Source: Sphingomicrobium sp.
GTDB lineage: Bacteria; Pseudomonadota; Alphaproteobacteria; Sphingomonadales; Sphingomonadaceae
Assembly (NCBI GenBank): GCA_051953395.1
Contig: JBQCIU010000040.1
Span: 25,880 to 89,879 of the forward strand
Reading direction: 5' to 3'
DNA: 64,000 nt
Shown here piece after piece: positions 1 through 64,000 of the stretch. Both the position numbers and the translations under genes were made by a program. Numbering within the stretch: position 1 is the first letter of the stretch; each line of letters starts with the position of its first letter. Below the pieces are notes generated by a model, which saw nothing but the letters and a program-made list of their open reading frames with translations, searched no databases and was not told the origin of the DNA.

Positions 1-1359
1 AAGGAACGCCAGCGAATGGAGGAGGCAGCTTCCTGTCGAGCTTCCCTGCTTCTGCGCGAGCATGAACAGCGCCGCCGCGACCGCCGCCCCGACCGCAACT
101 CCGATCGTCAGCCAGGTGGCGAAGCCGCTGGCAAGCGCAACCGCCGCCGCCGCGAACCAGAGTGCCGCGATGAAGATCCCGAGCCCTGCCGCCGCCCAGC
201 CGTAATTGCGCTTGAACAGCTTGCCATCGTACTTGCCCTTGAGGACGTCGCTCAGAGCGCTCTGAGAATCGGAGAATTTCTTCCAATTCTCCTGCTTTAT
301 CGCAATGATCTCACCGGGCGACAGCAACATCCGGAGAGCGGCATCCTCGTCTTCGGGAAGGGGGGTCTGGCTGGCCAGGCGCTCGATCGTTCGGCTATCG
401 CTGGACAGCAAGCCGCCGTCGACTTCCTCGATCCTGACATGGCCTCGAACGCCCATGTCGACCAGGGCGGCCGCGAACGCGCGATTGTCCGCGCTCATCT
501 GATGCACGTAGCGCATACCCGCCGGGCTGAGATCGTCAGGCGGCGAAAAGAGCGGAACGACCGCTCCCGCCTTCGGGTCGCGCCCCGCTCGTTGCCAGGC
601 GACGAAGTAGAAGGCGAGGACAGCAAGCAAGCCAAGCAGGCCCACAGCGGGCGGGCCGTAATCGCTGAGCCACCAGCCCAGCTTCGTGCCTTCGTCAGCA
701 TTGCCGACGATCCCCTTCGGAAAGGCCGCGGCGACAGTCAGGCCTTCGTAGGGCCCGAGCGGCCAGGTGGTCCGAAAGGTGATCTGGCCAGGAGCTTGCG
801 AAACGACCTGCGCATTATGCTCGGTCGAGCCCTGCGGACCGGTATAGGCGGAAGGCCTGCTGAACTCTGCCGGGGAGGGGAGGTGGATTGTCGCTTCGGC
901 GACATCGATCGGAAAGTCCCAGCCGTTGCCTGTGACGTTCCAGTAAAGCTCGTCATATCCGGGAAAGCGTCCGACCTGCCGGGTCGTTCGATAGCGGATC
1001 ACGAAGCGGTGATCGCCGGGCTGGAGCTCGGTATCCGCGCTCCCGATCTTCATCCGGACGCCGTTCGACATCGGCTCGACCGTCGCCGGCTCCGGATTTC
1101 CGTCCCGCTGCGCCCCTTCGAAATGGAAGCCGACCCGGACCCTGCTTCCGTTCCTTCCGGAGTAAAGAGTGGGGAAGTCGCGGTAGATTCCGTGCCGGAT
1201 CCGGTCGCCTTCCGAGTGGACGTCGATCGTTTCCGTGACTTCGAGGGTGGAATCCGGCTGGATTGCGACGTCGCTGACGTAACTGGTGATCCGCTCTTCG
1301 GCCGCGGCCGGCGCCGAAGCGAACAGGAGCGCCGCGGCAAGCCAGTAAATTTGCCGCAT
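1..1359 (-). CDS. DUF2207-like membrane protein, partial (runs off the left edge)
   Basis: Not in the ORF track because no stop falls in the window. Translated by hand from ATG at 1359: MRQIYWLAAALLFASAPAAAEERITSYVSDVAIQPDSTLEVTETIDV, i.e. a signal peptide plus the typical DUF2207 start. Hydrophobic segments lie near the window edge, and the gene sits 2 nt after lemA, a common pairing. Confidence 0.75.
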   Translation of the reverse strand, partial: MRQIYWLAAALLFASAPAAAEERITSYVSDVAIQPDSTLEVTETIDVHSEGDRIRHGIYRDFPTLYSGRNGSRVRVGFHFEGAQRDGNPEPATVEPMSNGVRMKIGSADTELQPGDHRFVIRYRTTRQVGRFPGYDELYWNVTGNGWDFPIDVAEATIHLPSPAEFSRPSAYTGPQGSTEHNAQVVSQAPGQITFRTTWPLGPYEGLTVAAAFPKGIVGNADEGTKLGWWLSDYGPPAVGLLGLLAVLAFYFVAWQRAGRDPKAGAVVPLFSPPDDLSPAGMRYVHQMSADNRAFAAALVDMGVRGHVRIEEVDGGLLSSDSRTIERLASQTPLPEDEDAALRMLLSPGEIIAIKQENWKKFSDSQSALSDVLKGKYDGKLFKRNYGWAAAGLGIFIAALWFAAAAVALASGFATWLTIGVAVGAAVAAALFMLAQKQGSSTGSCLLHSLAFL

Positions 1360-1361
1360 GA

Positions 1362-1928
1362 TCACGCCGCCGAGCGGGGGAAGGCCACCTTCGGCGCCGT
1401 CTGAATGCTCTTGTCGTCGTCCTCGTAGAACGGCTCTTCGGAGAAGCCGGCGGGCCGAGCGATCAGCACAGGCGGGAAGCTCTGAACCGTCGAGTTCAAG
1501 TCGCGGACTGTCGCGTTGTAATAGCGCCGCGCGCCCTGGAGCTCGGTCTCGATGCTCGCCAGCTGATCCTGAAGCTGCAGGAAATTCTGGTTGGCCTTCA
1601 ACTCGGGATAATTCTCGGCGACCGCCATCAGCCGACCGAGAAGCCCCGTCATCGCTGCATCGGCCTGGGCGGTTGCCTGTACGCTTTCGGCGCTGGTCGC
1701 TTCAGCTCGGCGGGCGGTGACCTGGTCGAACACCTCGCGCTCGTGAGTCGCATAGCCCTGGACCGTTTCCACCAGATTCGGAATGAGATCGGCGCGGCGG
1801 CGAAGTTGCACGGTAATGCCGCTGAAGGCTTCCTTCACCAGAGCGCGAAGGCGCACGAGACGGTTATAGATGGCTACTGCATAGAGAAGCAGCAGCACGA
1901 CGATTGCGAGAATTATCCAGCCGATCAT
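1362..1928 (-). CDS. lemA: LemA family protein
   Basis: N-terminal TM, then YNRLV...QLRRRADLIPNLVETVQGYATHE, ENYPELKANQNF and RRYYNATVRDLN motifs. Confidence 0.92.
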   Translation of the reverse strand: MIGWIILAIVVLLLLYAVAIYNRLVRLRALVKEAFSGITVQLRRRADLIPNLVETVQGYATHEREVFDQVTARRAEATSAESVQATAQADAAMTGLLGRLMAVAENYPELKANQNFLQLQDQLASIETELQGARRYYNATVRDLNSTVQSFPPVLIARPAGFSEEPFYEDDDKSIQTAPKVAFPRSAA

Positions 1929-1978
1929 GTGAAACCCCCCGGTTTGTCAGAGGGGAACATAAGACCGATGTTGAAGCG

Positions 1979-2063
1979 CGTCACCCCGGCGAAACGGGTG
2001 CCTCAACGCGTGAAGAGCGCTGCGTTTTGGCGACCTGAGACCCCGGCCTTCGCCGGGGTGACG
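1979..2063. repeat. REP-like intergenic inverted-repeat element
   Basis: Perfect 15-bp inverted repeat CGTCACCCCGGCGAA (1979-1993) / TTCGCCGGGGTGACG (2049-2063). The right arm is itself a GC hairpin of the type common between sphingomonad genes and could act as a terminator or stabiliser. Confidence 0.6.
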
Positions 2064-2070
2064 GGAAGGA

Positions 2071-3261
2071 TCAAAACGCGCTCAGCCCCGTAATCGCGCG
2101 GCCGAGGATCAGCGCGTGCACGTCGTGCGTGCCTTCATAGGTGTTGACCGTCTCAAGGTTGGCGGCATGGCGCATCACCTGGAATTCGGCGGAGATTCCG
2201 TTGCCGCCATGCATGTCGCGCGACATCCGGGCGATATCCAAAGCCTTGCCGCAATTGTTGCGCTTCAGCAGGCTGATCGCTTCGGGGATCATCTGGCCGT
2301 CGTCGATTCGGCGGCCGATCCTGAGCGCCGCCTGCAGGCCGAGCGTGATCTCCGTCACCATGTTCGCCAGCTTGAGCTGCACCAGCTGGTTCGACGCGAG
2401 CGGCCGACCGAATTGCTTGCGGTCGAGCGTGTACTGGCGGGCGGCGGCATAGCAGAATTCGGCGGCGCCCAGAGCGCCCCAGCCGATGCCATAGCGGGCG
2501 CGGTTGAGGCAGCCGAACGGCCCTTTCAATCCTTCGACATTGGGGAGGAGCGAGTCCTCGCCCACCTCGACATTGTCCATGACGATCTCACCCGTGATCG
2601 AGGCGCGAAGCGAGAGCTTCTCCTTGATCTTCGGAGCCGAGAGACCCTTCGCGCCTTTTTCGAGAACGAAGCCGCGGATCTTGCCGCCGTGGGCGTCGGA
2701 TTTCGCCCACACGACGAAAATGTCGGCGATCGGCGAGTTGGTGATCCACATCTTGTTGCCGGTGAGGACGTAGCCGCCGTCGACCTTGGTCGCACGGGTG
2801 CGCATGCTGCCGGGGTCCGATCCGGAATCCGGTTCCGTCAGGCCGAAGCAGCCCACCATTTCGCCCGTTGCGAGCTTCGGAAGATATTTCTGCCGCTGCT
2901 CTTCGGAGCCGTAGGCGTTGATCGGATGCATGACGAGGCTGGATTGCACCGACATCGCGGAGCGGTAGCCGCTGTCCACGCGCTCGACGGCGCGGGCGAT
3001 CAGCCCGTAGCTGACGTAGCCGAGACCGGCACCGCCATATTCGTTCGGAATCGTCGCTCCGAGCAGCCCGAGCTCGCCCATTTCGCTGAGGATCGAGCGG
3101 TCGAAGCTTTCGTTGAGATAGGCCTCCGTGACGCGCGGCTGCAGCTTCTCCTGGGCATAGCCTTCGGCCGTATCCCGAACGAGCTTTTCCTCGTCGGTCA
3201 GCTGGCTGTCGAGATCGAACGGATCGCTCCAGTCGAACGGCATGATGGCAGGCTCGCCCAC
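2071..3261 (-). CDS. gcdH: Acyl-CoA dehydrogenase, glutaryl-CoA dehydrogenase-like
   Basis: FDWSDPF...LT.EE N-terminus, [55 protein letters not shown]. The start could be at 3243. Confidence 0.88.
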
Positions 3262-3408
3262 GTTTTCTTCCCCGCTTTCGTGAAATCCCGCGGCTCTTAG
3301 CCGCCGCCGGAAATTCGCGCCACCCCCGTATCGAATGGGCAGGATTCCGCGGTTTCTTGCTGCTGAATTTGCCCGATGGATCCCGAATCGGGACGCTAAG
3401 TTTCAAGG

Positions 3409-3457
3409 ATTGTTAACAATATTTGGTAAACCGGCTTGCTCTTATCAAAAGTTAACT
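3409..3457. promoter_or_regulatory. AT-rich csgF promoter region with TTAA-centred palindromes
   Basis: Perfect 12-bp palindrome ATTGTTAACAAT (3409-3420) and AGTTAACT (3450-3457) in the divergent gcdH/csgF intergenic region. Confidence 0.35.
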
Positions 3458-3503
3458 GGTATCTCTCCGCCAATCCGAGGCGACTCGGAAAAGGGGGGAA
3501 GTA

Positions 3504-3929
3504 ATGCGTTTAAAGCTCGCCGCTCTTGCGGCAGGGCTGTGTATTGTCTCTGCTTCACCGGCACTTGCAGGTGACCTGGTCTACACGCCCATAGATCCGA
3601 CGTTCGGCGGAAATCCGTTCAATTCCTCGCATCTGCTGGGGATTGCGAACGCCCAGAACAAGTTCAAGGACCCGGATGCGCTGAGCAACGGCTCGCAAGC
3701 CGACATCTTCGCCAGGCAGCTGCAGTCGCGGCTGCTGTCTGCGCTCTCCGGCCAGATCGTCGACGCCATCTTCGGCGACAATGCGCAGGACCACGGCACC
3801 GTCGATTTCGGCGGACAGACGATCGAATGGGTGCGCGATCTCGACCAGGTGACATTGACGATCACCAACGACGGCACCGGCGAAGTCACGACCATCGTCG
3901 TTCCGACAATCATCGACATCGGCGGCTGA
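3504..3929 (+). CDS. csgF: Curli assembly protein CsgF
   Basis: Signal peptide then LVYTPIDPTFGGNPFNSSHLLGIANAQN, matching the CsgF LVY.P.NP.FGGNP.N...L...A.AQN pattern. Directly upstream of csgG. Confidence 0.88.
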   Translation: MRLKLAALAAGLCIVSASPALAGDLVYTPIDPTFGGNPFNSSHLLGIANAQNKFKDPDALSNGSQADIFARQLQSRLLSALSGQIVDAIFGDNAQDHGTVDFGGQTIEWVRDLDQVTLTITNDGTGEVTTIVVPTIIDIGG

Positions 3930-3934
3930 CGGAC

Positions 3935-4936
3935 ATGCTGAAAAGGCTCGCCGCCCTGGCCACGCTCTCGCTGTTGTCCGGCTGCACCAGTCTTGCGCAG
4001 GACGGACGCGACACGATTCCCGAGACGACCTCGCTCGCTTTCATTCCGCACAAGACCCAGACCCAGACCATGCTCGCCGCCATCCCGGCGCCGGAGCGTC
4101 CGGTGGCGGTCGCGGTCTATGATTTTTCCGACCAGACCGGGCAGTTCAAGCAGAGCGACACCACGCAAACGCTGTCCCGCGCTGTTACGCAGGGCGCGAG
4201 CGCCATCCTGGTGAAGGCGCTTCAGGATGCCGGCAACCGCAAGTGGTTCACCATCGTCGAGCGCTCGCAACTGAAGGACCTGCTCAGCGAGCGGCAGATC
4301 ATCCGCGAAATGCGTGAGCGCTATCTCGGCGAGAAGGGCGTCAACCCGCAGGCGCTTCCGGCGCTCCTGTTCGCGGGCGTGCTGCTCGAGGGTGGCGTCA
4401 TCAGCTACGACACCAACACCGTCACCGGAGGAGCAGGCGCGGCCTTCCTCGGGATCGGCGGCCACACCGAATACCGGCAGGACACGGTCACCGTTTACCT
4501 GCGCGCGGTGTCGGTTCGTACCGGAGAAGTCCTGACGACCGTGACGGCGTCGAAGACGATCGCGTCCAAAGCGATCAGCGCCAACGCCTTCAAGTTCGTC
4601 GCCTTCAAGGAATTGCTCGAGGCCGAGGCGGGGATCACCACCAACGAGCCCGACCATCTGGCGCTTCAGCAGGCAATCGAGAAGGCTGTCTACGGCCTCG
4701 TGATGGAGGGCGTTGAGCTCCATCTGTGGAATTTCGCCGATCCGAAGGCGGGCTGGCCGCTGCTGTGGCGCTACAAGCAGGAGCGGGACGGCGTCTTTTC
4801 CGCGGCCGAGGTCCAGGAAGCGATGGAGCGGTCGGGCGAGCTCGCGCCGAAGATCAAGCAGACGGCAAAGAAGAAAGAAAAGGACCAGCCGCGTTCCGCA
4901 AGCCGGGACGGGACCGGACACGGCTCCGGCCGTTGA
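3935..4936 (+). CDS. csgG: Curli secretion channel CsgG (lipoprotein)
   Basis: Lipobox LLSGC, VAVYDFSDQTGQFK, SRAVTQGA, WFTIVERSQL..LL.ERQIIR, EGGVISYDTN, YRQDTVTVYLRAVSVRTGEV. Start placed at ATG 3935. Confidence 0.92.
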   Translation: MLKRLAALATLSLLSGCTSLAQDGRDTIPETTSLAFIPHKTQTQTMLAAIPAPERPVAVAVYDFSDQTGQFKQSDTTQTLSRAVTQGASAILVKALQDAGNRKWFTIVERSQLKDLLSERQIIREMRERYLGEKGVNPQALPALLFAGVLLEGGVISYDTNTVTGGAGAAFLGIGGHTEYRQDTVTVYLRAVSVRTGEVLTTVTASKTIASKAISANAFKFVAFKELLEAEAGITTNEPDHLALQQAIEKAVYGLVMEGVELHLWNFADPKAGWPLLWRYKQERDGVFSAAEVQEAMERSGELAPKIKQTAKKKEKDQPRSASRDGTGHGSGR

Positions 4937-4944
4937 ACTGACGA

Positions 4945-5105
4945 GTTTCGGAGCGGCCTGACCGCCCTCCGGAAGGAAGTGCCGACGGGTTGGCCTGGAA
5001 CCCGGCGGCGGGACGAAACCCAGGCGGGTGCCGGTGGAGTTGCAGCTCCGGCGGTTGCCCAAACGAAAGCGCGCACCGGAGTTGCAGCTCCGATGCGCGC
5101 GACAA
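4945..5105 (+). promoter_or_regulatory. Structured leader upstream of the first curlin, with two identical hairpin loops
   Basis: GGAGTTGCAGCTCCG occurs at 5036-5050 and 5078-5092 (42-bp spacing). The second copy is extended by GCGCGCA (5069-5075) / TGCGCGC (5094-5100). Further hairpins lie upstream. Confidence 0.45.
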
Positions 5106-5181
5106 GTAGGCGGTAACCTCCATGTCACCCCTCGCGAGAGGGGCGGCATGGTTATCACTCCTGAAGAAAGGAATGACAACC

Positions 5182-6663
5182 ATGAAACGGGCATTTTACA
5201 CCACTGTGTCGGCCCTCGCGCTGCTCACCGCGGCGCCGGCTTTTGCCGACAACAACAATTCGACCGTGACCCAGTCCGGCACCAACGCGATCGCGTCGGT
5301 CAGCCAGGGCGGCCAGAATTCGGATTCGACCGTCACCCAGGGCGGCGACCTGAACCATGCGACGGTCAATCAGGACGGCTCTCTCGTCGGCGGCGATTCC
5401 AAGATCGAGCAGACGGGCAACGGCAACACTGCAACCGTCACCCAATCGGACGACGGAAGCAACCTGATCGGCGCCGATCACATCAATAGCTCGACCGTCT
5501 CGCAGAGCGGCAGCAGCAACACGGCCAACGTTACGCAGACCACGGCGACGATTTCGGTTCCGACCGTTTCGACCGTCGACCAGTCGGGCAACAGCAACAT
5601 CGCCAACGTGACCCAGCTCGACGACGTCCAGGCTTCGTCGGTGAGCCAGAGCAGCGACAACAACACTGCCAACGTCAGCCAGGGCGATGCGGCGCTCGTC
5701 GCCAGCGACGGCTCGTTCGGGAACCACTCGACGGTCAGCCAGGGCGGCGACGGCTCGCACGACGCGACCGTATCCCAGCGCAGCATCGGCAACTCGAGCA
5801 CCGTCAACCAGACCGGGTTCACGAACAGCGCGAGCGTGGACCAGTCGGGCTCCTCTTCGAACATGTCGGCCATTACCCAGTCCGGTCAGTTCGACAACGC
5901 CACGGTCGGCCAGAACGGAAGCGTGAACTTGTCGACCGTCGGCCAGGCGGGCGGAAGCGGCACGGCGCTGGTTTCGCAGTCGGGCGCGCTCAACTCGTCG
6001 GGCGTGGCGCAGAGCGGCCCGTCGAACTATGCCGACATCAACCAGATCGGCACTGCCAACGCCTCGAGCGTCAGCCAGTCGTCGGTTGCGGGCAGCTATT
6101 CGAGCGAAGGCGCCTTCCCGAGCGACACGGGCTATGCGTTCGTGGAGCAGATCGGCGACAACAACGGCTCGACGATCAGCCAGACGGGCGCGAGCAACTG
6201 GGCGGTCCTTCACCAGGGCGCGTCGGGCAACCGCTCGCTGATCGACCAGACCGGCAACGGCACGTTCGCCAATGTCAGCCAGACCGGGGCGAACAACTCG
6301 TCCGAGGTCCATCAGTCGGGCGTTGCGACGAACCTGAACATGAACGTCGGAATCAGCCAGTCGGGCAACGGCAACACATCGCTGGTGAACCAGGCCGGGA
6401 CCGCGACGGTGCTCAACTCGGTGCAGAACACGGTCGACATCGACCAATCCGGGGACGGCAACGATTCCACGGTCAACCAGAGCGGGGTCGATAACGAGAC
6501 CCGCGTGGTCGAGGTCGGAGACGACAACCTTTCCGACATCCTCCAGGGCGGCTCCGACAACCACGCCTTCGTCAACCAGTACAGCAACGGCAACACCTCT
6601 GCGATCACCCAAAGCGGCAGCAACAATGTCGCGACGGTGACCCAGGGATCGTCCGGAATCTGA
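5182..6663 (+). CDS. Long curlin-repeat protein (CsgA-like major subunit 1)
   Basis: Signal peptide then about 20 (estimated by eye) x-S-x-V-x-Q-x-G-x-x-N-x-A-x-V-x-Q curlin repeats. AAGGA RBS before ATG 5182. Confidence 0.92.
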   Translation: MKRAFYTTVSALALLTAAPAFADNNNSTVTQSGTNAIASVSQGGQNSDSTVTQGGDLNHATVNQDGSLVGGDSKIEQTGNGNTATVTQSDDGSNLIGADHINSSTVSQSGSSNTANVTQTTATISVPTVSTVDQSGNSNIANVTQLDDVQASSVSQSSDNNTANVSQGDAALVASDGSFGNHSTVSQGGDGSHDATVSQRSIGNSSTVNQTGFTNSASVDQSGSSSNMSAITQSGQFDNATVGQNGSVNLSTVGQAGGSGTALVSQSGALNSSGVAQSGPSNYADINQIGTANASSVSQSSVAGSYSSEGAFPSDTGYAFVEQIGDNNGSTISQTGASNWAVLHQGASGNRSLIDQTGNGTFANVSQTGANNSSEVHQSGVATNLNMNVGISQSGNGNTSLVNQAGTATVLNSVQNTVDIDQSGDGNDSTVNQSGVDNETRVVEVGDDNLSDILQGGSDNHAFVNQYSNGNTSAITQSGSNNVATVTQGSSGI

Positions 6664-6671
6664 ACTGACTG

Positions 6672-6699
6672 GCCGGCGGCCCCGACAACGGCCGCCGGC
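6672..6699 (+). other. GC-rich stem-loop after curlin 1 (no U-tract)
   Basis: GCCGGCGGCC-8 nt-GGCCGCCGGC, a 10-bp perfect stem. Confidence 0.55.
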
Positions 6700-6731
6700 G
6701 CATCCTTCCATTCCTTTGCAGGGGAAAGACA

Positions 6732-8036
6732 ATGAAACGGACCATCTACGCAACCGTCTCCGCGCTCGCGCTTCTGGCGGCATCGCCGGCGCTCGCCGAC
6801 AACAACAAGTCGACCGTCGACCAGTCGGGGACCAACGCCACCGCGACCGTCAGCCAGGGGGGCGACAATTCGAAGTCGACCGTGACCCAGGAAGCCGACC
6901 ACAATGTCGCGACCGTCGACCAGGACGGCTCGCTCAACGGTGGCGATTCGACGATCACCCAGACCGGCAGCTCGAACAACGCTTCGGTCACGCAGGCGGA
7001 CGACGCGAGCTTCGCTTCTCCGGCGAACGTTTCGACCATCACCCAGGCCGGCAACAACAACCAGGCGCTGGTGAACCAGAGCAGCGCGACGATCGCGCTG
7101 ACGAACACCTCGACGGTCGCCCAGAGCGGCAATTCCAACGGCGCGACGGTGACCCAGGTCGACGACAGCCAGACGTCCTACGTGACCCAGGGCAGCGACA
7201 CCAACACCGCCCTTGTCTCGCAGGGCGATCCGGCGCTTGTCGGAGGCGACGATTCGTTCGGCAACTATTCGAACGTGAACCAGGCGGGCGCCGGCGGTCA
7301 TACCGCCCTCGTCAGCCAGGGCAGCCTCGTCAGCAGCAGCAACATCAACCAGATCGGCGACGGCGATTACGCCAGCGTCACCCAGACCGGACTGGGCCAC
7401 AATTCGAGCATCGGACAGGCCGGGATCAACAATGACGCGACGGTGACCCAGGGCGGGGCCGGGCAGGGTTCCGTGGTCAACCAGGCGGGCGACAACGCCA
7501 TGGCGACGGTCAACCAGGCCGGAAACAACAACAACTCGTCCATCACCCAGGCGGCGGGCGGCTCGCAGGTCTATCCCGACGCTGACAGCACCTACGCCCA
7601 GGTCCACCAGGACGGCACGGCGAACGGCTCGACGATCAGCCAGGAAGGCAACGCCCAGTGGGCGTTCGTCGACCAGATCGGCGGAGCGACGGGCAACAGC
7701 TCGACGATCGGCCAGATCGGAAACGCCAACACGGCGCAGGTCACGCAGACGGGGACGGGCAACACGTCCGAGTTCAGCCAGGCCGGAGACCACAACAACT
7801 GGGCTCTCGGTTCGGGCGGCGTGGTCCAGTCGGGCAACGACAATTTCTCGCACATCGAGCAGACCGGCAGCTACGGCCTGATCAACGTTGCCCAGTCCGG
7901 CAGCGACAACCAGTCGTACATCTACCAGGGCGGCACGTCGAACACGGCGAGCGTCACCCAGGGTAGCAACCTGAACATCTCGACGATCACCCAGGGCGGC
8001 AGCGGCAACATCGCCACCGTCACCCAGGGCCACTGA
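6732..8036 (+). CDS. Long curlin-repeat protein (CsgA-like major subunit 2, paralogue of 5182-6663)
   Basis: N-terminus nearly identical to curlin 1 (MKR..Y.TVSALALL.A.PA.ADNN.STV.QSGTNA.A.VSQGG), followed by curlin repeats throughout. Confidence 0.92.
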   Translation: MKRTIYATVSALALLAASPALADNNKSTVDQSGTNATATVSQGGDNSKSTVTQEADHNVATVDQDGSLNGGDSTITQTGSSNNASVTQADDASFASPANVSTITQAGNNNQALVNQSSATIALTNTSTVAQSGNSNGATVTQVDDSQTSYVTQGSDTNTALVSQGDPALVGGDDSFGNYSNVNQAGAGGHTALVSQGSLVSSSNINQIGDGDYASVTQTGLGHNSSIGQAGINNDATVTQGGAGQGSVVNQAGDNAMATVNQAGNNNNSSITQAAGGSQVYPDADSTYAQVHQDGTANGSTISQEGNAQWAFVDQIGGATGNSSTIGQIGNANTAQVTQTGTGNTSEFSQAGDHNNWALGSGGVVQSGNDNFSHIEQTGSYGLINVAQSGSDNQSYIYQGGTSNTASVTQGSNLNISTITQGGSGNIATVTQGH

Positions 8037-8044
8037 TGCCTGTG

Positions 8045-8068
8045 ACCGGCGGCTAAACGGCCGCCGGT
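8045..8068 (+). other. GC-rich stem-loop after curlin 2 (no U-tract)
   Basis: ACCGGCGGC-6 nt-GCCGCCGGT, with the same CCGGCGGC/GCCGCCGG core as the hairpin after curlin 1. Confidence 0.55.
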
Positions 8069-8137
8069 AATGGCCCGGAACCGTCGGCGAGTTGCCGAAT
8101 GCCGGCGGTTCCGGTCCTCATTCGAAGGAGGAAGACC

Positions 8138-8890
8138 GTGCGCAAGCTGATCGGGACTGTCTTTGGAGCGCTGCTCTTGATGAGCGTCGCACCGGCGCAC
8201 GCCGACACCGCCAGCACTCCTCCGGGAGCGCCCTGCTCGAAGAACAACGGCAATCCCTGCAACGGGAATAACGGCAACCTCGGCGACCAGGGCAACGTCG
8301 GCGGCGGAACCGTGATCTCGAACGATCCTCCGCCCATCGACATCACCATGCCCGACGTCACGGATCGCGGCGTCTTCATCACCCAGATCGGCGATTCGAA
8401 CGATGCGGACGCCGTCCAGACGGCGCCGAACGCCTATGCGCGGGTCGACCAGGACGGTGACGACAATGATGCCGACCTTGCCCAGTCCGGAACCGGGACC
8501 GGCTATATCCAGGCCATGCAATCGGGCACCGGGAACTTCGCCCGTCTCGAGCAAGGCGGAAGCGGCCAGAACGTCGTCTACGCAATGCAGGACGGCAACA
8601 ACAACTGGATGTGGAGCAGCCAGACCGCCGACGGAGCGTTGTTCAACGGCGCGCGCCTGACACAGACCGGCAACAACAACGACATGCTGCTGTACCAGGA
8701 CGGCAGCGACAACCTTGCGCTTTTGACGCAGGACGGGAACAGTAACGGAATGACGGCCGTGCAGATTGGAGAGGGCAATCGGCTCCAGTGGACCCAGGAC
8801 GGCAACAACCTGTCCGACCTGCAGGTCACGCAGACCGGCGGCACGAGTAGCGGCGGCCAGCTGATGATTACCCAGTCGAACGGCCATTGA
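8138..8890 (+). CDS. Short curlin-repeat protein (CsgB-like minor/nucleator subunit)
   Basis: GTG start after GGAGG. Signal peptide, a Cys/Asn-rich segment, then about 6-7 curlin repeats (A.V.Q.GD.N.A...Q.G..N). Confidence 0.75.
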   Translation: MRKLIGTVFGALLLMSVAPAHADTASTPPGAPCSKNNGNPCNGNNGNLGDQGNVGGGTVISNDPPPIDITMPDVTDRGVFITQIGDSNDADAVQTAPNAYARVDQDGDDNDADLAQSGTGTGYIQAMQSGTGNFARLEQGGSGQNVVYAMQDGNNNWMWSSQTADGALFNGARLTQTGNNNDMLLYQDGSDNLALLTQDGNSNGMTAVQIGEGNRLQWTQDGNNLSDLQVTQTGGTSSGGQLMITQSNGH

Positions 8891-9564
8891 TGCGCAGGCT
8901 GGCGCTCCTGCTGGCCATCGCGCTGACCTCCTCGGCGGCCGCGCAGCCGCCGGGCTCGACCGACATTCCCCAGATCTCCAGTTCCGCTGAAGGCCAGGCA
9001 AGCCAGACCCAGATCGAACAGCAGCAATCCGACGCGCTTCCGGTGCAAATCTCGAAGGGCGCCGACAGCGCTCCGCATCAGTCGCAGCTTACGTCGGCCG
9101 CTCAATCCGACGAGCAGACTCCGCAGGTATCGTCCGCGCCGCGTAACGCGCAGCCGCCCAATCCCCTGTCCCGGCCGGAGCAGGGACGAACGGCGGCCGT
9201 CGCGAAGGTTGAAGGCCGGGACCGCTGCGATCCGGCAAATGCAAGCGACAAGAAGCTGCCCGAGTGCAGGCACGTCATCGAAACCCGCTCCGCGGATTAT
9301 GCGCGGCCGAGCCCGACCGAGCTTTCGCCCGAACAGAAGCTGATGATCGACCAGCAACTGCTCGCGAGCGAGGACAGTCTTTCGAGCGCCACCCGGCGGC
9401 TTGCGAATTCCGGCGACCCCAATTCCATCGAAGCGATGGGCGTGGCTTCGGTGGTGCTGACCCAGAATCAGCCGGAAGCGCAGAAGAAGCCCGAGCTCGA
9501 TCCTCAGGCCGACGCTGCGATCCAGGCGATCATCAGCACCCTCAACGTAGCGCCCCCGCAATAA
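8890..9564 (+). CDS. Hypothetical secreted Q/S/P-rich protein in the curli operon
   Basis: TGATG overlap with the upstream curlin, signal peptide, a Cys pair (DRCDP...LPECRHVIE), GC-type codon usage. Confidence 0.72.
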   Translation: MRRLALLLAIALTSSAAAQPPGSTDIPQISSSAEGQASQTQIEQQQSDALPVQISKGADSAPHQSQLTSAAQSDEQTPQVSSAPRNAQPPNPLSRPEQGRTAAVAKVEGRDRCDPANASDKKLPECRHVIETRSADYARPSPTELSPEQKLMIDQQLLASEDSLSSATRRLANSGDPNSIEAMGVASVVLTQNQPEAQKKPELDPQADAAIQAIISTLNVAPPQ

Positions 9565-9588
9565 GCGAGCGCGCAGGACAAGAAGCCG

Positions 9589-9960
9589 ATGCCGGACATC
9601 GTCACCATGATCGCCATCGCTGCCGCCGCTGCGGCAATTCCCGACAATGGCAATCCAGCGCAGCCGGTGCGGATCGAGGTCGAATCCAAGCCGGATGCCA
9701 GCATCGTCCGAGTCATCGCTCGGGGCAGCGCCACATGTACCGCGACCTACGAGCTTGCGGTGACGGCCAGCGGGGGTGGAAACCGCTCGGTCAATCGCGG
9801 AACGGTCAAGCTCCCCAACCACGGCGAAGTGACGGTCGCGACCGTGAAGGTCGGCCGAAACCCCGGATCTGCGACGACGGCAACGCTCGACGTAAGCCCA
9901 TGCGGAGGCGCGCCCTATCAGCAGGTCTGGACCTCCGCGGAGGGCTCCGCGCGCGGTTAG
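9589..9960 (+). CDS. csgH: Curli chaperone CsgH-like protein
   Basis: Small beta-rich secreted protein with two Cys (CTATYELAV...GGNRSVNRG...SPCGG) at the end of an alphaproteobacterial curli operon. Confidence 0.72.
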   Translation: MPDIVTMIAIAAAAAAIPDNGNPAQPVRIEVESKPDASIVRVIARGSATCTATYELAVTASGGGNRSVNRGTVKLPNHGEVTVATVKVGRNPGSATTATLDVSPCGGAPYQQVWTSAEGSARG

Positions 9961-12089
9961 CGCGAAGCCCCGCCGCTTCCGAAGCTCCGCTTCAAAGTCA
10001 GCGTGAACGCGGTGTGGATGTTCCGCTCACGGTTTTCGATGAGGGTCGGATCGATGATCGTTCGGTTCGGCTGGAACAGGAGGCGATGCGCATTCGCGTT
10101 CGTGTCGAAGATATTGTCTGCGTCCAGCCGGATCGTCGTCCGCGAATCCGGGCGGTATTCGACGAACGCCGTGCCGTACGGTCCACCGTTCCAGTTGCTG
10201 TAGATTTCGTCGGTCCGGAAGATGAAGAACTTGTCGCGATCGGAAACGGCGACGCCGTAGGAGAGGGGACCGGAGTCACGGCGAAGCTCCGTATACCAGT
10301 TGAACCACGGCCAGTTGGCATTGTTGTCCGTCCAGCGGCGCTGCGTGTGCCAGATCGGATCCTCGACCCGAGTGCGGTTCAAGGTCACCTCGGCCTTCCA
10401 GCGAACTCCGGACAAGCCGAGCTTCGATAGCGGCGCGTCGACGTTGATGTCGACGAACTGCCGCTTGCCGGTACCGATATTCCCCGGCGCGTCGAACGCA
10501 TTGCCCTTGTCGTCGAACACGAGGATCCGGTCCTGGAGCAGCTGAACGAGATCGTACCCAAGCTCGATCTTGATCAGGCCATCGCCCAGGATCGGCTTTT
10601 CAGCGAGCAATCGGGCCTCCCAGGTGCGCTGGGGCTGGAGATCGGCATTGCCTCCGTTGACCCTTTGCGAGGCGAGATCCGCCGAGCTGATGAAGTCGTA
10701 GAAGTTGAGCTGCGCGACGGTCCGTCTCAGGCTCGCCTGCGTGTGCCACCCGTTTCCGGGCCGCCAGTCGAGCGTGATGCTCGGCTTCAGAAACTTCAGC
10801 GTGCGGTCGGCGGTCGCGTCTCCCCGAACCTTCAGGCGAGAGGCTTCGTAGCGAAGGCCAAGATCGAGCCGGACATTCTTCGACAGCGCGCGGCCGGCGT
10901 TGACATAGCCCTCGCCACGGATCTCGGAGACCGTCGCATTGTCGATCGGCAGGTCGATCCGGGTCTTGTCCCCGGTGTCGTCGAGCAGGAAGAGCTCGAG
11001 ATTGTCTTCGAGCTTGTTGTAGGCGACCTCGACCCCGGCCTCGACGCTGAAGCCGAGGAATTTCGGCTTCGAATAGCTGAGGCGGCCGATCGTCTCCTGG
11101 AGCTTCGATTTCTCCGTCTGCTCGAACCCTCCGAGCACCGGACTGCCGCCGAGGCCGCGATTGTAGTTCGCATCGAAATTGTTGCGTTTCCGGCGGGTGG
11201 TGAGGCCGACGAACTTGATGGCGCCGTCGCCGAGCGGACGCGAGATATCGCCGCCCAGTTCGACGACCGGCGTCTTGTAGTCCTGGATCAGGAAGTCATC
11301 GCGTTCATCGCCGCTCGTCGGTGTGACGTGATTGGTCTGGGTCAGCTTGAATGTGCTCGGAGCCCAGCTCGCGTTGAGGTGGATCGCGTTGTTATCTCCC
11401 TTCTCGAGCGCCCAGCTCGCCGACAGGAAGGGGTTGTGCTGGCGAACGGTGTTGATCTTGCGCCGATGCTCGAGAAGGTCGCCGGACGACGCGTCGTAAA
11501 GATCGTCGGTCCCTTCTTCGGTCCAGTCGTTGACCCCGGTTCCGGCCGAAAGGTTGAAGCTGGAATCCCCACGCTTGATGAGCGCCGTGACCGTTCCGTC
11601 GGGAGCGAGATGGCCGGTCCAGTCGCGATGGACCGCGCCGCTGATCTCCCCGTCGAACCCGGATTGCGCCGACAGGACGATATTCAGCACCTGGCCCTTG
11701 CTCGCGTAATCCGCGCCATAGAGATCGCCGGGCCCGACCTCCACGCGGATCACCCGGCTTGCGGGGATGCGCGACAGCAGGGTGTCGAGCGCTTCGGACT
11801 TGGTGCTCGGGCGGGCGCCATTGATGACGATATTGCCAACCGCGCCCGAGAAGCCGCGAACGTCGCTGTCGCCGAAGTCGATGCTGAACCCGGGGACCTG
11901 GCGCGCGATGTCGAGGGCGGTGCGCGGAGCGAACGGCTTGAAGAAGCTCGCTTCGTACTGGATCGTCCGCGCGCCCGAGGGGGCCTTTGTCGCCGCGGCC
12001 TGCTCGGCCGGCTGGGCCTGGGCGGCGGAGATCTGAGGCACCGCGAGCGCGGCCAACGCAACGGACGCCCGCAGGATGTAGGTACGCAT
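9957..12089 (-). CDS. TonB-dependent receptor
   Basis: Signal peptide, plug region (FAPRTALDIARQVPGF...NIVINGAR...L.RIPAS.V.RVEV), beta-barrel-like alternation, C-terminal LTLKRSF. Confidence 0.9.
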   Translation of the reverse strand: MRTYILRASVALAALAVPQISAAQAQPAEQAAATKAPSGARTIQYEASFFKPFAPRTALDIARQVPGFSIDFGDSDVRGFSGAVGNIVINGARPSTKSEALDTLLSRIPASRVIRVEVGPGDLYGADYASKGQVLNIVLSAQSGFDGEISGAVHRDWTGHLAPDGTVTALIKRGDSSFNLSAGTGVNDWTEEGTDDLYDASSGDLLEHRRKINTVRQHNPFLSASWALEKGDNNAIHLNASWAPSTFKLTQTNHVTPTSGDERDDFLIQDYKTPVVELGGDISRPLGDGAIKFVGLTTRRKRNNFDANYNRGLGGSPVLGGFEQTEKSKLQETIGRLSYSKPKFLGFSVEAGVEVAYNKLEDNLELFLLDDTGDKTRIDLPIDNATVSEIRGEGYVNAGRALSKNVRLDLGLRYEASRLKVRGDATADRTLKFLKPSITLDWRPGNGWHTQASLRRTVAQLNFYDFISSADLASQRVNGGNADLQPQRTWEARLLAEKPILGDGLIKIELGYDLVQLLQDRILVFDDKGNAFDAPGNIGTGKRQFVDINVDAPLSKLGLSGVRWKAEVTLNRTRVEDPIWHTQRRWTDNNANWPWFNWYTELRRDSGPLSYGVAVSDRDKFFIFRTDEIYSNWNGGPYGTAFVEYRPDSRTTIRLDADNIFDTNANAHRLLFQPNRTIIDPTLIENRERNIHTAFTLTLKRSFGSGGASR

Positions 12090-12101
12090 TGAAAACCCCC
12101 T

Positions 12102-12119
12102 GTATTAAGTGACTAAGAC
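12102..12119. promoter_or_regulatory. Possible operator upstream of TBDR 1
   Basis: GTATTAAGTGACTAAGAC, 13-30 nt before the start codon. Same length and outer arms as the 14340-14357 site. Confidence 0.3.
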
Positions 12120-12205
12120 GCTATTTGACTCGTCCGGTCGCGGCCAGCGCAGTTCGACCAATCGACAGACGTTTTGGCGAACGGCGGTGGCCCGCCGCTC
12201 GCAGC

Positions 12206-14320
12206 TCAGAAGTTGCCGCGGATGGAAAGACTGAAGAGCAGGCCCACCAGCTCGTTGTGCTTCTCGAAGAAGGAGAGGGGGGTCCGGTCGCGATAGCCTT
12301 CGTAGACCGACCGCCATTCCTTGTGCCGTCCGTCGAGCACTCCGTCGAGGACGTTGTCGACGGTGAATCGGACGGTGGTTCCGAAGACGTTCTTGTCCTC
12401 GACGTAGAAGCCGGCGATCCACGGAATGTCGAGGGTCTGGTCGGTTTCCGTCAGGAGATAATTGGCGGTGTAATAATTATACTGGAGATAGGCGCTCCAG
12501 GCGATCTGCGTGCCAGGGACGTCATGGCGAACCTGGATGCTTCCCCATTTCGTCCGGACGTTGCTGATCGGCCGCTTCAGATGAGTCAGCGGGTCTTTGA
12601 CCGACGTCCATTCGCGCCCGAAGTTGAGGTCGAGCTTGGCGCCGCGCCAACCGATCGGGTCCAGCAGCAGCGTGCTCGTGCTTTCGAAGCCGAACCGGTC
12701 GGCGTTCTTGATGTTGCCGACGCCCTCGCCGTCGACTCCGATTGGGATGAAATCGACGATGTCCTGGACCCGGTAATAATGAAGGTTGAGGCGGGTCTTG
12801 CCCCAGCGGCCGAGATCGCGGGCGAATTCGGTTTCGACTTCCCAGCTCTGCGGAGGGACGAGCTCCGGATTGCCGGCATTTTCGCGGTCCTCTTCCAGCT
12901 TGGGCTGGGCGAGGAAGTCGTAGAAGCTGATCTGGCCGACACGGCGGCGCAGCTTCAGGCTGATGTCCCACGCCTTGGTCGGCCGCCAGCCGAGGTTGAT
13001 GCTTCCCTTCGGCCGGAAGAACTTGCGGGCCGGCTGGTCGTCGTCGACCCGGTCCAGCCACGACAGCTCGGCACCCGCGGCAACCTGGAGATCGAGGTTG
13101 GAGGTGATCGGCCGGCTTAGAGTGGCGATTCCTTCGTACCGGACCTCGGTCACCTTGCCGGTGCCGTCGGGGAAGGGGATTTCCTTGAACTCACCGTCGG
13201 GAGCGAGCGTGAACAGCTTGCCCTTCTGGTCGAGCGAGTTGAACGCACGCTCGAACGACAGCTGCCAGTCGTTCCTGCCGCTCTTCCAGCCATATTCGGC
13301 GCGCGCGATCGTCTCGCCGAGATGGGTGTCGCGGCTGAACCGGGTTCCGGTATCATCGGCGCCGGTGGTCAGGAACCGGAAGATCAGATCCTGGGTGAGC
13401 GGCTCATGCTCCCAGTGCCGAAGACCGATGAGCTTGAGCCGTCCGGGCCCGAGCGCGAATTCATAATCGCCGTTGATGTCGGCGTAATAGCCGTCGAGCT
13501 TGGTCGTGATCGTCCGTTCGCGCTCTTCGCCGGTGGCAATGATCGTTCGGCGATCCTGCTGGAAGGCGGGATTCCAGTAAGGCGTGTAGCCAAGCGTCAG
13601 GTTGCCGACGGACGAGCCCGGCCCGTCGTAGCCGAACTTCGCCTGCATGTTCGCCTGCTCATATTCGGAATGGTAGCGTTCGATCCGCTTCTCGGTGAGC
13701 ACGCCGTCGCGATCGTAAATGTAGATCGGTCCGCCCAATGCACCGCGGCCGGGCTCGTTCTTGATCGACAGGGTATAGTCGAGCGGTCCGGTCTTCCCGG
13801 TGTAACTCAGCGACCCGGCGAGGAACTCCGGCTTGGCGAAATGGGCCCGCCAGTTGGGATTATATTCGAACTGGCCGGACGCCTTTTGCACCTGCTTCAG
13901 GATGACGTTGGCGACCTGGCCGGTGAGGCCGGAGATCCCCAGGCTCGCCGCGTCGACGATCTCGATCCGCTCGACGTTGCTTGCCGGCGTCCTCTGCAAT
14001 TGATCGGTCGCGCCGCCCGACTTGTTGGCTACCCGCTGCCCGTTGATGAGCACGTTCTCGGATGCCTGGCCGAGCCCGCGCTCCTGGTCGGCGGTGTGGA
14101 TGCTGAAGCCCGGAACCTGGGTCAGCATGTCGTAAGCCGTCTTGGGCGCGAAGCGGGCGAAGTCCGCGGGCGTGTACACCCGCTTGTTGCCCACCGGCTT
14201 GGATTCGGGCGGAGGCGTTGCCGCCGGATCGGAGGACTGAGCGGACGCTTGCCCGATCCAGATGAAACCTGCCGCCGAAGCGAGCAGCGCAGTCCTGAGG
14301 CCCCTGTTGACGCGAGTCAT
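12206..14320 (-). CDS. TonB-dependent receptor (paralogue of 9957-12089)
   Basis: FAPKTAYDMLTQVPGF...NVLINGQR...TPASNVERIEIV plug and C-terminal LSIRGNF. Confidence 0.9.
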   Translation of the reverse strand: MTRVNRGLRTALLASAAGFIWIGQASAQSSDPAATPPPESKPVGNKRVYTPADFARFAPKTAYDMLTQVPGFSIHTADQERGLGQASENVLINGQRVANKSGGATDQLQRTPASNVERIEIVDAASLGISGLTGQVANVILKQVQKASGQFEYNPNWRAHFAKPEFLAGSLSYTGKTGPLDYTLSIKNEPGRGALGGPIYIYDRDGVLTEKRIERYHSEYEQANMQAKFGYDGPGSSVGNLTLGYTPYWNPAFQQDRRTIIATGEERERTITTKLDGYYADINGDYEFALGPGRLKLIGLRHWEHEPLTQDLIFRFLTTGADDTGTRFSRDTHLGETIARAEYGWKSGRNDWQLSFERAFNSLDQKGKLFTLAPDGEFKEIPFPDGTGKVTEVRYEGIATLSRPITSNLDLQVAAGAELSWLDRVDDDQPARKFFRPKGSINLGWRPTKAWDISLKLRRRVGQISFYDFLAQPKLEEDRENAGNPELVPPQSWEVETEFARDLGRWGKTRLNLHYYRVQDIVDFIPIGVDGEGVGNIKNADRFGFESTSTLLLDPIGWRGAKLDLNFGREWTSVKDPLTHLKRPISNVRTKWGSIQVRHDVPGTQIAWSAYLQYNYYTANYLLTETDQTLDIPWIAGFYVEDKNVFGTTVRFTVDNVLDGVLDGRHKEWRSVYEGYRDRTPLSFFEKHNELVGLLFSLSIRGNF

Positions 14321-14339
14321 GCTTTACTCCACCGATTGA

Positions 14340-14357
14340 GTATTGCTGTAGTAATAC
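14340..14357. promoter_or_regulatory. Possible operator upstream of TBDR 2
   Basis: Imperfect palindrome GTATTGCTGTAGTAATAC, 20-37 nt before the start codon. Confidence 0.35.
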
Positions 14358-14370
14358 ACTAATGCAAGCG

Positions 14371-15249
14371 TCAGCGTTTGCGGATGTCGTCGCTGACGGC
14401 TTTGAGCTGGACGAGATGGTCGGGCGAAGGCAGGGCGCCGCCCTGGGCGACCGCGCGGACATAGTCCGGCGTGATGTCCATCGCCTTCAGCTGGACGAGC
14501 GTGTCGATGGGCAGACGGCCGTAGCCGATGCGTTCGAAGCCGGCGACGAACTCAGGCGTGATTTCGAGCGCCTTCAGTTCGACGAGATCGTCGGCCGGAA
14601 TGTTCGTGTAGCCCGCACGGACGAAGCTGCCGACATATTCCGGCGTAATCTTCAGAGCGGCGAACTGGACGAGTCCGTCCAGGGTCTTCGGCCGATAACC
14701 CTGTGCGGAAAGACCGGCGATATAGGCGGGCGTCGCATCAACTGCGGTAAGCTCGATCAGCTTGTCGACCGTCGGCGTCGGATAGTGCGCGCGGGCGAGG
14801 GCGTCGACGAGCTCCCGACGAACGTCGAGCGCGATCATCCCGAAACTGTCTTCTTCGCTCGGCGGGGCGATCCCGCGGTCGGCGAGGAAGCGGTTGAATT
14901 CGGCGTTCGGAGTCATCGTGCAGGTGCCGCGCGCCATCGCGTTGCCGCCAGTTCCCGCACAATCGATCCGTCCTGCCTCGCGGACGACCGCGAAGCGGAT
15001 CGGCCGGGTCCCGGGGTTGTTCAGCGCAGCCAGATCCAGGCCGGCGAGGTCGACCGCCCGGAAAGAGGAGTTCCAGGTGTTTTCGGAATGGCCGTTGCGG
15101 TCGCGCTTGAAGCGCAGCTGCACGGTGCCCGCGTCGTGCGACGGCTCGATCGTGAACTGGAGCGGCGCGCCGGGCTGGGCAACGCAGGCGGAAGACACGG
15201 TGATCGCCGTTAGCAACAGCGCGGCGACGAAAGCCAACATCCTGGTCAT
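14371..15249 (-). CDS. Secreted hypothetical protein with ~35-aa repeats
   Basis: Signal peptide. Repeats LIELTAVDATPAYI, LVQFAALKITPEYV, LVELKALEITPEFV, LVQLKAMDITPDYV. Confidence 0.8.
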   Translation of the reverse strand: MTRMLAFVAALLLTAITVSSACVAQPGAPLQFTIEPSHDAGTVQLRFKRDRNGHSENTWNSSFRAVDLAGLDLAALNNPGTRPIRFAVVREAGRIDCAGTGGNAMARGTCTMTPNAEFNRFLADRGIAPPSEEDSFGMIALDVRRELVDALARAHYPTPTVDKLIELTAVDATPAYIAGLSAQGYRPKTLDGLVQFAALKITPEYVGSFVRAGYTNIPADDLVELKALEITPEFVAGFERIGYGRLPIDTLVQLKAMDITPDYVRAVAQGGALPSPDHLVQLKAVSDDIRKR

Positions 15250-15362
15250 TTCACGTCTCCTTCTTCACTTCGCTGCGGGCAAAGCTCGCCCGTCCGCCCC
15301 ATTGGAGCGCTTTGAAATTCAAGGACTTACGGTCAGTTCAGGCGGTCAGTCGAAACTGCCGC

Positions 15363-17159
15363 TCACGGCTCATATCGTTCGCTCGCGCGGAGCTCCTCCG
15401 GAGTGATTCCGAGTGTCTTCACCTCGACAAGCTTGTCGACGTCGAGAATTCCGAACCCGGCCCGCTTGAACCTTTCGACGTCGTTCGCGGTCACTCCGAC
15501 CGCTTTCAATTGCGTCAGTTCGTCGAGGGAGATTCGCCCGTAACCGGCGGCCGCCAGCGAGCGGATGTAATCCTCGCGGACTCCGACCGCATAGGCGCCG
15601 GTGATGTCGTCGGCATCGAGGTTTCGGTAGCCGAGGCGAGCAAGCTCCTGGATGAAAGCCGGCGTGACCCCGACAGCCTTGAGCTGGATGATGTCGTCAT
15701 GGTCGAGCCGAAGCTGCGGAGCGACTGCGCGGATCGAGGCCACATATTCCGGAGTAACTCCGACCGCCTTCATCTCGATCGCGCGGTCGATCGCCGAGTC
15801 ATGGCGGCCGGGCGAACCGGCGAGGGCGCCGGCCAGGCCGGGGACCGCGCGGGCATCGGCATAAGCGATGGTGCTTCCGCTGGGGCCCGTCAGGACGGCT
15901 CGGCGATGGCCGTTGGAGTCCGCCGGATAGACCTCGATGACTCCCCCGGACGGTCCCTTCATGACGAGCTTGCCGTCGCTTTGGGTGACGATCGAGCCGC
16001 CGCTGGAACTGGTCATGGCAACGACGTCCCTCGCCGTCGCGATCGCCTGCGGCGCTGCGACGGCGGCGGCGCCGGCAATCGTCGCTGATGGCGAGGCCAC
16101 AGCATGCGGAGCCGCCGGCGCCGCGGTCGAGGCCATTTCGGGCACTGCGGCAGTCGCCGGTACGAGATTGAGAGCGGCGACCGGCACGGCCATTCCGGCA
16201 GCGAAGAACGCCGCGGCGGATCCCCAGCGCCATCCGCCGGGCGCACGCTTTGCGGCACCGTCCAGAACCCGCTTCACGCGGCGGGCAAGCGAGTTCTTCG
16301 CCGGTGCGACGCCATGCGCACCGATCAGAAGCCCGCGGCATTCGTGGCGCGCGACGCCGACCAGCAGCCGTGCATATTCCGTCTCGTCGATGTCCGTGGA
16401 GAGCACGGCATCGTCGGCCGCTTCCTCGCGCAGCTGGTGCGCCTCGCGGGCAAGCAGCCACACGAACGGGTTGAACCAGAACAGCGCCACCGCGATCCGC
16501 GACAGGAGCAGCTTCGCCCAGTCGAGGCGGGCGACGTGCGCCAGCTCGTGGGTGATGATCGCTTCGGCTTCGCCATGCGATTGCGCGGCATCGGCATTGA
16601 GCAGGATGACCGGGCGAACGACGCCCCAGCTGATGGGCGACGGCAGTTCGTTGCTGGTGAGCAGCGCCGTGCCATGCTTGAACCCCATGCGCTGCTGGGC
16701 GCGGGCGAGAGCCGTCAGCCAGGGCGCATCGACCAGGACCGTCGCTCGCGCCTTCAGCACGAACAAGCGGACGAGGGCGATCAAGGTAAGCAGGAGGAGC
16801 AGAGCCGCAGGGAGGGTGTAGCCCCAAAAGGGCCAGTCCACGGGCGCGCTCCCGACGCCCGGCTCATCGGCCACGGGCGCCGATTTCACAGTCGGCTCCG
16901 GATCGGGTGCAGTTACCGGCAGCACGACCGAAGAAGGGGATTGGACTTCGGCCTTGCCAACCAGGAACTCCGGTCCGGCGACGTCGAACGTCGGGAGTGC
17001 AAAGGTTGCGATCGGAAGCAGAAGCAGCCCGGCGAGCGCGAGGTGCGCGATCCAGCTGCGGTCGGCCGCCGAACGGTTCCTGAGAAGCTTGAGTAGGAGC
17101 AAGGCTCCGCCCGCAATGAGGACGGACTTGGCGGCGAGCGGCACGAACCATTCCATCAC
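15363..17159 (-). CDS. BlaR1/MecR1-like M56 family metallopeptidase with a C-terminal repeat domain
   Basis: N-terminal TMs, SPISWGVVRPVILL, IITHELAHVARLDW (HExxH), WFNPFVW...E.AADD.V. The C-terminus has LKAVGVTP-type repeats. Confidence 0.9.
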   Translation of the reverse strand: MMEWFVPLAAKSVLIAGGALLLLKLLRNRSAADRSWIAHLALAGLLLLPIATFALPTFDVAGPEFLVGKAEVQSPSSVVLPVTAPDPEPTVKSAPVADEPGVGSAPVDWPFWGYTLPAALLLLLTLIALVRLFVLKARATVLVDAPWLTALARAQQRMGFKHGTALLTSNELPSPISWGVVRPVILLNADAAQSHGEAEAIITHELAHVARLDWAKLLLSRIAVALFWFNPFVWLLAREAHQLREEAADDAVLSTDIDETEYARLLVGVARHECRGLLIGAHGVAPAKNSLARRVKRVLDGAAKRAPGGWRWGSAAAFFAAGMAVPVAALNLVPATAAVPEMASTAAPAAPHAVASPSATIAGAAAVAAPQAIATARDVVAMTSSSGGSIVTQSDGKLVMKGPSGGVIEVYPADSNGHRRAVLTGPSGSTIAYADARAVPGLAGALAGSPGRHDSAIDRAIEMKAVGVTPEYVASIRAVAPQLRLDHDDIIQLKAVGVTPAFIQELARLGYRNLDADDITGAYAVGVREDYIRSLAAAGYGRISLDELTQLKAVGVTANDVERFKRAGFGILDVDKLVEVKTLGITPEELRASERYEP

Positions 17160-17536
17160 TTTGCTCCCTTCGCTTTGCGAGCCTTGGCGATCATCGCCTC
17201 GAGATCGTTGAGATCGTCGGTGCTGAGCTTGTCCGACATGCCGAGGAGGGCACTGGCCGCGCCGGCAGCCGAGCCGTTGAAGAAGACCCGGACGATCTCG
17301 CTGAGCGCCGATTTGCGCGCGGCGGTTTCGGGAACCACGGGACTGTAGAGATAGCCGCGCTCCGATTCGGCGCGTTCGACGAAGCCCTTGTCTTCCAGGC
17401 GCTTGAGCATCGCGCGAACGGCCGAGCCGCTGATCTGGTCAGGGAGCCGCTCCCCGACGTCACCCGACGTAAGCGGGCCGGCTTCATAGAGGATGTCGAC
17501 GATCTGACGTTCACGAGGTGGAAGCTTGCTGAGCAT
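17156..17536 (-). CDS. BlaI/MecI/CopY family transcriptional repressor
   Basis: LPPRERQIVDILY...SAVRAMLKRLEDKGFV...YLYSP...FFNGS. Overlaps the M56 gene start by 4 nt. Confidence 0.9.
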   Translation of the reverse strand: MLSKLPPRERQIVDILYEAGPLTSGDVGERLPDQISGSAVRAMLKRLEDKGFVERAESERGYLYSPVVPETAARKSALSEIVRVFFNGSAAGAASALLGMSDKLSTDDLNDLEAMIAKARKAKGAK

Positions 17537-17558
17537 TGATTCGAAATCCTGAAATTCG

Positions 17559-17594
17559 CGCTACATTTGTAGCGTGTGCTACATTTGTAGCGTG
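17559..17594. promoter_or_regulatory. Tandem BlaI/CopY-type operators (TACA-N2-TGTA)
   Basis: CGCTACA-TT-TGTAGCG palindrome. The 17-bp unit GCTACATTTGTAGCGTG repeats at 17560-17576 and 17578-17594, just upstream of the blaI-like gene. TACA..TGTA is the established box for this family. Confidence 0.82.
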
Positions 17595-17636
17595 AACGCA
17601 AGCTGAATGTTGCGGAAGCGCGAAATTTATTTCGAC

Positions 17637-17657
17637 GAGTGGCGAGCGGGGTGGGAT
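17637..17657. repeat. Degenerate att site (copy of the tRNA-Ser 3' end)
   Basis: GAGTGGCGAGCGGGGTGGGAT versus GAGTGGCGGAGAGGGTGGGAT at 59541-59561: 17/21 identical, same orientation, exactly where host genes end and the recombinase region begins. Confidence 0.6.
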
Positions 17658-17979
17658 ACCTTCGCTGATCCCACCGACGGCGTCCGCATCTTATTCGTGA
17701 ATGGCGGTGCAGACAGTCCGCTGCGAACTCGTCTCCACCTGAAACTCCCCGTTTCGCAGCTCCCTCCCTATTAAACTGCGCTGTCGATTGCGGCGGCTTC
17801 GGTTGGACAGCCGATACTCTTCGGACTTGCATTGTAGGGTTTCCGTGAGCAGACCGTTCCAGCCATCCCCACGGCGTGTCGAGTCAACGGGGGCGGGTGC
17901 CAGCTCGGGGCGCCCGCTTTCTCGGACGCGCGCTTTGCGAGATAATAGGCCGGGGGGGGATCCCAGGAGGACCCCCGCA

Positions 17980-19740
17980 ATGGCGACTGTGGACATCCCC
18001 GTCGTTCCGAAACGATGTGCAATTTACACCCGGCGCAGCGTTGAGCAGGGTCCCGGGCACCAATTCAGCTCCGTTGAGGCCCAGCGAGCAATCTGCTCTT
18101 CATATGTCGCCAGCCAGAGGCCCAATGGTTGGATTGAGCTTTCCAAGCACTACGATGACGAGGGTCAGTCGGGCGGCAGCCTCAATCGGCCCGCTCTTCA
18201 GGACTTGCTTACGGACGTTGAAAGCGGCGTCGTCGATGTTGTCGTCATCTACAAGCTAGACAGGATCAGCCGGACCCTGCTTGATTTTGTACGGTTGATG
18301 GATTTGTTCCAGCAGTTCGGAGTCAGTTTTGTCGCCGTTACCCAAAACTTCGACACGGCTGACAGTACCGGTCGGCTTATCCTCAACGTGCTGCTTACAT
18401 TCGCACAATTCGAGCGGGAAATCGCTTCCGACAGGCTGAAAGACAAATTCAGCGCCATGCGTCAACGAGGGCTCTTCGTCGGCGGCAATCCACCTTACGG
18501 CTACAATCTTTCGAATAAGAAACTGTTGGTCAATGAGAAAGAGGCTCAAGTTATCCGCTGGATGTTCAACCGGTATTTGGAAGCGAAGAGCTACGTCACT
18601 GTTGCGCGAGAACTCCGGGAGATGGGCGTTCAGCGCCGAAGCAGGATCTCGAAACGCGGCAATCACGTTCAGGGTCGCGGCATCTGTCAGGCAAGCGTTT
18701 GGAATATGCTTGGCAACCCCCTCTATGCCGGTCAGGTGCGCAGCAAGGGCAAATGCTATCCAGGCATCCACGAAGCGATTGTGAGCAGAGGGCTTTGGGA
18801 TGACGTGCAGGCCCTTCGTGCGAAGCGTACCCGAGCGAGAATTGTCGAAGTTTACAAGGACGACCTGCTTCGCGACCTCATCTACGATAGCTTCGGGCGC
18901 AAGATGGGCGTCTATCGCGATCGACGGTATCGCAATGTAAGGCGATACTACCTCTCCAACCAGTCGGAATGGGGCAAGCGCCACGGCGCCCGCCGTTACC
19001 GGGTCTTGGCGGACCAACTTGACCAGCTCGTAATTGCAGCAGTTGCGTCGCTACTCTCGGACCGAGAGCGTCTCCGGACGCTGCTGATCGAAGTGGGGGT
19101 ACGTGATGGGAGCGTGAACCGCTTGTGCGCATCCGGAGCGCGCGCTGCAAAGACGCTGGAGGCTGCGACACCGCGCCGTGCTCAGTTTATCCTCAAAGCG
19201 CTCATTGAACGTATTGAGTTGAGTGGTGCCTCAATCAAAATTTTGATCCGCGCGGTCGAGCTCCCACGGTTGCTGCTATGGGATGGTGTCGGCTTGTTCC
19301 GTGGCGACACCGAAGCTTGGACGCGCCCACATGTAACGCACGTGTTGGACGTCCCCGCAAACACGGTCTCGATGAAACGAGAGCTTACGCTTCTGCTCAA
19401 AAGACGGTCCGCCAGCTCTGACGGCAAGCTCAACAAACATCTCGTGGGATTGCTCGACAAAGCGCGCATGGCGCAAGCTGCGTTGGACGACAGGTCAGTG
19501 TCGACCGTGCTGGAGTTGGCGGCAAAGGTGCATTGCCACCCAAAGAAGTTCACTCGGCTTGCCAGGCTCAACTATTTGGCACCCGACATACTTGCATCGA
19601 TACGGGACGGGACGCAGCCGCCGACGCTGACTTGCCGGAGCTTGATGGCCGCGAAACTGCCGATGGATTGGGCACTTCAGCGCCGGCTGCTTGGATTTCC
19701 AGACCAGCCCGACTTTCTCAGAGCGGCGCCAGGCTGGTGA
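17980..19740 (+). CDS. Large serine recombinase (resolvase + recombinase domains)
   Basis: RCAIYTRRS catalytic motif, VVVIYKLDRISR, LLTFAQFEREIASDRL.DK, GNPPYGY. GGAGG RBS before ATG 17980. Confidence 0.92.
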   Translation: MATVDIPVVPKRCAIYTRRSVEQGPGHQFSSVEAQRAICSSYVASQRPNGWIELSKHYDDEGQSGGSLNRPALQDLLTDVESGVVDVVVIYKLDRISRTLLDFVRLMDLFQQFGVSFVAVTQNFDTADSTGRLILNVLLTFAQFEREIASDRLKDKFSAMRQRGLFVGGNPPYGYNLSNKKLLVNEKEAQVIRWMFNRYLEAKSYVTVARELREMGVQRRSRISKRGNHVQGRGICQASVWNMLGNPLYAGQVRSKGKCYPGIHEAIVSRGLWDDVQALRAKRTRARIVEVYKDDLLRDLIYDSFGRKMGVYRDRRYRNVRRYYLSNQSEWGKRHGARRYRVLADQLDQLVIAAVASLLSDRERLRTLLIEVGVRDGSVNRLCASGARAAKTLEAATPRRAQFILKALIERIELSGASIKILIRAVELPRLLLWDGVGLFRGDTEAWTRPHVTHVLDVPANTVSMKRELTLLLKRRSASSDGKLNKHLVGLLDKARMAQAALDDRSVSTVLELAAKVHCHPKKFTRLARLNYLAPDILASIRDGTQPPTLTCRSLMAAKLPMDWALQRRLLGFPDQPDFLRAAPGW

Positions 19741-20085
19741 AGAGATTTGGCCGTTTTGGATCGGCGGCCACCGAGTTTCGTTTGTACCTCGCCTGCTACG
19801 AGATCGGCAGCGTTCTGCCCTACGGTGAGATCGGGTTGTTCGAAGAATACCCTGAAACTCGCTAGGTGCGGAGCCGGCGCTTTGCGGAAACTCGCCTGAG
19901 CCAACAGCTAGAGCCGCGACCCGCGCGCACACCCGTCGCGGAACCGTTTTACGCGCTTGCGCCGCATTCTGCCCCTGGTCGGAGGCACTTTCGCGTAGGT
20001 CGGTCCTCGTTGGATGCGACTTCGCTCGACCGGGCGTGCGCAATTCCGAACCATGTGGCTTCTCGGTGCGGAGGAGTCGGTGGGA

Positions 20086-21951
20086 ATGAATTGCGATCGG
20101 CGAGGCTTTCTTGGCGCATCAATCGTAGCGGCGGCCTATCCATTTGCCGGCGTGCTCGCAAAGCCACCGAGCAACAATGCGGTGCTGACTCTGAGCTTCG
20201 AAGATGCCGGGGGATCGACGCTCAACAGCGGCGCAAAGAACAACAAGGCTTTCCTGAAAGCCATCAACTACCTGGACCGCCGGGGCGGCGGGACGCTTCT
20301 GGTTCCCGCCAAGGTCTATCCATTCTCCGGAGTATGCGCGGCCACGGCGACGAACGTGACGGTGGTCGGCTATGGCGCCACCTTCGCCGGCGACTTGATC
20401 GATCTGGTCATACAGCCAGACTCCCGCGGCTATAACCTGCACGGCCTTACAATCATCGAGACATCCGGCAACCGGGCGAGCTTTCCACTCGATTGCTACG
20501 GCGCCGGATGTCACTTCAAGGACCTCCACCTGGAGAAGAGCCCGCCGGCGGCCGGATACATTGCCTATTGCCGCGAAATGACCTTCGGCAATGTGTTTGA
20601 GAACATTTCCTTCTCCGGATCCAACGGCATCTGCCTCGGCGGCCATGATCACCAGATTATTGGCGGCTGGGCGGAATCGTCCTTCGGAGACGATTGCTGG
20701 GCAATCAAGTCGGCCACTTATCCCTGTTACAACATCCAGATCAGCGGCTTTCAGGCGCGCAGATTTGGCGCACTGGTTTCGATTGGCTCTGAGATCGGAA
20801 CGCCCCGGGCCGACAATCCCGATCGAAGCCGGTTCGTCCGGAACGTGGCCATCGAGAACTGCTCTGCCGATGAGTGCACCTATTTCGCTTACATTAAACC
20901 GGGCGGAGTCGAGTCGATTGATTATCGCGACGGGCTCGTCGAAGGCGTGGCGGTCAAGAACTGCCAGCTGACCGACAGCAGTGGGCGGCATTTCCGCGAC
21001 GGGATCTTCGTGGCGCCTGGGCGAGGCGCCATCGTTCGAGGAATCACCATCCAAGATGTGACGATTACCGCGCGGGGCGCGACGCCCGCGGTACAGACAG
21101 TCGCCGGACTGTACATGCGGCCGTCGAAAACCACGGATGGCGCCGGCCTGGGCGGCGCGATCGAGAATGTCTTGGTGAGTGGCCTGCGGTGCATCGATCC
21201 GTTTGAAGGCGCGGCAACCAGCGCCTCCGCGCCGGGCACTCCGATCCACTCGCTGGTCGCAATCGAAAAGGCCGACCCCATAATCGGGCGAGTCGGCCAA
21301 GTGGAGGTCGTCGATTCCGTTGGGAACGGCTGTGCGCGAATGGCGGTGGCGCTGGGGCCGAATCTGGAAGGCCCGGTGACATTCAGCCGATGCACGTTCG
21401 AAAATTTCGCGGCAGCGGTCTTTGCGTCAACGGACAAGGGATCCGTGATGGCGAGATCGCCGGTCACACTTTCGGACATTACCGCGATCCCTGCCTCTTC
21501 GTCGCCGCCGGACACCCGGGGCGTGATGCCCGACGCCAAGCCCGACAAGACCATCGATTATAGGGGCGATAGTGCCGCGGTGGCGGTTCCGTCGGTCGCG
21601 CCCGGCGAAAGTGCGGCCTGGCCGCTCTACACGAGCAATCGGGACACCTGGATCAGCAAGGTCGAAGTGAGCGTCGAACAGGCAATCCCAGCAAGCAATA
21701 CGAATTTCGTCCGCTTCACTTTGCGCAATTCGTCGAACGGGGCGGTGCTGGCCACCGCAACGACATCGAGCGGTCTGCTGGCGCAGGCCGGCGTCCCTGT
21801 TTCGCTGAATGGGGATATCCAGTTCAGCGGAGCCGCTGCGTCCATTCCAAAGGGAGCCCAATTGGCGGTTGAAATCTCACAGGGCGGCGCCGGCGCCAGC
21901 GTGACCAATCCGACGTTCACGGTTCATTGCGTCCCCTTTGGAGCGGCCTGA
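20086..21951 (+). CDS. Tat-exported right-handed beta-helix protein (pectate-lyase-3/tailspike-like) with a beta-rich C-terminal domain
   Basis: Twin-arginine signal DRRGFLG, KAFLKAINYLDRRGGGTLLVP (pectate_lyase_3-like N-terminus), repeated N/V-x-I-x-N/G rungs. Confidence 0.72.
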   Translation: MNCDRRGFLGASIVAAAYPFAGVLAKPPSNNAVLTLSFEDAGGSTLNSGAKNNKAFLKAINYLDRRGGGTLLVPAKVYPFSGVCAATATNVTVVGYGATFAGDLIDLVIQPDSRGYNLHGLTIIETSGNRASFPLDCYGAGCHFKDLHLEKSPPAAGYIAYCREMTFGNVFENISFSGSNGICLGGHDHQIIGGWAESSFGDDCWAIKSATYPCYNIQISGFQARRFGALVSIGSEIGTPRADNPDRSRFVRNVAIENCSADECTYFAYIKPGGVESIDYRDGLVEGVAVKNCQLTDSSGRHFRDGIFVAPGRGAIVRGITIQDVTITARGATPAVQTVAGLYMRPSKTTDGAGLGGAIENVLVSGLRCIDPFEGAATSASAPGTPIHSLVAIEKADPIIGRVGQVEVVDSVGNGCARMAVALGPNLEGPVTFSRCTFENFAAAVFASTDKGSVMARSPVTLSDITAIPASSSPPDTRGVMPDAKPDKTIDYRGDSAAVAVPSVAPGESAAWPLYTSNRDTWISKVEVSVEQAIPASNTNFVRFTLRNSSNGAVLATATTSSGLLAQAGVPVSLNGDIQFSGAAASIPKGAQLAVEISQGGAGASVTNPTFTVHCVPFGAA

Positions 21952-22000
21952 GCGGCGCGAGCCTTGCCCTCCCCTTCACTCGTATCCGATGGCGTAAGTC

Positions 22001-22192
22001 TTAGTGCGGTGGATCGGAATCGGGCGGCGCCGACAGGCGCTCCCGCAAGCGGCGAAGCGCCAAGTCAAGATGCGCCGCCGCTTCCGGACACTTCCCGCTA
22101 GCGTCGATGATGTCCAACGCCTCCGTCATCAATGACAATGCGCGCCGGACCGCCGCAGATTTCGGATCGTTCATGCTATTCTGGGCCAACAC
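22001..22192 (-). CDS. Small hypothetical protein
   Basis: 63-aa helical ORF (ALSLMTEALDIIDASG...AAAHLDLALRRL) of a type I recall next to MarR-like genes in sphingomonads. Confidence 0.55.
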   Translation of the reverse strand: MLAQNSMNDPKSAAVRRALSLMTEALDIIDASGKCPEAAAHLDLALRRLRERLSAPPDSDPPH

Positions 22193-22241
22193 GCGCCCCC
22201 CGGTGGAAAACCCTCAGCGTGTTCGGCTCAGTCCATTAAGT

Positions 22242-22769
22242 CTATGCGCGGGCCAAGCTGAGATACGACTGAACTGGCAACTTACTACAAAGAAGTGACG
22301 CAAGGTAGTTTTCAAGCCACGCCCGTCCCTTCGCGGTGAGATGCACAAGATGCACGCGCCGGTCGGAAGGCTCCGGTCGCTTGTCGATCAGCCCGCGCTC
22401 GGTGAGTGCAGCCTGGACGCGCAGGCCAGTCGTTTGAGGGACGTTCGCCGCATAGCTTAGCGCGGTCACGCTCAAGCGCTCGCCAGCCGCCGGAAGGCAG
22501 TAAAGCGCCAGCATCATATCCCACGCCGGTTCGCCGAAAAGCTCCCCGTGCAGAAGTTTGTCGCGACTGCGCCGCGCCTGGTAGATTCCCGATGCCAGCT
22601 GAGACAATTCGGCCACGCTTGGAACTGAACCAGACTTGTCCGCCGTGGCGCTCGCTTCCGCGACGCCGTCCACTTGTAAGCGTATATCGATCTGCAGCCG
22701 CAGATCGTCCGGTTGGCAATTTTTCGCGACGGAAACTTCGGTAGGTACAATCTTCTGTTCTCGTGACAC
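22242..22769 (-). CDS. MarR-like winged-helix regulator
   Basis: RR.RDKL...LFGEPAWDMMLALY...SVTALSYAANVPQTTGLR...L.ERGLI.K.P..SDRR...V.LT.KG. Start uncertain. Confidence 0.75.
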   Translation of the reverse strand: MSREQKIVPTEVSVAKNCQPDDLRLQIDIRLQVDGVAEASATADKSGSVPSVAELSQLASGIYQARRSRDKLLHGELFGEPAWDMMLALYCLPAAGERLSVTALSYAANVPQTTGLRVQAALTERGLIDKRPEPSDRRVHLVHLTAKGRAWLENYLASLLCSKLPVQSYLSLARA

Positions 22770-22993
22770 GATAGCGCGGACCTCCTCACCGCAACCGAGC
22801 GCCCGAGCAGACTTCTGTCCTAGGGCGCTGCGACGGCAGCTGCAACTTCATCCGCTTCCGAAATGGACGCAACCGAAGTGGAACAAACTGGCCGGTCCGG
22901 ATTATCAGCTCTGAGCGGGATTGTTGTGCCAGTTGGCGGCGCTCCCGTGCGGTCCCCGATCCATTAGACTGACGACTTCTGCACTCCGTGGCC

Positions 22994-24007
22994 TCAGGGC
23001 TCGCGAAAGGCGATTCGCTCGATCGTCCGATTTCCCGCAACGCGGCCAAGCTGAACGAACAGATCGATGGTGGCGGTTACAAAAGCGCGCACGTCGGCAC
23101 GCCCGAGGGCCGTGCCCCCCTGGAGGACCAGTAGCGTCAGTTGTTCGAGGGCCGATTCCGGCGAATCGGCATGGATCGTTGTCATCGAGCCCGGGTGCCC
23201 GGAATTGAGGGCGCGCAGAAACGCGAGGGCCTCCACCCCCCTGAGCTCGCCGAGGATGATTCGATCGGGGCGCATCCGAAGCGATGCCGAGACGAGATCG
23301 TTGGCACTGACCTGCGCCTCGCCGAGGCTGCCCCGGACGGCAATCAGGCCGAGAGCATTGCAATGGCCGATCCGGAGCTCCGGCGTGTCCTCGATGGTAA
23401 TCAACCGCTCCTGCGCCGGAATTTCGCCGATAAGGGCATTCAGGAAGGTCGTCTTGCCGCTTGATGTGCCCCCCGACACCAGGATGTTGAGGCGCTCGCG
23501 CACGGCCTCGGCGAGCGCCGTCGCCATTTGGCCCCGCCGCAGGAGGGAAATTACGGACTCGGGCAAGGGCGGTCTCTGGGCGATCGGTCCGGCCGCGGTC
23601 GCCGAAAAGGCGCCTGCCGCGTCATAATCTTCAAGCGCGAGCTGCGCCGCAACATGCTTTCGGATCGCAAGGGCCGGCCCGTCGAACGTCGCCGGCGGCG
23701 CTATGATCTGGATCCGGGAGCCGTCCGGAAGCACCGCCGAAAGCAAGGGATGCTCGCGGCTGATCCCCTGGTCAGTCAGCGCCGCGACTTGCCGGGCGAG
23801 CCGCATGAGCGTGGTGCCATCGAGCTCTTCCTCTTCACGGCGCTCCGTGCTTCCGCCGATCGTCTCGATCCAGATTTCGCCGGGCCGGTTGACATAAATG
23901 TCGGTCACGTCCGACCGTGCAAGGATCCCGGCGAGCGGGGCGAGGGCGGAGCGCAGATAGACCCCGGGCTCGGAGGCTGTCGCCGCAATCGCCCTGGCGA
24001 GATTCAC
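22994..24007 (-). CDS. virB11: T4SS ATPase VirB11
   Basis: TDIYVNRPGEIWIE, Walker A GGTSSGKTT, ITIEDTPEL, LRMRPDRIILGELRG, GHPGSMTTIHADS. Confidence 0.93.
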   Translation of the reverse strand: MNLARAIAATASEPGVYLRSALAPLAGILARSDVTDIYVNRPGEIWIETIGGSTERREEEELDGTTLMRLARQVAALTDQGISREHPLLSAVLPDGSRIQIIAPPATFDGPALAIRKHVAAQLALEDYDAAGAFSATAAGPIAQRPPLPESVISLLRRGQMATALAEAVRERLNILVSGGTSSGKTTFLNALIGEIPAQERLITIEDTPELRIGHCNALGLIAVRGSLGEAQVSANDLVSASLRMRPDRIILGELRGVEALAFLRALNSGHPGSMTTIHADSPESALEQLTLLVLQGGTALGRADVRAFVTATIDLFVQLGRVAGNRTIERIAFREP

Positions 24008-25104
24008 TCCCTGCTTCCCGAATCCGGAAACTCGAGATCGCGAGCGACGAAGACGCTGATGCTGGTCCCGGCCTTGATCCTGAGCGTCGGAAGGATCCGG
24101 CCGGACTGCGCCGGAACTGCCTGTTGCGGTGCGGAGCCGGGCAACGACAGGATCAGCGAGCCGGACGCAGCCCGCGTGGCGAGAGAGGTGCCGAGATTCG
24201 CCGCCGACCCGACGACAGCGTCCCCGAGCCGAGTCCAGAAATGGCTGTCGACACTCGCCCGAACGCCGCCGCGGCCGACCGTGTCAGTCGCCGGAGAATC
24301 AAGGGCGATGGTGACGCCGTCCGGACGGACAAGCCGGGTCCAGGTGATCGCCGCCCGATTCTGCCCGGCCGCGACCTCGCTTCCATATTGGCCGATGAGC
24401 CTGCTTCCGCGGGGGACCAGCACCTTCTTGCCGTCAAATCCTCGAACGTCACGCGAGACGATCGCTCGCGCGAGGCCGGCGCTTGTCGAATCGAAGGCGG
24501 TTTCAAGCACGGCCGGAATCAACGCGCCCTGCGCCACCGTGTTCGAACGATTGGCGAGCATGCTCGCTCGCGCTCGAGCAGCGGCTTGAGAGCCTGGGCC
24601 GGCGGGCGCCGAACCACTGGCGGCGGCAGGGGCGGACGCCGCGGTCGTGTCGATGATCAGGGCTGGGCCGCTTGACGGCGGTGCAGGCCGGGATGGCACC
24701 GGCATCGGCTGCATCATCGGTCGCTCGTAGATCGCCTGCGGCGGAGCCGCTGGTAACGTTCGCGACTTGGATTGGGAAATTGGCGCCGGAGGAGGAGGCG
24801 GTTCCGCAACCGGCAGGGCCCGGGCCTCCACTTGTGGAGCAGGGGGGATGTAGAGCGGCGGCGGCTCGGGCGAAAAAATTGCACCCTCGCCGCGTGGCCG
24901 GACCGCGGGCTCCGGCTGAGCGCCCCGCTTCGAGTCGAGGAACAGGAACAGCAGGATCGCTGCGCCGAGCATGACCGCGGCGATGATCCAGCCGGACGGA
25001 CCGGTGCCGGGAAGTCGCACCACGGGCTTCACCCCGGACGAGCCAGCCGCCTCCGGCCCGAACAATTGCTGAAGCGGCGGGTCGCCGATGTCGGTGGCGG
25101 GCAT
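24004..25104 (-). CDS. virB10: T4SS core protein VirB10/TrbI
   Basis: TM plus Pro-rich stalk, then QGALIPAVLETAFDS, VLVPRGSRLIGQY, WTRLVRPDG, GRGG...VDSHFW.R. Confidence 0.92.
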   Translation of the reverse strand: MPATDIGDPPLQQLFGPEAAGSSGVKPVVRLPGTGPSGWIIAAVMLGAAILLFLFLDSKRGAQPEPAVRPRGEGAIFSPEPPPLYIPPAPQVEARALPVAEPPPPPAPISQSKSRTLPAAPPQAIYERPMMQPMPVPSRPAPPSSGPALIIDTTAASAPAAASGSAPAGPGSQAAARARASMLANRSNTVAQGALIPAVLETAFDSTSAGLARAIVSRDVRGFDGKKVLVPRGSRLIGQYGSEVAAGQNRAAITWTRLVRPDGVTIALDSPATDTVGRGGVRASVDSHFWTRLGDAVVGSAANLGTSLATRAASGSLILSLPGSAPQQAVPAQSGRILPTLRIKAGTSISVFVARDLEFPDSGSRE

Positions 25105-25811
25105 CAGCGGCTCCTCTTGGGAGCGAGCCGGATGGCTTCCGCGACAAGATCGTCCATCCGGAAAACGAGCTTGGCCGGCACGCCGTCGACCACATAGACG
25201 TCGTCGCGCATCCCGCCATTGGTGAGCATCTCCCGCCCCGCGCGGTTCACCGCGTAGACTGCGGGGATAGGCTTGTCGGCCGACCAGCTGATATAGGTGT
25301 GGGTCCCGTCGTTGCTGACGGAATCCGGCTGCAGCACGCGGTCGCCGCTGATCCTGTAGCGGCTCTGCGCGCGGCGCAGCGGCGAGACGTCCACATAATT
25401 TTCCCCGTCCTGCGCGGCCTCGATTTCCGGGTAGGTGAAGCGGACCGTGTAGGGCGTGTCCGGCATCGGCGACGGCACCGGAAGCAGGTCGAAATTATAC
25501 ACCCGGACGGACGTAATCACCGTCATATTGCTCGGGACAGAGGCATTCGCCTTGATGAACAGATGATCGCCCGAGTGATCGACGCTCACCTGCCAGGCAC
25601 CGCCATCCCCGACCGCGACATTCCGCACCTGCTCATCGGGCGACAGCTCCACGGTCAGCTGATAGCCCGGCGCCGCCTCAAGCTGGACGACCCGGTCGGG
25701 ATCATAAGCGACGCTCTGCAGGTGCGGATCGCCTGGGCCGGGCTGCGGACGCACCTGGCCGAGCGCGGGGGTGGCGGCGAGGATCATCGACGCGATGACC
25801 AGCGGCTTCAT
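25104..25811 (-). CDS. virB9: T4SS core protein VirB9/TrbG
   Basis: Real start MKPLVIAS at 25811 (ATGA overlap with the virB8 stop). DPHLQSVAYDPDRVV, FIKA, NMTVITSVRVYNFDL, VSNDGTHTYI.W. Confidence 0.88.
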   Translation of the reverse strand: MKPLVIASMILAATPALGQVRPQPGPGDPHLQSVAYDPDRVVQLEAAPGYQLTVELSPDEQVRNVAVGDGGAWQVSVDHSGDHLFIKANASVPSNMTVITSVRVYNFDLLPVPSPMPDTPYTVRFTYPEIEAAQDGENYVDVSPLRRAQSRYRISGDRVLQPDSVSNDGTHTYISWSADKPIPAVYAVNRAGREMLTNGGMRDDVYVVDGVPAKLVFRMDDLVAEAIRLAPKRSR

Positions 25812-26593
25812 TGCGAACTTTCCGGCGCGGTCGCGGAGCTGCCTGGCGCGGGAACGGTTGCCGCGGACCCTGGGGCGTTCGGCACTGGTCTCGCTGCCTG
25901 CGGCTCGCCCACCGGCAGAGCTTCCGGGTCGCGGCGGTAGGAGGTGACCTGGAACCCGAGCGGGTTCACGAACCGGTCTTCCAGCTTCATCGGTTCTCCG
26001 GACCAGCGGTACCGGATCGTCGCGATCCATGGTCGAGGCGGCTGCGCCTCTCCGTTCGGGTCGGTCCGAACCGTGTCGAACCGCACCAGCGCGACATCCT
26101 TGCCGACCGGTGAAATGCTCTTCACGCGGGCATCGATTGCGGCGCCTCGGGGAAGCGCGACGAGCGGGCTCTCCGGATTGGAGACCTGCATTCCCGACAG
26201 ATAGGTGCTTCGAGCGCGGTCGACTGAGAACAACGCCACTTTCCGATAGGCGGCATTCACCGTCCCCAGGTCGAACCCCTCCCGGGCGATCACATATTGG
26301 ACGAGGAACGACTGGGTCAGCGCGGTATCCGGAGCGACTTTCGCAGGATCGAGGGGCTTCAGCGCCTGGACATAACCGGTCGTCCGGTCGACCAGCAGGG
26401 TATAAGGCTCGACCGTCTTGAGGGGGGTCAGAAGGAGTAGCGCCCCGGCCTCGAGCACCGCGATCAGGGCCGCTGTTCCGGCCACCCACCAGGCGGCCCG
26501 CTGCGACGAGCGTTGCGCGGAAAGTCGGTCCCGGTTCCAGCTTGCCGATTCGGCATAATAAGCGTCCAGCGATTTCCGGCTCTCGTCATTCAT
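25808..26593 (-). CDS. virB8: T4SS protein VirB8
   Basis: AWWVAG, PLKTVEPYTLLVDRTTG, QYVIAREG, FVNPLGFQVTSYRRD. Confidence 0.92.
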   Translation of the reverse strand: MNDESRKSLDAYYAESASWNRDRLSAQRSSQRAAWWVAGTAALIAVLEAGALLLLTPLKTVEPYTLLVDRTTGYVQALKPLDPAKVAPDTALTQSFLVQYVIAREGFDLGTVNAAYRKVALFSVDRARSTYLSGMQVSNPESPLVALPRGAAIDARVKSISPVGKDVALVRFDTVRTDPNGEAQPPRPWIATIRYRWSGEPMKLEDRFVNPLGFQVTSYRRDPEALPVGEPQAARPVPNAPGSAATVPAPGSSATAPESSQ

Positions 26594-27770
26594 CTCGCAA
26601 AATATCCCGTTTGCCGGCGCTTGCGCTCACGCGCGGCCGGGCTCGTCGGCTGAAGGAGTGCCCCAGTGGTTTGTCGAAACCTGCGGAATGAGCCTGCGAA
26701 GGAGGCGCACCGGCCATGCGCAATGGGCCGGTCACCCCGCGGCTGTTGTCCTCGCGCCTCTGGAGCGACACCAGGATGTCGGCGACCGCGGCAGCCCGAC
26801 TGCGCTCGTCTCCATTGGTGACAAGCGCCTGCTCAGGGCGCTCATACTGATTCCAGTCCACCAGTCGGCGTCCCTCGGCCCCGGCTTGCTGCCAAGGCTG
26901 GGGCAGCCGGAACGCACGCGCCACCCGCATGCAGGCGAACAACACGCCCAGGAGAATCAGGGTGAAGGCGCCGGTGAGGACGAACAGCTCGACAGGCACG
27001 GTCGGGAGGTCTTCGCCGGCCATTCGCCGGGCAAGGATCGCGGCGAGCCAGGGGCCGAGCATCGCCAGTTCGAATCCCAGCGCGATCGAGACTCCCACAG
27101 CTCCGAGTGCCGCCCCGGCAAGCACCCGAACCCAGCCTTCAAACAGGCTGCGAGTGGAGTCGAACATCAGGAAAGCGATGAAGAAAGGGCCGAGGGCGAG
27201 CATCAGGCCTGCCGTGGCTCGAACCCCCCCAAGCCCGGCGACCGCCGTAATCAAATAAAGGATTCTCGACCCTCCGAGCGCAAAGGCGTTGAAGCCTGCA
27301 AAGGGCGGTGGCGGAACATTGTCGGCAATGCCGACGCCGACCCCTACGATCGCCAGCTGCGCGAGGTGAGCGTCGGTGGCGTCGAGGCGCTCGACCAGGG
27401 TTCCATCCGATCCCGGGATTGCCGAGGGACGCCCGATGTCGGCGGTAAGCTGGGCGGGACCGTCGACAACCAAATCGTACACCAGCGTTCGGTAAGCGGG
27501 CCAGCTTGTTGCCAGAGTGAAGACCGCTCCGATCTTGAGCATGGCGATCGCGCCGCCCCGCAGCGTCAGTGAGCGGCCGAGGAGCAGATTATAGCCAATC
27601 AGCGCGATGAAGATCGTCAGGAAGCCGCTCAGCACGAGCGCCAGCGTCGAACCCGGCACGGCCAGTTCGTGCCAAGCATTGGATCCGAGCGCCTGCGCCT
27701 GGCAATCGATGTAATGGGTGGTCGAGCCGATGAACCCTTGAGTCAGCCGCGGACCCGAACAGAAGTCCAT
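26586..27770 (-). CDS. virB6: T4SS protein VirB6/TrbL
   Basis: Polytopic membrane protein between virB4 and virB8. LMLALGPFFIAFLMFDSTRSLFEGW motif. Confidence 0.85.
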   Translation of the reverse strand: MDFCSGPRLTQGFIGSTTHYIDCQAQALGSNAWHELAVPGSTLALVLSGFLTIFIALIGYNLLLGRSLTLRGGAIAMLKIGAVFTLATSWPAYRTLVYDLVVDGPAQLTADIGRPSAIPGSDGTLVERLDATDAHLAQLAIVGVGVGIADNVPPPPFAGFNAFALGGSRILYLITAVAGLGGVRATAGLMLALGPFFIAFLMFDSTRSLFEGWVRVLAGAALGAVGVSIALGFELAMLGPWLAAILARRMAGEDLPTVPVELFVLTGAFTLILLGVLFACMRVARAFRLPQPWQQAGAEGRRLVDWNQYERPEQALVTNGDERSRAAAVADILVSLQRREDNSRGVTGPLRMAGAPPSQAHSAGFDKPLGHSFSRRARPRVSASAGKRDILRDE

Positions 27771-30142
27771 CAAGCGACCTCCAGGAGGCGCGGAAGCCAC
27801 AGCGCCGGATCGTCGCCCGTCTCCAGCCGGATTTCATCGAGCAGCCGGACTGTCCGCTCGCGGCCGGAAAGCACCGTGAGGAGCTCTTTCTCGCCCGACA
27901 GGTTCAGGCGCGCCACGACGCTGTCGTTGCCATGCTTGATAAGAAAGCAATGGGCACTGTCGGGAAGCGTTCGCACGAGGTCGAGCTCGTGCTCGGTCAG
28001 GCCGAACCCATCGATATAATCGGCGGCGGCCGCCTTCGGATTCGACATGAAGATCTGGGTCGCCGACTGCTCGATGACGGCGCTTGCGATCCGGCTTTCG
28101 AGCGCATCGCGCGCGCTTTGCGTTACAAATCCTACGATCCCGTTGCGCTTGCGGATCGTCTTTTCCCAATCCTTGAGGCGAGCAACGAACACCTCGTCGT
28201 CAAGCGCTTTCCAGCCTTCGTCGATGACCAAGATCGCCGGGCTTCCATCGAGCCGCTCCTCGACCCTGTGGAACAGGTACATCATGGCCGGAGTCCGGCT
28301 GGCCGGATCGTCGAGGATCTGGGTCATGTCGAACCCGACCGTGTCGGCGGCGACGTCAGTCAGGTCCCTGTCATTGTCGAACAGCCACGCGCGCTCGCCG
28401 TCGCCCCACCACGGCCTCAAACGCGCCCACAGGTCGGAACCGTGGGGACGATGGCCGCCGCGAAACAGCTCGACGATGTAGCGCAGCCGCTGATGAACGG
28501 ACGGCTGCCGGGCGTTGGCGTCGACCGCGTCCTTGATCCGCGCGAGTTCCTCGGCGTCCACGCCGCCCGCGAGGACGCTCAGCCATTCGATCAGGAATTG
28601 CCGGTGGGCCGGAGTGTCGGGGAGCTGCAGCGGGTTGAGCCCGGATGGAACGCCAGGACGAAGAACGTCGTAGCGGCCGCCGATCGCCCGGACGAACAGT
28701 TCGGCGCCCCGATCCTTGTCGAAGAAGACGATCCGGGGCGCGTACTTGCGGGCTTGCGCCAGCAGGAAATTGAGGACGACCGTCTTGCCCGATCCCGACG
28801 GCCCGATCACCGTGAAATTACCCAAGTCGCGCTGGTGGAAGTTGAAGAAATAGGGTCCCGCTGCGGTCGTCTCCAGGAGCGTCACCGCCTCGCCCCAGTG
28901 ATTGCCGCTCGGGCGCCCAAGAGCAAAATTGTGGCAGCTTGCAAGGCCTGCAAAGTTGCTGGTCGAAACTAGGCCGCGGCGGGCAATATATTTGAAATTG
29001 CCCGGGAACTGCGCCCAGAAAGCGGGCTCAAGGGCGATGTCCTCGCGAACGCTCAGGATCCCGAGATCGGCAAGTGCGGCCTGGGCTTCGGCGCATCCGT
29101 CATTCACCTCCTCGGCCGAGTTGCCGCGTATCGCGATCGTCATGTGATGCTCACCGAACCCGGCGCGGCCGGCGGCGACCTGATCCTTGGCATCGCCGAG
29201 TTCGCCGCGAAGGCTGATCGCTTCGTCTTCGGCCGACCTCATCCGGCGGAGCGCAAGGTTCATCCGCGACAGCGCCGCCTGCCGCTCGACGAAGGCGAAC
29301 GACTGCGACAGAACCATCTCGAAAGGCAGTCGAAGAAGCTCGTCGAGCATGCCGGGCGCGGTCTGCCCCGGATAATCCTTGATCGACACCAATCCCAGGA
29401 ACGACCGGTCCGTCGCGCCGGTCCGGCCGAGCTCCACCAGATCCTCGCCGAAGCTCACGCGCCGATACGGGAGATAGTCGCCGATGTCCTGCATCGGAAG
29501 CAGAACTGGGCGCATCTCCCCGTTGAAAAGGTAGGACAGGAACTCGAGCAGCTCGGAACCGGGTCCCTGCCCTGTCTGGTAGACGCCGAGAAGCCTCGGC
29601 TCATAATTTGCGAGCGATGCAAGGAGGCCGTCGCGCGCCTGTTCAAGCGCCTGCAGCTCGAACCGAGCGCCGATCGGACCGCCGGCCATCGATCGTCCGA
29701 ATCTCTTCTGTAGCCGGTCGAGCGTACCGATGCGGCCCTGGATCGGGCGGCGAACCAGCGTCAGGAACAGGTCGTTGACGTAGAGCTTGCGGGTGGAGAG
29801 GCGCGCCTTCCAAGTCTCGTCGAGCTTGCGCGAGAAACCGTCCGGATAGGGCGAAGTCAGCGCAACGTCCGCCTGTCGACGGACGATGTGGTGGTAAATC
29901 GCGAAGCGCGACGAGCCGATTGACTGCAGCACCGCGTCTCGAAGCCGCTTGCGGTAGTTGAGCTCGTCACTGTCGGCGGTCTCAAACAGCAACCCGCGGA
30001 GCTGGACGATTTGAATCAGCAGGCCGTCGCGAGTCTCGATCGTATGGTCGTCGACATGCCGCGCGTACGGCAGGTGCCTGCCCGCCGATTGCTCGCGCGC
30101 GATGATCTTCGGGTCGTCGGTCAGGCGCGGTAGGAGTTGCAT
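27770..30142 (-). CDS. virB4: T4SS ATPase VirB4
   Basis: Start MQLLPRL at 30142. HLPYARHVDD, Walker A GPSGSGKT, FFDKDRGAE, ILVIDEGW, IRKRNG, FVTQS. Confidence 0.94.
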   Translation of the reverse strand: MQLLPRLTDDPKIIAREQSAGRHLPYARHVDDHTIETRDGLLIQIVQLRGLLFETADSDELNYRKRLRDAVLQSIGSSRFAIYHHIVRRQADVALTSPYPDGFSRKLDETWKARLSTRKLYVNDLFLTLVRRPIQGRIGTLDRLQKRFGRSMAGGPIGARFELQALEQARDGLLASLANYEPRLLGVYQTGQGPGSELLEFLSYLFNGEMRPVLLPMQDIGDYLPYRRVSFGEDLVELGRTGATDRSFLGLVSIKDYPGQTAPGMLDELLRLPFEMVLSQSFAFVERQAALSRMNLALRRMRSAEDEAISLRGELGDAKDQVAAGRAGFGEHHMTIAIRGNSAEEVNDGCAEAQAALADLGILSVREDIALEPAFWAQFPGNFKYIARRGLVSTSNFAGLASCHNFALGRPSGNHWGEAVTLLETTAAGPYFFNFHQRDLGNFTVIGPSGSGKTVVLNFLLAQARKYAPRIVFFDKDRGAELFVRAIGGRYDVLRPGVPSGLNPLQLPDTPAHRQFLIEWLSVLAGGVDAEELARIKDAVDANARQPSVHQRLRYIVELFRGGHRPHGSDLWARLRPWWGDGERAWLFDNDRDLTDVAADTVGFDMTQILDDPASRTPAMMYLFHRVEERLDGSPAILVIDEGWKALDDEVFVARLKDWEKTIRKRNGIVGFVTQSARDALESRIASAVIEQSATQIFMSNPKAAAADYIDGFGLTEHELDLVRTLPDSAHCFLIKHGNDSVVARLNLSGEKELLTVLSGRERTVRLLDEIRLETGDDPALWLPRLLEVA

Positions 30143-30408
30143 CGCCAGACACGAAAATTCTTGACCCGTGGGCAGTTCGCCATGCGGGCGAGCCACAGAT
30201 CGAAAATGCGCGGCTCCTTCAGACACAGCAATACGCCCGCGACATGCACAGCGAGTGCCGCAAGCAGCACCCAGGCGGAACGAAAGATGAGGAACAGCTC
30301 GGTCGAGACGATCAGGTTTGCGACGAAATAGCTGTAGGTCACGCCGGCAAACATCTGCGGCCGAGTCAGCGCGACGAACAGAGGATCTCGCTCGAGCGCG
30401 CCGCTCAT
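30121..30408 (-). CDS. virB3: T4SS protein VirB3
   Basis: DPLFVALTRPQMFAGVTY, two TMs, C-terminal NSYRA. Confidence 0.9.
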   Translation of the reverse strand: MSGALERDPLFVALTRPQMFAGVTYSYFVANLIVSTELFLIFRSAWVLLAALAVHVAGVLLCLKEPRIFDLWLARMANCPRVKNFRVWRCNSYRA

Positions 30409-30731
30409 TGTCCCAGTGTCGCGCTTGAGTGGATTCCGGCGACAATCGAGGAGGCGCCAAACAGAACGAAGCAGCCGATGATGACCGTCACACCATAGCG
30501 CCAGTTGATACGGCCGGTCAGCATCATGAAGCCGACCGTGGCGACAGCAATGATCGCCGCAACCGTTGCAACTGTGCCGAGCAATGTACCCTGCAACCAG
30601 CTCATTGCTGACACGATCGCGTTGGATCCTGCCGGATCAGAATAAGCGTATTGCGCTGCGACAGGATCGGAAAGCACGAGCGTCGAAAACGCCGCTACAA
30701 TTGGCCAGATCGCAATTCTAATGGGATGCAT
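30405..30731 (-). CDS. virB2: T4SS pilin VirB2/TrbC
   Basis: Signal peptide, WLQGTLLGTVATVAAIIAVATVGFMMLTGR...IGCFVLFGA. Confidence 0.88.
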   Translation of the reverse strand: MHPIRIAIWPIVAAFSTLVLSDPVAAQYAYSDPAGSNAIVSAMSWLQGTLLGTVATVAAIIAVATVGFMMLTGRINWRYGVTVIIGCFVLFGASSIVAGIHSSATLGQ

Positions 30732-30881
30732 GGCACCCGTTGTCCCACTGCGATTCGGCACAGCTATCCTGCGTCAGATGCAATGGGTTGCCAACGCCGA
30801 GTCTGGCGAAAATTACTTCCGAAATGGAAGGATTGAGCAGCTAACAGGAATGCCCACCGGCGTTCCTAAAGGGGTCGATCT

Positions 30882-31070
30882 TCACGCCGGCGATGCCAGC
30901 AGTTGCAGCACTTCGACGGCGAACAAACCGAAAAGCGCTCCTCCCAGGAATTCCACTTCTTCGAAAGGTGGTTCTCCCACCCGTCGAATGAGCCTCAAGA
31001 GCATAGTCCCGAAAACCAGAAAATTTGCCCCACCGATCAAACAGGCCAAAGCGGCTAGCGCTAACTTCAT
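30882..31070 (-). CDS. Small two-TM hypothetical protein
   Basis: 62 aa from ATG 31070 with two hydrophobic segments. Confidence 0.45.
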   Translation of the reverse strand: MKLALAALACLIGGANFLVFGTMLLRLIRRVGEPPFEEVEFLGGALFGLFAVEVLQLLASPA

Positions 31071-31231
31071 CGACTCATCTGGACTTGGATCAGCATTCCG
31101 ACGGCCGTGCCATCTTTGTCGCCGCTCGGCGATGGGGTGAAGGGCGCCGCTAGCTAGGGCGCGTTCCTGCCTCACATCACATCGCGAGGCTCCAAACCTC
31201 CGGCAAGCCTGGCACTTAGGGAAGCGCGACA

Positions 31232-31263
31232 ACGGATCTTATGTGAAATGCGGTTCGAGTCCC
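31232..31263 (+). repeat. 32-bp intergenic motif, copy 1
   Basis: ACGGATCTTATGTGAAATGCGGTTCGAGTCCC, 30/32 identical to 32493-32524. Confidence 0.8.
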
Positions 31264-31357
31264 TTGCACATCGGGGTGACGGCGAGAGGGACCGCCCGCT
31301 CCCTTCACGCGCCCGTCGAGCTGGACGACGGAGCCACCTTCGTGTCCAATCAGCAGC

Positions 31358-32434
31358 GTGACCGACGAAAGCGACTACTCTGATGAGTTGCCACTGCCGA
31401 CCGCGCCGGCGTCGATACCCTTCAGCATGCGAAACTTTGCGACCGCGGAGGATGCAAATCGCATAGCCAACCACCTTGCGTCCTGCATCTGCCTTATCAG
31501 TAGGTACGTAGACCTGAGCCGGTTGGACGGGGTGACTGTAGCCTATGACTACGACGCGGCTTTGGCGGAATTGGACCGTGGAGTCGAAGGGCTACGGGCG
31601 CTGAGCCGCTCCAACGACGACCAGCTGATCGGTGTCGGCATGGCGCCCGCCGTAATTCGCGACGGCGTGGTCAAGGTCCACATCGTCCTGAACGGTCCGT
31701 ACGTTGAGGGTATTGATCAGGACGACAGCGGCGAGCCGGGTGAGGAGTTTTCGACCGCTCTCTATCTGCTCGCCCACGAATGCGCTCATGTGCAGGTCAC
31801 CACGGACAAGGATCGCGCCTTCCCCAATACGATCCTGCAGCACCCGATATCCGGCTACGAGGAGGCGATCTTCACGCAGATCAACGAAGCCTGCTGGGAG
31901 GAGTATGCTGCCTGCCGCCTGAGCGCCATCTTTGGGCGTGGCCACCTCACCTATTACGAGGAAGGACTGCGCGGGGTCTTGGGCATCGCGGGCGAGCGCG
32001 CTGCCGAAGGCCGCCAAGCGTTCTGGCAGCACCGTGATCTCAATCGTGCCGTGAGCGAGATCGCCCCGCCTTTGGCCGAGCCGCTGCGGCTGGCCTCTTA
32101 TGTGCTCGGACACATCGATGGGTTGGGCGACGAGACCTCGATCAGCGAACAAACGCGGCAGGCAATTGCAAACGGGGGCTACACCGATTTCATCGAAGGT
32201 TTGGCCGGTGCGCTGCGCGCCTTGTGGGCCGAGCGTTGCAACCTGCGGCACCTCAGCCAGTTCGACGTCATAGGCGATGTGGCGCGCGATGTCTTTTGGT
32301 CTGGCGGGTTGCTGATCCGCCCGGGTCCAGATCAAGGTGCCACGATCCACGTATGGGAGCCGGAGGAGGTCGATCCGGCTGCTTTGGGACTGGAGAGGTT
32401 TTGGAGGATTGACGGCGGCAGCGAAGAGCGCTGA
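31358..32434 (+). CDS. Hypothetical protein with HExxH zinc-metalloprotease motif
   Basis: LLAHECAHVQ followed about 35 aa later by WEEYAA, a zincin/IrrE-like spacing. Acidic cytoplasmic protein. Confidence 0.7.
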   Translation: MTDESDYSDELPLPTAPASIPFSMRNFATAEDANRIANHLASCICLISRYVDLSRLDGVTVAYDYDAALAELDRGVEGLRALSRSNDDQLIGVGMAPAVIRDGVVKVHIVLNGPYVEGIDQDDSGEPGEEFSTALYLLAHECAHVQVTTDKDRAFPNTILQHPISGYEEAIFTQINEACWEEYAACRLSAIFGRGHLTYYEEGLRGVLGIAGERAAEGRQAFWQHRDLNRAVSEIAPPLAEPLRLASYVLGHIDGLGDETSISEQTRQAIANGGYTDFIEGLAGALRALWAERCNLRHLSQFDVIGDVARDVFWSGGLLIRPGPDQGATIHVWEPEEVDPAALGLERFWRIDGGSEER

Positions 32435-32492
32435 TCCGGAGTGAAGGCATTCGTTTGAAATGCTAGGCGACGGATTATCGTCGGCAATTACG

Positions 32493-32524
32493 ACGGATCT
32501 CGTGTGAAATGCGGTTCGAGTCCC
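32493..32524 (+). repeat. 32-bp intergenic motif, copy 2
   Basis: ACGGATCTCGTGTGAAATGCGGTTCGAGTCCC, flanked so that GACGG (32492-32496) can pair with CCGTC (32524-32528). Confidence 0.8.
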
Positions 32525-32638
32525 CGTCCTTTGACCTTGCAGGGCAGGGGTACGATAAGCGACAATGGACGAGTCAGCGTGCCGAGCTGAAACTGACCGA
32601 ACGAATGCGGACAACGTTCGCGTTGTGAGGAGGGTCAC

Positions 32639-32881
32639 ATGGCCTGGTATGTTGATGGCTCGAGCGTCATCGAGGCGACCGGTACCGAGAAAATCTGGAC
32701 GACCGACTACGACCCCGCCGATACTGTTCCCCTGTCGGGGATCTACAAATGTCGGGTCTGCCGGAAGGAGGTAACGTCCAATGAGGGCGATCGCTTTCCA
32801 CCGCAGAACCATCACCAGCATCCGCAACTCGGTGCTGTGAAGTGGCGGCTGTTGGTCTGGACGAACACGACGGGTGAATAG
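32639..32881 (+). CDS. Small zinc-ribbon protein (YjzC-like)
   Basis: P..TVP.SGIYKC..C..EV....G..FPP...H.H...W.L pattern; GAGGG RBS. Confidence 0.68.
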   Translation: MAWYVDGSSVIEATGTEKIWTTDYDPADTVPLSGIYKCRVCRKEVTSNEGDRFPPQNHHQHPQLGAVKWRLLVWTNTTGE

Positions 32882-32922
32882 AATCAGATCCCTGCTCCAT
32901 TGCTGATGTCGGAGACGTTCTG

Positions 32923-34128
32923 ATGCGCGTGTTCACCCGCGAACAGTTCCATGCGCTGGTCTGGTCGAAGCCGATGACCAGCCTCGCGAAGGAGTTCTTC
33001 CTCTCCGACGTCGCGCTTCACAAAATCTGCCGAAAGCATGATGTGCCGACGCCGCCGCCCGGCTGGTGGGCGAAGCAGCAGGCGGGCAGGAAGGTGAAGG
33101 TTACGCCTCTGCCGAAACTGAAGGCCGGCATTTCAGATCGGATCGCGATCGCTGCCGGTGAGCTGCGATCTGAAGCCGGCGCCCTTGCAGCAGTACGCGA
33201 GCGGGCGCGCGTGCTTGCGTCCTGTGACCTGCCGGGCGAGATCACGGCACCGCCTGTCGTGGTGAAAACAGTTTCGGCGCTGCGGAAAGCCAGACCCGGA
33301 GCGACGGGGCTGGTCACGACCGACGGTAGTCTGATCCGCTGCGAAGTTGCTCCGGCGTCGATTGACCGGGTCGAGCCGGCGCTGACCCGGATCGTCGCCG
33401 CGGCCGCGCAGCAGGGCTTCACGCTGAAGCCGCGCGGCAAGGATGTCTGTTTTTCCGGCGCGGACGAGGAGATCGGCTTCTCCGTCACCGAAACAGTACG
33501 ACGCATCAAACACGTGCTGACCGAGCGTGAGCAGGCCGAACAGCAGAGGTGCGAACGCAAACGGGAACGGGAGATCAGATCCGGGAGCTGGGGGATGTCC
33601 TGGTCTGAGCGGCCACGGTTTCCCGAATGGGACTATCACCCGACCGGTCAGCTCGCATTCGAGTTTGAGCACGCGTACGTCTCCGGCGCTCCCCGCCGAA
33701 CCTTTCGTGACGGCAAGGTCCAGCGCGTCGAGGACATGGCGGCAGATATTGCTGTCGGCCTTGCCGTTCTTGCGGCTGCGAAAACGGCCGACCGACTCCA
33801 GCGTGAGGAGCGGCGGAGGCACGAAGAGGAGCAGCGGCGCCTGAGGGAGCAGGCGGCCCGTGCGAGCCATCTCGAGGAGCGTCGGGCAGCTGCGGTTGAT
33901 CAGATTCTTGCTGAGATGCAGCGGGTCGAGCAGCTCACGGCATTGCTCACGCAGCTGTCTGAAAACGCGGGCGGCGGCGATCGCGTTCGCGAGTTCCGTC
34001 TGTGGATCGAAGCCGTGATTGAACGGAGCCGGTCGCGACTTGCATGTCAGGCGCTCGAAGAGCGATTCACCGCCTCACGACTGTTTGGCGACGACGATGA
34101 TTACGGCTTCAGAGCGCCGTATTACTGA
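32923..34128 (+). CDS. Hypothetical island protein with an N-terminal HTH-like region
   Basis: TREQ.H.LVWSKPM..LAKEF.LSDVAL.KICRK..VP.PP.GWWAK N-terminus and a charged coiled-coil C-terminus. Confidence 0.75.
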   Translation: MRVFTREQFHALVWSKPMTSLAKEFFLSDVALHKICRKHDVPTPPPGWWAKQQAGRKVKVTPLPKLKAGISDRIAIAAGELRSEAGALAAVRERARVLASCDLPGEITAPPVVVKTVSALRKARPGATGLVTTDGSLIRCEVAPASIDRVEPALTRIVAAAAQQGFTLKPRGKDVCFSGADEEIGFSVTETVRRIKHVLTEREQAEQQRCERKREREIRSGSWGMSWSERPRFPEWDYHPTGQLAFEFEHAYVSGAPRRTFRDGKVQRVEDMAADIAVGLAVLAAAKTADRLQREERRRHEEEQRRLREQAARASHLEERRAAAVDQILAEMQRVEQLTALLTQLSENAGGGDRVREFRLWIEAVIERSRSRLACQALEERFTASRLFGDDDDYGFRAPYY

Positions 34129-34256
34129 AATGCGAAGTCCTGGTCGGTTACGTTAGGTCTGATGTAACAGGTCTTGCGTATCGGGATGCCGGGCGTCTTC
34201 CCGGCAATTGGTCGATGAAGGCGGTTTCGCTGGTTGTTGCGTAAGAGGGAGCCGGA

Positions 34257-35021
34257 GTGATGCGGAAGAACTGCTGGCAGAGGTCTGCTGAATCTGTGGC
34301 GTTCACGTTGAGCGCGCTTCTTCTGTCGTTCGCGCAGCCGGCATCGGCGCAGACGCAGGCGCAGGTCGACCGGGCGAACCAGATCGCGGAGTACGGCATG
34401 CGCCTCGCGGTTTGCGAACGTCTGGGAATGAAGCTCGCGCCGGATGGTATTGATCGCATGGTCGAGCTTGCGACGCAGGAGGCGGCCACGTGGGGACTGC
34501 CCAAAGGCCAGGCCGACGTCGTGCTGGCGGAGGCGGTCCGGCGGCACGGGCAAATGTTTAAGCTGGATCTCGATGCTGCCGCCGCGAAGGCTGACAGCGA
34601 AGCAGAACTGCGACGGCTCAGTAAGGTGCTCGCCGACCTTGGCCGGGACTGCCCGGCGATGCTTCACGATCCGATCTTCTCGCAGGTCCTCAGCGCTACC
34701 GCGGGCTTTGACCTGCAGTCAGCGGCAAGAGACGCTGCTGACGCCCTGCTCGCCGATGGTGGCTTCGCCTCCTGGCAGACTCCCGATATTCAGGCGCGAG
34801 GCGATCTGATGATGCTGGCCGGGACGTGCCGCCAACAGATCGGTGCCGCCCGGTCAGACGAGATTGTAGCGAAGTACGGCCGCTCGGATGACAGCCGCGA
34901 GCGCGCCTATTACCTTCGCAGTTTCGACACGGGGCTGAGGGATACTGAGCTGAAGTTCACCAGGGCGCAGTGCGATCGGGCGATCCACGCAAACCAGGTG
35001 AAACTTACAGCCAGGCCATAG
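34257..35021 (+). CDS. Hypothetical secreted protein
   Basis: Signal peptide ending PASA; helical protein with paired Cys. Confidence 0.65.
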   Translation: MMRKNCWQRSAESVAFTLSALLLSFAQPASAQTQAQVDRANQIAEYGMRLAVCERLGMKLAPDGIDRMVELATQEAATWGLPKGQADVVLAEAVRRHGQMFKLDLDAAAAKADSEAELRRLSKVLADLGRDCPAMLHDPIFSQVLSATAGFDLQSAARDAADALLADGGFASWQTPDIQARGDLMMLAGTCRQQIGAARSDEIVAKYGRSDDSRERAYYLRSFDTGLRDTELKFTRAQCDRAIHANQVKLTARP

Positions 35022-35327
35022 CGCGCGTGGATGGCTTCAGCCGTACCGGACACGACGATTGGGAGGATCTGCAATCCGCTCTTCCCGGGTCGCTGCAGCT
35101 CGCGGCGGGATCCTATTAACCCTTAAAATACAGTTTGATCGCATAACGCGAACTTGACAGCCGCAGGGCGGGCGGCTCTTGTGTAAAGGCTCGGGGTCAG
35201 GGGGGAATATGAAGCCGCCGAGCTGTTGGCGATCCTTGCTTGTGCATTCGTCCGCGACGGCCAATCGGCCGGTGCTGAGGCGCATCTTTGGAAAGAGCAA
35301 CCCCGGCGAGCCCTGCCAGGATCATTG

Positions 35328-35831
35328 ATGCGCTTTCTCACCAAATTTGCGCTCGCGCTCGTCCTCCCCGCTTTTGTGCCCGCCGAGCCATTCCCGCCGC
35401 TGACGACGCTCACGTATACGGGGCACGCCGCTGTTGTCCCCGAGGGGCTCCAGTTCAAGTGCACCCCGACTGCGGTCTATGACGGCGATGGTCCGGTGTG
35501 GTGCGCCGAGGGCCCGAAGATCCGCATCGCAGGCGTTGCGGCCCGGGAAATGGATGGCACCTGCCGGTCAAACCAGCCTTGCCCGCCGGTGGGAGCGATC
35601 GACGCCCGCGACCGGTTGGTGCAACTCTTCGGCGGCCCGAAAGGCCGGTTGGCGACCGGTCATATCGTTGTCCACTCTGCGGCGATGACCTGTCTTTCCG
35701 AAGGATCGGCCGGTGGATCGCGGACGGCCGCGTGGTGCCGGTCGCCGGTATTCGGTGATCTCTCGTGCGCCGTCCTCCGCGCCGGCGGCGTGCTCAGGTG
35801 GCCCCGCTACTGGCGCGATCACAGGTGCTGA
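35328..35831 (+). CDS. Thermonuclease (SNase)-like protein with a signal-like N-terminus
   Basis: VYDGDG...KIRIAGVAARE, a variant of the SNase DGDT...RL.GIDAPE motif; Cys-rich. Confidence 0.72.
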   Translation: MRFLTKFALALVLPAFVPAEPFPPLTTLTYTGHAAVVPEGLQFKCTPTAVYDGDGPVWCAEGPKIRIAGVAAREMDGTCRSNQPCPPVGAIDARDRLVQLFGGPKGRLATGHIVVHSAAMTCLSEGSAGGSRTAAWCRSPVFGDLSCAVLRAGGVLRWPRYWRDHRC

Positions 35832-35835
35832 CGCG

Positions 35836-37245
35836 ATGAATCCGCTCGACGCTCTGCGCGAATTTCTAAGGCCGAAAGGCGTCACGATCGCACTGCCCGA
35901 CTCGCCCTTCGTCGCAATTGATGCCGACAGGGAGGCCGAAAGACTCAACATCGACAAGCGCGCGGAGGAGCGCGGCAAGTCCGAGCTCCCGGCAACCGAT
36001 TCTGCTGAGTCCGATGTCGTTGAGTCAGAGATTGCCGGTGAAATGGCCGAGCAGCTCAACCGCGCCCAGATCGACGCCGAAAATCACATCAAGGTGTACG
36101 GTCAGCGGCTGGCTGAGCTGTCATCGCTGCACGACCTTTCGTTTGTCACGGGTGCCAGCGAAACCGCGCTCGGCGATTACCGGACGGCAATCAACGTCCG
36201 TCGCAACCGCCTGGCGAATGCCCGCGACTCCATACGGGAGTCGTACGACGAACTTCAGTTATTCAAGAAGGATCACGGGCTGCGGAGGCCGGCGCACGAT
36301 ATTCCGTCGCCGGTCTATACGTGGTCCGTCGTCATCATATCCTGGATCCTGGAATCGCTGGGCAACACCGCGTTCCTGCGCGTGAATGATGCATTTGGCC
36401 TCGTCGGCGGATTCGTGGCCGCGACGGTAGTCGCCGGCGTGAATGTCGGAGTCTCCGCTTTCATCGGCCGCAAAGTCTGGCCCTACCTCTTTCATCGGGA
36501 CCGATGGCGCAATCTGCTGGCCTGGGCTGGCTGTGCCGCCTGGGTCATTCTGCTGGTTAGCTGGAATTTGCTCGCAGCCCACTTTCGGGACGCGAAATCG
36601 ATGGGAATCGCGGATCCTGAAACGCAGGCGCTTGCACTCCTCACGGCTCACCCGCTGAAGCTCGCAAGCATCTACTCGTACGGGCTGCTCCTGCTCGGTT
36701 TTATCTTCGGCTCGGCGTCCGCTGCCGCCGGTTTCAAGATGGACGATCCCTATCCCGGCTATGGTCCGATCTACCGGCGGCACGAGGCCAGGTGTGACGA
36801 CTATGCCGATGAAATCGAGGATGCGTTTGAGGAACTTCAGGAGATCCGCGGAGCCCACATGGCACTGCTCGAGTCGGTCCGGGATCAGATCCGATCCCAG
36901 TTCGCCGAGCGCGGTCAGATTATCGAAAGCCGCAAGGCACTGGTCAGTCGTTTCGCAGCGCACCAGGATTATCTCGAGACCGTCGGCCGCAGACTGCTGG
37001 ACCGCTACAGGGACGGCAACCGCGCCGCCAGGACCACGCCCCCGCCTGCGCATTTTGACGATCCGTTTCGCCTCGCTCGGGTGTCACTGCCGGCGTTCAC
37101 CGATCCACCCTCCATCGAAGACGAAGTCGAGCGCGCTCAGGCGTCGCTGGCACAGTCCATCCAGACCATAAGTCAGGCCTACAACGATGCGCTGCAGAGC
37201 TTCGAATCTCTCGATCATATCAAGGCATCGCTGACCAATGGCTAG
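35836..37245 (+). CDS. 4-TM membrane protein with N- and C-terminal coiled regions
   Basis: Four hydrophobic segments at about aa 160-300, followed by FKMDDPYPGY. Starts 4 nt after the nuclease gene and overlaps the next gene. Confidence 0.75.
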   Translation: MNPLDALREFLRPKGVTIALPDSPFVAIDADREAERLNIDKRAEERGKSELPATDSAESDVVESEIAGEMAEQLNRAQIDAENHIKVYGQRLAELSSLHDLSFVTGASETALGDYRTAINVRRNRLANARDSIRESYDELQLFKKDHGLRRPAHDIPSPVYTWSVVIISWILESLGNTAFLRVNDAFGLVGGFVAATVVAGVNVGVSAFIGRKVWPYLFHRDRWRNLLAWAGCAAWVILLVSWNLLAAHFRDAKSMGIADPETQALALLTAHPLKLASIYSYGLLLLGFIFGSASAAAGFKMDDPYPGYGPIYRRHEARCDDYADEIEDAFEELQEIRGAHMALLESVRDQIRSQFAERGQIIESRKALVSRFAAHQDYLETVGRRLLDRYRDGNRAARTTPPPAHFDDPFRLARVSLPAFTDPPSIEDEVERAQASLAQSIQTISQAYNDALQSFESLDHIKASLTNG

Positions 37246-38056
37246 GCGTCGTACCCGGGCGGCAGAGAGGAAACGTTCCCAGAACGTCAAAGCCGCGCGC
37301 AATATCGGAATTGCGGTCGCATTCCTCGCGATCGTCGCGGTCTTTTACGTGAAGGCGATGCTCGCTCACAGATCACTGGACGACGATACGCTCTGTCCCG
37401 CTGATCCCGCCAGCATCACGGTTCTGCTGGTCGATGTTACCGATCCGATGAATGTGCCGCAGCGGCAGGATTTCCTCAATCAGCTTGACCGACTTCGCTC
37501 CTCAATCCCGCGCTACGGCAAACTCGTGGTGTACAAGGTCGATCCTGTTTCGGATCGACTGCTGACACCGGTTATCACGCGGTGCAATCCGGGGACGGCC
37601 CGGGACGTCAGCGATGTCACGGGCAATCCGCAACAGGTTCAGAGGGACTGGAGCGAGAAGTTCAAGGCACCGCTTGATAAAGCCTTTGAGTCGGTGCTCT
37701 CGGCCTCGGGCGCTGATCGGTCGCCGATCCTTGAATCAGTGCAATCGGCTGCGTTGACCGATCTGCAGGCGCCGTCCGCGGACGCCAAGCCGAGGCGACT
37801 GATTATCGCCTCAGACCTTCTCCAGAACACGGATGCGATAAGCTTCTATCGTGGCCTGCCCGAACCGGCCGACCTTACGAGCAGCCAGGCCTTCTCGAGG
37901 GTGAGGACCGATCTTCGCGGCGTCGACGTCGAGCTGTGGATGCTGCAGCGCGATGACTCGCGACTGACGCAACCGCGCGCGCTCATCGATCTGTGGGATC
38001 AGATTATCACCAAGGAGGGCGGCACCCTCCAGCGCGAGTACACAGTGAGCGGATGA
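37238..38056 (+). CDS. Membrane-anchored vWA-like protein
   Basis: Single N-terminal TM, VLLVDVTD (MIDAS-like), SPILE, RRLIIASDLLQN. Confidence 0.68.
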   Translation: MARRRTRAAERKRSQNVKAARNIGIAVAFLAIVAVFYVKAMLAHRSLDDDTLCPADPASITVLLVDVTDPMNVPQRQDFLNQLDRLRSSIPRYGKLVVYKVDPVSDRLLTPVITRCNPGTARDVSDVTGNPQQVQRDWSEKFKAPLDKAFESVLSASGADRSPILESVQSAALTDLQAPSADAKPRRLIIASDLLQNTDAISFYRGLPEPADLTSSQAFSRVRTDLRGVDVELWMLQRDDSRLTQPRALIDLWDQIITKEGGTLQREYTVSG

Positions 38057-38059
38057 GTG

Positions 38060-39307
38060 ATGGACGAGCATAAAATTTCCTTCGTGAATCGGCTGCAGGA
38101 ACGGGGTCTTGTCGATCGGTGGGGATTCGCGCTGTTCGCCGGCGCGGGTGCAGCTGGAATTGTAGCCGCAAAATGGCTCGAAGCCCCCGCGCTCTGGGTC
38201 GCCGTCGGCGCCGTGATCGTCATGCTGGCTTACGCAGCATTGATCTCACGCTACGGGTCCGGCCGGCTGCGCTCCGATCAGGCGGGGGATAATTGCTATT
38301 ACCTCGGCCTCATCTACACGCTCGCCAGCCTGGCGTACGCCATCGTCACCTTCGACCCGGCGAACACCGCCACAACCATCGTCCAGGGCTTCGGGATCGC
38401 ATTGGCGACCACGATTGTGGGCCTCGTTCTTCGTGTGGTTTTCAATCAGGGGCGCCCGGATCTTGAAGAGGTCGAAAGCGGCGCCCGGCGTGACCTGCTT
38501 GAGGCCGTTGCACTGCTGAAAACCGAGCTTGGCCAAGCCGTCGTGTCAATGAACGATTTCGGTCGGCAGGTGCGCCAGTCGATCTCCGAAACTCGTGAGG
38601 CCGCGACCTCGGATATCACGAACTTCGCTGAAACCGCCGTCACTGGATTGCGGGAAGTCATGGACGCAGCGAAATCGGCTCTGGAGACCGAGGCGGCTGA
38701 TTTTGCCTCGCGAATCAAGCGACACGGCGCCGCGGTCGACAGGCTGGTTTCCACCCTTGAGGCGCATGGCGCAAATCTCGATCGGCTGGCAACCGCCCAT
38801 GAGCAGGTTGCCGGCACGCTCGAAAATATTGCCGCCGCAGGAGCCGAAGCGAGGGACGCCACGCGGGGATTGGCTGAGCAGGCTGAGGCCGCGTCCTCGG
38901 TACTCGCAACGGTTCGCGAAAGCAGCGATTCTGTCCGACAGTCATCAGATGCCCTCGGCCGCGCAGCATCGGACGTGCGGGAATCAGTGTCGAATTTCGG
39001 CCAGGAAATCAGCGAGCAGCTCCGATCTCTTCGGGTAGCTCCGGGCGCGGCGGTCGCCGAAGCGACGGACGCGCTGGCAAAATCGTCGGCTGCAGTGCGG
39101 GGAGAACTTGAGGCTCTGACGGCGGCACAGCGCAACGCCGCCAGTTCGATAAGCGAGCAGGCAGCAGCCGCGACCGAATCAGTCCGCCGCCACAACGCTG
39201 CAATGGAAGCGGAGCTCAGCCGCTCCCGCGACCTGGTCGAGAAGGTGCACGCAAATCTGGTGGATATGACCAGTGAGCTGGTTCGGCGGGTCGACGGTCA
39301 GCAATAA
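38060..39307 (+). CDS. MotA/TolQ/ExbB-like channel subunit with a long coiled-coil tail (ZorA-like)
   Basis: TM cluster with YYLGLIYTLASL and GFGIALATTIVGL, then about 280 aa of Ala-rich heptad sequence. Confidence 0.75.
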   Translation: MDEHKISFVNRLQERGLVDRWGFALFAGAGAAGIVAAKWLEAPALWVAVGAVIVMLAYAALISRYGSGRLRSDQAGDNCYYLGLIYTLASLAYAIVTFDPANTATTIVQGFGIALATTIVGLVLRVVFNQGRPDLEEVESGARRDLLEAVALLKTELGQAVVSMNDFGRQVRQSISETREAATSDITNFAETAVTGLREVMDAAKSALETEAADFASRIKRHGAAVDRLVSTLEAHGANLDRLATAHEQVAGTLENIAAAGAEARDATRGLAEQAEAASSVLATVRESSDSVRQSSDALGRAASDVRESVSNFGQEISEQLRSLRVAPGAAVAEATDALAKSSAAVRGELEALTAAQRNAASSISEQAAAATESVRRHNAAMEAELSRSRDLVEKVHANLVDMTSELVRRVDGQQ

Positions 39308-40228
39308 ATGGCGCGCTTCGATATCCGACAGGACCGACCGTATCGCCGCGGACTGGTGCTCGGCCTGACCATCGCCGAGATCATGATCCTTCTGATCTTC
39401 CTGTTGCTGATGGCGCTGGCTGCTGCGCTCGCAAATAGAGAAAAGCGCCTCAACGCACTTGAGAACGGGACGGGAAGCCGTCTGGTTGAGGCGATCCAGG
39501 CAGCATATCCGAATGCGGAGAAACCTGACGATTACTACAAGGAACTGGTCCGCGCGATTGAGGCCCGCCAGGCACTGGAGAAGTCCGGCCTGGATTCCGC
39601 CCGCGAGCACCTTGCGGATGATGCCGACCTGGGAAAGCGCGTCCGCGAGGAGGCAGCGAAAGCCGGCGCCGCCGATCCCTGGGATTTTGCAACGAAAGCA
39701 GTCGCAAAAGCGGGCGCAGGAAAGAAGGGGGAATGGCCGCCATTTTTCAGCCTGAGCGAGGCGGGCGGCTATTACTTCGACAGCGGCAAGGCAACGCTTC
39801 GCCCCGAGTTTGAGCGAAACCTTCGCTCGGTGATCATCCCGCTCCTGAAACGCAACATCGATGATTATGGCGTCGATGTTGTCGAGGTGATCGGCCACAC
39901 TGATGAAGTTCCCATGGTCGGCACCTCCAACCTGGACCGCGCGCTTATTCCGGCCTCAGTCAGCCGGATACCGATCGAACAGCTTCACTCGACCGATAAT
40001 GCCGGACTCGCAATCGCGCGCGCAGTTGCTGTGGTCAGAATATTGAGGGCCGACCCGCGGCTTCGCGGTGTGACCATACTTCCGCTTTCCGGCGCGCAGA
40101 TGATCGTGCCCGTTGATCATCCCGCCGATGGAAGTGCGAAGGGCGACGATCAGCGCAGGCGCCGGATTGAAATCCGCTTGCGGCGTTCAACTGAACAGGT
40201 CGCAACTTCGGTGCGGCCGGCGCACTGA
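39308..40228 (+). CDS. MotB/OmpA-like protein (ZorB-like)
   Basis: N-terminal TM LTIAEIMILLIFLLL and a C-terminal OmpA-like domain (FDSGKATL, VEVIGHTD, N..LAIARA..V, RRRIEI). Confidence 0.82.
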   Translation: MARFDIRQDRPYRRGLVLGLTIAEIMILLIFLLLMALAAALANREKRLNALENGTGSRLVEAIQAAYPNAEKPDDYYKELVRAIEARQALEKSGLDSAREHLADDADLGKRVREEAAKAGAADPWDFATKAVAKAGAGKKGEWPPFFSLSEAGGYYFDSGKATLRPEFERNLRSVIIPLLKRNIDDYGVDVVEVIGHTDEVPMVGTSNLDRALIPASVSRIPIEQLHSTDNAGLAIARAVAVVRILRADPRLRGVTILPLSGAQMIVPVDHPADGSAKGDDQRRRRIEIRLRRSTEQVATSVRPAH

Positions 40229-40692
40229 TGGACCGGATAGACGAAAACCTGCAGCGCCTTTGGGCCATCGTGCGGCAGGGCGACATCGGGGAGCTTCAAG
40301 CCGCGGAAGTTCTTCAGCCCTATGACGAACAGAGGAAGGAATCTCCTCCTCAACCGATATCGACGAAATCTTCTGCGCAGGCGAAGCCCGCAGCTGAGGT
40401 TCCGCAGCACCCAGAGGACGAGAGGGAGAACTCTGCCCTGGTTGGAACTCCCACTCCGCCCCTGCGGGGGATGATTACAAGCCGGAATGATGCGCAGCTC
40501 TCCCCGCGGGCGTCCTCGCTGACCAACTTTCGCCCCGAAACCGCGCACATGGATACGTTATTCGAAGAACCCCGTCGTGATGGTCAGGCATGGCCGGCTG
40601 TCGAAAGCGATCCACGACGTTTCATTCGTCGGGATCCGCCTCCCGAGCCGGAAGGCTTCATGAGGCGCCTCCTCAGACGCCTCGGCTTCTGA
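40228..40692 (+). CDS. Hypothetical Pro-rich protein, last gene of the MotA/B-like operon
   Basis: TGATG coupling to the upstream gene; low complexity. Confidence 0.5.
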   Translation: MDRIDENLQRLWAIVRQGDIGELQAAEVLQPYDEQRKESPPQPISTKSSAQAKPAAEVPQHPEDERENSALVGTPTPPLRGMITSRNDAQLSPRASSLTNFRPETAHMDTLFEEPRRDGQAWPAVESDPRRFIRRDPPPEPEGFMRRLLRRLGF

Positions 40693-41127
40693 CTAGCCGG
40701 TCGGTCGATCGGCTGCCGGACAATAGGGATGAATGGGTTGTGGGCCGAGATGGCAATACCAGACATCCGTGGTGCCGATCTCCGACGCGATCAAATTCCA
40801 GCGACCGTTTTGTACCCGCAGGACAGCGGTCGTTTCCCGGCCGCCGATCTCATACCAGTCAGGGAAATTGCGCTTCCCATCGATCGCGCCGCCGCCCTTT
40901 CGCTGGGGATCGGCCAACACGAACGCCCAACCGTCATAGACCTTGAGGTCTTTGATCACGAATTCGACATTCGGGCCAAGCTGGGCCTCAATCGATGGCC
41001 GGAGAGCATCGAGGATCGCAGCGCGCTCCGCCGTTCCGGGACGTGGCGTGTAGGCTTGCCCATTGGCGGGCGCGGCGATGGCCACCAAGACACATGAAGC
41101 GAGGATTACGGTGGCGCGGAAAAACAT
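40693..41127 (-). CDS. Hypothetical secreted protein
   Basis: Signal peptide; ERAAILDALR...LKVYDGWAFV...L....G.W motif. Confidence 0.7.
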   Translation of the reverse strand: MFFRATVILASCVLVAIAAPANGQAYTPRPGTAERAAILDALRPSIEAQLGPNVEFVIKDLKVYDGWAFVLADPQRKGGGAIDGKRNFPDWYEIGGRETTAVLRVQNGRWNLIASEIGTTDVWYCHLGPQPIHPYCPAADRPTG

Positions 41128-41552
41128 CAGCAGCGCACGTTCTCATATTTCGCACTGAAATGATCATCGGCCGACACGGCGTCTGCATTGCTCATGTAGA
41201 GCTTGCCGTCGAGCAGACTGATGCGACGCTTTCCGATGCCGACGTCGGTCTCGCCGCGATCTGCTGTCAGAACGACAACCGTGTTCGCCCACTGGCCAGA
41301 TTTCGGCCCACTCTGCCCAATCATCGGCGTCGTCTTCAGAAGTACGGCGTCCCACTCATATCCGTCGAGCCGGGTTTCGCTGATCGTGAAAGTATAAAGC
41401 GACTGGTCATCACGGCATTCTGCCGCGCTTTGAGACCACGTGCCGCGAAAGGCCGGCGCGAACACCTCTTTGCCGCCGACTTCGGTCACAAACTGGGATT
41501 CCGGAATATCGGCGACAGCGACGGCAAGAGCCAACAAAAGCATCACTCGCAT
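41127..41552 (-). CDS. Hypothetical secreted protein
   Basis: Signal peptide; F.GTWS....EC motif; coupled to both neighbours. Confidence 0.65.
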   Translation of the reverse strand: MRVMLLLALAVAVADIPESQFVTEVGGKEVFAPAFRGTWSQSAAECRDDQSLYTFTISETRLDGYEWDAVLLKTTPMIGQSGPKSGQWANTVVVLTADRGETDVGIGKRRISLLDGKLYMSNADAVSADDHFSAKYENVRC

Positions 41553-41860
41553 CCTACTCCATCGCGATCGCGATCAAGCTTCAGTGAGTATCCCGGATCG
41601 CCTGCTCGAACCGGAGCGGCGCCGGCTGCGCGGGCTTCGGCGCAATTTGCAAACGGACGGTTCGAATGCGACGAAGCTACGCCGCGACTTCCGGAGTGTG
41701 CAATGGATGCCGCTTTCCGGTGACAATGATTATCGCCTGTCTTCCGGTTGTGGTGACACCCGTTTGCATCGAGTCCTCCCGGATGGGCTGAGGTCGGCGA
41801 GGAGGCCGATACGGCAACGAATGGCGACGCAAGCAATACGAACACGCTCAGCAGGCGCAT
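41543..41860 (-). CDS. Excalibur calcium-binding domain protein with a His-rich N-terminal motif
   Basis: AHPGGLDANGCH...HCH and FANCAEARAAGAAPV..GDPGY..KLDRDRDGVGCE (DxDxDG loop). Confidence 0.85.
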   Translation of the reverse strand: MRLLSVFVLLASPFVAVSASSPTSAHPGGLDANGCHHNRKTGDNHCHRKAASIAHSGSRGVASSHSNRPFANCAEARAAGAAPVRAGDPGYSLKLDRDRDGVGCE

Positions 41861-42073
41861 GACCGCTACCCCCGTATGAACCGAGCAGGCGACAGGTGAC
41901 GGAGCATGAAGGGTGGAGTCAAGCTAGGGCGGGGCGCAATTTCAGGATCCGCCGGCCAGCCAGCCGTCTGATTCCGATTTTCCACAGGATTGTCGTTCTG
42001 CTTGCGTTCTCCACTTGAACGGCGGGAGTCTTTGCGCCATCGTGTCCCAAAGAGTCCCAGCGGAGCTTGATAT

Positions 42074-43309
42074 TTGCCCGACACCGCCCCCTTCTCCGCC
42101 ACCTTCGCGCGCTCCGGCCTGTCGATCACCGAAGCCCAACGGCGGCTTGGGGTGTCTGAGCGGCAGATTCATCGCTACCTTTCCGGCGAATGTCCGCCTC
42201 CCAAGTTGGTCGATGAGAAAGTTCGCGAGATCGCCGGTGCCCGCAGCGCAGATCGGCCGGAGCCTGCCTTCCGGTTCATTGACCTCTTTGCCGGAATCGG
42301 TGGGCTTCGCCTGGGGTTTGAAGCGATCGGAGGGCGCTGCGTCTTTACGAGTGAATGGGACCGGTTCGCTCAGAAGACGTACCTGCGCAATTTTGCAGAT
42401 GGCGAGGAACACGTCATGGCGGGTGACATCCGGCCTTACGGCGCGGCCCCATCGACGATTCCCCGGTTCGATGTTTTGCTCGCCGGATTTCCCTGCCAGC
42501 CATTCTCATTGGCCGGCGTATCCAAGAAGAACTCGCTCGGCCGTCTCCACGGTTTTGCCGACGAGAAGCAGGGCAACCTCTTTTTCGAGATCGAACGGAT
42601 TCTGCGACATCACCGGCCGGCGGCGTTTCTCCTTGAGAATGTGAAGCATCTCACGCGCCACGACCGAGGCAACACCTTCGAAGTGATCCGCCGCACGCTT
42701 GCGGATGAGCTCGGCTACGCCATCGACTGGCGCGTCATCAGCTCGGCACCTTGGGTACCGCAGCACCGCGAGCGCATCTTCATCGTTGGTTTCCGCGAGG
42801 AGGTCGGCTTCGGTTTCGATGGCTTCGACGCTGTCATCCCGGAAGTGAAGGACTGGCCGAAGCTTGGTTCGATCCTGCAGGGGCACAACGAAGTCGATTC
42901 CAAGTACACGCTCACACCAAGGCTCTGGGAATATCTGCAGGCCTACCGCGCCAAGCACGAGAAGGCGGGCAACGGCTTCGGATACAGTCTGTTCGGGAAG
43001 GACAGCGTGACCCGCACACTGTCAGCGAGGTACCACAAGGACGGGTCCGAGATCCTGATCGAGCAGAAGGGTACCCGGCCGCGCCGGCTGACGCCGACCG
43101 AATGTGCACGGCTGATGGGATTCGAACACGGTGAACGCACCTGGGACACGAGCGCCGTGTCGGACACGCAGGCGTACCGGCAGTTCGGCAACGCCGTGGT
43201 TGTTCCGGTTGTTGAGGCGATTGCGCGCTATATGGAGCCGTCGCTGAAGAAGATGCTGGAATTTGACCGCACCGACCGCACCCGGAAAAAAACGCGAAAG
43301 GTTGCGTAA
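42074..43309 (+). CDS. dcm: DNA (cytosine-5) methyltransferase with an N-terminal HTH
   Basis: FIDLFAGIGG, AGFPCQPFS, LLENV, Q.RERIFIVG, RRLTP.ECARLMGF, YRQFGNAV. N-terminal AQRRLGVSERQIHRYLSG HTH. Confidence 0.94.
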   Translation: MPDTAPFSATFARSGLSITEAQRRLGVSERQIHRYLSGECPPPKLVDEKVREIAGARSADRPEPAFRFIDLFAGIGGLRLGFEAIGGRCVFTSEWDRFAQKTYLRNFADGEEHVMAGDIRPYGAAPSTIPRFDVLLAGFPCQPFSLAGVSKKNSLGRLHGFADEKQGNLFFEIERILRHHRPAAFLLENVKHLTRHDRGNTFEVIRRTLADELGYAIDWRVISSAPWVPQHRERIFIVGFREEVGFGFDGFDAVIPEVKDWPKLGSILQGHNEVDSKYTLTPRLWEYLQAYRAKHEKAGNGFGYSLFGKDSVTRTLSARYHKDGSEILIEQKGTRPRRLTPTECARLMGFEHGERTWDTSAVSDTQAYRQFGNAVVVPVVEAIARYMEPSLKKMLEFDRTDRTRKKTRKVA

Positions 43310-43754
43310 GCCCTCGCCGGCCCGCAGCCGCAACATGGCGGCAATCGGACCGAAGGACACGAAGCCCGAGCTCATCGTCAGGAAGCTGCTCCACAGGGCG
43401 GGCTTCCGATTCCGACTTCATCGAAAAGATCTGCCCGGCAAACCGGATCTGACTCTGCCGAAGTGGAACGCGCTCATTGAGGTGCAGGGCTGCTTCTTCC
43501 ACTCGCATGATTGTCACTTCGTCAGGAAGCGGCCTGCCGACAATGCTGAGTTCTGGGCGAAGAAGCTGGATGGGAATGTCGCGCGGGATCGAAAAAATGC
43601 CGAGGCCGCTGCAGCACTGGGGTGGCGCAGACTTGTCGTGTGGCAGTGCGCCCTGACCGGGAAAGCGCGACTTGATCAGACGGACCTGCTTTCCCGGATT
43701 TCCGAATGGCTCCGCGGGAACGACAGGACAGGCGAGATCCGCGGGACGGACTGA
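43302..43754 (+). CDS. vsr: Very short patch repair endonuclease
   Basis: RSRNMAAI..KDTKPE..VRK.LH..GFRFRLH...LPGKPD...GCFFH.H.C. Start uncertain (TTG 43302). Confidence 0.9.
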   Translation: MRKPSPARSRNMAAIGPKDTKPELIVRKLLHRAGFRFRLHRKDLPGKPDLTLPKWNALIEVQGCFFHSHDCHFVRKRPADNAEFWAKKLDGNVARDRKNAEAAAALGWRRLVVWQCALTGKARLDQTDLLSRISEWLRGNDRTGEIRGTD

Positions 43755-43798
43755 CACCGGGATTGCGGCGGAGATGATGGGGCGTCATCGTTCGCTGC

Positions 43799-45142
43799 AT
43801 GCCCGTGCGTACCATTCCGGAGCTGCAGCAGCTGTTCGCCCGTCACGGCGTCCGCACGCTCTACATCAAGCATCTCGCGCCGAAGCAGGATAACGAGAAG
43901 AACCAGATCTATCTGGGCAAGGGCCTCGACGGCGTCCTCAACCTGTTTCCCGCGCGGATTGTCGAGCGGTCGGCGAGTGAGAGCACTGCAAAGCCGAAAT
44001 CCAGGACCGGAAAGCCGAAGCTCGAAGGGCTGATCGAACTCGCGTGGCTGCAGGAGGGCGGAGCTCTTGCGCGTGTGCCCGGCGCGCGCATTATCGATTA
44101 CTTCCAGTATCCGGAGGCTCGCCTCTCGGGGTTCCTCGCTGGATGTGAAGCCGCGCCCCGAGCGCTCCGCCGCGACGGGCTCAGCGACTTCGGCCGACGG
44201 ATCCTCGTGCTCGGAACGACGCCTTCCGGTCTGGTCGTGGGGAAGGTCCTCACCGAGCGTGATGATCCGCTGGTGCGGGATTTTCCGGAGCTCCCGGTGC
44301 TCGCAGCAGTACCGGTCTTCAGAGTCCTTTCTGTTGCCGGGGCTGCGGGCGTTTCGCCTCTTCAACTGCTGCTCGGTGAACTGCGGCAGATCGTTTCTGC
44401 AGGGTGGCACGCATCCGTGATCCTCAAGCCCGGCGCGTCGTCGCCGGTACCGTTCAGCGGCAATCAGGGTGCCGGCTACACGCTCGAGGCGTTGCTCGGT
44501 GTTGCCGCGAATGCCGCCAAGGAGCCCGACGCTCACGGCTACGAGATCAAGAGCTACCGTGGCGATCGGATCAGCCTCATGACCCCGACGCCGGATGGCG
44601 GATACCAGGGCGAACACAGCTTTCGGGAGTTCATGGAGCGGTACGGGCGGGAAGCGAAAAAGGCCGACGGCAGCCGCCGGTTTACCGGTCTGCATCGGGT
44701 GGGATCCGTCTCTGCGACAACCGGTCTCGGACTTCGGGTGCGCGGCTACGATCCGCATGCGGACAGCTTTGATGCGGATGGCATCGCCGTTGAAATGTTC
44801 GATCCCGAAACCGGGACGGTGGCTGCCTCCTGGTCGCTTGAGCGGCTGGCAAACAGCTGGAACGCAAAGCACGCGTCGGCGATGTATGTGCCGGCCGAAG
44901 CCCGCGAAACTGCCGACGGCGAAGCTCAATATCGCTATGGTTCAGAGGTCCTGGTCGGCGAGGGAACCGACGTCTTTCGATTGTTGCGGGCGATTCACCG
45001 CGGTCTCGTGTGGTACGACCCGGCGGACAGCATCTATGCTGACGGTACCGCGAAGGTAAGGCCGCAGTGGCGGACGGGCTCGCGTAGGCTCGAGCAGACC
45101 ATGCACACGCTCTACCGCAGCGCTCGTCAGGTGAGGATCTGA
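43799..45142 (+). CDS. MvaI/BcnI family restriction endonuclease
   Basis: GAGYTLEALLGVAAN...PD..GYEIKS catalytic segment; follows dcm-vsr. Confidence 0.8.
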   Translation: MPVRTIPELQQLFARHGVRTLYIKHLAPKQDNEKNQIYLGKGLDGVLNLFPARIVERSASESTAKPKSRTGKPKLEGLIELAWLQEGGALARVPGARIIDYFQYPEARLSGFLAGCEAAPRALRRDGLSDFGRRILVLGTTPSGLVVGKVLTERDDPLVRDFPELPVLAAVPVFRVLSVAGAAGVSPLQLLLGELRQIVSAGWHASVILKPGASSPVPFSGNQGAGYTLEALLGVAANAAKEPDAHGYEIKSYRGDRISLMTPTPDGGYQGEHSFREFMERYGREAKKADGSRRFTGLHRVGSVSATTGLGLRVRGYDPHADSFDADGIAVEMFDPETGTVAASWSLERLANSWNAKHASAMYVPAEARETADGEAQYRYGSEVLVGEGTDVFRLLRAIHRGLVWYDPADSIYADGTAKVRPQWRTGSRRLEQTMHTLYRSARQVRI

Positions 45143-45391
45143 TCCACCCCGACAGCGGAACGGAGTTGTACGCCGTCCCGGATCACATTGCCGTGAGCAG
45201 CCGCAGCTGAAGTGCCATGCAGTTGAGGCGGCACTGTAGCGTCGGCATTCGAGTGGACTTCTCCGCCATTCCGAGCATTGCTGTCTGAGTGAATCGCAGC
45301 CGCTGAGGCGGCTGCCGCTCCGGCGGTTCTCCGGCGGGGCCTTCCGGTGGTGGGAGCGGCAGTGTGCTGCTCCACAATGAGGAGACCACCG

Positions 45392-45628
45392 ATGGGAAAC
45401 CGCAAAGCCAAAGGTTCTGAGACTGCCGAGCGACAGACCAACTCCGGCCGCATTCTCGCACTGCTGCAGCGCGAGGAGGGGGCGACCCTCGCTGAGATGA
45501 TCGATGCAACGGGTTGGCAGCCGCACTCTGGGCGAGCGGCGCTGACGGGACTTCGGAAAAAGGGCCACCGCATCGAGCGCACGAAGCGGGGCGAGACGAG
45601 CTGCTGGCGCATCGTCGAGCGGAGCTGA
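45392..45628 (+). CDS. DUF3489 family wHTH protein
   Basis: ILALLQREEGATLAEM..ATGWQPHS.RAALTG.LRKKG. Confidence 0.85.
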   Translation: MGNRKAKGSETAERQTNSGRILALLQREEGATLAEMIDATGWQPHSGRAALTGLRKKGHRIERTKRGETSCWRIVERS

Positions 45629-45629
45629 G

Positions 45630-46043
45630 ATGGAAGACCTGGCCCGTCAGATTTCCGCTCTCGAAAAACTGCGTAAGGCTGAGCTGAGGGAGCGATGGAC
45701 GAAGGTCACCGCACGAAGAGCTCCGAGTGTCAGCGCGCCGCTGCTGCGTCTGGCGATCGCGTGGGAGCTGCAGGCGCGCATGTACGGTGGCCTCTCCCGT
45801 CAGACGCAGCAGCGGCTTGAGCAGGTCGCACGCGGGAAGACCCGCACGCGCACCTCAGAACCGGGCATGCGGCTGGTACGCGCCTGGAACGGACGCACGC
45901 ACATTGTCACAGTCGGAGAGGACGGCGTCATCCGCTGGAACGACCGGGAGTGGCGAAGCCTCAGCGAGGTTGCCCGCGCAATCACTGGAACGCGCTGGTC
46001 GGGGCCCGCCTTCTTCGGTCTAAAGCAGAAGCGCGTTGCGTGA
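45630..46043 (+). CDS. DUF2924 family protein
   Basis: AWELQAR.YGGL, PG.RLVR.W.G..H.V.V, SLSEVARAITGTRWSGPAFFGL. Confidence 0.88.
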   Translation: MEDLARQISALEKLRKAELRERWTKVTARRAPSVSAPLLRLAIAWELQARMYGGLSRQTQQRLEQVARGKTRTRTSEPGMRLVRAWNGRTHIVTVGEDGVIRWNDREWRSLSEVARAITGTRWSGPAFFGLKQKRVA

Positions 46044-47725
46044 CTCAGGTTCGCTGCGCCATCTACACCCGCAAGTCGAGCGAGGAAGGGCTCGAGCAGG
46101 ACTTCAACTCCCTGCATGCGCAGCGGGAGGCCTGCTCCGCATACGTGCTCAGCCAGGCCAGCGAGGGCTGGACCGCGCTTCCTGATGAATATGACGACGG
46201 CGGTCTGTCGGGCGGATCGCTCGGCAGGCCCGCGCTGCAGCGGCTGCTTGAGGACATCGAGGTCGGTCGGATCGACATCGTTGTCGTCTACAAGGTTGAT
46301 CGGCTGACCCGGTCGCTGCTCGACTTTGCCAAACTTGTCGAGGCGTTTGACGGGGCAGGCGTGTCTTTCGTATCGGTGACCCAGTCGTTCAACACCACCA
46401 CGAGTATGGGGCGCCTGACGCTGAACATGCTGCTGAGCTTCGCGCAGTTCGAGCGCGAGGTCACAGCCGAGCGCATTCGCGACAAGATTGCGGCGTCCAA
46501 GGCCAGAGGCATGTGGATGGGCGGAACTCCGCCGCTCGGTTACGCTCCCGACGGTCGGAGCCTCGCGATTGTCGAGGAACACGCTGGCCTCGTTCGGATG
46601 ATCTACGGGCGCTATCGCGAGCTCGGCAACGTGCGGCACCTGGCCGAAGAGCTGCAGGCTAAGGAGATCCTCACTCCGGTTCGAAGCACCCGCACCGGCA
46701 GGACCTTCGGCGGGTGCGCGTTCAGCCGCGGGCAGCTCTACGCCATTCTCCGCAACCCGGTCTACGTTGGTGACATCGCGCACCACGGCAAGGTGCACCC
46801 CGGTAACCATCCGGCGATCATCGACCGCGAGACGTGGGAGTCAGTTCAGACGCAGCTTGCCGACAACATCAGAGGCAAGCGTTCAGCCCGAGAAGCAAAC
46901 GCCAGCATGCTCTCGGGCCGGCTGTTCGACGAAACCGGAGAACCGCTGATCGCGGTGCACAGTCGCAAGGGCGACCGTCGGTATCGCTACTACGTCAGCA
47001 GGTCAGCGCACCATCAGGATGGGCGTAATCGTCGCACGACCGTCCGCATGCCGGCGAGCGATATTGAACAGCTGGTCTGCACTGAGCTGGCGAAGATGCT
47101 CGGCAGGTCAGTCGATCTGCTCGCAAGGTGTCACATCGATGTTGCGCCATCGCAGCTTGAGACGGCCCTGGAGAAGTGCGCAAAGCTGGCCATCAGAGCG
47201 GCGAAGCGCGACCAGACGCTCGTCCGCACATCCGTCGAAAGCGTCAGCGTGCACCCTGACGCGGTCGAGATCGCCGTCACTCCGGCGGGGCTGACGAAGC
47301 TGCTCGGGCTGGTGGACCCGAACGACGCGACACCAGTCGTCCACCGCGTTGCGGCACGTCTCACGCGCACTGGCCGCGCATTGCGTTTGGTCGACGACAG
47401 CGGTTTAGCTGCTTGTGAAGCGGCCCCTGACGAGACGATGGCACGGCTCGTCGTTCGGGCTCGAACCTGGTGGGCAACGCTGGAGCAGACAGGCCAGACG
47501 GTTTCTGAGCTTGCCACCTCGGAAGGCGTGACAGCCTCATATCTGACGCGTGTGCTCAGGCTCGCGTTTCTTTCGCCCAAGGTTGTATCTGCGGTTCTCA
47601 GTGGCTCATTGCGCGCAGGTATCGATTCATCGCGTCTCTTCTGCGCCGACGCCATCACTCTCGATTGGGCCGGACAACGTCGCGCGCTGCTGCCGAGAGA
47701 GTCCGCGGATGCAACATCGTCGTAG
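46040..47725 (+). CDS. Large serine recombinase (second copy)
   Basis: RCAIYTRKSSEEGLEQDFNSLHAQREAC, VVYKVDRLTRSL, LLSFAQFEREVTAERIRDKI, GGTPPLGY. GTG start overlaps the DUF2924 stop. Confidence 0.93.
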   Translation: MTQVRCAIYTRKSSEEGLEQDFNSLHAQREACSAYVLSQASEGWTALPDEYDDGGLSGGSLGRPALQRLLEDIEVGRIDIVVVYKVDRLTRSLLDFAKLVEAFDGAGVSFVSVTQSFNTTTSMGRLTLNMLLSFAQFEREVTAERIRDKIAASKARGMWMGGTPPLGYAPDGRSLAIVEEHAGLVRMIYGRYRELGNVRHLAEELQAKEILTPVRSTRTGRTFGGCAFSRGQLYAILRNPVYVGDIAHHGKVHPGNHPAIIDRETWESVQTQLADNIRGKRSAREANASMLSGRLFDETGEPLIAVHSRKGDRRYRYYVSRSAHHQDGRNRRTTVRMPASDIEQLVCTELAKMLGRSVDLLARCHIDVAPSQLETALEKCAKLAIRAAKRDQTLVRTSVESVSVHPDAVEIAVTPAGLTKLLGLVDPNDATPVVHRVAARLTRTGRALRLVDDSGLAACEAAPDETMARLVVRARTWWATLEQTGQTVSELATSEGVTASYLTRVLRLAFLSPKVVSAVLSGSLRAGIDSSRLFCADAITLDWAGQRRALLPRESADATSS

Positions 47726-47993
47726 CTGGCCACGCCCTTGCCGCGTCGGCAACGCACTTCTCCAGTCGCAAAAAGATGATGCTTGCCGGATCCCGAACAA
47801 CGTCGCCGTTGCTCCAGAAGCGGCCGCATAGGCGCGTTACTCAGTATGATAAGGGCGGACGGCCGCTTGCTAGGAACCGCGAGAATTGAATTTGCGAGTT
47901 CCGCGGCGTCCATTGGAGACAACGAATTTTCCCAGAGTGGCTTTGCCATTCCGGGACGTTCTTCGACAGTCGCCGCGTCAATGGCAAGCGACC

Positions 47994-49754
47994 CTACTTG
48001 CCCTTCAACAGTTCGGAAGTCTGCTCCGCGCCTGCGGGTAGCGACTGTTTGTGGTCGAGGAGAGCGTGGAGGAGTGCCGCTATCGTCTCGCGCTTCGCGC
48101 TCTCGTTTCGGAGCGCCTCAACTGCCGCATATGGCTTCTCACGAGTTGCCTCGTAACCGAGGTAAGCCTCCTCAAAGTTGGGAACTGACGCAATCACGCG
48201 GACCAAGTCTGGATTGGGAGAAGCGCTCACCTCATCCCAGATTCTTCCGTTCAGAGTCCATGCCGGGTTTACCTGCGACTTTGTCCCCCCGGTACTCTTG
48301 TCCTTCACTTCGATCGTCTCGGCGTCGCTATCGTGGAGAATGCTGTAGCGCGCCCCGAAATGGTTTAGGATCTTGGCGAGCGAGATCAAAGGCGCCTTTC
48401 CTCTCGCCCGTACGACAACCAGGCTTCTGAGGAGCGGCTCTGGTATCTGATCCTGCCCCTCCTCCTGCAAGAGTGCGGCAGCGACTAGCTTTAAGGCCGA
48501 GTACTCGGTGTCTCCTTCGACGAGCACGACGTGCCCGCCGAAAAAGAACTCGGCCACGTAGGGATCAAAGATATTGAGGAGTTTCAGGTGAACCCGATCA
48601 TCTTCGGAGAGCTTCGCGGTAGCGGGACGAAATAGCGTCGTACCCTCGACAGACCCAGCGTGCCCACGCTCAACCCTCACTATTGTCTCGTTGTTGCGGG
48701 AAAGGTCAATGAAACCCGGATGGTGCGTCGTCACCATCACCTGCCACCCAGCCCTCTCGGCCAAGTCATAGAGAACGTTTGCCGCCTCGTGGACGGCCCT
48801 TGGGTGCAAGCAAAGCTCCGGTTCATCGATGAGCAGTAGATGGGGCCGACCTTCATTCTTGTCGTCGCGCTCCGAAGCAACCTTTAGAGCAGCCCACAGA
48901 ATGCATCGTCGTGCACCACTGCCCTGCAGTTCAAGCGTGCTCTTGTAACCGGCAACGGGTCCGACCCGCATTTGGCTTCCGGAGAACAACGGCACCTTGT
49001 CAAACGGCGCTAGTTCTGGCGCGAACTGGACAACGTGCTCTGCGAAAATACCGGCTAGCAGCTCCGTCAGCTTCTCCTCAATCTCCGCGACATCGGCCTG
49101 TGACTGATGGATTACCTTGTTCTGGAACTCAGCGAGCCGCTGGCTGAGCTGCTCAAACTCTGTCCCCTCGCCGTCTGCAGCCGGGATGTTCTTCGCCCGC
49201 TGGTCAATCAGACTTGTAACGATCTTTGTGATCTCGGCCGCTTGCTTTTCGGGAGGGTCAAACGCCTTGACTGCATGAGGCTGAGGTCGCTGCTTGTTGG
49301 CAACGGCCGCGAACCCCCAAGGCTTTTTCGTGTCCCACTCTCCCTTGTCGTTGTTCCAGCCATGTCGGTCGCCCTTCCCCTCTTTTGAGAACACCCATCT
49401 CTCTCGGACAACCTTCACGCCGTCCATGTTCACCAGCCATTTCTCGGCAGCCGGACCTTGCACTTCGGTTTCCAGCTCAATGGTGGGCAGATTCTCGGGA
49501 TCAATCTTCCCGTTGGGGAAGTCCTCAATCGTGAGCTTTCCCGCGTTTGAACCCTCCGACATCGCCACCTCATACGCACGCAAGATTGAGCTCTTGCCGG
49601 CGTTGTTGGGTCCAACGAGGACGACGATGTTGTCGAGATCGACAACCACAGGCTTTGTGCCAATAGCTCGGAAGTTTGACACCGTGAGCCTCCGGACCTT
49701 GCCGAAGGTGACTAGATCAGCGGGTTCATCCTTGGGTTTTGCGACGGCAGCCAT
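47994..49754 (-). CDS. OLD-family ATP-dependent nuclease (ABC ATPase + TOPRIM)
   Basis: Walker A GPNNAGKS, QGSG signature, LLIDEPE.CLHP, TTHHP, TOPRIM LVEGDTE and DSD. Confidence 0.88.
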   Translation of the reverse strand: MAAVAKPKDEPADLVTFGKVRRLTVSNFRAIGTKPVVVDLDNIVVLVGPNNAGKSSILRAYEVAMSEGSNAGKLTIEDFPNGKIDPENLPTIELETEVQGPAAEKWLVNMDGVKVVRERWVFSKEGKGDRHGWNNDKGEWDTKKPWGFAAVANKQRPQPHAVKAFDPPEKQAAEITKIVTSLIDQRAKNIPAADGEGTEFEQLSQRLAEFQNKVIHQSQADVAEIEEKLTELLAGIFAEHVVQFAPELAPFDKVPLFSGSQMRVGPVAGYKSTLELQGSGARRCILWAALKVASERDDKNEGRPHLLLIDEPELCLHPRAVHEAANVLYDLAERAGWQVMVTTHHPGFIDLSRNNETIVRVERGHAGSVEGTTLFRPATAKLSEDDRVHLKLLNIFDPYVAEFFFGGHVVLVEGDTEYSALKLVAAALLQEEGQDQIPEPLLRSLVVVRARGKAPLISLAKILNHFGARYSILHDSDAETIEVKDKSTGGTKSQVNPAWTLNGRIWDEVSASPNPDLVRVIASVPNFEEAYLGYEATREKPYAAVEALRNESAKRETIAALLHALLDHKQSLPAGAEQTSELLKGK

Positions 49755-49967
49755 TCTCCCTCATTTCTACCGAGCACGCAGCGGCACGTTATTATGGCAC
49801 TCAAAGAGTTGTCCATGGCGTGCTTGAGCGAGACGCAGCTCAGAAAAACTCGGAACGGCTTCCGGCCGGTGCGGGTCGGCTGCGAGCTCGAAGCTGTCGC
49901 CGACCACGCCGAGCGCCGTGACGTTCTAATCGAGTAGACTCATTTGACGACGTCTCAAACGCGAAGG

Positions 49968-49994
49968 GTCCGCTCCTAAGCTGAATGTCCGCTT
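49968..49994. repeat. GTCCGC-type repeat cluster left of a small cassette-like gene
   Basis: GTCCGC at 49968-49973 and AATGTCCGCTT at 49984-49994. Confidence 0.4.
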
Positions 49995-50013
49995 ACGGCT
50001 AAGAGGTGGCTTC

Positions 50014-50385
50014 TTAGTCTTCTGTCGGCCACCCGCGGCGTTTTGCCTCAAACCAAATGTCGCCCTGTACCCGGGTCAGACGATAGACGCGTGCCGTGGG
50101 GTTATATTCGTCGTGATCGATGGTCAGAAACGCGTCACTGCCGCTGCAAGCCAGCCAATAATTCACGCCTCCAGGACCGGAATCGAAAATCTGAATGATG
50201 CCATCATCCCGATTCTGCCGCTCTGCGAAGACACGGCTGTAATCAAGATACGCGATCGACAACGCGGTCGGTTGGACTTCAACTGAGAACGGCACTTCCT
50301 TATCCCTGTCTTTAGGCAGATATGCGTAAAACCCAGAGCACGTTGAGTTCGCGGCGAGCGCGGCCGCAATAGCTAGAATCAGCAA
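50014..50385 (-). CDS. Small hypothetical secreted protein
   Basis: Signal-like N-terminus; AT-richer than flanking genes by eye. Confidence 0.6.
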   Translation of the reverse strand: MLILAIAAALAANSTCSGFYAYLPKDRDKEVPFSVEVQPTALSIAYLDYSRVFAERQNRDDGIIQIFDSGPGGVNYWLACSGSDAFLTIDHDEYNPTARVYRLTRVQGDIWFEAKRRGWPTED

Positions 50386-50435
50386 AGTTAATTCCCTCTG
50401 TCTGAGCAGCGGCCCGTTTTCACATTCGTGCCCCT

Positions 50436-50517
50436 AAAGCAGACGCTCCGCAATCGGCGCGTTGCAGTCATTCTGCGATCACACGCGGTGAAAGGCTGCT
50501 TTTGGCCGAAAGCGGAC
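50436..50517. repeat. AAAGC(A/G)GAC-type imperfect palindromes right of the small gene
   Basis: AAAGCAGACG at 50436-50445 and GCTGCTTT-TGGCCG-AAAGCGGAC at 50495-50517. Confidence 0.4.
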
Positions 50518-50611
50518 GGTCGGCGTTGAGGCAGTGGCGCGCCATTTTCTGCCGATCGACCGCGGCTGACTGCCGCGACGACCTCGATCTACCTTTTGTG
50601 GATAGTCGGGG

Positions 50612-51217
50612 CTACCTAGGGTCGCGAGCCCACACCTGCCACCAGCGCCGCCTCTTGAGAGCAGGCGCCGGCTTTGGGTGGGCGGAAGACTTTGGCGCAG
50701 GCTGGTCAGCCAAGGCGAACAACGCCGGATCCTTGCCGGCCTTCTGTGCCCTATGTGTGCGAACGAGCGCGCTAAGCGTTCTTTCGACCTCCCATGGAAT
50801 CTCGTCCAGCGCGTCGGCAATCTCGATGGCTGACTTCGGTGTTTTGGTCAGAGCCGCGAAAACCTTTGAATCCAGCTCGGCGTCATACCGCGGCGAGTAG
50901 TCGCCATCATCGTGGATTCCACACCAAAGGATGCAATCCTGCCACAGAACGAAGTGGGCGCCGCATCCCCCATCGCGCCAGACGGATGGATAGAGACTCA
51001 CTTTATTCCGCGCATAGAGCCGCCACGCCTTTCCAGCGCGAGGATCGAGATTGACAGTGAGAACCGAGCCGCATCCATCCGGGCAGACCATTACCAGCGA
51101 CCTCGGCCGGCCGCGGACTACGGTGACGCTATCCCCTGGCTGCTCCAGTAACGGGTTCGCTTCGTGGCGGCTTTCGACTGTCCCTCGAAACCGGATCTTG
51201 CGTGCCGGCAGCTGCAT
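50612..51217 (-). CDS. DUF6527-like protein with a C-terminal wHTH-like extension
   Basis: MVCPDGCG...V.L...W....SLYPSVW...GC.AHF pattern; GAGG RBS before ATG 51217. Confidence 0.75.
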   Translation of the reverse strand: MQLPARKIRFRGTVESRHEANPLLEQPGDSVTVVRGRPRSLVMVCPDGCGSVLTVNLDPRAGKAWRLYARNKVSLYPSVWRDGGCGAHFVLWQDCILWCGIHDDGDYSPRYDAELDSKVFAALTKTPKSAIEIADALDEIPWEVERTLSALVRTHRAQKAGKDPALFALADQPAPKSSAHPKPAPALKRRRWWQVWARDPR

Positions 51218-52751
51218 CTTCTTTCCTCGGATTTCCACAAACTAGCCGATCGGCCACCACTAGAGCATACGCGCGACGCTTAGCGTCGATTGCGCGCAAA
51301 TTTTCACGTACCGCCTGCGGATGCTCCTCGAAGCTTCCGGCCGGATGCATCGAGCGCCGGAGCAAATACATAGCAACCGCCGACTGATAACCCGTTTCGC
51401 AGGTCCGGGCTGCTTGCGCTAGGATTCGGACTTTCCGGATCGCATTGACCCGATGCTTCCAGGGAGCGTCGGCCTCAATGGGGAGTTGCGCGCCGAGGAA
51501 GTTATCCGGCGCGAACAAGCGATCAACGTCTTCGGTCCACTCCTCTTGATCCGCGTCGAGGTCAGAAAGGCGGACGTCCATCGCCAGCGCGACCTCGAGG
51601 CAGGCAGGATCTCCGCTGATTGGCCCCTCACGAGCCGACCCCAGATCGATGAGGATAGCGTCAGCGTTCCGGACGTAGATATTTCCCGGATGAAGGTCGC
51701 CGTGAAATGGCGCCCGGTAGAAGCTTTCCTCGCCGCGCCGGTCGCATAGCTGCTCGTAGATCTGAATCGGAAGCCGACTGAGCCCAAGTTCCTCCGCGCG
51801 CTTCAAATGCTCTTCGCGGACATCCCGATTATCGAAGATGTCCTTGCCAAGCTCGCCCGCCACGGCCCGGCCGGTCACTGGGCCGCGTTGGTCGCTGAAT
51901 GATTGGGCCCACCATCCCCGAAGAGTCATGTCGAACAGGGAGTTTAGTGGCGCGCTGAAATTTCCTTCCTCGACGGCAACCCATAAGGGCTGGGCGAATT
52001 CGACGAAGTTGCCGACGAAGCAGCCCCGCCTCGCGCCTTTGACGGTCCGGTTATGGTCAATGTTCGGCCGAAGGTGGAAGGGCACGTAGAAGTCCGCATA
52101 GTCACGATAATTGCTAAGCTCGCGATCGATCTTCGAGAGCCGTCCGAGCTTCGCGAAAAATGGAAGCGGCTGGACAATCACGCTGTTGCGCCAGAATTGC
52201 GCGTGGACACGGAAGACGTCTGCCGTCTTGCCACCAACCAACGGCTCGAGCCGGATCTTCACCGCGTCGGAGAAAGCGCGCCTCAAGAGCAACTCGTCGG
52301 TTACCGAAATCTCGCAATCCTCCGGCTTTTCGATATCGAGCTCACCAGACCATCCCAGCTGACAATCATGGCGAACGAAAATTTGCGCAAGGACACTGTC
52401 CGGTGAGTTGTTCGCCGTGCCGTTGCGGACGTGTCTGAGGCGGTTCAGCCCCGCATCCTCGATCGCCTCTTGGATATGGATTGAGTCATGATCGTTGGCG
52501 GCGAGCAGGATGACTTCGACTCCATGATTGTCGATCCGCTCGAGATTCGCCTGAAGGTGCATCCGAATGGCCGTGAGTTCCAGCCCATCGGTCGAGTAGA
52601 CGATCCCGCGCACCCCGACCAAATCTGCGTCGGCGAGATCGGCGAGTGGCCGGGGGTCGAGAATGAGGTCGCGGTCGACGAACTCGTCGTTTCCGGAGCG
52701 CCTGGACCGGCCGCCGAACCAGAGAATGCGGTTACGCTTCTCGTGCATCAT
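51129..52751 (-). CDS. Protein-kinase-like phosphotransferase (APH/TCAD9-like) with an uncharacterised N-terminal domain
   Basis: GGKTADVFRV Gly loop, FAK lysine, RE (alphaC Glu), HGDLHPGN catalytic loop, IDLG (DFG-like). ATGA overlap with the E1 stop. Confidence 0.78.
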   Translation of the reverse strand: MMHEKRNRILWFGGRSRRSGNDEFVDRDLILDPRPLADLADADLVGVRGIVYSTDGLELTAIRMHLQANLERIDNHGVEVILLAANDHDSIHIQEAIEDAGLNRLRHVRNGTANNSPDSVLAQIFVRHDCQLGWSGELDIEKPEDCEISVTDELLLRRAFSDAVKIRLEPLVGGKTADVFRVHAQFWRNSVIVQPLPFFAKLGRLSKIDRELSNYRDYADFYVPFHLRPNIDHNRTVKGARRGCFVGNFVEFAQPLWVAVEEGNFSAPLNSLFDMTLRGWWAQSFSDQRGPVTGRAVAGELGKDIFDNRDVREEHLKRAEELGLSRLPIQIYEQLCDRRGEESFYRAPFHGDLHPGNIYVRNADAILIDLGSAREGPISGDPACLEVALAMDVRLSDLDADQEEWTEDVDRLFAPDNFLGAQLPIEADAPWKHRVNAIRKVRILAQAARTCETGYQSAVAMYLLRRSMHPAGSFEEHPQAVRENLRAIDAKRRAYALVVADRLVCGNPRKEDAAAGTQDPVSRDSRKPPRSEPVTGAARG

Positions 52752-54067
52752 GTTGCCGCAATCCTCGTCGGCAGCGGCCATTCATTCGCGCGCGCCAGCC
52801 CGTTGTGAGCGCCGCAGACGTAGCAATCGGAATCGATCGCCCCGGCCACCGGCCTCACCAGCCCCTTGATCCCGTCGTACCGCAGGAAACTCGCCTCGAG
52901 CGGTGCGTCAGTGACCGCCCCTAGGAACATCGAAACCGCGAGCGACGACATGGTCGAATTGAGGGAAATGACAGACGGCTGTGGCTCGTGCGCGCCCTCG
53001 ATGTACGGATCTGCTGCCCGCTGCTCGGGGGTGAGCATCTCGCGGCGGATCGTCTCGCCGTCGAGCAATTCGAGACATGAGAAGCAAGGAAGGCCCGGCG
53101 ACAGGAGCTGCACACGCCCGGTGATTTTGGCCAGCCTGCCTGCCCGGACGCTGAGGCTGACGCCCATATCAATGACCGGGATCAAATACTGATAGGCAAC
53201 TTGGCCGAGCACCGCGCGGCTCGCGTGAGAGTCCGTGCAGCCAAAAATGAGGTCGCGATCCAGTAATTCGCACGCGACCACATCGTCGGCAATGTCTCCG
53301 GCGACTATCCTGACGACCGCGTCCGGATTGATTGTCAGAATCGTTCGCCTGGTAACTTCGATCTTGGGCGTGCCGACGTCGGCGCGCGCGGCACCGACGA
53401 GACGGTTCAGGCTGGTGGCGTCGACGCTGTCAAAATCGATCAGTAGAAAATCGCTTACCCCGAGATGAGCAAGCTGCTGGACCGTGAGCGATCCGGTCCC
53501 GCCCAGTCCGACGATACCGATCTTGAGCGCAGCGATTGCTGCCTGCCCCTCGGCGCCGAAGGCGCGGACCTGCCGGTCGAACCGATCCTCAGGATCGGGC
53601 ACGAAACCATTCTTTATTCCGATCTTCTGTCCAACGGAAATGACAATTGCCTCTTCGGCAGTGTCCAGTTTCCGGGCGGCAACCCCGCCGGGCGATATGA
53701 CGATAGCGCCATGCTCGCGTCCGGGGAAACGCTGGTCGAGAAAAGAGGCAAGGCGCCGTTCACCGGCATCGTCGACCAGCGAGAAGGCCGGGACGCTATC
53801 ATCGAACGGGTGGGTGTGCATGAAGACCAGGGATGAGCCGGTCGCCCGCGCCCGCTTCGCGGCATCAAAAATGAATTCGGGCGTCAGCTGGGCCGACAGG
53901 GGCGAACGGTCGAGATAATCTGCCGGGCCGGGATAACGAATGTCGTGGACGATCAGCCGGCCGTGGCTCGGTCGCGCGAGCCCGATCGCGCAGGATTCAA
54001 CGTCCAGCCTCTCGAGAAGGTTGAACTTGGCCGTCGACCATCGGTCCGCCGTGTGTACGATCCGCAT
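52748..54067 (-). CDS. JAB/MPN peptidase - ThiF/E1 fusion
   Basis: JAB: VESCA (Glu) and HTHP...FS.VD. E1: GLGGTGS, D.D.V...SLNRL, GCTD, PG.PCFSC and CYVC zinc knuckles. Confidence 0.9.
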   Translation of the reverse strand: MRIVHTADRWSTAKFNLLERLDVESCAIGLARPSHGRLIVHDIRYPGPADYLDRSPLSAQLTPEFIFDAAKRARATGSSLVFMHTHPFDDSVPAFSLVDDAGERRLASFLDQRFPGREHGAIVISPGGVAARKLDTAEEAIVISVGQKIGIKNGFVPDPEDRFDRQVRAFGAEGQAAIAALKIGIVGLGGTGSLTVQQLAHLGVSDFLLIDFDSVDATSLNRLVGAARADVGTPKIEVTRRTILTINPDAVVRIVAGDIADDVVACELLDRDLIFGCTDSHASRAVLGQVAYQYLIPVIDMGVSLSVRAGRLAKITGRVQLLSPGLPCFSCLELLDGETIRREMLTPEQRAADPYIEGAHEPQPSVISLNSTMSSLAVSMFLGAVTDAPLEASFLRYDGIKGLVRPVAGAIDSDCYVCGAHNGLARANEWPLPTRIAAT

Positions 54068-54471
54068 CAGCGGACGTCCGCGAGGCGCCCGCGTATCGTC
54101 GCGATCCACGTCTGAAGTCGGTCGCGGCCGGGCTTCCAAGACCGTGCCAGATGATAGGAGAACCAAAGTAGGTCACCGGAACCATCGACGTGCTGGATCC
54201 CGGAGCTCTGCGGCATATTGCCATTCGCCAGACGCATATCGGCGTCGACATAGAAGCAGTCGGGATTGGCGTGCGGATAGGCCGCCGACACGAAGAAGTG
54301 CAGGGTAGCGACGGATTTCGTCCAGCCGGGCGGCACCGGCACGTCAGGCACCGACACCAGCCATTGGTTCGACACCTGCCGCATCGATGCGTTGGGGAAA
54401 CGCTCGCGCACCTCCTCCAGTTCGCGCTCAAGCGGGGTCAAAGGCGCCGGCTCCGCCGCGGTTGCACTCAC
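54067..54471 (-). CDS. Prokaryotic E2-like protein (family E, Ser-His motif)
   Basis: VPVPPGW, AYPHANPDCFYVD, LWFSYH (S..H as in W.WSRH), WKPGRD.L.TW. Coupled to the JAB-E1 gene. Confidence 0.82.
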   Translation of the reverse strand: MSATAAEPAPLTPLERELEEVRERFPNASMRQVSNQWLVSVPDVPVPPGWTKSVATLHFFVSAAYPHANPDCFYVDADMRLANGNMPQSSGIQHVDGSGDLLWFSYHLARSWKPGRDRLQTWIATIRGRLADVR

Positions 54472-54475
54472 TTGC

Positions 54476-54739
54476 CTAGGCTCCGAAGCTGGCGCCCGGA
54501 ACGAGGGTCAGGCGCACCGGCCCCTTGTCCTTGCGCAGATCGACAATGTCGCTGTCGTTCAGCAGAACGTCCGGGTCGTCGCCATGACCGTCAATCGACA
54601 GCTTGTCGTTCGGTTCGGCATTGGGCAGCCGCGCCTTGATGTCCGCGGCGGACATTTCCGGCACGTCGCTCTCATACTTCACGCCATCGACGAAGTAGAA
54701 ATACTTCTCGGGCTTGTTCCCCTTATCGTGGGCTTCCAT
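54476..54739 (-). CDS. Ubiquitin-like (multiubiquitin-domain) protein
   Basis: 87 aa with a beta-grasp-like pattern (YFYFVDG.KYE...SAADI...D.LL...D.VDL), C-terminus PGASFG-A; first gene of the E2/E1 operon. Confidence 0.8.
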   Translation of the reverse strand: MEAHDKGNKPEKYFYFVDGVKYESDVPEMSAADIKARLPNAEPNDKLSIDGHGDDPDVLLNDSDIVDLRKDKGPVRLTLVPGASFGA

Positions 54740-54790
54740 CGCTTTTCCTTCCCGTGCTGACGACGCTCACGCGCCCTTGACCCGCACCCG

Positions 54791-54872
54791 ATTTTGGACG
54801 AATCACTGGATGTCCGTCCGGATTTAGACTATGTAAATGGACTGTATGCGCTGTTCAAGTACGAATTTGGAC
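54791..54872. promoter_or_regulatory. Divergent promoter with repeated GGAC-type half-sites
   Basis: ATTTTGGAC (54791-54799), GTCCGTCC (54812-54819), ATTTAGAC (54822-54829), AAATGGAC (54835-54842), ATTTGGAC (54865-54872). Confidence 0.45.
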
Positions 54873-54893
54873 CATCACATGGAGGAGTGTGAA

Positions 54894-55280
54894 ATGGTCG
54901 AAGCAGCCCCTCGGGACCTGTCGCCGGAGCGCGAGCGGGACCGGATTGCCTTCGCCGCTTTCTTAAAACTAGCCGACCTCTGGAATCTCACCACAGACCA
55001 GCAAATCACCCTTTTGGGATCCCCTGCTCGCTCGACATTCTTCAAATGGAAAAAGGAGGGCGGCCTGCTCCCCTCCGATACCCTTGAAAGGGTCTCTCAC
55101 CTCATCAACATCCACAAGTGCCTCAATATCTTGTTCCCCGATCCGGTCAGGGCGGACGAATGGGTACGGAGGCCTGATAGATATTGGTCCGAGCAGACAG
55201 CGCTCGATCGAATGCTGTCAGGTAAGATGGCGGACATCATCGATGTTCGGCGGTATCTGGACGCGCAACGCGGAGGATAA
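54894..55280 (+). CDS. Xre/MbcA/ParS family antitoxin-like protein (HTH + DUF2384)
   Basis: AF..LADLW.LT..QQ..LLG.P..STFFKWK, ERVS.L..I...L..LF, VRRYLDAQRGG. GGAGG RBS before ATG 54894. Confidence 0.88.
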   Translation: MVEAAPRDLSPERERDRIAFAAFLKLADLWNLTTDQQITLLGSPARSTFFKWKKEGGLLPSDTLERVSHLINIHKCLNILFPDPVRADEWVRRPDRYWSEQTALDRMLSGKMADIIDVRRYLDAQRGG

Positions 55281-55281
55281 G

Positions 55282-55983
55282 TTGTACCAAGTCGTGGAGA
55301 TCGATGAGGTCTGGCTCCGCCTGATCCCGTCCCGGTTCCCGCCGGTAGACATTTACCAGCGGATTGCCGCCCCGGAGAATTGGGATGAGCTGCACGCGAT
55401 TGAGGTCATGACCAATCCTCGGGTTCGTGAACGTCATCGGCTAACGGGACTTAACGGCGTGGACTTGGGCTCAGCTCGCTTCCAGAATTGGAACCACGCC
55501 CCCTTTGCCTACCTCAATCCGGAAGGAAGCTGGCTTCTCGACCCTTTCTTCGGGGTTCTCGAACTGTCGGATTGCCTTCAAACGGCGCTCGCCGCATCCA
55601 TACGAAAGCGTGAGCTGTTCCTTTCCAGGACTAGCGAGCCGCCCCTTGACCTCGACATGCGCGTGTTAGGACATCGCGTCACGGGTAATTTCATCGATCT
55701 AACCGGGATTGACCCGGATCTCACGCAGAGCGAGCGCTGGCAGATCGGCGAAAATGCCTTGCGCTCGGATGCCGATGGCGCGCTTTTCATTTGTCCCTAT
55801 CGTCGCGGGGCTAAATGCATTTCGGTGTTCAAGGGTGACGCGCTCGGCAAGAGCGACCAGCACGACCACTTCCGGTTTGTCTGGGACGGGGTCGCCATCC
55901 GGACCGTCTACTCCTTCAACGACGCCGAAACGCTCGCCGCCAACGAGATCTTTTCGGAGGAGCCGATTTCCCGCGCGGCTTAA
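55282..55983 (+). CDS. RES-domain protein, catalytic motifs apparently degenerate
   Basis: RLIPSRFPP...TNPR...APF...GS...T.EP..LDMRV RES scaffold. TTG start inferred from the GGAGG RBS. Confidence 0.82.
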   Translation: MYQVVEIDEVWLRLIPSRFPPVDIYQRIAAPENWDELHAIEVMTNPRVRERHRLTGLNGVDLGSARFQNWNHAPFAYLNPEGSWLLDPFFGVLELSDCLQTALAASIRKRELFLSRTSEPPLDLDMRVLGHRVTGNFIDLTGIDPDLTQSERWQIGENALRSDADGALFICPYRRGAKCISVFKGDALGKSDQHDHFRFVWDGVAIRTVYSFNDAETLAANEIFSEEPISRAA

Positions 55984-56158
55984 TCTCCCGGCACTGACGG
56001 TGAACAATTTCGATCGTCTGGATTAGGGAGAGTGGTCGTCGGCGCGCGATGACCGCCTCTGGCGCAAAGCTGACGTGCAGCCCCCAGCCGGGCGCGACGC
56101 CCCGAGCAGCGCCACGTCGAAATGACTTGAACTCGCCTACTTAGCGAGCAATCTGTCA

Positions 56159-56310
56159 CCGCCTTCGGTAAAAGCCCGGAGGTGGGGCGTGGAAACCCCA
56201 GCATACCAACTCGGTCAACAGCGAATGCTGAAGGCCGGGTGGCATGCGCGCATGTCCAGGGCCTCGGCCTAAAGGCGCATGCGCCTGTGTGTATGCCAGG
56301 TTTCCAACAT
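56159..56310 (+). ncRNA. C4-like antisense RNA with its downstream complementary target
   Basis: 10-bp hairpin with an AAAA-containing loop (56159-56185), then GGGCGTGGAAACCC. TGGAAACC (56190-56197) and GCATAC (56201-56206) are complementary to GGTTTCCA (56299-56306) and GTATGC (56291-56296). Confidence 0.68.
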
Positions 56311-56396
56311 CCGGCTTCGGCCGTCGCTCCGAGAGGACATAGGTGCGACGAGGAGCTGGTCCAGCTGTTCACGTCGCTCTGGACGGGGCGACGAGG

Positions 56397-57221
56397 ATGC
56401 TGACGTTCAATCAGGCGTTGCTGACGTATGGGCTGGAGCCCAGCGAAGTGCGCCTCCTGCGGCATCAGACGCGCGGGACAAATGGAGCGACGCCATACTC
56501 TCTTTGGCGTGACAGCCGCGACCGGTTCGAGGCGTACCAAGCTGCGCAACGCGTCAGCGACCGCAACCGATTGGATTCCGGCTTCTGGGCGAGCTTCGTC
56601 GCATCGCCCGACGGTCGCACGATGCTCGCGGGAGTTTATGCCGTTCAGGGTCGGGACACGGTGCCGCTGGACTGGCCGTATCCGCTCAGCGAGCGGCCCG
56701 TCGAAGGACAGGATGAACTCTATTGCCTCGACCGTTTGATGCAGTTCGCCGAACTTGAGGGGAGACTGTACGTCGAATGGGGATCGGCCACGCGCGTTTG
56801 GATCCAGCGGGCGGACCGGCAGGACAAGCAGATTACCGAACTCGCACGCGCGGTCGCCGAGCCTCAGTTCCCGGGATTCAGCGCGTTCATTGCGGACCTG
56901 TCGCAGATCGCGGCCTTGCCGGCTGCCTGGCGCGAAGCGCTCGGCGCCGCCCGGGGCATTTACTTACTCGCCTGCCCGCGAACCGGCGAGCTGTACGTCG
57001 GATCGGCCACCGGCGTCGACGGCTTTATCGGCCGCTGGGACCAGTATGCCGCCAACGGCCATGGTGGCAACGTTGGCCTCAAGGGACGCGAGCCCAGCAA
57101 CTTCCAGGTGAGCATCCTGGAAGTTGCCGGGTCGCTTGTCTCGGTCGACGAAATCATTGCTCTGGAAGAGCGGTGGAAAACGAAGCTCCGCTCGCGCCAC
57201 TCGGGGTTGAACCGTAACTGA
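56397..57221 (+). CDS. GIY-YIG nuclease with an N-terminal extension
   Basis: GIYLLAC..TGELYVGSATG...GRW..Y near the C-terminus; about 180-aa uncharacterised N-terminal domain. Confidence 0.85.
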   Translation: MLTFNQALLTYGLEPSEVRLLRHQTRGTNGATPYSLWRDSRDRFEAYQAAQRVSDRNRLDSGFWASFVASPDGRTMLAGVYAVQGRDTVPLDWPYPLSERPVEGQDELYCLDRLMQFAELEGRLYVEWGSATRVWIQRADRQDKQITELARAVAEPQFPGFSAFIADLSQIAALPAAWREALGAARGIYLLACPRTGELYVGSATGVDGFIGRWDQYAANGHGGNVGLKGREPSNFQVSILEVAGSLVSVDEIIALEERWKTKLRSRHSGLNRN

Positions 57222-57654
57222 CCCGCGGTGCGGAGTGCTTCTTGTGGCTCGCCATGAACTCTAACGCTTCGACAAGCCTGCCGGTCAACTCCTTTCGTTT
57301 CGCCAAATCCGCCGCTTCCTGTTCGGGATCGGGCTTCGGCATCATGTTGCGCCGTGCGCCCAGCTCCTTCGCAACGTTGCGCGCCGCCGCCTTATCACCT
57401 GCCAGGGCCATCGCCATCTGCTTCATCCAGAACGCTTCGTCGCTCGCCATCATCACGGTTTCGCCGTCGATCGTCACCCGGGTCTTTCGGGCCCGGGCAG
57501 TCTCAAATGCGTCGATGTGGGGCTCAGCCTTTCTGTTCTTGCCAAGCGGATTGCGGACTTCGCCGGGCTTGATCCTGCCGTTCTCGGGCGGGCGACAATA
57601 GCCGACAGCATAGTCGCCGCTGGGGGAATGCTTCACGTCACGCCGCTTGGCCAT
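57154..57654 (-). CDS. DUF5681 family protein (small-terminase-like island protein)
   Basis: Y.VGY.RPP...R.KPG...NP.G motif. The 3' end overlaps the GIY-YIG gene convergently. Confidence 0.75.
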   Translation of the reverse strand: MAKRRDVKHSPSGDYAVGYCRPPENGRIKPGEVRNPLGKNRKAEPHIDAFETARARKTRVTIDGETVMMASDEAFWMKQMAMALAGDKAAARNVAKELGARRNMMPKPDPEQEAADLAKRKELTGRLVEALEFMASHKKHSAPRVSYGSTPSGASGASFSTALPEQ

Positions 57655-59005
57655 GGGCTTCCTCCTCGGCCCGCGCGGTCGCCATTGCGGCGCGCTCGTC
57701 GAACGTCTCGCCGGTGGAAGCGTGGACTGCATTCTCGCCTGTCCACGCCTGCCACCGCCGAATTGAGAGGTCGACGTAACGCGCGTCGAGTTCGATCGCG
57801 CGTGCCCGGCGGCCCACTCGCTCGCAGGCGATGATCGTGCTGCCGCTCCCAACGAAAGGGTCGATCACCAGATCGCCCCGCCGGGTGGTGTCCAGCAGCG
57901 CATCCGCGATCATCCGCACCGGCTTGGGCGTGGGGTGCTCGGCGAGAATATTGCCTTCCTCGCTACCCTTGGCGCTGGTCACAGCAGCGGGATAGGTCCA
58001 GATGTTGCTGCGGTTGCGCCCGAAGCGGCCGAGCTGGACATTATTTCTCATCCGTCCGCGCGTCTTGAAGATCAGGATCAGCTCATGCTGCGAACGCAGG
58101 AATGAACCTTGTCCCGCGCGGTCCTTTGACCAAACGGCGAGGTTCACCAGCGGCCCGAGGATCGGGCGCGTCGCGTCCATGAGCAGATGCAGACTGCGCC
58201 AGTCGATTGCTTCGTAAACCACTGCCCCGGGCGCGAGATGCGGGATGAGGTTGCGGTTGAATCCCGTGAAGAGTTCGCTGAGCTCCGCCTCGCTCATCTC
58301 CCCCGAGGCCATCACGAACTCCCGGTGGCGGCCCTTGCCGGCAACGAACCCGTCGATCCGGCAGCCATAGGGAGGATCGGTGAACACTGCATGAGCCTTC
58401 GCCCCGTCCAGCAGCTGGTCGTAAACCCTGGGATCCAGGGCATTGCCATGAACCAGTCGATGCTGCCCAAGCGTCCACAGATCACCGGCCTCCGAAACCG
58501 GCACCGCGTCCAACCGGGGCACCTCATCCTCCTCTTCCGATTCCGGCTCTCCGATCATCAGGTCGATCTCTGCAACTTCGAAACCGAGATCGGTGGCCTC
58601 CAGGTCGAGCGTGGCTTCAAACTGCAGGATGTACTCGCCGATCTTGGCCCGGTCGCTGAGACCAAGGTCGCCGAGCTTCTGGTAAGCGATCGACAGCGCC
58701 TTGGCCTCGAGGGGACTGATTGCCTTCAGTCTTATGACTGGAACGGTCTCGATGCCGGCTTCCTGGGCAGCGATCAGCAGGACCTCGCCGATTACCACTT
58801 CGCTGTCGTCGGTGATGACGAGTGGCTGTTCGATCTTGAAGCGCCTGGCAATTGCTCGTGCCTTGCGCCGGTCGGCCGCCGAGAACACGCGGCAGCTGTC
58901 ACTCACCGTGAGTGCAGAGACGGGAACGATTTCGACTGCGAACGGCTGGTTCGAACCGCGCGCAGGCGCAGGCGATTCAGCGTCGATGGTGTCGATACGA
59001 GACAT
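57638..59005 (-). CDS. ParB-like N-terminal domain + N6/N4 DNA methyltransferase
   Basis: VFTDPPYG (motif IV) precedes HPT.KP and DPFVGSGST (motif I), i.e. beta-class order; the N-terminal region is ParB/Srx-like. Confidence 0.88.
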   Translation of the reverse strand: MSRIDTIDAESPAPARGSNQPFAVEIVPVSALTVSDSCRVFSAADRRKARAIARRFKIEQPLVITDDSEVVIGEVLLIAAQEAGIETVPVIRLKAISPLEAKALSIAYQKLGDLGLSDRAKIGEYILQFEATLDLEATDLGFEVAEIDLMIGEPESEEEDEVPRLDAVPVSEAGDLWTLGQHRLVHGNALDPRVYDQLLDGAKAHAVFTDPPYGCRIDGFVAGKGRHREFVMASGEMSEAELSELFTGFNRNLIPHLAPGAVVYEAIDWRSLHLLMDATRPILGPLVNLAVWSKDRAGQGSFLRSQHELILIFKTRGRMRNNVQLGRFGRNRSNIWTYPAAVTSAKGSEEGNILAEHPTPKPVRMIADALLDTTRRGDLVIDPFVGSGSTIIACERVGRRARAIELDARYVDLSIRRWQAWTGENAVHASTGETFDERAAMATARAEEEAHGQAA

Positions 59006-59543
59006 GATTATCCTCCTTTCGGTTGACTGATTTGAGGAGAATAAATCGGCAATTCTTAACGCGATTCGCGGGCCCGAGGAGCACTCATTAGGGAGGTCGC
59101 AATGAGGCAACCTGGCGCGGTTCGTCGAAGTGCTCATTATCGGTTGGAGCGAGATCATCCGGACAGCGATGTGACGGTTTCGAGCCTTGCGTCAGGCGCG
59201 CTGCGGACCCGTTATCGGGGAACAAATTTCCCATGTTACTCCCTTCCACCTGCGTGTTTCGGGGATTCGTGTCCCGTCAGATTGCTCGGAAATCGGGGAA
59301 TGCTGAGAACCGGCGTGGAGCGGAATTTTTGTAAAGTCCCATCCGAATTCCCATCCGGATGGGAAAGTGGCGCCTTAAAATCGAAACCGTACTGCCGGAA
59401 CGCGCGGCGGAGAATTGGCCTCGGAAAATCGCCAACTGCCCAGCCACATTGCTCTCTGCGGTACCGATTGACGCACAAAGTCGCGCGGAAACGCGCGATT
59501 TCGCAAGCGGATGGGAATGTCGGACGCGGGAGAGCAGACTGAG

Positions 59544-59633
<90 letters not shown>

Positions 59634-59730
59634 TTAAGGCGTGCGGTGATATCGCCGGTCGAGGCGGGCCGTGCAAGCTGTGCGACCAGTGCTTGTGGCC
59701 GGGAACGGCGGCGGCCCCTAGTCTGTTCTG

Positions 59731-60873
59731 ATGAGCGGGGCAGGGAGAGTGGCGTTGCGGTGGACGATCGGCTGGAGTCTCGCGAGTGCCGGGGCCCTTG
59801 CGCTCGGACCCGCCGATGCGCGGGAAAATGCCGTCATCCAAGCGTCGCAGCCGGCGAAACCGGCCATCCAGATGGCGGCGGCGCAATCCTATTCGGCGCA
59901 ACCGGCCTATGCGCAGGCGCAGAGCCCGTTCGATCGCTACAAGACCTATCTTGCCGCCAAGGCCCGGAGCCAGGGGATCAGGGAGACCACGATCAACGCG
60001 GTGATCCCGACCTTGCAGCTGAACTCGCGGGTGATCGAGCTCGACCGTGCGCAGCGGCCGACGTCGAGGAGCGACGATGACGCGCCCCCGTCCTTCGCGG
60101 GCTATCTCGATCGTCACATCACCAGCTCGCTGATCCGGCGGGGGCAGGCGCGCTATTCTTCGCACTGGCCGAACCTCTATCGGATCCAGCAGCGATACGG
60201 GGTCGATCCGGCGGTGATCATGGCGATCTACGGCAAGGAAACGAGCTACGGCTCGATTACGGGCGGTTTCGATCTCCTCGAGGTGCTTGCGACCCTTGCC
60301 TATGAAGGCCGCCGCAGGGCGCTTTTCGAGGATGAATTCGTCGCCACGTTGAAATTGATGGATATCGGCGTTCGTCGATACCAGCTGAAAGGCAGCTACG
60401 CCGGAGCGACCGGCTATCCGCAATTCCTCCCATCGGTCGTCCTTCGGCTGAGGCAGGATGGCAACGGCGACGGCTATGCCGACGTGTGGGGCAATGAGGA
60501 TGACGCATTCGCGTCGATTGCAAACTATCTTCGCGATGCAGGATGGAAGCGCGGATTGCCGTGGGGCGTACCGGTCACGGTTCCGGCGAGCCTGAACCGG
60601 GCAGCGATCCGGTCGCGGGTCAATTCGCCGCGCTGCCCGGCGGTGTTCAAGCGGCATAGCCGATGGCTCACCGTCGCGGAGTGGCGAACGCTTGGCGTGG
60701 TCCCCACCGGCAGGAGCATCCCCGACAGCGAGCTTGCGACCCTGATGGAGACTCCGGGCGCCTACGCACCGGGCTATCTGCTGACGCAGAATTATTACGC
60801 AATCCTCGATTACAATTGCTCGAACTATTATGCCCTGTCGGTGGGGCTGCTGGCCAACGCGATCGCGGGCTGA
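59731..60873 (+). CDS. Lytic murein transglycosylase (MltB family)
   Basis: AIYGKETSYG, GSYAGATGYPQFLPS, ASIANYL..AGW, ILDYNCSNYYALSVG. Start uncertain. Confidence 0.9.
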   Translation: MSGAGRVALRWTIGWSLASAGALALGPADARENAVIQASQPAKPAIQMAAAQSYSAQPAYAQAQSPFDRYKTYLAAKARSQGIRETTINAVIPTLQLNSRVIELDRAQRPTSRSDDDAPPSFAGYLDRHITSSLIRRGQARYSSHWPNLYRIQQRYGVDPAVIMAIYGKETSYGSITGGFDLLEVLATLAYEGRRRALFEDEFVATLKLMDIGVRRYQLKGSYAGATGYPQFLPSVVLRLRQDGNGDGYADVWGNEDDAFASIANYLRDAGWKRGLPWGVPVTVPASLNRAAIRSRVNSPRCPAVFKRHSRWLTVAEWRTLGVVPTGRSIPDSELATLMETPGAYAPGYLLTQNYYAILDYNCSNYYALSVGLLANAIAG

Positions 60874-60967
60874 GCGCCTGATTTAATCCGAATGCCCCCT
60901 CGCGTGCGGGAAAATCGCGCGATAGACAAAGGGGCTGCTTCACCCTGGAAGGATATCCGCGCCAACG

Positions 60968-62140
60968 ATGAAACGTGCACTTGTCTTTGCCACCACGGCC
61001 GCAATCCTGATCGCAAGCGCCGCGCCCGCGGCCGCTCCGCAGTTCGATACCACCGCTCCGATTGCCTACCTCATCGATCTCAATTCGGGCGCCGTCCTGT
61101 TCTCCAGGGACGCGGACCGGAGATTCCCGCCGGCTTCGCTGGCGAAGATGATGACGACGGAAGTCGCGTTCGAGCTGATCGACCGAGGACAGCTGCCGCT
61201 CAACAAGATGTGCACGGTGCGCCCGGAAACCTGGCAGAAATGGCATGGCCAGGGGTCGACGATGTTCCTGTCGCCCGGCGAGCAGGTCAGCGTCGAGAAT
61301 CTGCTGAAGGGCATCGTCACCCTTTCCGGCAACGATGCTTCGGTGGTGCTGGCCGAGTGCATCGCCGGTACGGAGGAGGCCTTCACCGGCCAGATGAACG
61401 CTCTGGCTCACCAGCTGGGGATGAACAACAGCCACTTCGGGACCGCCAACGGCTGGCCGGACGAGGGCGTCACTTACGTCACGGCTCACGACCTCGCGAC
61501 ACTCGCCAAGGCGACGATCCAGCACCACACGAAGCTGTACAAGGAATTCTACGGTCTTCCGAACTTCACCTGGGGCCAGACGATGGGCGGAAACGCGATC
61601 ACCCAGGACAATCGCAATCCGATCCTTGGGCATGTGCCGGGCGCCGACGGGCTGAAGACCGGGCATACCGAAGAAGCGGGCTATGGCTTCACCGGATCGG
61701 CCGAACAGAATGGGCGCCGCCTCATCGAGGTCCTGGCCGGAATGAAAAGCTGGAACGAAAGGGTCGAGCAGTCGACCCGTCTGATCCAGTGGGGCTTCAA
61801 CGCCTGGCAGGACAAGCCGCTGTTCAAGCAGGGCGCCGTCGTCGCCAAGGCGCAGGTGCAGATGGGATCGAGCAGCGAAGTGCCGCTGGTCGCTCCGCGC
61901 GACCTTGCGGTCACGATTCCCGCAGGGCTCAGCCTGACCCGCCAGATGCACGTGAAGGTGCAGTACGACGGCCCGATCAAGGCGCCGATCAAGAAAGGCG
62001 ACGAAATCGCGCAGCTCGTGGTGACCACGGGAGACACCGCGCCGCAGATCGTGCCGCTCGTCGCTGGAGAGGACGTCGGCTCGGCGGGCTTCTTCGGTCG
62101 CGCGTGGATCGGGTTGAAGTCGCTGCTCGGCCTTTCGTGA
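60968..62140 (+). CDS. D-alanyl-D-alanine carboxypeptidase (PBP5/6 family)
   Basis: PASLAK (SxxK), SGN (SxN), LKTGHT (KTG), C-terminal PBP5_C-like domain. Confidence 0.93.
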   Translation: MKRALVFATTAAILIASAAPAAAPQFDTTAPIAYLIDLNSGAVLFSRDADRRFPPASLAKMMTTEVAFELIDRGQLPLNKMCTVRPETWQKWHGQGSTMFLSPGEQVSVENLLKGIVTLSGNDASVVLAECIAGTEEAFTGQMNALAHQLGMNNSHFGTANGWPDEGVTYVTAHDLATLAKATIQHHTKLYKEFYGLPNFTWGQTMGGNAITQDNRNPILGHVPGADGLKTGHTEEAGYGFTGSAEQNGRRLIEVLAGMKSWNERVEQSTRLIQWGFNAWQDKPLFKQGAVVAKAQVQMGSSSEVPLVAPRDLAVTIPAGLSLTRQMHVKVQYDGPIKAPIKKGDEIAQLVVTTGDTAPQIVPLVAGEDVGSAGFFGRAWIGLKSLLGLS

Positions 62141-62757
62141 GCGCTGCAGGCCGCTTCATCAGCCTGGAGGGCGGGGAAGGGGTCGGCAAATCGACACAGC
62201 TTCGCTCGCTCGCGGCCCAACTTCGCCAACGCGGCCTGACGGTGGTTGAAACGCGCGAGCCCGGCGGCAGCGAAGGCGCGGAATCGATCAGGCACCTGCT
62301 TCTCCAGGAGCGGGACTGGACCATCGAGGCGGAGGCCCTTCTGTTTGCCGCGGCGAGGGCGGACCATGTCCAGAGGACCATTCGACCGGCGCTCGATCGC
62401 GGCGACTGGGTGATCAGCGACCGTTTCGTCGATTCCTCCTTGGCCTACCAGGGCGGGGCGGGCGGCCTTGGAATCGAGCGGATCCGCGAACTCCACCAGT
62501 TCGCGACAGGCGGGTTTTTCCCCGACCGGACGCTGGTTCTTTCCGTCCCGGATGCCAACGCGAGAGCTCAGGCGCGTGATGGGGACGCCGGCGACCGGAT
62601 CGGTGGGCGCGGCGAGGACTTCCATCGCAAGGTCGACCTGGCCTTCCGGATGATCGCCGCGGAAGAGCCTGAAAGGGTGCGGCTGATCGACGCATCGGGC
62701 AGCCAGGAGGAGGTCACCGAGCGGCTCCTCGGCGCGATTTCGGACCTTTTGCAATGA
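62137..62757 (+). CDS. tmk: Thymidylate kinase
   Basis: FISLEGGEGVGKST, TREPGG, LLFAAARADH, VISDRF.DSS.AYQG. Confidence 0.95.
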   Translation: MSAAGRFISLEGGEGVGKSTQLRSLAAQLRQRGLTVVETREPGGSEGAESIRHLLLQERDWTIEAEALLFAAARADHVQRTIRPALDRGDWVISDRFVDSSLAYQGGAGGLGIERIRELHQFATGGFFPDRTLVLSVPDANARAQARDGDAGDRIGGRGEDFHRKVDLAFRMIAAEEPERVRLIDASGSQEEVTERLLGAISDLLQ

Positions 62758-63764
62758 TCGCGGGGCACGAAGCGGCGGTCGAGCAATTCCGACGGGCGTG
62801 GGATTCGCGCGCTCTCCACCACGCATGGCTGCTCACCGGCCCTCGCGGCGTCGGCAAGGCGCATTTTGCGCTCCAGGCCGTGCGTCGGCTGCTGGCCGAA
62901 GCTGCCGGGCCGCCATTCGACGTTCCGGGGCTGGAGGTCCCTGTGGATCCGGCGAACTTCGACGAGCACGGCCGGCCAAGGGAGCACCCGATCGCGGCGC
63001 TTATCACTGCCGGAAGCCATCCGGACCTGCGATGGCTGGAGCGGGTCGAAAATGACAAGACCGGCAACATGGCGCGCAACATCACCGTCGCCCAGGTCCG
63101 CGAGCTCGGCGAGTTTCTTTCGCTTACTCCGGGGCTTTCGCCGTGGCGCGCGGTGGTTATCGACAGCGTCGACGATCTCGAGAAATCCGCCGCGAACGCT
63201 TTGCTGAAGATGCTGGAAGAGCCGCCGCCCAACACCGTCTTCCTGCTTGTCAGCCATGCCCCGGGCCGCTTGCTTCCAACGATCCGATCGCGTTGCCGAC
63301 GGCTGCAATTCGAAGCGTTGAGCGATGACGCCATGGCGTCGGTCCTGGCGCTGCAGGTTCCCGAAAGCAGCGCCGCGGAGCGCCAGCGGCTCATCGCGCT
63401 TGCCGGCGGCTCGGTCGGACGCGCCCTGGCATTCGCGTCCATGGATCTCGGGCCGCTGGAATCGGACGCGCTGGCGATCCTTCGCGAAGGCGATCCGGAC
63501 AACAAAAGGCGCTCGGAGCTTGCAAGCCAGCTCGCCCGCAAGGCGGCCGCGGACCGCTATTCCGCCTTCCTCGAGCTGCTCCCGGCGCTGGTCGCCAGAG
63601 AGGCCAGGACCCTTGCGGAGCCCCAGAGGGCGCGCGCTCTGGATGCCTATGACAAGGTTCGGGAGCTGGTCGGCATCGCTCCTCGGTTGTCGCTCGATCC
63701 GGCGGCAACCGTGTTCCAGCTGGCCGGAATCCTCGCTTCGGTCGCCGAACCGCGCCTTCCTTGA
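62754..63764 (+). CDS. holB: DNA polymerase III delta-prime subunit
   Basis: [39 protein letters not shown]; follows tmk. Confidence 0.92.
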
Positions 63765-63796
63765 AGGCGCGCAAGCGTCAGGGTAGGGCGCCCATC

Positions 63797-64000
63797 GTGT
63801 CCGATCCTTTCTATATCACCACCGCGATCAGCTATCCCAACGGCCCGCCCCATATCGGCCATGCCTATGAGGCCATCGCCGCCGACGTCATCGCTCGCCA
63901 CAAGCGCGCGGAGGGACGCGATGTGCGCTTCCAGACAGGCACCGACGAACATGGCCTGAAAATGGCTCAGGCGGCGCGCGCCGAAGGGGTCGAGCCGCAG
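63797..64000 (+). CDS. metG: Methionyl-tRNA synthetase, partial (5' end)
   Basis: [21 protein letters not shown] (HIGH motif) and [10 protein letters not shown]. Confidence 0.95.

Follow-up and report, generated by a model that had tools for sequence, protein, structure and literature searches.

A rare non-coding sequence of about 40 bases heads unrelated accessory genes on mobile islands in soil Sphingomicrobium

A non-coding sequence of about 40 bases, real but rare, stands in front of several accessory genes, unrelated to one another, on mobile islands of Sphingomicrobium from soil. Comparison of its copies shows that this motif marks places where accessory-gene modules were swapped. Our preferred reading, which we hold tentatively and at somewhat less than even confidence, is that the motif may head moron-like accessory modules as a cis-regulatory element acting on DNA and double as a homology patch for module exchange. 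The two copies described here lie among the cargo of an island that bears a T4SS, in a Sphingomicrobium-like genome and within the window, by which we mean the whole 64,000-nt stretch that was analysed.

The original prediction described a 32-bp motif duplicated 1261 bp apart, and this was confirmed. The pattern ACGGATCT(TA/CG)TGTGAAATGCGGTTCGAGTCCC matched exactly at 31232-31263 and 32493-32524 on the + strand, a spacing of 1261 bp, and had 0 matches in 100 dinucleotide shuffles. Gapless extension of the two copies gave 35 nt, of which 32 are identical (31229-31263 versus 32490-32524), and a profile of eight copies placed them at 31226-31263 and 32486-32524. Because contigs from other metagenomes matched copy 1 from 31224-31226 to 31262-31267, we take the full unit to be ~39-40 nt. 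The invariant core across copies reads CAACG..T.T..RTGTGAA..G.G.TTCG..TCC, and ATCTTATGTGAAAT, which makes up the 5' half, is rich in AT, in DNA of 62% GC. No third copy was found in the window by Hamming distance up to 8, by the gapped regular expression TGTGAA.{5,9}TTCG..TCC or by nhmmer --max, and a literature search for the motif sequence gave no match. The features of the region are listed below; L002, L017, L018, L027 and L028 are loci elsewhere that carry the motif.

31224..31263, + strand: motif copy 1, long form GCGCGACAACGGATCTTATGTGAAATGCGGTTCGAGTCCC, heading the HExxH module; homology to L017, L027 and L028 begins at 31225-31228.
31264..31426, + strand: leader and 5' region of the HExxH gene, whose start is uncertain (GTG 31358 or ATG 31427).
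31358..32434, + strand: gene for the HExxH protein, with the motif HECAH (phrog_11743).
32435..32459, + strand: the HExxH module's final 25 nt; L027 and L028 are homologous up to 32459, which is away from any motif.
32486..32524, + strand: motif copy 2 (..ACGACGGATCTCGTGTGAAATGCGGTTCGAGTCCC), heading the Zn-ribbon gene and the cluster that follows.
32525..32638, + strand: leader of the Zn-ribbon gene, ending in the Shine-Dalgarno sequence GAGGAGGG.
32639..32881, + strand: gene for an 80-aa CxxC zinc-ribbon-like protein (phrog_15514).
32923..34128, + strand: 401-aa gene, which opens the part of the cluster common to L018 (81.8%) and L027 (81.6%).

The predicted distances to the genes were also borne out: copy 1 ends 94 nt before GTG 31358 and copy 2 ends 114 nt before ATG 32639. 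Orthologues of the HExxH protein are called as 335 aa, from the ATG, and measured to that start (31427) the distance from copy 1 is 163 nt. The HExxH leader is 94-99% identical in L017, L027 and L028. The protein itself had no match in Pfam, PADLOC or a PDB sequence search, and its confident AF2 model had no fold match in the PDB. In every copy with readable downstream DNA, a same-strand gene starts ~60-160 nt past the motif, which lies just past the stop of the preceding gene and is oriented with the next one. Four unrelated gene families are headed in this way: besides the HExxH and 80-aa Zn-ribbon genes, L027 has a 59-aa ORF there and L002 a 139-aa ORF. A gene-specific leader was rejected, because the motif is missing upstream of HExxH homologues at 75-79% identity and of Zn-ribbon homologues at 70-81% identity. 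Since orthologues of the same genes at 70-79% identity do without the motif, it is dispensable for those genes.

The original prediction had named a lack of copies in other genomes as grounds for dismissing the motif; at least eight further copies lie on other rhizosphere or soil contigs, with both flanks unrelated. The independent copies with unrelated flanks are those of L002 (a Sphingomicrobium MAG), L017, L018, L027a, L027b and L028, and metagenome runs hold others on one contig in X6 and three contigs in X7. L027b, at L027 2631-2668, is a diverged orthologue of copy 2. A profile search revealed no further diverged copies. Among the matches listed, exact 19/20-mers hit a single further species genome of the 185,579, plus one contig of a JGI metagenome. 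The exact words were absent from 72,556 plasmids and from viral contigs; plasmid blastn returned nothing and viral matches were chance only. In run X4, which holds the window sequence at ~5x depth, only two contigs carry the motif, which makes it low-copy and not REP-like. A REP/BIME or MITE repeat was rejected on these grounds (two copies in the window, two X4 contigs, one motif locus in the L002 population) and because inspection by eye showed no TIR or TSD.

Such a narrow distribution, together with carrier samples that all come from soil or rhizosphere, two identifiable hosts that are both Sphingomicrobium-like, and drift of the L027 copies, would also be expected of a hitch-hiking relic, that is, one young and functionless ancestral piece of intergenic DNA spread by island recombination. 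We consider this improbable. The motif stands before at least four unrelated downstream genes and after more than six unrelated upstream sequences, its orientation relative to the next gene is constant, and even the most diverged copies keep the invariant core, with the neighbouring bases scrambled.

We compared the DNA on either side of the copies. The HExxH module (window 31225/8-32459, 93.5% identical) is joined to three unrelated left contexts exactly at the motif, and the left junctions in these three contexts fall within 3 nt of each other. Between L017 and L028 the upstream DNA is unrelated, the motif shows 0/35 differences and the downstream DNA 3/236 differences. Between L017 and L027 the upstream DNA is 85% identical, 8 of 36 motif positions differ and the downstream DNA is 98% identical. 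Copy 2 and the L018 copy share 24 of 26 motif bases; the next 12 nt are scrambled, and the leader is ~80% identical. The assembly graph of the L002 population (X8, X9) forks inside the motif after ...GTGAAATGCG, with an alternative path in which ...GTGAAATGCG is followed by CCAGAATGTCACTGG.... The order motif-gene-motif recurs in L027, and sharp edges of shared sequence are present on both sides of the motif in at least eight contexts. Several independent comparisons thus place recombination breakpoints in clusters at the motif edges and show the motif to have been inherited with its downstream gene.

The original prediction had offered a recombination site delimiting gene cassettes as one possible role. 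The breakpoints at the motif edges agree with this part, but the 3' end of the HExxH module (32459) lies off any motif, no excision joint was seen, and the motif passed neither the attC nor the dif test. Specifically, the contigs of X1-X4, which drop rare variants, contained no excision joint, deletion, circle or empty site. One version of this idea is a dedicated non-integron att-like site, in which a recombinase would recognise an asymmetric sequence of ~40 bp and move circles of motif plus gene, producing motif-gene arrays. We regard it as rather unlikely, with evidence on both sides. The direct repeats bracket a 1.26-kb single-gene unit, a layout shared by L027; the boundaries of shared sequence are sharp, the population fork lies within the motif, and the within-motif alleles look mosaic (GGAT/GTTT/GTAT, TA/CG, GAG/GAA/GGA). 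Asymmetric sites have a precedent in the R64 shufflon recombinase Rci. On the other side, dyad symmetry is absent, the module's 3' end and the lack of any deletion or circle joint in the four metagenomes holding the locus fit poorly, and no copy has a tyrosine recombinase beside it; two large serine recombinases, at least 13 kb away, are all that the window contains.

Scored against a PWM from 44 predicted dif sites, the stretch TTATGTGAAAT is the top-scoring XerD arm in the window (18.2 bits versus a shuffle maximum of 17.8), and it is identical at 10 of 11 positions to the sphingomonad XerD arm TTATGTTAAAT (PMC3025954 supplement). The XerC arm, however, is negative (-4.3 to -15 bits), the XerD arm of copy 2 is poor (3.8 bits), and the whole 28-mer scores 8.5 bits versus 23.4-52.5 for real or training dif sites and a maximum of 11.7 in the 64-kb shuffle. 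A dif/pdif site was rejected, since only a half-site is present and both the XerC arm and the whole-site score fail. An integron attC was also rejected: the sequence holds no R''/R' cores, GTTCGAG and CGACAAC each breaking the cores at two positions, and the ORFs scanned include no such integrase. An attachment site of a non-integron cassette system, in which small circles would each take one accessory or defence gene from island to island or into ICE cargo regions of Sphingomonadales, with an asymmetric site of ~40 bp, an XerD-arm-like half and the host Xer or another recombinase, seems to us unlikely.

The small structured RNA or leader of the original prediction found no support: the motif folds no better than shuffles (z = -0.33 to +1.13 for single-sequence folds on both strands), and there is no covariation and no Rfam match at E <= 10. 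RNAalifold on six copies gave -1.49 kcal/mol with 0/9 pairs compensatory, so the proposed covariation check was negative. The words of the flank stems (CAA.GGA/TCC.TTG and GACGG/CCGTC) are indeed present, in different registers, but neither folding nor covariation supports them as stems. The hairpin GGA(U)CUYR...YGAGUCC and the closing stems proposed earlier gain nothing from folding energies, and L002, L018 and L027a/b break them. Among Rfam 15 families none came near its gathering threshold, and the three sub-threshold matches in the region miss the motif. A leader ORF, MRFES..., opens inside the motif and was rejected as its function, because only in copy 1, copy 2 and L002 does it extend as far as the gene start; in L017 it ends after 10 codons and in L018 after 20, and L027a/b have no ATG. 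In the three copies where it runs through, its stop overlaps the start codon or precedes it by 10 nt, and translational coupling is refuted by L017, L018 and L027a/b. No conserved reverse-strand ORF was found at the motif.

An RNA-level signal in the 5' leader, unstructured or with a T-loop, read by an RNA-binding protein or by an RNase that would punctuate the transcript between modules, targeted by a trans-acting sRNA, or recruiting a NusG paralogue in the manner of ops/JUMPstart, is in our view very unlikely. The motif does keep a fixed orientation in what is likely a co-directional transcript, between one stop codon and the next start codon, and its size and placement resemble the 39-bp JUMPstart element. 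Measured against a T arm with a 5-bp stem and a TTCRANN loop, 7/8 copies carry TTCGRRT between GG and CC, in line with the tRNA T-loop consensus, but the T-stem read from the sequence has just two base pairs (G53-C61, G52-C62) and then a C·C mismatch. Besides the missing structure, covariation and Rfam match, the window holds no complement of the motif of 11 nt or longer elsewhere, only GCGGT is common with ops, and the scanned island ORFs include no NusG/KOW protein.

The T-loop-like GGTTCGAGTCC is present as predicted and, also as predicted, no tRNA surrounds it (ARAGORN, Rfam). Its place inside the motif, the tRNA-Ser that adjoins the island and a GCCA at the expected tRNA 3' end in L002 might recall a decayed 3' fragment of a tRNA or tmRNA, left as an att scar by tRNA-integrating elements. 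This origin is largely refuted and hardly credible. ARAGORN finds only the tRNA-Ser at 59544-59633, and cmscan at E <= 10 over 31000-32800 finds no tRNA or tmRNA. Canonical numbering would put C33 or G33 in place of U33, with no anticodon stem, and the CCA occurs in only 1/8 copies. The 20-mer is absent from all tRNA genes of the 185,579 species genomes, the motif is unlike the neighbouring tRNA-Ser, and the 3' end of that tRNA is not repeated in the window.

With the shared promoter or operator of the original prediction, position and orientation of the motif are compatible, but no sigma-70 consensus is present. With the E. coli consensus, which may miss organism-specific promoters, a search of 30400-35500 for -35/-10 pairs at 16-18 nt spacing gave 0 sites versus 1.0 expected in shuffles. 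The only promoter-like reading, by eye, is a weak sigma-32-type match, TGTGAA-N13-CCCC(T/G)T, which is not significant because many readings were tried. Inspection by eye for a CRP-like TGTGA-N6-TCACA, an alphaproteobacterial LexA box, EcfG/ECF and sigma-54 spacings, a DnaA box and IHF yielded nothing that fits across copies, and a hybrid promoter with the IS6-family inverted repeat in L018 was rejected for wrong spacing. We found no candidate regulator in the window.

In the cis-regulatory head that we favor, the motif would be a low-copy, lineage-restricted DNA element of ~36-40 bp at the 5' end of self-contained modules in Sphingomicrobium islands. It would control transcription at the DNA level, in the manner of a promoter or operator common to the modules and recognised by some factor. 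Since many modules share at least 26 near-identical bases, the motif may also act as a homology patch that lets modules be exchanged, inserted or lost; about this length is the minimum for RecA-dependent exchange in E. coli. Exchange through such a patch would leave unrelated flanks on both sides between copies. Left junctions that agree within 3 nt speak against the cis-regulatory reading to the extent that they are sharper than promoter retention alone would give, and this sharpness implies that recipient loci must already have carried the motif.

Defence and accessory genes of islands are known to shuffle as modules, and the sequences at which they are exchanged are rarely pinned down. A defined 40-bp junction marker offers a handle, both as a profile for cataloguing module boundaries in Sphingomonadales and as a short candidate promoter/operator and simple two-copy recombination substrate. 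If the motif were a true cassette site, it would represent a second, integron-independent route to gene arrays; if it is only a shared promoter and homology patch, it illustrates moron movement cleanly but is nothing out of the ordinary. Given the narrow distribution, the general impact is limited under either reading.

The motif can be set beside several known systems. Like SetCD/AcaCD boxes, activator sites common to ICEs and the islands under their control, it is a conserved box of ~20-40 bp upstream of several operons in mobile elements and unrelated islands, but the island has only two copies, which precede cargo genes and not the T4SS operon, and we saw no FlhDC-like activator. Integron cassettes resemble it in that promoter-proximal units of one gene each alternate with a non-coding site that recurs, and in that one gene can turn up in several arrays. 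Unlike attC, the motif lacks the RYYYAAC/GTTRRRY cores, the imperfect palindrome of 57-141 nt and an intI gene, and it travels with the downstream gene whereas attC travels with the upstream one. XerCD sites (dif, plasmid cer/psi, Acinetobacter pdif) share the order site-gene-site and the 11-6-11 layout. They differ in that the motif's XerC arm is unmatched, its whole-site score is far under that of real dif, its conservation runs 13 nt past the XerD arm and the arm of copy 2 is degenerate. Site orientation alternates in pdif modules, whereas the motif copies are direct repeats.

JUMPstart/ops is a 39-bp element in the leaders of horizontally acquired operons that recruits RfaH. The motif is likewise ~39 bp, non-coding, asymmetric and placed in the 5' leader of accessory operons between unrelated flanks, but the sequence overlap is limited to GCGGT and no NusG/RfaH paralogue was detected in the island. 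Phage morons, and the boundary or linker sequences conserved between mosaic modules of phages and islands, differ in that classical morons have a recognisable sigma-70 promoter and terminator, neither of which is recognisable at the motif, and in that the host element here is a T4SS-bearing island and not a phage. The HExxH, Zn-ribbon and 201-aa proteins belong to PHROG families found in phages. As in those phage systems, single accessory genes form independent units set among unrelated neighbours, short conserved non-coding sequences form the junctions, and the DNA on either side differs in ancestry.

The 32-nt pattern described as duplicated in the original prediction is real: it occupies 31232-31263 and 32493-32524 on the + strand, its copies agree at 30/32 positions, and 0/100 shuffles matched it. 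Gapless extension of the two copies gave 35 nt (32/35 identical), and a profile search placed them at 31226-31263 and 32486-32524. No third copy was found in the 64-kb window by Hamming distance, gapped regex or nhmmer --max. The full form of the motif is GCGCGACAACGGATCTTATGTGAAATGCGGTTCGAGTCC(C), and alignment of 8 sequenced copies revealed an invariant core, CAACG..T.T..[A/G]TGTGAA..G.G.TTCG..TCC; its 5' half is AT-rich amid GC-rich DNA. Just 5' of copy 2, at 32453-32490, short motif words occur in permuted order (tttGAAATGCtaggCGACGGATtatcg), coinciding with the point (32459) at which homology to two related loci, L027 and L028, ends. They may reflect an earlier recombination event within a copy of the motif, or they may have arisen by chance.

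Both copies lie in a region (~17.6-59.5 kb of the window) that looks like an integrative conjugative island adjoining tRNA-Ser, and the chromosomal genes at the window ends cluster at ≥90% identity with Sphingomicrobium MAG proteins. The main features are:
17788-19740, + strand, large serine recombinase (ORF scan)
22994-30761, - strand, virB-type T4SS (VirB11-like, TrbI, CagX, TrbL/VirB6, VirB4)
45950-47725, + strand, large serine recombinase (ORF scan)
59544-59633, - strand, tRNA-Ser (ARAGORN)
+ strand, cargo run: HExxH, 80-aa Zn-ribbon, 401, 253, ~170, ~470-510 and 272-aa proteins, ZorA/ZorB-like proteins

VirB3 and TrbC/VirB2 come from gene calls on the contigs matching the window (L003/L004), and the island also encodes an OLD-family nuclease, ThiF/TCAD9 proteins and a RES-domain protein. 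Copy 1 sits in a divergent region with the T4SS operon on one side and the first cargo gene on the other, and copy 2 sits between cargo genes 1 and 2. The 25-nt 3' end of tRNA-Ser has no repeat within the window. At 42074-45142 (+), an HTH-fused C5 cytosine (m5C) methylase, a Vsr very-short-patch repair endonuclease and an MvaI/BcnI-family endonuclease make up a complete-looking restriction-modification unit. Just outside the island, at 15363-17536 (-), a BlaR1-like M56 peptidase is paired with a BlaI/Penicillinase_R repressor, and the tandem GCTACAAATGTAGC palindrome upstream of this pair (17560-17610) looks like the operator of that repressor. In a very long ORF region at 5179-8740 (+), a 33-nt (11-aa) unit of the N-x-S-x-V-x-Q-x-G-x-x-N type is repeated dozens of times, with direct-repeat families D1-D7 of up to 23 copies, reminiscent of curlin (CsgA/CsgB) repeats.

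The motif is not peculiar to this window, so the case of a chance local duplication with no copies in other genomes does not apply. Exact-word scans located it in a Sphingomicrobium MAG (L002) and one JGI contig (L017), the remaining matches being chance matches in coding DNA, and three more loci (L018, L027 and L028) were reached via protein homologues. Alignment of contigs from other rhizosphere metagenomes with copy 1 yielded four more contigs (one in run X6, three in run X7), which match the window only at 31224/6-31262/7 with unrelated sequence on both sides. In run X4, where the window's sequence is present at ~5x depth, the motif occurs on just two contigs, which correspond to the window's copies. 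The motif was found in 0 among 72,556 plasmids and nowhere in a viral contig collection, and none of the literature searched contains the sequence. The motif is thus real and dispersed, yet rare and low-copy, with a range known to date only from sphingomonads of soil and rhizosphere. That it is a functionless young relic seems to us distinctly unlikely.

Wherever the downstream DNA was readable, a same-strand gene starts 63-163 nt past the motif. The genes so headed are mutually unrelated: HExxH, Zn-ribbon, a 59-aa ORF (L027) and a 139-aa ORF (L002). The preceding gene appears to stop 0-60 nt ahead of the motif in copy 2, L002, L017 and one L027 copy (L027a), and TAA triplets lie at a similar distance in the short X7b and X7c left flanks, where no ORF was readable. 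HExxH-gene homologues at 75-79% identity and Zn-ribbon-gene homologues at 70-81% lack the motif, which therefore is not a specific leader of either gene. An ATG within the motif opens an MRFES... ORF that, in copy 1, copy 2 and L002, ends on the next start codon or 10 nt before it. A translationally coupled leader peptide was rejected, because the ORF stops after 10 codons in L017 and 20 in L018, and the ATG is missing from both L027 copies.

The HExxH protein (31358-32434, +) belongs to a family of at least 248 proteins (phrog_11743) with members across Alphaproteobacteria and in other mobile contexts; gene neighbours elsewhere include PRTase-CE/MC2/CTD6, HEPN-NTase, integrase islands and an Xre-type HTH gene. 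Its AF2 model (pLDDT 90.5, pTM 0.90) had no significant fold match in the PDB (best Foldseek E-value 0.38). The protein may have a fold not described before, in which H117, E118 and H121 are invariant. The cluster headed by copy 2 closes with a ZorA-like gene (MotA/ExbB-type, PADLOC E = 2.8e-10) and a ZorB-like gene with an OmpA domain (38057-40228, +). PADLOC models matched none of the genes upstream of this pair (80, 401, 253, ~170, ~470-510 and 272 aa), and the homologue in L018 carries AAA_21/AAA_15. The cluster as a whole may represent a Zorya-like defence locus of unusual type.

Among its readings, the original prediction had offered a small structured RNA, and it had noted flanks that could close a stem; comparison supported neither. 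Those stems, like the hairpins we drew by hand, are broken in other copies; folds of either strand were no more stable than those of shuffles; RNAalifold on six copies gave -1.49 kcal/mol with no compensatory pair; and no known RNA family matched. We consider a signal acting at the RNA level very unlikely. A tRNA-derived scar is scarcely credible: ARAGORN and the Rfam tRNA model gave no match even at E <= 10, position 33 by canonical numbering from the T-loop is C or G, there is no anticodon stem, and the T-stem has two pairs followed by a C·C mismatch. No sigma-70-type site was found in or around the motif with the E. coli consensus. The sole promoter-like pattern seen, a sigma-32-like TGTGAA-N13-CCCC(T/G)T, is not significant given the many readings tried and serves only as a lead; the E. 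coli sigma-32 consensus is CTTGAA-N13-14-CCCCAT.

In L002, a REP-like hairpin (GTCTGCTTTGGGTGGAAAGCGGAC, ~2642-2668) apparently recurs at several other intergenic places between small genes, as inferred from repeated peptide strings (SAFHPLQTF, MSAMGGK) in ORF translations. One copy sits 20 nt past the motif, and the 3' half of the hairpin (GGAAAGCGGAC) loosely resembles the motif's GTGAAATGCGGTT.

In several comparisons, homology between loci starts or ends close to the motif. BLAST limits on the window were from 31228 for L017, 31225-32459 for L028, 31228-32459 (93.5%) and then 32922-34076 (81.6%) for L027, and 32497-35816 (81.8%) for L018. Three unrelated left contexts, namely the T4SS side (window), a Tle1-like gene (L017, L027) and another sequence (L028), meet the HExxH module ≤3 nt from the motif's left edge. 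L017 and L028 are unrelated upstream, and differ at 0/35 motif positions and 3/236 positions downstream, indicating that the motif travels with the downstream gene. L017 and L027 are 85% identical upstream (61/415 differences), differ at 8/36 motif positions and are 98% identical downstream (4/236 differences), which places an ancestry switch at the motif's right edge. L027 keeps the layout motif-HExxH-motif-small gene-401-aa gene, with a different small gene and differences in both motif copies. Between copy 2 and L018, 24/26 motif bases are kept and the following 12 nt are scrambled. The left part of the motif in L018 is replaced by an element (63-825) with an IS6-family (DDE_Tnp_IS240) transposase, ending 2 nt from CTTATG of the motif core (...TTTGACAGTGCC|AT|CTTATGTG); we read this end as the IS inverted repeat. 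For the L002 population (2705-2734), the X8 and X9 assembly graph branches within the motif, following a shared upstream flank and ...GTGAAATGCG. One branch continues with the remaining motif and the 139-aa gene and the other with CCAGAATGTCACTGG... / CCAGAATGTCACTGGTAGCGCAGTCAGCGC, at depths of 14.1 and 12.8 (X8); the alternative sequence was in none of the loci compared.

The suggestion that the motif is a recombination site delimiting cassettes thus found partial support. The array layout, the homology switches at motif edges and the fork inside the motif favour a dedicated site, but the HExxH module ends at 32459, ~30 nt ahead of copy 2 and off the motif, and contigs of four runs with the locus, in which rare variants can be lost, showed no deletion or circle joint. 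The tests for known sites also failed. Integron attC core sequences are absent. TTATGTGAAAT shares 10/11 positions with the XerD arm of dif sites predicted in sphingomonads (PMC3025954 supplement) and scored 18.2 bits with a PWM derived from 44 predicted dif sites, just over the best of 60 shuffles. A dif or pdif site was nevertheless rejected: the XerC arm score is negative, the 28-mer reached 8.5 bits versus 23-52 for real sites (shuffles up to 11.7), the XerD arm is poor in copy 2, and conservation extends 13 nt beyond that arm. On balance, we regard a dedicated recombination site as rather unlikely.

Sharp motif edges alone are no proof of site-specific cutting: where many loci already share the motif, a crossover anywhere inside it would leave the homology between contexts starting or ending exactly at its edge. 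RecA-dependent exchange requires a minimum of about 26-40 nt of near identity, a length at which the motif would be a natural swapping point. Its constant orientation and gene distance, its inheritance with the gene and its AT-rich 5' half point to a cis-acting expression signal for the downstream gene. Our tentative preference, drawn from sequence comparison, is that the motif may be such a signal, read at the DNA level, and may also serve as a swapping point for RecA-dependent module exchange.

Junctions at the motif are cleanly documented, but the motif is rare and restricted to one lineage, and its functional role is a predicted one. No described family fits it. The likeness to pdif modules and integron cassettes is in layout only, whereas moron-type modules with conserved boundary sequences are closest to it in both layout and putative function.

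Follow-up and report, generated by a model that had tools for sequence, protein, structure and literature searches.

The operon at positions 35328-40692 of the window, the 64,000-nucleotide stretch of DNA that was analysed as a whole, contains a widespread but unannotated four-protein inner-membrane unit, two members of which bear the sequence hallmarks of a putative ion-driven MotA/MotB-type (ZorAB-like) unit. We tentatively read the operon, with defence inferred from its context, as a possible Zorya-like system, so far undescribed, that is embedded in the envelope and directed against invading DNA. The cassette makes a good candidate for a novel form of immunity in which such DNA may be cut outside the cytoplasm.

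Results

Six open reading frames on the + strand, g1 to g6, span 35328-40692, and the source record's own gene calls concur. Two start codons were corrected, that of g2 to 35836 and that of g4 to 38060, and the successive gene junctions are +4, -8, +3, 0 and -1 nt, which bears out the tight same-strand packing described in an earlier note made from the DNA alone. That note treated the six genes as one operon; the packing is real, but the functional unit comprises only the four genes g2 to g5, the nuclease being accessory and g6 lineage-specific. The last gene (40228-40692, + strand, 154 aa) is a P/E/R-rich open reading frame whose start overlaps the g5 stop. It has no family match in Pfam, NCBIfam or PADLOC and no tblastn match in any of 49 related loci, appears among the gene calls of the near-identical contigs L061 and L062, and lies outside the conserved system.

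The product of g4 (38060-39307, + strand, 415 aa; ATG at 38060, with an alternative GTG start possible at 38057) has the features of a minimal ZorA-like member of the MotA/ExbB/TolQ family. Four hydrophobic helices in residues 21-128 precede a helical tail of ~285 aa, and the cytoplasmic loop between TM2 and TM3 has only ~14 residues. Its match to the PADLOC ZorA2 model (PDLC00637; E = 2.8e-10) covers 340 residues (52-391) and is far stronger than its coil-only PADLOC matches to JetC and LmuB (~1e-3), in keeping with the earlier description of a MotA-like protein with TM motifs and a coiled-coil tail of ~280 aa. Pfam MotA_ExbB (PF01618) is the top family among tail-less members of the g4 family (13 of 17, with a best value of 1.1e-6); its alignment covers g4 residues 76-125, the last two TM helices. 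The g4 of the window alone scores 0.37 against this model, below threshold, and with NCBIfam antiphage_ZorA_1 it reaches 9 bits (E = 0.34), where the cut-off is 190. The g4 family profile also matches the ZorA structure 8VVN (2.9e-11), mostly through the coil, and its match to ZorA structures is gone once the tail is removed. Ten residues are invariant (D78, Y81, Y82, G84, T88, F112, A115, T119, G122 and R126), and with both the TM hairpin and the invariant T88 and T119 present, g4 is predicted to be a channel subunit of the MotA/ExbB/TolQ type.

Its neighbour g5 (39308-40228, + strand, 306 aa) encodes a predicted MotB/ZorB-like axle-type subunit with a single N-in TM segment (residues 16-34, with five K/R upstream), whose acidic residue Glu24 is shared by all of 19 diverse homologues, down to 15% identity. 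A helical linker of ~110 aa separates this segment from a divergent OmpA-like domain of the peptidoglycan-binding type (GHTDE ... DNAGLAIARA) that matches Pfam OmpA at 1.8e-4, its 22.3 bits lying below the gathering cut-off of 27.2, and the protein matches PADLOC ZorB1 at 1.6e-5. The best PDB matches of the g5 family profile are MotB (6YSL), ZorB (8VVI and 8VVN) and PomB at E values of 0.006-0.1, those of the two ZorB structures being 0.007-0.01. The partner with one TM segment and an OmpA domain is thus recovered much as it had been described, with the domain sub-threshold; orthologues are named 'OmpA family protein' in RefSeq, and in many relatives the OmpA-like domain is swapped for an unrelated Cys-containing domain.

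The inner-membrane protein encoded by g2 (35836-37245, + strand, 469 aa; ATG at 35836) consists of an N-terminal helical hairpin, four TM segments and a C-terminal helix of ~90 residues, with ~300 residues of coiled coil placed in the cytoplasm. The earlier note had singled it out as a DDPYPGY 4-TM protein; its DPYPGY motif sits at the cytoplasmic end of TM4, and DPYP is invariant throughout the family (alignment A1). Searches of Pfam, NCBIfam and PADLOC returned no match, nor did a search of PDB and BFVD with its fold (AF2 model, pLDDT 86). All 119 close homologues are annotated as hypothetical, and the family counts 2974 representatives (50% identity) at E<=1e-10. It belongs to no known family and is the marker of the system.

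The first 8 nt of g3 (37238-38056, + strand, 272 aa) overlap g2. Its product has an N-in TM anchor (residues 25-43, with five K/R upstream versus one downstream) followed by a predicted periplasmic vWA-fold domain. This domain has no sequence-level family match in Pfam, NCBIfam or PADLOC, and the fold was assigned from an AF2 model (pLDDT 86.7, pTM 0.80) that Foldseek matched to vWA folds in the PDB with probability 1.0 and E ~1e-4 (best 9e-5), among them TFIIH p44, ArnAB, Rpn10, vWF A1, integrin I and BatB; almost all of the top 50 PDB matches are vWA or integrin I domains (probability 0.96-1.0). Model and anchor together agree with the earlier claim of a periplasm-facing vWA protein. A conserved site, D66-x-T68-D69 ... 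S162-P163 ... S192-D193, in which P70 follows D69, suggests a MIDAS-like, putative metal site, from which the second Ser of the canonical D-x-S-x-S ... T ... D pattern is absent. All 40 diverse homologues compared have D66 and D193, and 39 of them have S162; position 68 holds T or S, again in 39. Cys53 and Cys116 form a conserved pair.

The earlier note had proposed a synteny survey of the DDPYPGY-vWA-MotA-MotB core, and this revealed that the core is syntenic across many phyla: the order g2-g3-g4-g5 is kept in ~26 of the 37 informative loci, that is, those whose DNA extends far enough downstream. Among them are Sphingomonadales, Xanthomonadales, Caulobacterales, Rhizobiales, Azospirillales, Bdellovibrionota, Desulfobacterota, Gemmatimonadota and others, and dozens of distant genomes share this order; the arrangement is not due to chance. 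Both g2 and g4 are present in the same 24 plasmids, and 11 of the 24 that carry the cassette are conjugative. Within the cassette, the 4-TM coiled-coil protein g2 and the TM-anchored vWA protein g3 form an obligate pair. Distant g2-g3 pairs without g4 or g5 adjoin fumarase, PrsW or other housekeeping genes and occur even in streamlined Pelagibacter genomes; the pairs in L028, L030 and L045 likewise lie amid housekeeping genes, L053 has such surroundings too, and in L047 a T4SS coupling protein adjoins g2-g3.

The secreted SNase-like protein encoded by the g1 open reading frame (35328-35831, + strand, 167 aa) is an accessory component. It has a signal peptide (MRFLTKFALALVLPAFVPA) and eight Cys, and belongs to a family of 1406 matches with the JGI name 'endonuclease YncB (thermonuclease family)'. 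The protein itself has no Pfam match at E<=1, SNase (PF00565) included, and no PADLOC match at E<=1; tblastn relates it to the canonical SNase in L008 at 1e-6. When it is aligned with S. aureus SNase (alignment A7), the equivalents of D19/D21, R35, E43 and R87 are invariant, and the g1 subfamily as a whole has Ala in place of D40 and T41. Signal peptide, family membership and alignment are consistent with the signal-bearing SNase-like nuclease of the earlier note, though with these two substitutions, and g1 is best described as a probable divergent thermonuclease subtype without one Ca2+-ligand Asp (D40).

Nuclease genes of this kind recur beside the cassette. A canonical SNase gene lies 0.1-0.5 kb 3' of g5 in L002, L003, L005, L006, L007, L008, L009 and L010, and also in L033, L050, L051 and L052, and an SNase gene lies directly 5' of g2 in L012, L014 and L021; at least 15 loci have a flanking SNase gene, and across them it occupies three different positions and either strand. 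The linkage is seen also in R. johnstonii pRL11, Sinorhizobium pSS05631d and Microvirga pMVF16-4, where five genes are set between IS elements. In relatives, the canonical SNase genes that adjoin the cassette stand up to a check of the catalytic and Ca2+-binding residues, namely D21, R35, D40, T41, E43 and R87 in an OB-fold. By Pfam family, only integrases are more frequent than SNase among the neighbours. About half of the motor-containing loci (13 of 25, by a strict motif) have no SNase nearby; the nuclease is a recurrent accessory rather than the core of the system. SNase-type enzymes require Ca2+ at extracytoplasmic levels. The nucleases of relatives have N-in TM anchors, and in L026 a single protein fuses MotB-like, OmpA and SNase parts (Pfam SNase 4.3e-11), a fusion that places the nuclease in the periplasm. 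The earlier suggestion that the effector may act outside the cytoplasm gains from this fusion, from the anchored relatives and from the g1 signal peptide; extracytoplasmic placement of the proteins is backed by a signal peptide or N-in TM anchors together with conserved Cys.

In the window, the cassette lies between T4SS genes and a recombinase, and the whole stretch holds T4SS genes, two serine recombinases, a Dcm-Vsr-MvaI/BcnI set, an OLD-family nuclease and a TCAD9 protein. Relatives adjoin type I R-M genes with an integrase, MmeI, or ICE genes with ThiF/E2/BubE. Strong PADLOC matches among the neighbours, counted within 7 kb, include DpdF, type I S, PDC-S02, PDC-S18, PsyrT, MkoA/C, DUF499/DUF3780, Hhe, IetAS, HmaC, HamB and PDC-S37. 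A location in mobile elements and defence islands, as the earlier note held, is thus seen for the window and its relatives alike, as a qualitative association.

Discussion

The operon and Zorya have in common an inner-membrane protein of the MotA/ExbB family that ends in a long helical tail, a single-TM partner with a periplasmic OmpA/MotB-type domain, a defence-island or mobile-element location and an associated nuclease, and in HMM searches g4 and g5 score best against ZorA2 and ZorB1. The partners differ: ZorCD in type I, ZorE in type II and ZorFG in type III, versus the DPYPGY 4-TM protein and the TM-anchored vWA protein here. As had been anticipated, no Zorya partner is recognisable; PADLOC finds none of ZorC, ZorD, ZorE, ZorF or ZorG in the locus, g1, g2, g3 and g6 have no Pfam match to DUF3348, DUF2894 or HNH, the respective domains of ZorF, ZorG and ZorE, and PADLOC-type rules would give no Zorya call for the locus, in line with the expectation that DefenseFinder or PADLOC would make no full call. 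The shared subunits differ as well: ZorA has a cytoplasmic domain next to the membrane that g4 lacks, and a tail of ~500 aa in E. coli against ~285 aa in g4, while the peptidoglycan-binding domain of ZorB is fused straight to the TM segment, in contrast to the ~110-aa linker of g5 (PMC11946911). The TM carboxylate is Glu24 in g5 versus Asp26 in E. coli ZorB, and the nuclease is SNase-type and extracytoplasmic here versus cytoplasmic in Zorya. Of the undescribed envelope-sensing, ion-driven system that had been proposed, the ZorA/ZorB-like pair and the absence of Zorya partners stand; the Glu, rather than Asp, in the g5 TM segment and the occurrence of g2-g3 without a motor amend that picture.

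ZorAB sense envelope perturbation (PMC11946911). In the defence reading that we tentatively favour, g4 and g5 would form a 5:2 complex anchored in the cell wall; with its MIDAS-like site and putative disulfide, the g3 vWA domain would sense or capture a periplasmic signal of phage ejection or conjugative entry, and g2 would link this event to the motor through cytoplasmic coiled-coil contacts. A Ca2+-dependent nuclease, secreted in the window and membrane-anchored or fused in relatives, would cut DNA exposed in the periplasm; because host DNA is never found there, self and non-self would be set apart by location. In nuclease-less relatives, the module may block the entry channel or use another effector domain on g5. 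Counted against defence are the lack of any visible cytoplasmic effector in the system and the shielding that is usually thought to protect phage DNA as it crosses the periplasm. The D40-less g1, the missing SNase at about half of the motor loci and the motor-less pairs in housekeeping contexts were also entered on that side.

Rather unlikely, in our view, is that the cassette is a non-defence envelope machine, a Tol/Exb/Mot-type module driven by the proton-motive force with a periplasmic vWA adaptor, serving envelope maintenance, the scavenging of extracellular DNA (through the nuclease and Excalibur Ca2+-binding proteins) or the conjugative element itself, for instance in mating-pair or entry-exclusion functions. 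Weak, family-wide Pfam MotA_ExbB similarity relates the g4 family to MotAB/PomAB, ExbBD, TolQR, GldLM and AglRQS, as do the conserved channel-helix Thr, the conserved carboxylate in the partner TM segment and the presence of MotB and PomB among the best PDB matches of the g5 family; GldL, too, has Glu rather than Asp at the carboxylate position. Such a role would suit the g2-g3 pairs and occasional full cassettes amid housekeeping genes (L053, L028, L030, L045 and Pelagibacter), the T4SS and recombinase flanks in the window, the L047 coupling protein and the conjugative plasmids, and secreted SNase and Excalibur proteins are frequent cargo of alphaproteobacterial plasmids and ICEs, the g1 family (1406) far exceeding the number of close g2 relatives. 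The other 5:2 motors, among them TolQR, ExbBD, GldLM and AglRQS, have non-immune functions (PMC9389320). However, the distribution is patchy and linked to mobile elements, with integrases the top neighbours and strong defence-gene matches within 7 kb, the cassette is mobile as a whole, bounded by IS elements, and the best HMMs of g4 and g5 are ZorA and ZorB, not Tol, Exb or flagellar models. Flagellar, TonB/TolA and gliding partners are absent here, as is any outer-membrane or transport component; g5 has no MotB plug domain, g4 is without the large cytoplasmic loop that MotA uses to contact FliG, and the long tail and mobile-element context found here are foreign to housekeeping 5:2 motors.

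Abortive infection is improbable. Envelope damage would open the ZorAB-like channel, or cause g2 to open or oligomerise, and the depolarised cell would be killed or arrested, with the nuclease incidental. The mechanism first put forward for Zorya, as cited in PMC8565338, was depolarisation, but the characterised systems work via nucleases instead (PMC11946911, PMC11890865). All four core proteins are membrane proteins with no recognisable enzyme, the nuclease is absent at many loci and the long coiled coils of g2 suit oligomerisation; the SNase linkage (at least 15 loci, three positions, both strands, one fusion) is nevertheless too recurrent for incidental cargo.

Very improbable is the canonical Zorya mechanism with unrecognised partners, in which rotation, passed on by the g4 tail, would bring in or switch on an effector in the cytoplasm (the g2 domains there, or the product of a gene elsewhere) that degrades intracellular phage DNA: g4 matches ZorA HMMs, carries a tail and shares the cytoplasm with ~300 residues of g2 coiled coil, but no conserved component has a cytoplasmic nuclease, helicase or other enzyme domain, ZorC to ZorG are all absent, the sole recurrent enzyme is extracytoplasmic and the Ca2+ need of SNase-type enzymes fits extracytoplasmic levels. 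In the established Zorya model, effector recruitment does depend on the ZorA tail (PMC11946911).

Two further systems offer partial parallels to the defence reading and to g3. SNIPE is a nuclease that sits constitutively at the membrane, attacks phage DNA at entry and separates self from non-self by location, not sequence (PMC13190303); the likeness is one of concept, with unrelated sequence and no PADLOC or Pfam model in common, and SNIPE is a single inner-membrane protein as against the SNase-type periplasm-facing nuclease and four-protein module with a motor found here. Unlike the Bat aerotolerance operon, the locus has no MoxR ATPase or other Bat genes, and g3 has D-x-T-D-x in place of the D-x-S-x-S of Bat and vWA conflict systems, with no sequence-level family match. 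In its TM anchor and vWA fold, g3 nevertheless resembles BatA and BatB, and the BatB structures 3IBS and 4JDU are among its Foldseek matches.

Gene layout and extent of the unit

The earlier note had described six tightly packed genes at 35328-40692, and these were recovered as six plus-strand ORFs: g1 (35328-35831, 167 aa, SNase-like), g2 (35836-37245, 469 aa, a four-TM protein), g3 (37238-38056, 272 aa, vWA), g4 (38060-39307, 415 aa, MotA/ZorA-like), g5 (39308-40228, 306 aa, MotB/ZorB-like) and g6 (40228-40692, 154 aa, rich in P, E and R). The junctions measure, in order, +4, -8, +3, 0 and -1 nt, and a 306-nt gap lies upstream of g1. Two near-identical public contigs (L061 and L062) carry gene calls that match these ORFs; both the coordinates and the operon description stand, with only the starts of g2 and g4 shifted slightly. 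A scan for consensus promoters and terminators was uninformative, with matches at or below shuffle expectation. Though the six ORFs are indeed packed, the real unit is smaller than proposed and consists of four genes (g2-g5, the cassette) plus an accessory nuclease. We rejected g6 as a component, as it is absent from all related loci by tblastn and was never found together with the cassette elsewhere; it also lacks any Pfam, NCBIfam or PADLOC match.

Conservation of the cassette

When one genome per species was scanned by pattern, 49 g2 loci emerged, and tblastn combined with ORF chaining revealed that the order and orientation g2-g3-g4-g5 are kept across many phyla. With strict motifs, g3, g4 and g5 were all present in 24 of the 37 loci with at least 4.5 kb of downstream sequence; tblastn recovered two regex false negatives (L001 and L004), so that the core order proposed earlier holds in approximately 26 of 37. 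Protein lengths across loci are ~470–500 (g2), 270–285 (g3), 310–585 (g4) and 300–485 aa (g5). On plasmids, g2 and g4 occur in the same 24 replicons. At the nucleotide level, the 6-kb region itself had no match among plasmids.

The most distant loci carry g2-g3 without the motor genes g4 and g5; what comes next is fumarase in L028 and L030, a T4SS coupling protein in L047 and a PrsW protease in the Pelagibacter locus L045. Because these loci keep the pair without the motor, g2-g3 is the deepest module, and it may have a motor-independent function. Motor-less g2-g3-like pairs were seen in L028, L030, L043, L047 and the Pelagibacter loci L044-L046 and L048, streamlined SAR11 genomes among them.

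The g2-g3 pair

The two proteins form an obligate pair of a four-TM coiled-coil protein and a TM-anchored vWA domain. No sequence family in Pfam, NCBIfam or PADLOC matches g2; hits to DUF4407, HisKA_3 and Trypco1 (E>0.05) were taken as noise, the DUF4407 literature being uninformative, and fold searches of the PDB and BFVD returned coiled-coil noise only (TM scores ≤0.25). The g2 model (pLDDT 86) is all-helical, with an N-terminal hairpin (helices 60–94 and 99–146) followed by four TM helices, an invariant DPYPGY motif directly after TM4, and a ~90-residue helix (308–397); by the positive-inside rule, both termini are predicted to be cytoplasmic. A profile search against 1.84 billion representatives placed 2,974 clusters (50% identity) in the family at E≤1e-10, and the close homologues are all annotated ‘hypothetical’. 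The family is absent from the phage genome records searched, and thus does not appear to be phage-borne.

For g3, neither Pfam, NCBIfam nor PADLOC gave a sequence-family match, nor did a g3 profile match PDB sequences. Its AlphaFold2 model (pLDDT 86.7, pTM 0.80) consists of a long N-terminal helix and an α/β domain, and Foldseek matched the latter almost solely to vWA and integrin I domains (probability up to 1.0, best E 9e-5), including membrane-anchored BatB. Residues D66, T/S68, D69, S162-P163, S192-D193 and C53/C116 are invariant or nearly so among 40 diverse homologues. Five K/R residues lie upstream of the TM segment and one downstream; this strong bias, together with the conserved Cys pair, suggests that the vWA domain faces the periplasm.

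A putative ZorAB-like motor

Residues 21–128 of g4 hold four hydrophobic helices, and the ~285 residues that follow, which form a long cytoplasmic tail, match coiled-coil-type families only. Among specific models, PADLOC ZorA2 (PDLC00637, E=2.8e-10, residues 52–391) matches it best, with an E-value some six orders of magnitude below those of JetC and LmuB, which match the coil only. Once the tail was removed, 13 of 17 g4 relatives matched Pfam MotA_ExbB (best 1.1e-6), to which the window protein itself aligns weakly at residues 76–125 (E=0.37). Residues D78, Y81, Y82, G84, T88, F112, A115, T119, G122 and R126 are invariant in an alignment with 19 relatives from other genomes, and the invariant Thr residues sit in the last two helices of the MotA/ExbB-type channel protein. 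A match of the full-length g4 profile to the ZorA structure 8VVN (2.9e-11) was dropped as a sign of specific relatedness to ZorA; the tail-less profile had no PDB match, so the hit reflects mostly the coiled coil and was not counted.

Its partner g5 has an N-in TM segment (residues 16–34, with five K/R upstream) bearing the conserved motif YRRGLxLGLTxAE, in which Glu24 is invariant down to 15% identity. The C-terminal domain scored 22.3 bits against Pfam OmpA (cut-off 27.2) and 1.6e-5 against PADLOC ZorB1, and it contains the peptidoglycan-binding signature GHTD...N..L...RA, with an insertion; RefSeq names the orthologues ‘OmpA family protein’. Weak best matches of the OmpA-type g5 profile among PDB sequences (E 0.006–0.16) were MotB (6YSL), ZorB (8VVI, 8VVN), TssL, PomB and YiaD. 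The ZorA/ZorB-like architecture first noted for this pair is supported.

Two forms of g5 share a common TM segment, the OmpA-like form of the window versus one in which a Cys-containing domain of ~150 aa (PPCW...KPEYIFDV...CRFFVR...FY) replaces the OmpA-like domain in distant cassettes (L013, L015, L016, L021, L022, L025, L027, L032, L034, L035, L037 and L053). This alternative domain has no Pfam or PDB match, and could be another periplasmic effector or anchor.

Linkage to an extracytoplasmic nuclease

A canonical SNase (VVDGDT...R[IV]ADID[TA]PE) repeatedly accompanies the cassette, typified by an N-terminal K/R-rich segment and a TM anchor or signal peptide. It lies just 3′ of g5 in twelve loci (L002, L003, L005-L010, L033 and L050-L052), just 5′ of g2 in L012, L014 and L021, and convergent with g5 on pRL11 of Rhizobium johnstonii 3841. 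On Microvirga pMVF16-4 it follows g5 immediately, in a five-gene block between IS elements, while on Sinorhizobium pSS05631d an Excalibur protein and a thermonuclease stand directly 5′ of g2, mirroring the window. Among 246 neighbouring ORFs of 25 loci, SNase was the second most common Pfam family, with 7 matches versus 10 for phage integrase. In an uncultured alphaproteobacterial MAG (L026:13085-14593), the cassette's MotB-like protein runs from a TM segment through a coiled coil and an OmpA-like domain to a C-terminal SNase (Pfam 4.3e-11). Read from sequence, this Rosetta-stone fusion connects nuclease and motor in function and puts the nuclease on the periplasmic side. These anchors, signal peptides and the fusion uphold the earlier prediction of an extracytoplasmic nuclease. 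No nuclease was found with the cassette in Paracoccus yeei, or in loci with the alternative g5 domain.

The window has no canonical SNase downstream of g5 and carries the divergent g1 type instead, a type that in L001 and L005 also lies upstream, 2–3 kb from the cassette. The g1 protein has a signal-peptide-like N-terminus and eight Cys. It had no match in Pfam, NCBIfam or PADLOC; its family numbers more than 1,400 proteins, for which JGI uses the name ‘endonuclease YncB (thermonuclease family)’. In an alignment with canonical SNases, that of S. aureus among them, the positions equivalent to D19/D21, R35, E43 and R87 do not vary, while D40 and T41 are Ala throughout the g1 subfamily. At 41543-41860, the minus strand encodes a small secreted protein that bears an Excalibur Ca2+-binding domain (Pfam 1.1e-16), and Excalibur proteins also adjoin the SNase or cassette in L001, L051, L052 and Sinorhizobium pSS05631d.

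Genomic context

The cassette is flanked in the window on one side by T4SS genes (22994-30761, minus strand), comprising CagX/VirB9 (25104-26489), VirB4 (27770-30460), VirB3 and TrbC/VirB2, and on the other by a complete type II R-M module (42074-45142, Dcm-Vsr-MvaI/BcnI) 1.4 kb 3′ of the cassette. The module encodes a C5 cytosine methylase with an N-terminal HTH (42074-43309), a Vsr mismatch endonuclease (43263-43754) and an MvaI/BcnI-family restriction enzyme (43799-45142), and is followed by a large serine recombinase (45950-47725, plus strand). With a second large serine recombinase at 17788-19740 (plus strand), the latter brackets the T4SS genes and cassette, an arrangement that resembles an integrative conjugative element or several nested ones. 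DUF3489 and DUF2924 genes stand before the 45950-47725 recombinase. Beyond are further defence-type genes: on the minus strand, an OLD-family nuclease (47994-49754; AAA_15/AAA_21 with an OLD-like TOPRIM, of the Gabija GajA or PARIS AriA type), a protein with TCAD9 (‘ternary complex associated domain 9’) and an APH kinase-like domain (51129-52781), and an N6/N4 DNA methylase (57638-59158). A 621-aa protein (60892-62757, plus strand), the C-terminal third of which is a thymidylate-kinase domain, could be a nucleotide-modification or defence-related fusion.

Separate related loci neighbour a type I R-M system and integrase, MmeI, or ICE genes with ThiF/E2/BubE, and strong PADLOC matches near 25 loci include DpdF, type I S subunits, PDC-S02, PDC-S18, PsyrT, MkoA/MkoC, DUF499/DUF3780, Hhe, IetA/IetS, HmaC, HamB and PDC-S37. 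In qualitative terms, a defence gene would be expected to have such neighbours, and the defence-island setting holds in that sense. Housekeeping genes surround L053, L028, L030 and the Pelagibacter loci. In L053, a canonical MotA_ExbB and MotB_plug/OmpA pair (L053:15993-17618) lies 1.8 kb 3′ of the cassette, and FliM (2) and FliN-C (3) Pfam matches were found near some distant cassettes (neighbouring ORFs of L019-L047, alignment A6).

Relation to Zorya and proposed function

Judged by PADLOC-type rules applied to the sequences, the cassette is not Zorya type I, II or III: the ZorA and ZorB models are matched, weakly, but ZorC, ZorD, ZorE, ZorF and ZorG are absent, as the earlier note had it, and g2 and g3 match no model. 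Type III was considered and rejected, since g2 and g3 match neither DUF3348, DUF2894 nor the PADLOC ZorF/ZorG models. Compared with ZorAB, g4 lacks the membrane-proximal cytoplasmic domain and has a shorter tail, while g5 carries Glu rather than Asp in its TM segment and a long linker before its peptidoglycan-binding domain. In how it would work the cassette resembles the MotAB/ZorAB class, to which it is probably related. We found no literature description of a ZorAB- or MotAB-like defence system with these partners, of a vWA, MotA and nuclease system or of a ‘type IV Zorya’; relative to the searchable literature the architecture is new, and it may already be listed as a candidate among post-2023 DefenseFinder/PADLOC models.

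The earlier interpretation holds in part, with the defence role inferred from context. We tentatively favour a Zorya-like envelope defence system, somewhat short of an even chance, in which motor, vWA sensor and g2 act with a nuclease that cuts invading DNA in the periplasm. In this scheme, g4 and g5 would form a wall-anchored 5:2 ion-driven unit, as described for ZorAB (PMC11946911, PMC11890865). The g3 vWA domain would recognise something periplasmic during DNA entry, g2 would couple that event to the motor through its cytoplasmic coiled coils, and the nuclease would cut periplasm-exposed DNA, so that self and non-self would be told apart by compartment. SNase-type enzymes need Ca2+ levels found outside rather than inside the cytoplasm, which fits extracytoplasmic action and would explain why no immunity protein is required. 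SNIPE, a membrane nuclease that cuts phage DNA while it is being injected, provides a precedent (PMC13190303). That this would be the first immune system in which a nuclease destroys incoming phage or plasmid DNA while it is still periplasmic, the nuclease being gated or positioned by a ZorAB-like motor, vWA sensor and g2, with discrimination purely by compartment, is a bolder claim that we regard as unlikely.

Set between the housekeeping surroundings of some loci and the defence-type neighbours of others, a non-immune envelope or mobile-element function is a possible though rather doubtful reading. Abortive infection via depolarisation, weighed with the membrane nature of all four core proteins on one side and the recurrent nuclease on the other, seems improbable. 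A mechanism of the classical Zorya kind, acting through an unrecognised effector in the cytoplasm, would suit the ZorA model matches and tail of g4, and is very improbable given the absence of every defined Zorya partner.

To our knowledge, no immune system other than Zorya uses a rotary motor of the flagellar-stator type, and work on how these motors detect infection is continuing. In the cassette, such a motor would be coupled to entirely different partners, all of them membrane or periplasmic, so that the signals received and passed on by 5:2 motors could be studied in a second, independent system. Should the linked SNase be the effector, location-based discrimination, as in SNIPE, would extend to the periplasm, suggesting that DNA crossing the envelope is attackable; if the cassette is not defensive, a new accessory set of a proton-driven motor would still matter to the motility and envelope field. 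As g2 spans ~3,000 clusters in many phyla and is covered neither by a Pfam, NCBIfam or PADLOC model nor by any literature, a function for it would annotate thousands of ‘hypothetical’ operons. The pRL11 locus of R. johnstonii 3841 (L057, RL_RS31080-RL_RS31100) carries the full cassette and convergent thermonuclease, with a PBP1A gene just upstream; this well-studied laboratory strain would be a convenient genetic model, for which transposon-fitness data may already exist.

Follow-up and report, generated by a model that had tools for sequence, protein, structure and literature searches.

The closest described relative of the operon analysed here is the Type I Bub system of Citrobacter sp. RHBSTW-00271, which encodes BubAB, BubCD and BubE (Ye et al., bioRxiv 10.1101/2024.11.21.623953, later NSMB 2026). 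Hallmarks of Bub systems are the Ser, His and Asp residues of the E2, a Tyr in the crossover loop of the E1, and the Ser/His pair and zinc Cys residues of the DUF6527 protein (Ye et al., bioRxiv 10.1101/2024.11.21.623953). The available part of Table S1 of the same preprint lists about 30 unfused Type I operons, including those of Hyphomicrobium denitrificans, Mesorhizobium australicum and Rhizobium phaseoli, in which the Ubl and E2 are encoded separately alongside JAB-E1 and DUF6527 genes. The only kinase linked to Bub operons in print is CapK (Chambers et al., EMBO J 2026, PMC13373217).

Within the window (the whole 64,000-nucleotide stretch of Sphingomicrobium sp. DNA that was analysed), five tightly coupled open reading frames occupy positions 50612-54739 of the minus strand, in the order Ubl (BubA), Ser-type E2 (BubB), JAB-E1 fusion (BubCD), kinase and DUF6527 protein (BubE). 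The locus and its flank comprise the following features.

54476-54739, minus strand: bubA, a single-domain ubiquitin-like protein of 87 aa (ORF; homologues in related operons match Pfam Multi_ubiq)
54067-54471, minus strand: bubB, an E2-like protein of 134 aa (Prok-E2_E; best PDB match Citrobacter BubB, 9eae_C)
52748-54067, minus strand: bubCD, a JAB/JAMM peptidase joined to an E1 adenylation domain, 439 aa (ThiF; PDB 9ea4)
51129-52751, minus strand: kinase gene, 540 aa (TCAD9 and APH Pfam matches; AF2 model; Foldseek)
50612-51217, minus strand: bubE, a DUF6527 serine peptidase of 201 aa (DUF6527 Pfam match; Ser/His/Cys spacing)
54740-54836, no strand: 97-bp intergenic region between bubA and the divergent Xre-like gene, a presumed promoter/operator by position only
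54837-55983, plus strand: Xre-like antitoxin (54837-55280) and RES-domain toxin (55084-55983) (Pfam Xre-like-HTH, Xre_MbcA_ParS_C and RES)

The sequence-only reading had described five genes joined by overlaps or a 4-nt gap, and all five ORFs and their junctions were confirmed, and the sequence together with the lengths of homologues served to refine the start codons. The bubB gene begins with GTG, 4 nt past the bubA stop. For bubCD the most likely start is ATG 54067, which overlaps the bubB stop by 1 nt (TGATG); the frame stays open as far as TTG 54166, and this upstream start is disfavoured because the ATG gives 439 aa, close to the 440-449 aa of the homologues. The most likely kinase start is ATG 52751, within a 4-nt overlap with the E1 stop (ATGA), with ATG 52781 as the alternative. 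For bubE, ATG 51217 is the most likely start and gives an 89-nt overlap with the 3' end of the kinase gene, GTG 51238 also being possible. The ATGA and TGATG junctions indicate translational coupling. A simple scan of the region between bubA and the Xre-like gene found no sigma-70 consensus.

Judged from sequence, this is almost certainly a Bub operon, and it belongs to Type I (6E.1, formerly 6E.1/DUF6527), of the known kind with unfused Ubl and E2. The closest solved structures to its E1 and E2 are Citrobacter BubCD (9ea4, 1.8e-29) and BubB (9eae_C, 2.7e-4), and all published Bub catalytic residues (E2 Ser/His/Asp, E1 Tyr, DUF6527 Ser/His and Cys) are present, so the earlier proposal of a Bub-like pathway holds. 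Gene-by-gene searches gave Pfam matches for the E2 (Prok-E2_E, 4e-12), the E1 (ThiF, 1e-36), BubE (DUF6527, 1.3e-13) and the kinase, the last with APH-like folds in Foldseek; a Pfam search with the window Ubl itself returned no match.

Conservation of motifs was judged across 54 non-redundant homologous operons, and the Ubl tail, the E2 WFSYH and the nucleotide and zinc motifs of the JAB and E1 domains, all noted at first sight of the DNA, are conserved there. The Ubl ends in VPGASFG86-A87, one residue beyond the conserved Gly, and the pattern VPxAxFG followed by 0-1 variable residue recurs throughout. In the E2, Ser replaces the catalytic Cys, and D71 and LWFS105-Y-H107 are conserved, within PDCF and LWFSxH in the homologues; the Ser/His pair can be aligned with Citrobacter S333/H335 only to within 1-2 residues. 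The JAB domain has the invariant JAMM residues E24, H84-x-H86, S96 and D99, and is visible through these motifs and the alignment with Citrobacter BubCD, the Pfam Prok-JAB match being non-significant (E=0.069). Conserved in the E1 are GxGGTGS, R222, D279, Y355 and two CxxC pairs, with R222 and Y355 aligning to Citrobacter R227 and Y370. BubE retains C45, C49, S78, C85, H88 and C99, in which the S(+7)C(+3)H spacing is that reported for Citrobacter S92/C99/H102, and carries a conserved C-terminal extension (an IPWEV region and a basic/aromatic tail).

The locus thus shares with Citrobacter Bub a JAB-E1 fusion with a crossover-loop Tyr and no catalytic Cys, a Prok-E2_E protein with Ser-x-His and Asp, a Ubl ending in a Gly that requires trimming, and a DUF6527 Ser/His peptidase with a Cys4 site. 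It differs in that Ubl and E2 are separate genes, in that the Ubl is one small beta-grasp domain rather than three, and in its BubCD, which shares only about 30% identity with that of Citrobacter and falls in a separate clade. Above all, a fifth gene, the APH/TCAD9-like kinase, stands between bubCD and bubE. In the available part of Table S1 the gene numbers of the unfused operons are consecutive in 30 of 31 rows, leaving no room for an extra gene; in the exception, Bradyrhizobium tropiciagri, one gene number is skipped from E1 to DUF6527, which would leave room for this kinase, and the row is without comment there. The locus shares with type II CBASS (Cap2/Cap3) and Bil (BilABCD) the E1/E2/JAB logic, in which a peptidase trims or reverses conjugation. 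It departs from both in lacking a CD-NTase and an E2-E1 fusion, in having a single adenylation domain fused to JAB rather than an IAD-AAD-CYS E1, and in its Ser and Tyr in place of Cys nucleophiles, and the statement that it is not CBASS stands.

As for Type I Bub, the operon sits in a mobile defence island, with OLD, Uzume, R-M and ZorA-like genes in the same island and CapH/CapP-type regulators upstream in at least 17 related loci. Protection from phage by a Bub operon has not been demonstrated in published work, a point against the explanation favoured below. A divergent Xre-like/RES pair also adjoins kinase-bearing Bub operons on Mesorhizobium plasmid NZ_AP023251 and in loci L019 and L023; this recurrent neighbour is only a candidate member of the system, and the start of the RES toxin is uncertain.

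The kinase consists of a flavodoxin-like N-domain (approximately residues 7-127), an APH/TCAD9-like core, and a disordered C-terminal tail overlapping bubE. Its Pfam matches are to TCAD9 (6.8e-11; 42.4 bits, cut-off 40), confined to profile positions 244-352 of 429 around the catalytic loop, and to APH, above threshold (4.5e-6). The Gly loop, Lys, Glu, HGDxxxxN and DLG reported earlier are present and conserved in the 54 operons (GG173-174, K201, E211, H350-G-D352-x4-N357 and D369-L-G in the 540-aa numbering), and G174, K201, E211, H350, D352, N357 and D369 are invariant in homologues down to ~20% identity; the protein is predicted to be catalytically competent. The claim of an intact protein kinase therefore stands for the core and its motifs but not for the substrate class, since the AF2 model (pLDDT 87) best matches APH(3')-Ia, methylthioribose (MTR) kinase, choline kinase and glucosamine kinase (TM-scores ~0.5-0.6, 13-18% identity), and sequence profiles place it equidistant from protein kinases (YihE, Rio2) and small-molecule kinases. 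The N-domain, the least conserved part, has a generic flavodoxin/CheY-like fold, and the search for an informative relative of it found none. The kinase is the fastest-evolving component of the operon (mean identity 0.30 versus 0.42-0.47 for the others), which could reflect weak constraint rather than an arms race.

Comparison among operons indicates that the kinase is very probably a functional part of the Bub operon, and the proposed extension of a Bub pathway by a kinase is borne out as a conserved, co-diverging feature of a clade. The kinase lies directly after E1 in 64 of 68 metagenome loci found via BubCD alone (median 20 nt between E1 and kinase HMM ends), and all five genes are present in 46 of the 48 such loci with enough contig. 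Loci ascertained through the kinase lie in Ubl-E2-JAB/E1-kinase-BubE operons in 12 of 12 cases where the contig permits, and the kinase was never seen without Bub genes among the loci examined. Gene order is identical in more than 75 independent loci, which excludes a chance arrangement. The pairwise-identity matrices of the components correlate, most strongly for kinase and E1 (r=0.83), and in a single case (P0135) these two are fused in frame. No other gene type ever occupies the kinase slot in this clade. Operons without the kinase are rare: the Bub core persists with the kinase missing or decayed in L037, L057, L073 and L090, and the kinase-less L057 and L073, together with a decayed copy in Roseomonas, are nested inside the kinase-bearing clade, indicating secondary loss. 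The kinase of L045 and that of L091 stand apart from E1, each still paired with its own Ubl paralogue ending in Gly.

The plasmid survey covered 122 PLSDB records with a BubCD comparison, in which identity to the window protein is bimodal (45-51% versus at most 36%). Kinase matches occur in 13 records, 12 of them belonging to the 13-record high-identity BubCD class; the other, from Bradyrhizobium sp. 187, is not among the BubCD matches listed. Among those listed, plasmid BubCD proteins without a kinase are at most 36% identical to the window BubCD. On these sequence comparisons, the kinase is ancestral in the clade and the variant is widespread.

Gene identities, catalytic motifs, conserved synteny, co-divergence and the single fusion are observed, and from homology with the Citrobacter system we infer the core conjugation cycle. 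The BubCD JAB domain would trim the single residue after Ubl Gly86, the E1 domain would adenylate Gly86 and take the Ubl onto Tyr355 as an oxyester, and the Ubl would then move to E2 Ser105 and be handed to a target, from which BubE, as a Ser/His peptidase, would strip it. Our best explanation overall, which is tentative, is that the kinase is an E1-associated subunit that senses or regulates: it would be stoichiometric, recognition of a signal or target would fall to its variable N-domain and lobes, and by phosphorylating a pathway or adjoining protein at the expense of ATP it would control conjugation when phage infect or stress sets in. The phosphorylated protein might be the Ubl, E1 or E2 at their hydroxyl nucleophiles, BubE or the conjugation target. 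The two conserved Ser/Thr positions of the Ubl also occur in the kinase-less L057 and L073, so no kinase-specific phospho-acceptor is visible in it. A protein-directed role as regulator or sensor, in preference to that of an effector or a small-molecule kinase, is put forward more guardedly still; counting against it, small-molecule kinases are structurally nearest and the profiles do not favour protein kinases.

It is rather unlikely, but worth weighing, that the kinase is instead the effector and perhaps also a conjugation substrate, activated by Ubl addition or by BubE/JAB removal, much as Cap2 primes the CD-NTase in type II CBASS. A promiscuous active kinase would then phosphorylate host or phage proteins and halt phage growth in an abortive-infection-like response. 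Canonical Bub operons lack a recognisable effector, the catalytic residues here are intact, and Bub cores survive loss or decay of a kinase that never occurs without them, as expected of a toxin restrained by its partners; the two-gene Ubl2-kinase module of L045 and L091 also fits. Defence effectors, however, are usually swapped, whereas one kinase family here spans a deep clade and co-diverges with E1, the C-terminus of the kinase is unconserved and without a Gly-type tail, and no Lys that might accept the Ubl, other than the catalytic one, reaches 80% conservation. The fast evolution, variable N-domain, single family in the slot and Ubl pairing in L045 and L091 lead us to favour a sensor or regulator over a swappable effector.

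The structural matches and the APH profile would suit phosphorylation of a small molecule (a nucleotide, sugar, antibiotic-like compound or second messenger), with Bub coupled indirectly through a signal made or destroyed or a modified non-protein conjugation acceptor, and APH-type kinases in other conflict systems have been proposed to act on low-molecular-weight substrates (Kaur et al., eLife 2020). We consider this improbable, because the tight coupling to Bub, the parallel divergence of kinase and E1 and their fusion speak for a protein complex, the structural matches are weak, YihE and Rio2, which are protein kinases of this fold, score alike by sequence, and no conserved transporter or metabolic gene was found near related kinase-Bub loci. 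Bub and Bil operons also lack an E3, and fast evolution, the variable N-domain and the fusion in P0135 would suit a mainly non-catalytic adaptor, an E3-like receptor for substrates that brings targets to E2~Ubl, with ATP binding purely structural or allosteric. Such a role is very improbable: the base Asp, Asn, metal Asp and Lys-Glu pair are invariant to ~20% identity, and pure scaffolds usually lose catalytic residues, a loss noted for inactive ternary-system kinases (Kaur et al., eLife 2020). Insertion of an unrelated passenger gene by chance is barely credible; the published Bub core has four functions without a kinase, and kinase-less relatives exist, but these are nested losses, and the retained position, the start/stop overlaps with neighbouring genes and the co-divergence with every other component effectively refute it.

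The new part of this operon is the kinase, separate Ubl and E2 genes being already known. With the TCAD9 (PF19974)/APH kinases of vWA-MoxR ternary conflict systems (Kaur et al., eLife 2020) it shares an APH-like core and a bacterial conflict setting, and it differs from them in its flavodoxin-like N-terminal domain, its Bub context and the lack of vWA or MoxR partners. CapK with CapS is likewise linked genetically to Bub operons, and phosphorylation serves there as pathway control (PMC13373217). CapK, however, is an HTH-STAS-GHKL kinase that is encoded upstream with its substrate CapS, acts on transcription and regulates Bub, CBASS and Bil operons, whereas the kinase described here has a protein-kinase-like/APH fold, is encoded within the operon, flanked by the E1 and BubE genes, and lacks a STAS partner. 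The words "kinase" and "phosphotransferase" do not occur in the Bub preprints and their supplements, in line with the earlier statement that the architecture had not been described; the kinase-bearing variant may thus be new to the accessible literature, with a prior mention possible in the final journal version, which lay outside the search. In eukaryotes, PINK1-Parkin phospho-ubiquitin signalling is an example of a ubiquitin-type conjugation pathway with a kinase of its own. Should the kinase described here target the Ubl or its enzymes, the resemblance would be an analogy only, since homology stops at the kinase fold, organism and chemistry differ, and Ubl phosphorylation here is hypothetical. 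The kinase-bearing variant would tie phosphorylation to bacterial ubiquitin-like conjugation.

The conjugation operon lies on the minus strand at 50612-54739 and consists of five consecutive ORFs, whose most likely starts were chosen from the junction sequences and the lengths of homologous genes. ORFs, Pfam matches and junctions all agree with the five genes described in the sequence-only reading.

Genes of the operon
54476-54739, minus strand: Ubl (bubA), 87 aa
54067-54471, minus strand: E2 (bubB), 134 aa; GTG start, 4-nt gap after the Ubl stop
52748-54067, minus strand: JAB-E1 (bubCD), 439 aa; ATG, overlapping the E2 stop by 1 nt (TGATG)
51129-52751, minus strand: kinase, 540 aa; ATG overlaps the E1 stop (ATGA)
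50612-51217, minus strand: DUF6527 protein (bubE), 201 aa; 89-nt overlap with the disordered kinase tail

At 51129-51217 the kinase ORF enters bubE in another frame, an overlap of 89-110 nt in the window and its closest relatives (loci L006 and L013; proteins P0001, P0003, P0007 and P0008) and of just 4 nt in more distant ones. The kinase tail encoded by the overlap is approximately 30 residues long and disordered, with pLDDT below 50. A promoter and terminator scan of the locus was uninformative. The sequencing runs matching the window were rhizosphere and soil metagenomes, and no RNA run was found.

Bacterial ubiquitination-like (Bub, formerly 6E/DUF6527) pathways are defined in preprints from the Corbett laboratory. 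A Type I operon encodes a Ubl plus an E2, which the text definition has fused as BubAB; a BubCD protein joining JAB to E1; and the DUF6527 serine peptidase BubE. The pathway proceeds by a Ubl~Tyr oxyester on E1 and then a Ubl~Ser oxyester on E2 (Ye et al., bioRxiv 10.1101/2024.11.21.623953). Pfam searches identified Prok-E2_E (PF14462, 4e-12), ThiF (1e-36) and DUF6527 (PF20137, 1.3e-13) in the window E2, JAB-E1 and BubE, respectively. The window Ubl has no Pfam match of its own, and its homologues from related operons match Multi_ubiq. Across 54 operons the Ubl keeps the C-terminus VPxAxFG followed by 0-1 variable residue, an ending that fits trimming by the JAB domain. The closest solved structures in a PDB search come from the Type I Bub operon of Citrobacter sp. 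RHBSTW-00271, namely BubCD for the JAB-E1 (9ea4, 1.8e-29) and BubB for the E2 (9eae_C, 2.7e-4). When aligned to BubCD, window R222 corresponds to the adenylation Arg227, and Y355, a crossover-loop Tyr in place of the catalytic Cys, to the catalytic Tyr370 (allowing for a two-residue crystal tag offset); the Ser-x-x-Asp of the window JAMM motif corresponds to Asp104, which was mutated in the Citrobacter protein. BubCD relatives all keep JAMM residues E24, H84, H86, S96 and D99, the GxGGTGS loop, D279 and two CxxC pairs. In the E2, D71 matches Citrobacter D299 and LWFS105-x-H107 is invariant, with Ser replacing the catalytic Cys; loop indels leave the register against S333/H335 ambiguous by 1-2 residues, and this is the sole invariant Ser-x-His there. 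BubE carries the Ser/His dyad (S78, H88) and the Cys4 zinc-site residues C45, C49, C85 and C99, and S78, C85 and H88 reproduce the S(+7)C(+3)H spacing of Citrobacter S92, C99 and H102.

The C-terminal half of BubE (50612-50920), which has no Pfam match, contains a conserved DEIPWEV region beyond the DUF6527 core, looks winged-helix-like or like a small helical domain, and ends in a basic/aromatic tail, KRRRWWQVW. Three related loci (L043, L069 and L072) carry two tandem BubE copies 3' of the kinase.

Judged from its sequence, the operon is a Type I Bub member, with a Tyr-bearing JAB-E1, a Ser-type Prok-E2_E, the DUF6527 dyad and Cys4 residues, and a Gly at the Ubl C-terminus. It departs from the text definition in having separate Ubl and E2 genes, the one sequence-testable feature missing, and a fusion that the Bub authors do not enforce: Table S1 of the preprint files about 30 operons with unfused Ubl and E2 as Type I (bioRxiv 10.1101/2024.11.21.623953). 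The residues present lead us to expect Tyr/Ser oxyester conjugation. The Bub assignment of the sequence-only reading is thus borne out by the best PDB relatives and the catalytic residues; the unfused Ubl and E2 were already catalogued in that table. Other classes were considered. Type II Bub (6E.2) has a BubBD E2-E1 fusion, usually without JAB, and was rejected, the window E2 being separate and its E1 bearing an N-terminal JAB. Bil types I and II (separate JAB, IAD-AAD-CYS E1, Cys-dependent E1 and E2) do not apply because the JAB is fused, the adenylation domain is single and Ser and Tyr occupy the positions of the catalytic cysteines. Only weak PADLOC E1-E2 matches to the ThiF core pointed to Type II CBASS (CD-NTase, Cap2 E2-E1, Cap3 JAB), which is rejected since the operon has neither a CD-NTase nor an E2-E1 fusion, in line with the earlier view that this is not CBASS. 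A pseudogene reading, in which a stop codon has split BubAB, was set aside, as the clade consistently keeps Ubl and E2 as separate genes and Table S1 lists such operons.

The fourth gene was modeled with AlphaFold2 from 26 homologues (pLDDT 87, pTM 0.82). In the model, an alpha/beta N-domain of about 120 residues with five strands (pLDDT 88.6 when predicted alone) precedes a bilobal kinase core. Foldseek matched the N-domain only to generic flavodoxin/CheY-like folds at a TM of about 0.5, and an N-domain-only profile search of a large protein database returned one uninformative match and no alternative fusion partners. The best Foldseek matches of the core are aminoglycoside 3'-phosphotransferase, methylthioribose (MTR) kinase, choline kinase and glucosamine kinase (E about 1e-8, target TM 0.5-0.6, 13-18% identity), with a probability of 1.0 to APH(3')-Ia and MTR kinase. 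Pfam matches are to TCAD9 (PF19974, 6.8e-11, 42.4 bits against a cut-off of 40, partial coverage) and APH (PF01636, 4.5e-6, 27.0 bits against a cut-off of 23.2), with none to the Pkinase family. Against PDB sequences the kinase profile aligns through the catalytic loop alone (fructosamine kinase, YihE, Rio2, MTR kinase), and its protein-kinase matches are likewise confined to that loop, at E of 0.002 or weaker. G174, Lys201, Glu211, His350-Gly-Asp352-x4-Asn357 and Asp369-Leu-Gly stay unchanged in sequences of as little as about 20% identity. The protein therefore has the Gly-rich loop, Lys-Glu pair, HxDxxxxN, DxG and bilobal fold of the APH/protein-kinase-like superfamily, and from its modeled fold and invariant catalytic residues it is a predicted active phosphotransferase of that superfamily. 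These profile and structure searches, which had been proposed as a check and which identified E2, E1, the kinase superfamily and DUF6527, uphold one half of the description "intact protein kinase": the enzyme is intact by its invariant residues, and "protein" is unproven, the best folds being small-molecule kinases.

Association of the kinase with the operon was assessed by sampling from the kinase, from BubCD and from plasmids. Kinase homologues comprised 78 found by word index and 557 clusters at 50% identity (E of 1e-30 or better, among 1.84 billion representatives), the clusters being essentially all full length; a genome-collection scan with a narrow kinase alignment yielded 5 loci (the wide alignment had no stretch conserved enough). 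Every inspectable locus found through the kinase (six gene-index contigs and five genome or MAG loci) had the order Ubl, Prok-E2_E, ThiF, kinase, BubE so far as its contig permitted, with L004, where the kinase is cut by the contig end and no BubE follows, as a partial exception. Their sources were an assembly labelled Methylibium, Rhizobium aegyptiacum, one Gemmatimonadaceae MAG, and MAGs labelled Verrucomicrobiota, Gemmataceae and Proteobacteria.

A metagenome scan with BubCD only recovered 510 relatives. The best 80 of the 510 were fetched, and 68 had enough downstream sequence. The kinase lies directly 3' of E1 in 64 of these 68, the profile ends being a median 20 nt apart, and all five genes share one strand in 46 of the 48 loci with sufficient room. 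In two exceptions, L045 and L091, BubE directly follows E1 and the kinase is convergent, placed just 3' of a second Ubl paralogue ending in Gly; in two others, L057 and L073, it is cleanly absent. The kinase is partly deleted in L037 and L090.

Ubl2-kinase modules
L045 4542-6310, minus strand: last residue of Ubl2 is Gly (...FG); small HTH gene upstream of the module
L091 2668-4398, minus strand: last residue of Ubl2 is Gly (...QG)

A BubCD-like gene is present in 122 plasmid records, which fall into two groups by identity to the window protein: 13 at 45-51% and all others at 36% or less. The kinase occurs in 12 of the 13, the thirteenth being an IS-disrupted remnant from Roseomonas. A kinase search of the whole plasmid collection returned only 13 records, 12 of them the same high-identity BubCD records and one, from Bradyrhizobium sp. 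187, absent from the listed BubCD rows. RefSeq labels the copy on the Mesorhizobium sp. 131-2-5 plasmid multiubiquitin, E2/UBC, ThiF, phosphotransferase and DUF6527. The clade spans MAGs labelled Verrucomicrobiota, Gemmataceae, Gemmatimonadaceae and Proteobacteria, a protein labelled Methylibium, and plasmids from Mesorhizobium, Rhizobium, Bradyrhizobium and Deinococcus. The synteny survey suggested in the sequence-only reading thus finds the kinase directly after E1 in nearly all BubCD-ascertained loci, and all three samplings contradict its absence from all related operons, which that reading had named as grounds for abandoning the idea.

In a neighbour-joining tree of BubCD, effectively unrooted since the outgroup failed the length filter, the truly kinase-less cases are nested among kinase-bearing ones, and it is only from this nesting that we read them as losses. 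Across 54 non-redundant operons, the pairwise-identity matrices of all five proteins correlate with one another, most strongly for kinase and E1 (r=0.83). A 917-aa protein from the representative library, P0135, is an in-frame BubCD-kinase fusion with the junction ...GALARGQ|AILWFGG.... At this junction E1 lacks its final ~10 residues and the kinase its initial ~6. No other gene type fills the slot between E1 and BubE in the loci examined. The kinase is the fastest-evolving of the five proteins (mean pairwise identity 0.30 vs 0.42-0.47), and its N-domain is the least conserved part. A passenger gene unrelated to operon function was rejected on the synteny survey, co-divergence and tree, and we regard that explanation as effectively refuted. 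We conclude from these comparisons that the kinase is the putatively ancestral, stably inherited fifth component of a distinct Type I Bub clade; the proposal of a Bub pathway extended by a kinase has held through three samplings, co-divergence, fusion and tree.

The terms "kinase", "phosphotransferase" and "APH" do not occur in either Bub preprint or its supplements, which agrees with the earlier statement that the architecture had not been described; the final NSMB version lay outside this search and may mention it in passing. In a wider full-text literature search, CapK was the sole kinase reported in association with Bub; this GHKL enzyme phosphorylates the CapS repressor (Chambers et al., EMBO J 2026, PMC13373217). 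The two kinases differ: CapK (HTH-STAS-GHKL) is encoded upstream, has a STAS partner and acts on a STAS-wHTH substrate, whereas the window kinase lies inside the operon, has a protein-kinase-like/APH fold and is accompanied by no STAS gene, and the CapK identity was rejected. In Table S1, the row for Bradyrhizobium tropiciagri skips one gene between E1 and DUF6527 without explanation (bioRxiv 10.1101/2024.11.21.623953), a gap that the window kinase would fit. The kinase-Bub operon is real, widespread and well defined, and it extends a recently described family rather than founding a new kind of system. No specific model in PADLOC (2023) or NCBIfam (2026) matches the kinase, leaving defence annotation tools without a model for the fifth gene.

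The operon sits in a defence island adjoining a tRNA-Ser gene.

Features around the operon
27770-30460, minus strand: 896-aa ORF; weak PADLOC mad8 match, 1.8e-7 (methylation-associated defence)
35713-41723, plus strand: six same-strand ORFs, mostly without Pfam match, including the next two
38057-39307, plus strand: ZorA-like coiled-coil protein (PADLOC ZorA, 2.8e-10)
39308-40228, plus strand: OmpA/MotB-like protein, directly after the ZorA-like one
42074-45142, plus strand: type II R-M, C5 cytosine methylase (N-terminal HTH) and MvaI/BcnI-family endonuclease
45630-47725, plus strand: DUF2924 and large serine recombinase; mobile-element backbone
47994-49754, minus strand: OLD-family ATPase-TOPRIM nuclease (PADLOC Old, 1e-81), adjoining the operon
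50014-50385, minus strand: 123-aa ORF 226 nt 3' of bubE; hydrophobic N-terminus, no match in any library
54837-55983, plus strand: Xre-like antitoxin and RES-domain (NAD+ phosphorylase type) toxin, divergent from bubA
56343-57221, plus strand: Uzume UzuA (PADLOC, 4e-77); weak GIY-YIG match
57154-59158, minus strand: DUF5681 and ParB-N6/N4 methylase; mobile-element backbone
59544-59633, minus strand: tRNA-Ser, beside the island

The 35713-41723 cluster is possibly a defence system, Zorya-like or unclassified. Upstream of most related operons lies a divergent CapH/CapP-type HTH and Peptidase_M78 pair, and the Xre/RES pair fills this slot in the window, on the Mesorhizobium plasmid (L093 2727-3817) and in two metagenome loci (L019 3035-4185; L023 2885-4111). 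The Xre/RES pair may be a toxin-antitoxin that simply travels with the operon, or it may regulate the system or serve as its effector. In L006 (1-4528) and L013 the backbone genes of the window element stand side by side, adjoining a related Bub-kinase operon, which suggests a common integrative element with varying cargo. Searches of phage records and viral contigs turned up no Bub-kinase copy. The island context makes a defence role plausible for the operon; the Bub authors so far report no phage protection (bioRxiv 10.1101/2024.11.21.623953).

By homology with Citrobacter, the core cycle would begin with removal of Ala87 by the JAB domain; E1 would then adenylate Gly86 and carry the Ubl on Tyr355, E2 would receive it on Ser105, and a target would be modified and later released from modification by BubE. 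The fixed slot, co-divergence, translational coupling, E1 fusion, fast evolution and poorly conserved N-domain favour an integral kinase subunit over a swappable toxin, a variable N-domain being the usual signature of a defence part that meets a variable partner. Our leading reading, held at somewhat less than even confidence overall and a shade lower in this specific form, makes the kinase a sensing or regulatory enzyme, associated with E1, that gates conjugation by phosphorylating a pathway protein or a target. In L045 and L091, the Ubl2-kinase module points to a direct link between Ubl and kinase. Within the Ubl, no kinase-specific phospho-acceptor was found, its two conserved Ser/Thr also occurring in the kinase-less L057 and L073. 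In a narrower form, which we consider unlikely, the kinase would phosphorylate a component of the cascade itself (the Ubl, or the Tyr/Ser hydroxyl nucleophiles) and so act as a direct on/off gate; phosphorylation could in principle block the Bub nucleophiles, since these are hydroxyls.

The kinase might instead be an effector, possibly a conjugation substrate as well, whose activity is controlled by conjugation. Survival of kinase-less cores, together with the lack of kinase-only loci among those examined, speaks for this role, which the features favouring an integral subunit over a swappable toxin leave somewhat unlikely. The structural neighbours favour a small-molecule kinase, and small-molecule substrates have been suggested for APH-type kinases of other conflict systems (Kaur et al., eLife 2020); for the window enzyme we judge such a substrate quite improbable. 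A mainly non-catalytic, E3-like adaptor is very improbable given the invariance of the catalytic residues.

The substrate of the kinase is likely either a pathway component or the conjugation target; the former would show how conjugation is switched, and the latter what Bub acts on. Should the direct gate prove true, it would be a bacterial counterpart of phospho-ubiquitin signalling, by a logic closed to thioester-based cascades. Bub pathways have been described just in 2024-2026, and the kinase offers a handle on their regulation and targets. As far as the literature searched extends, this would be the first bacterial hard-wiring of phosphorylation to ubiquitin-like conjugation to be found.
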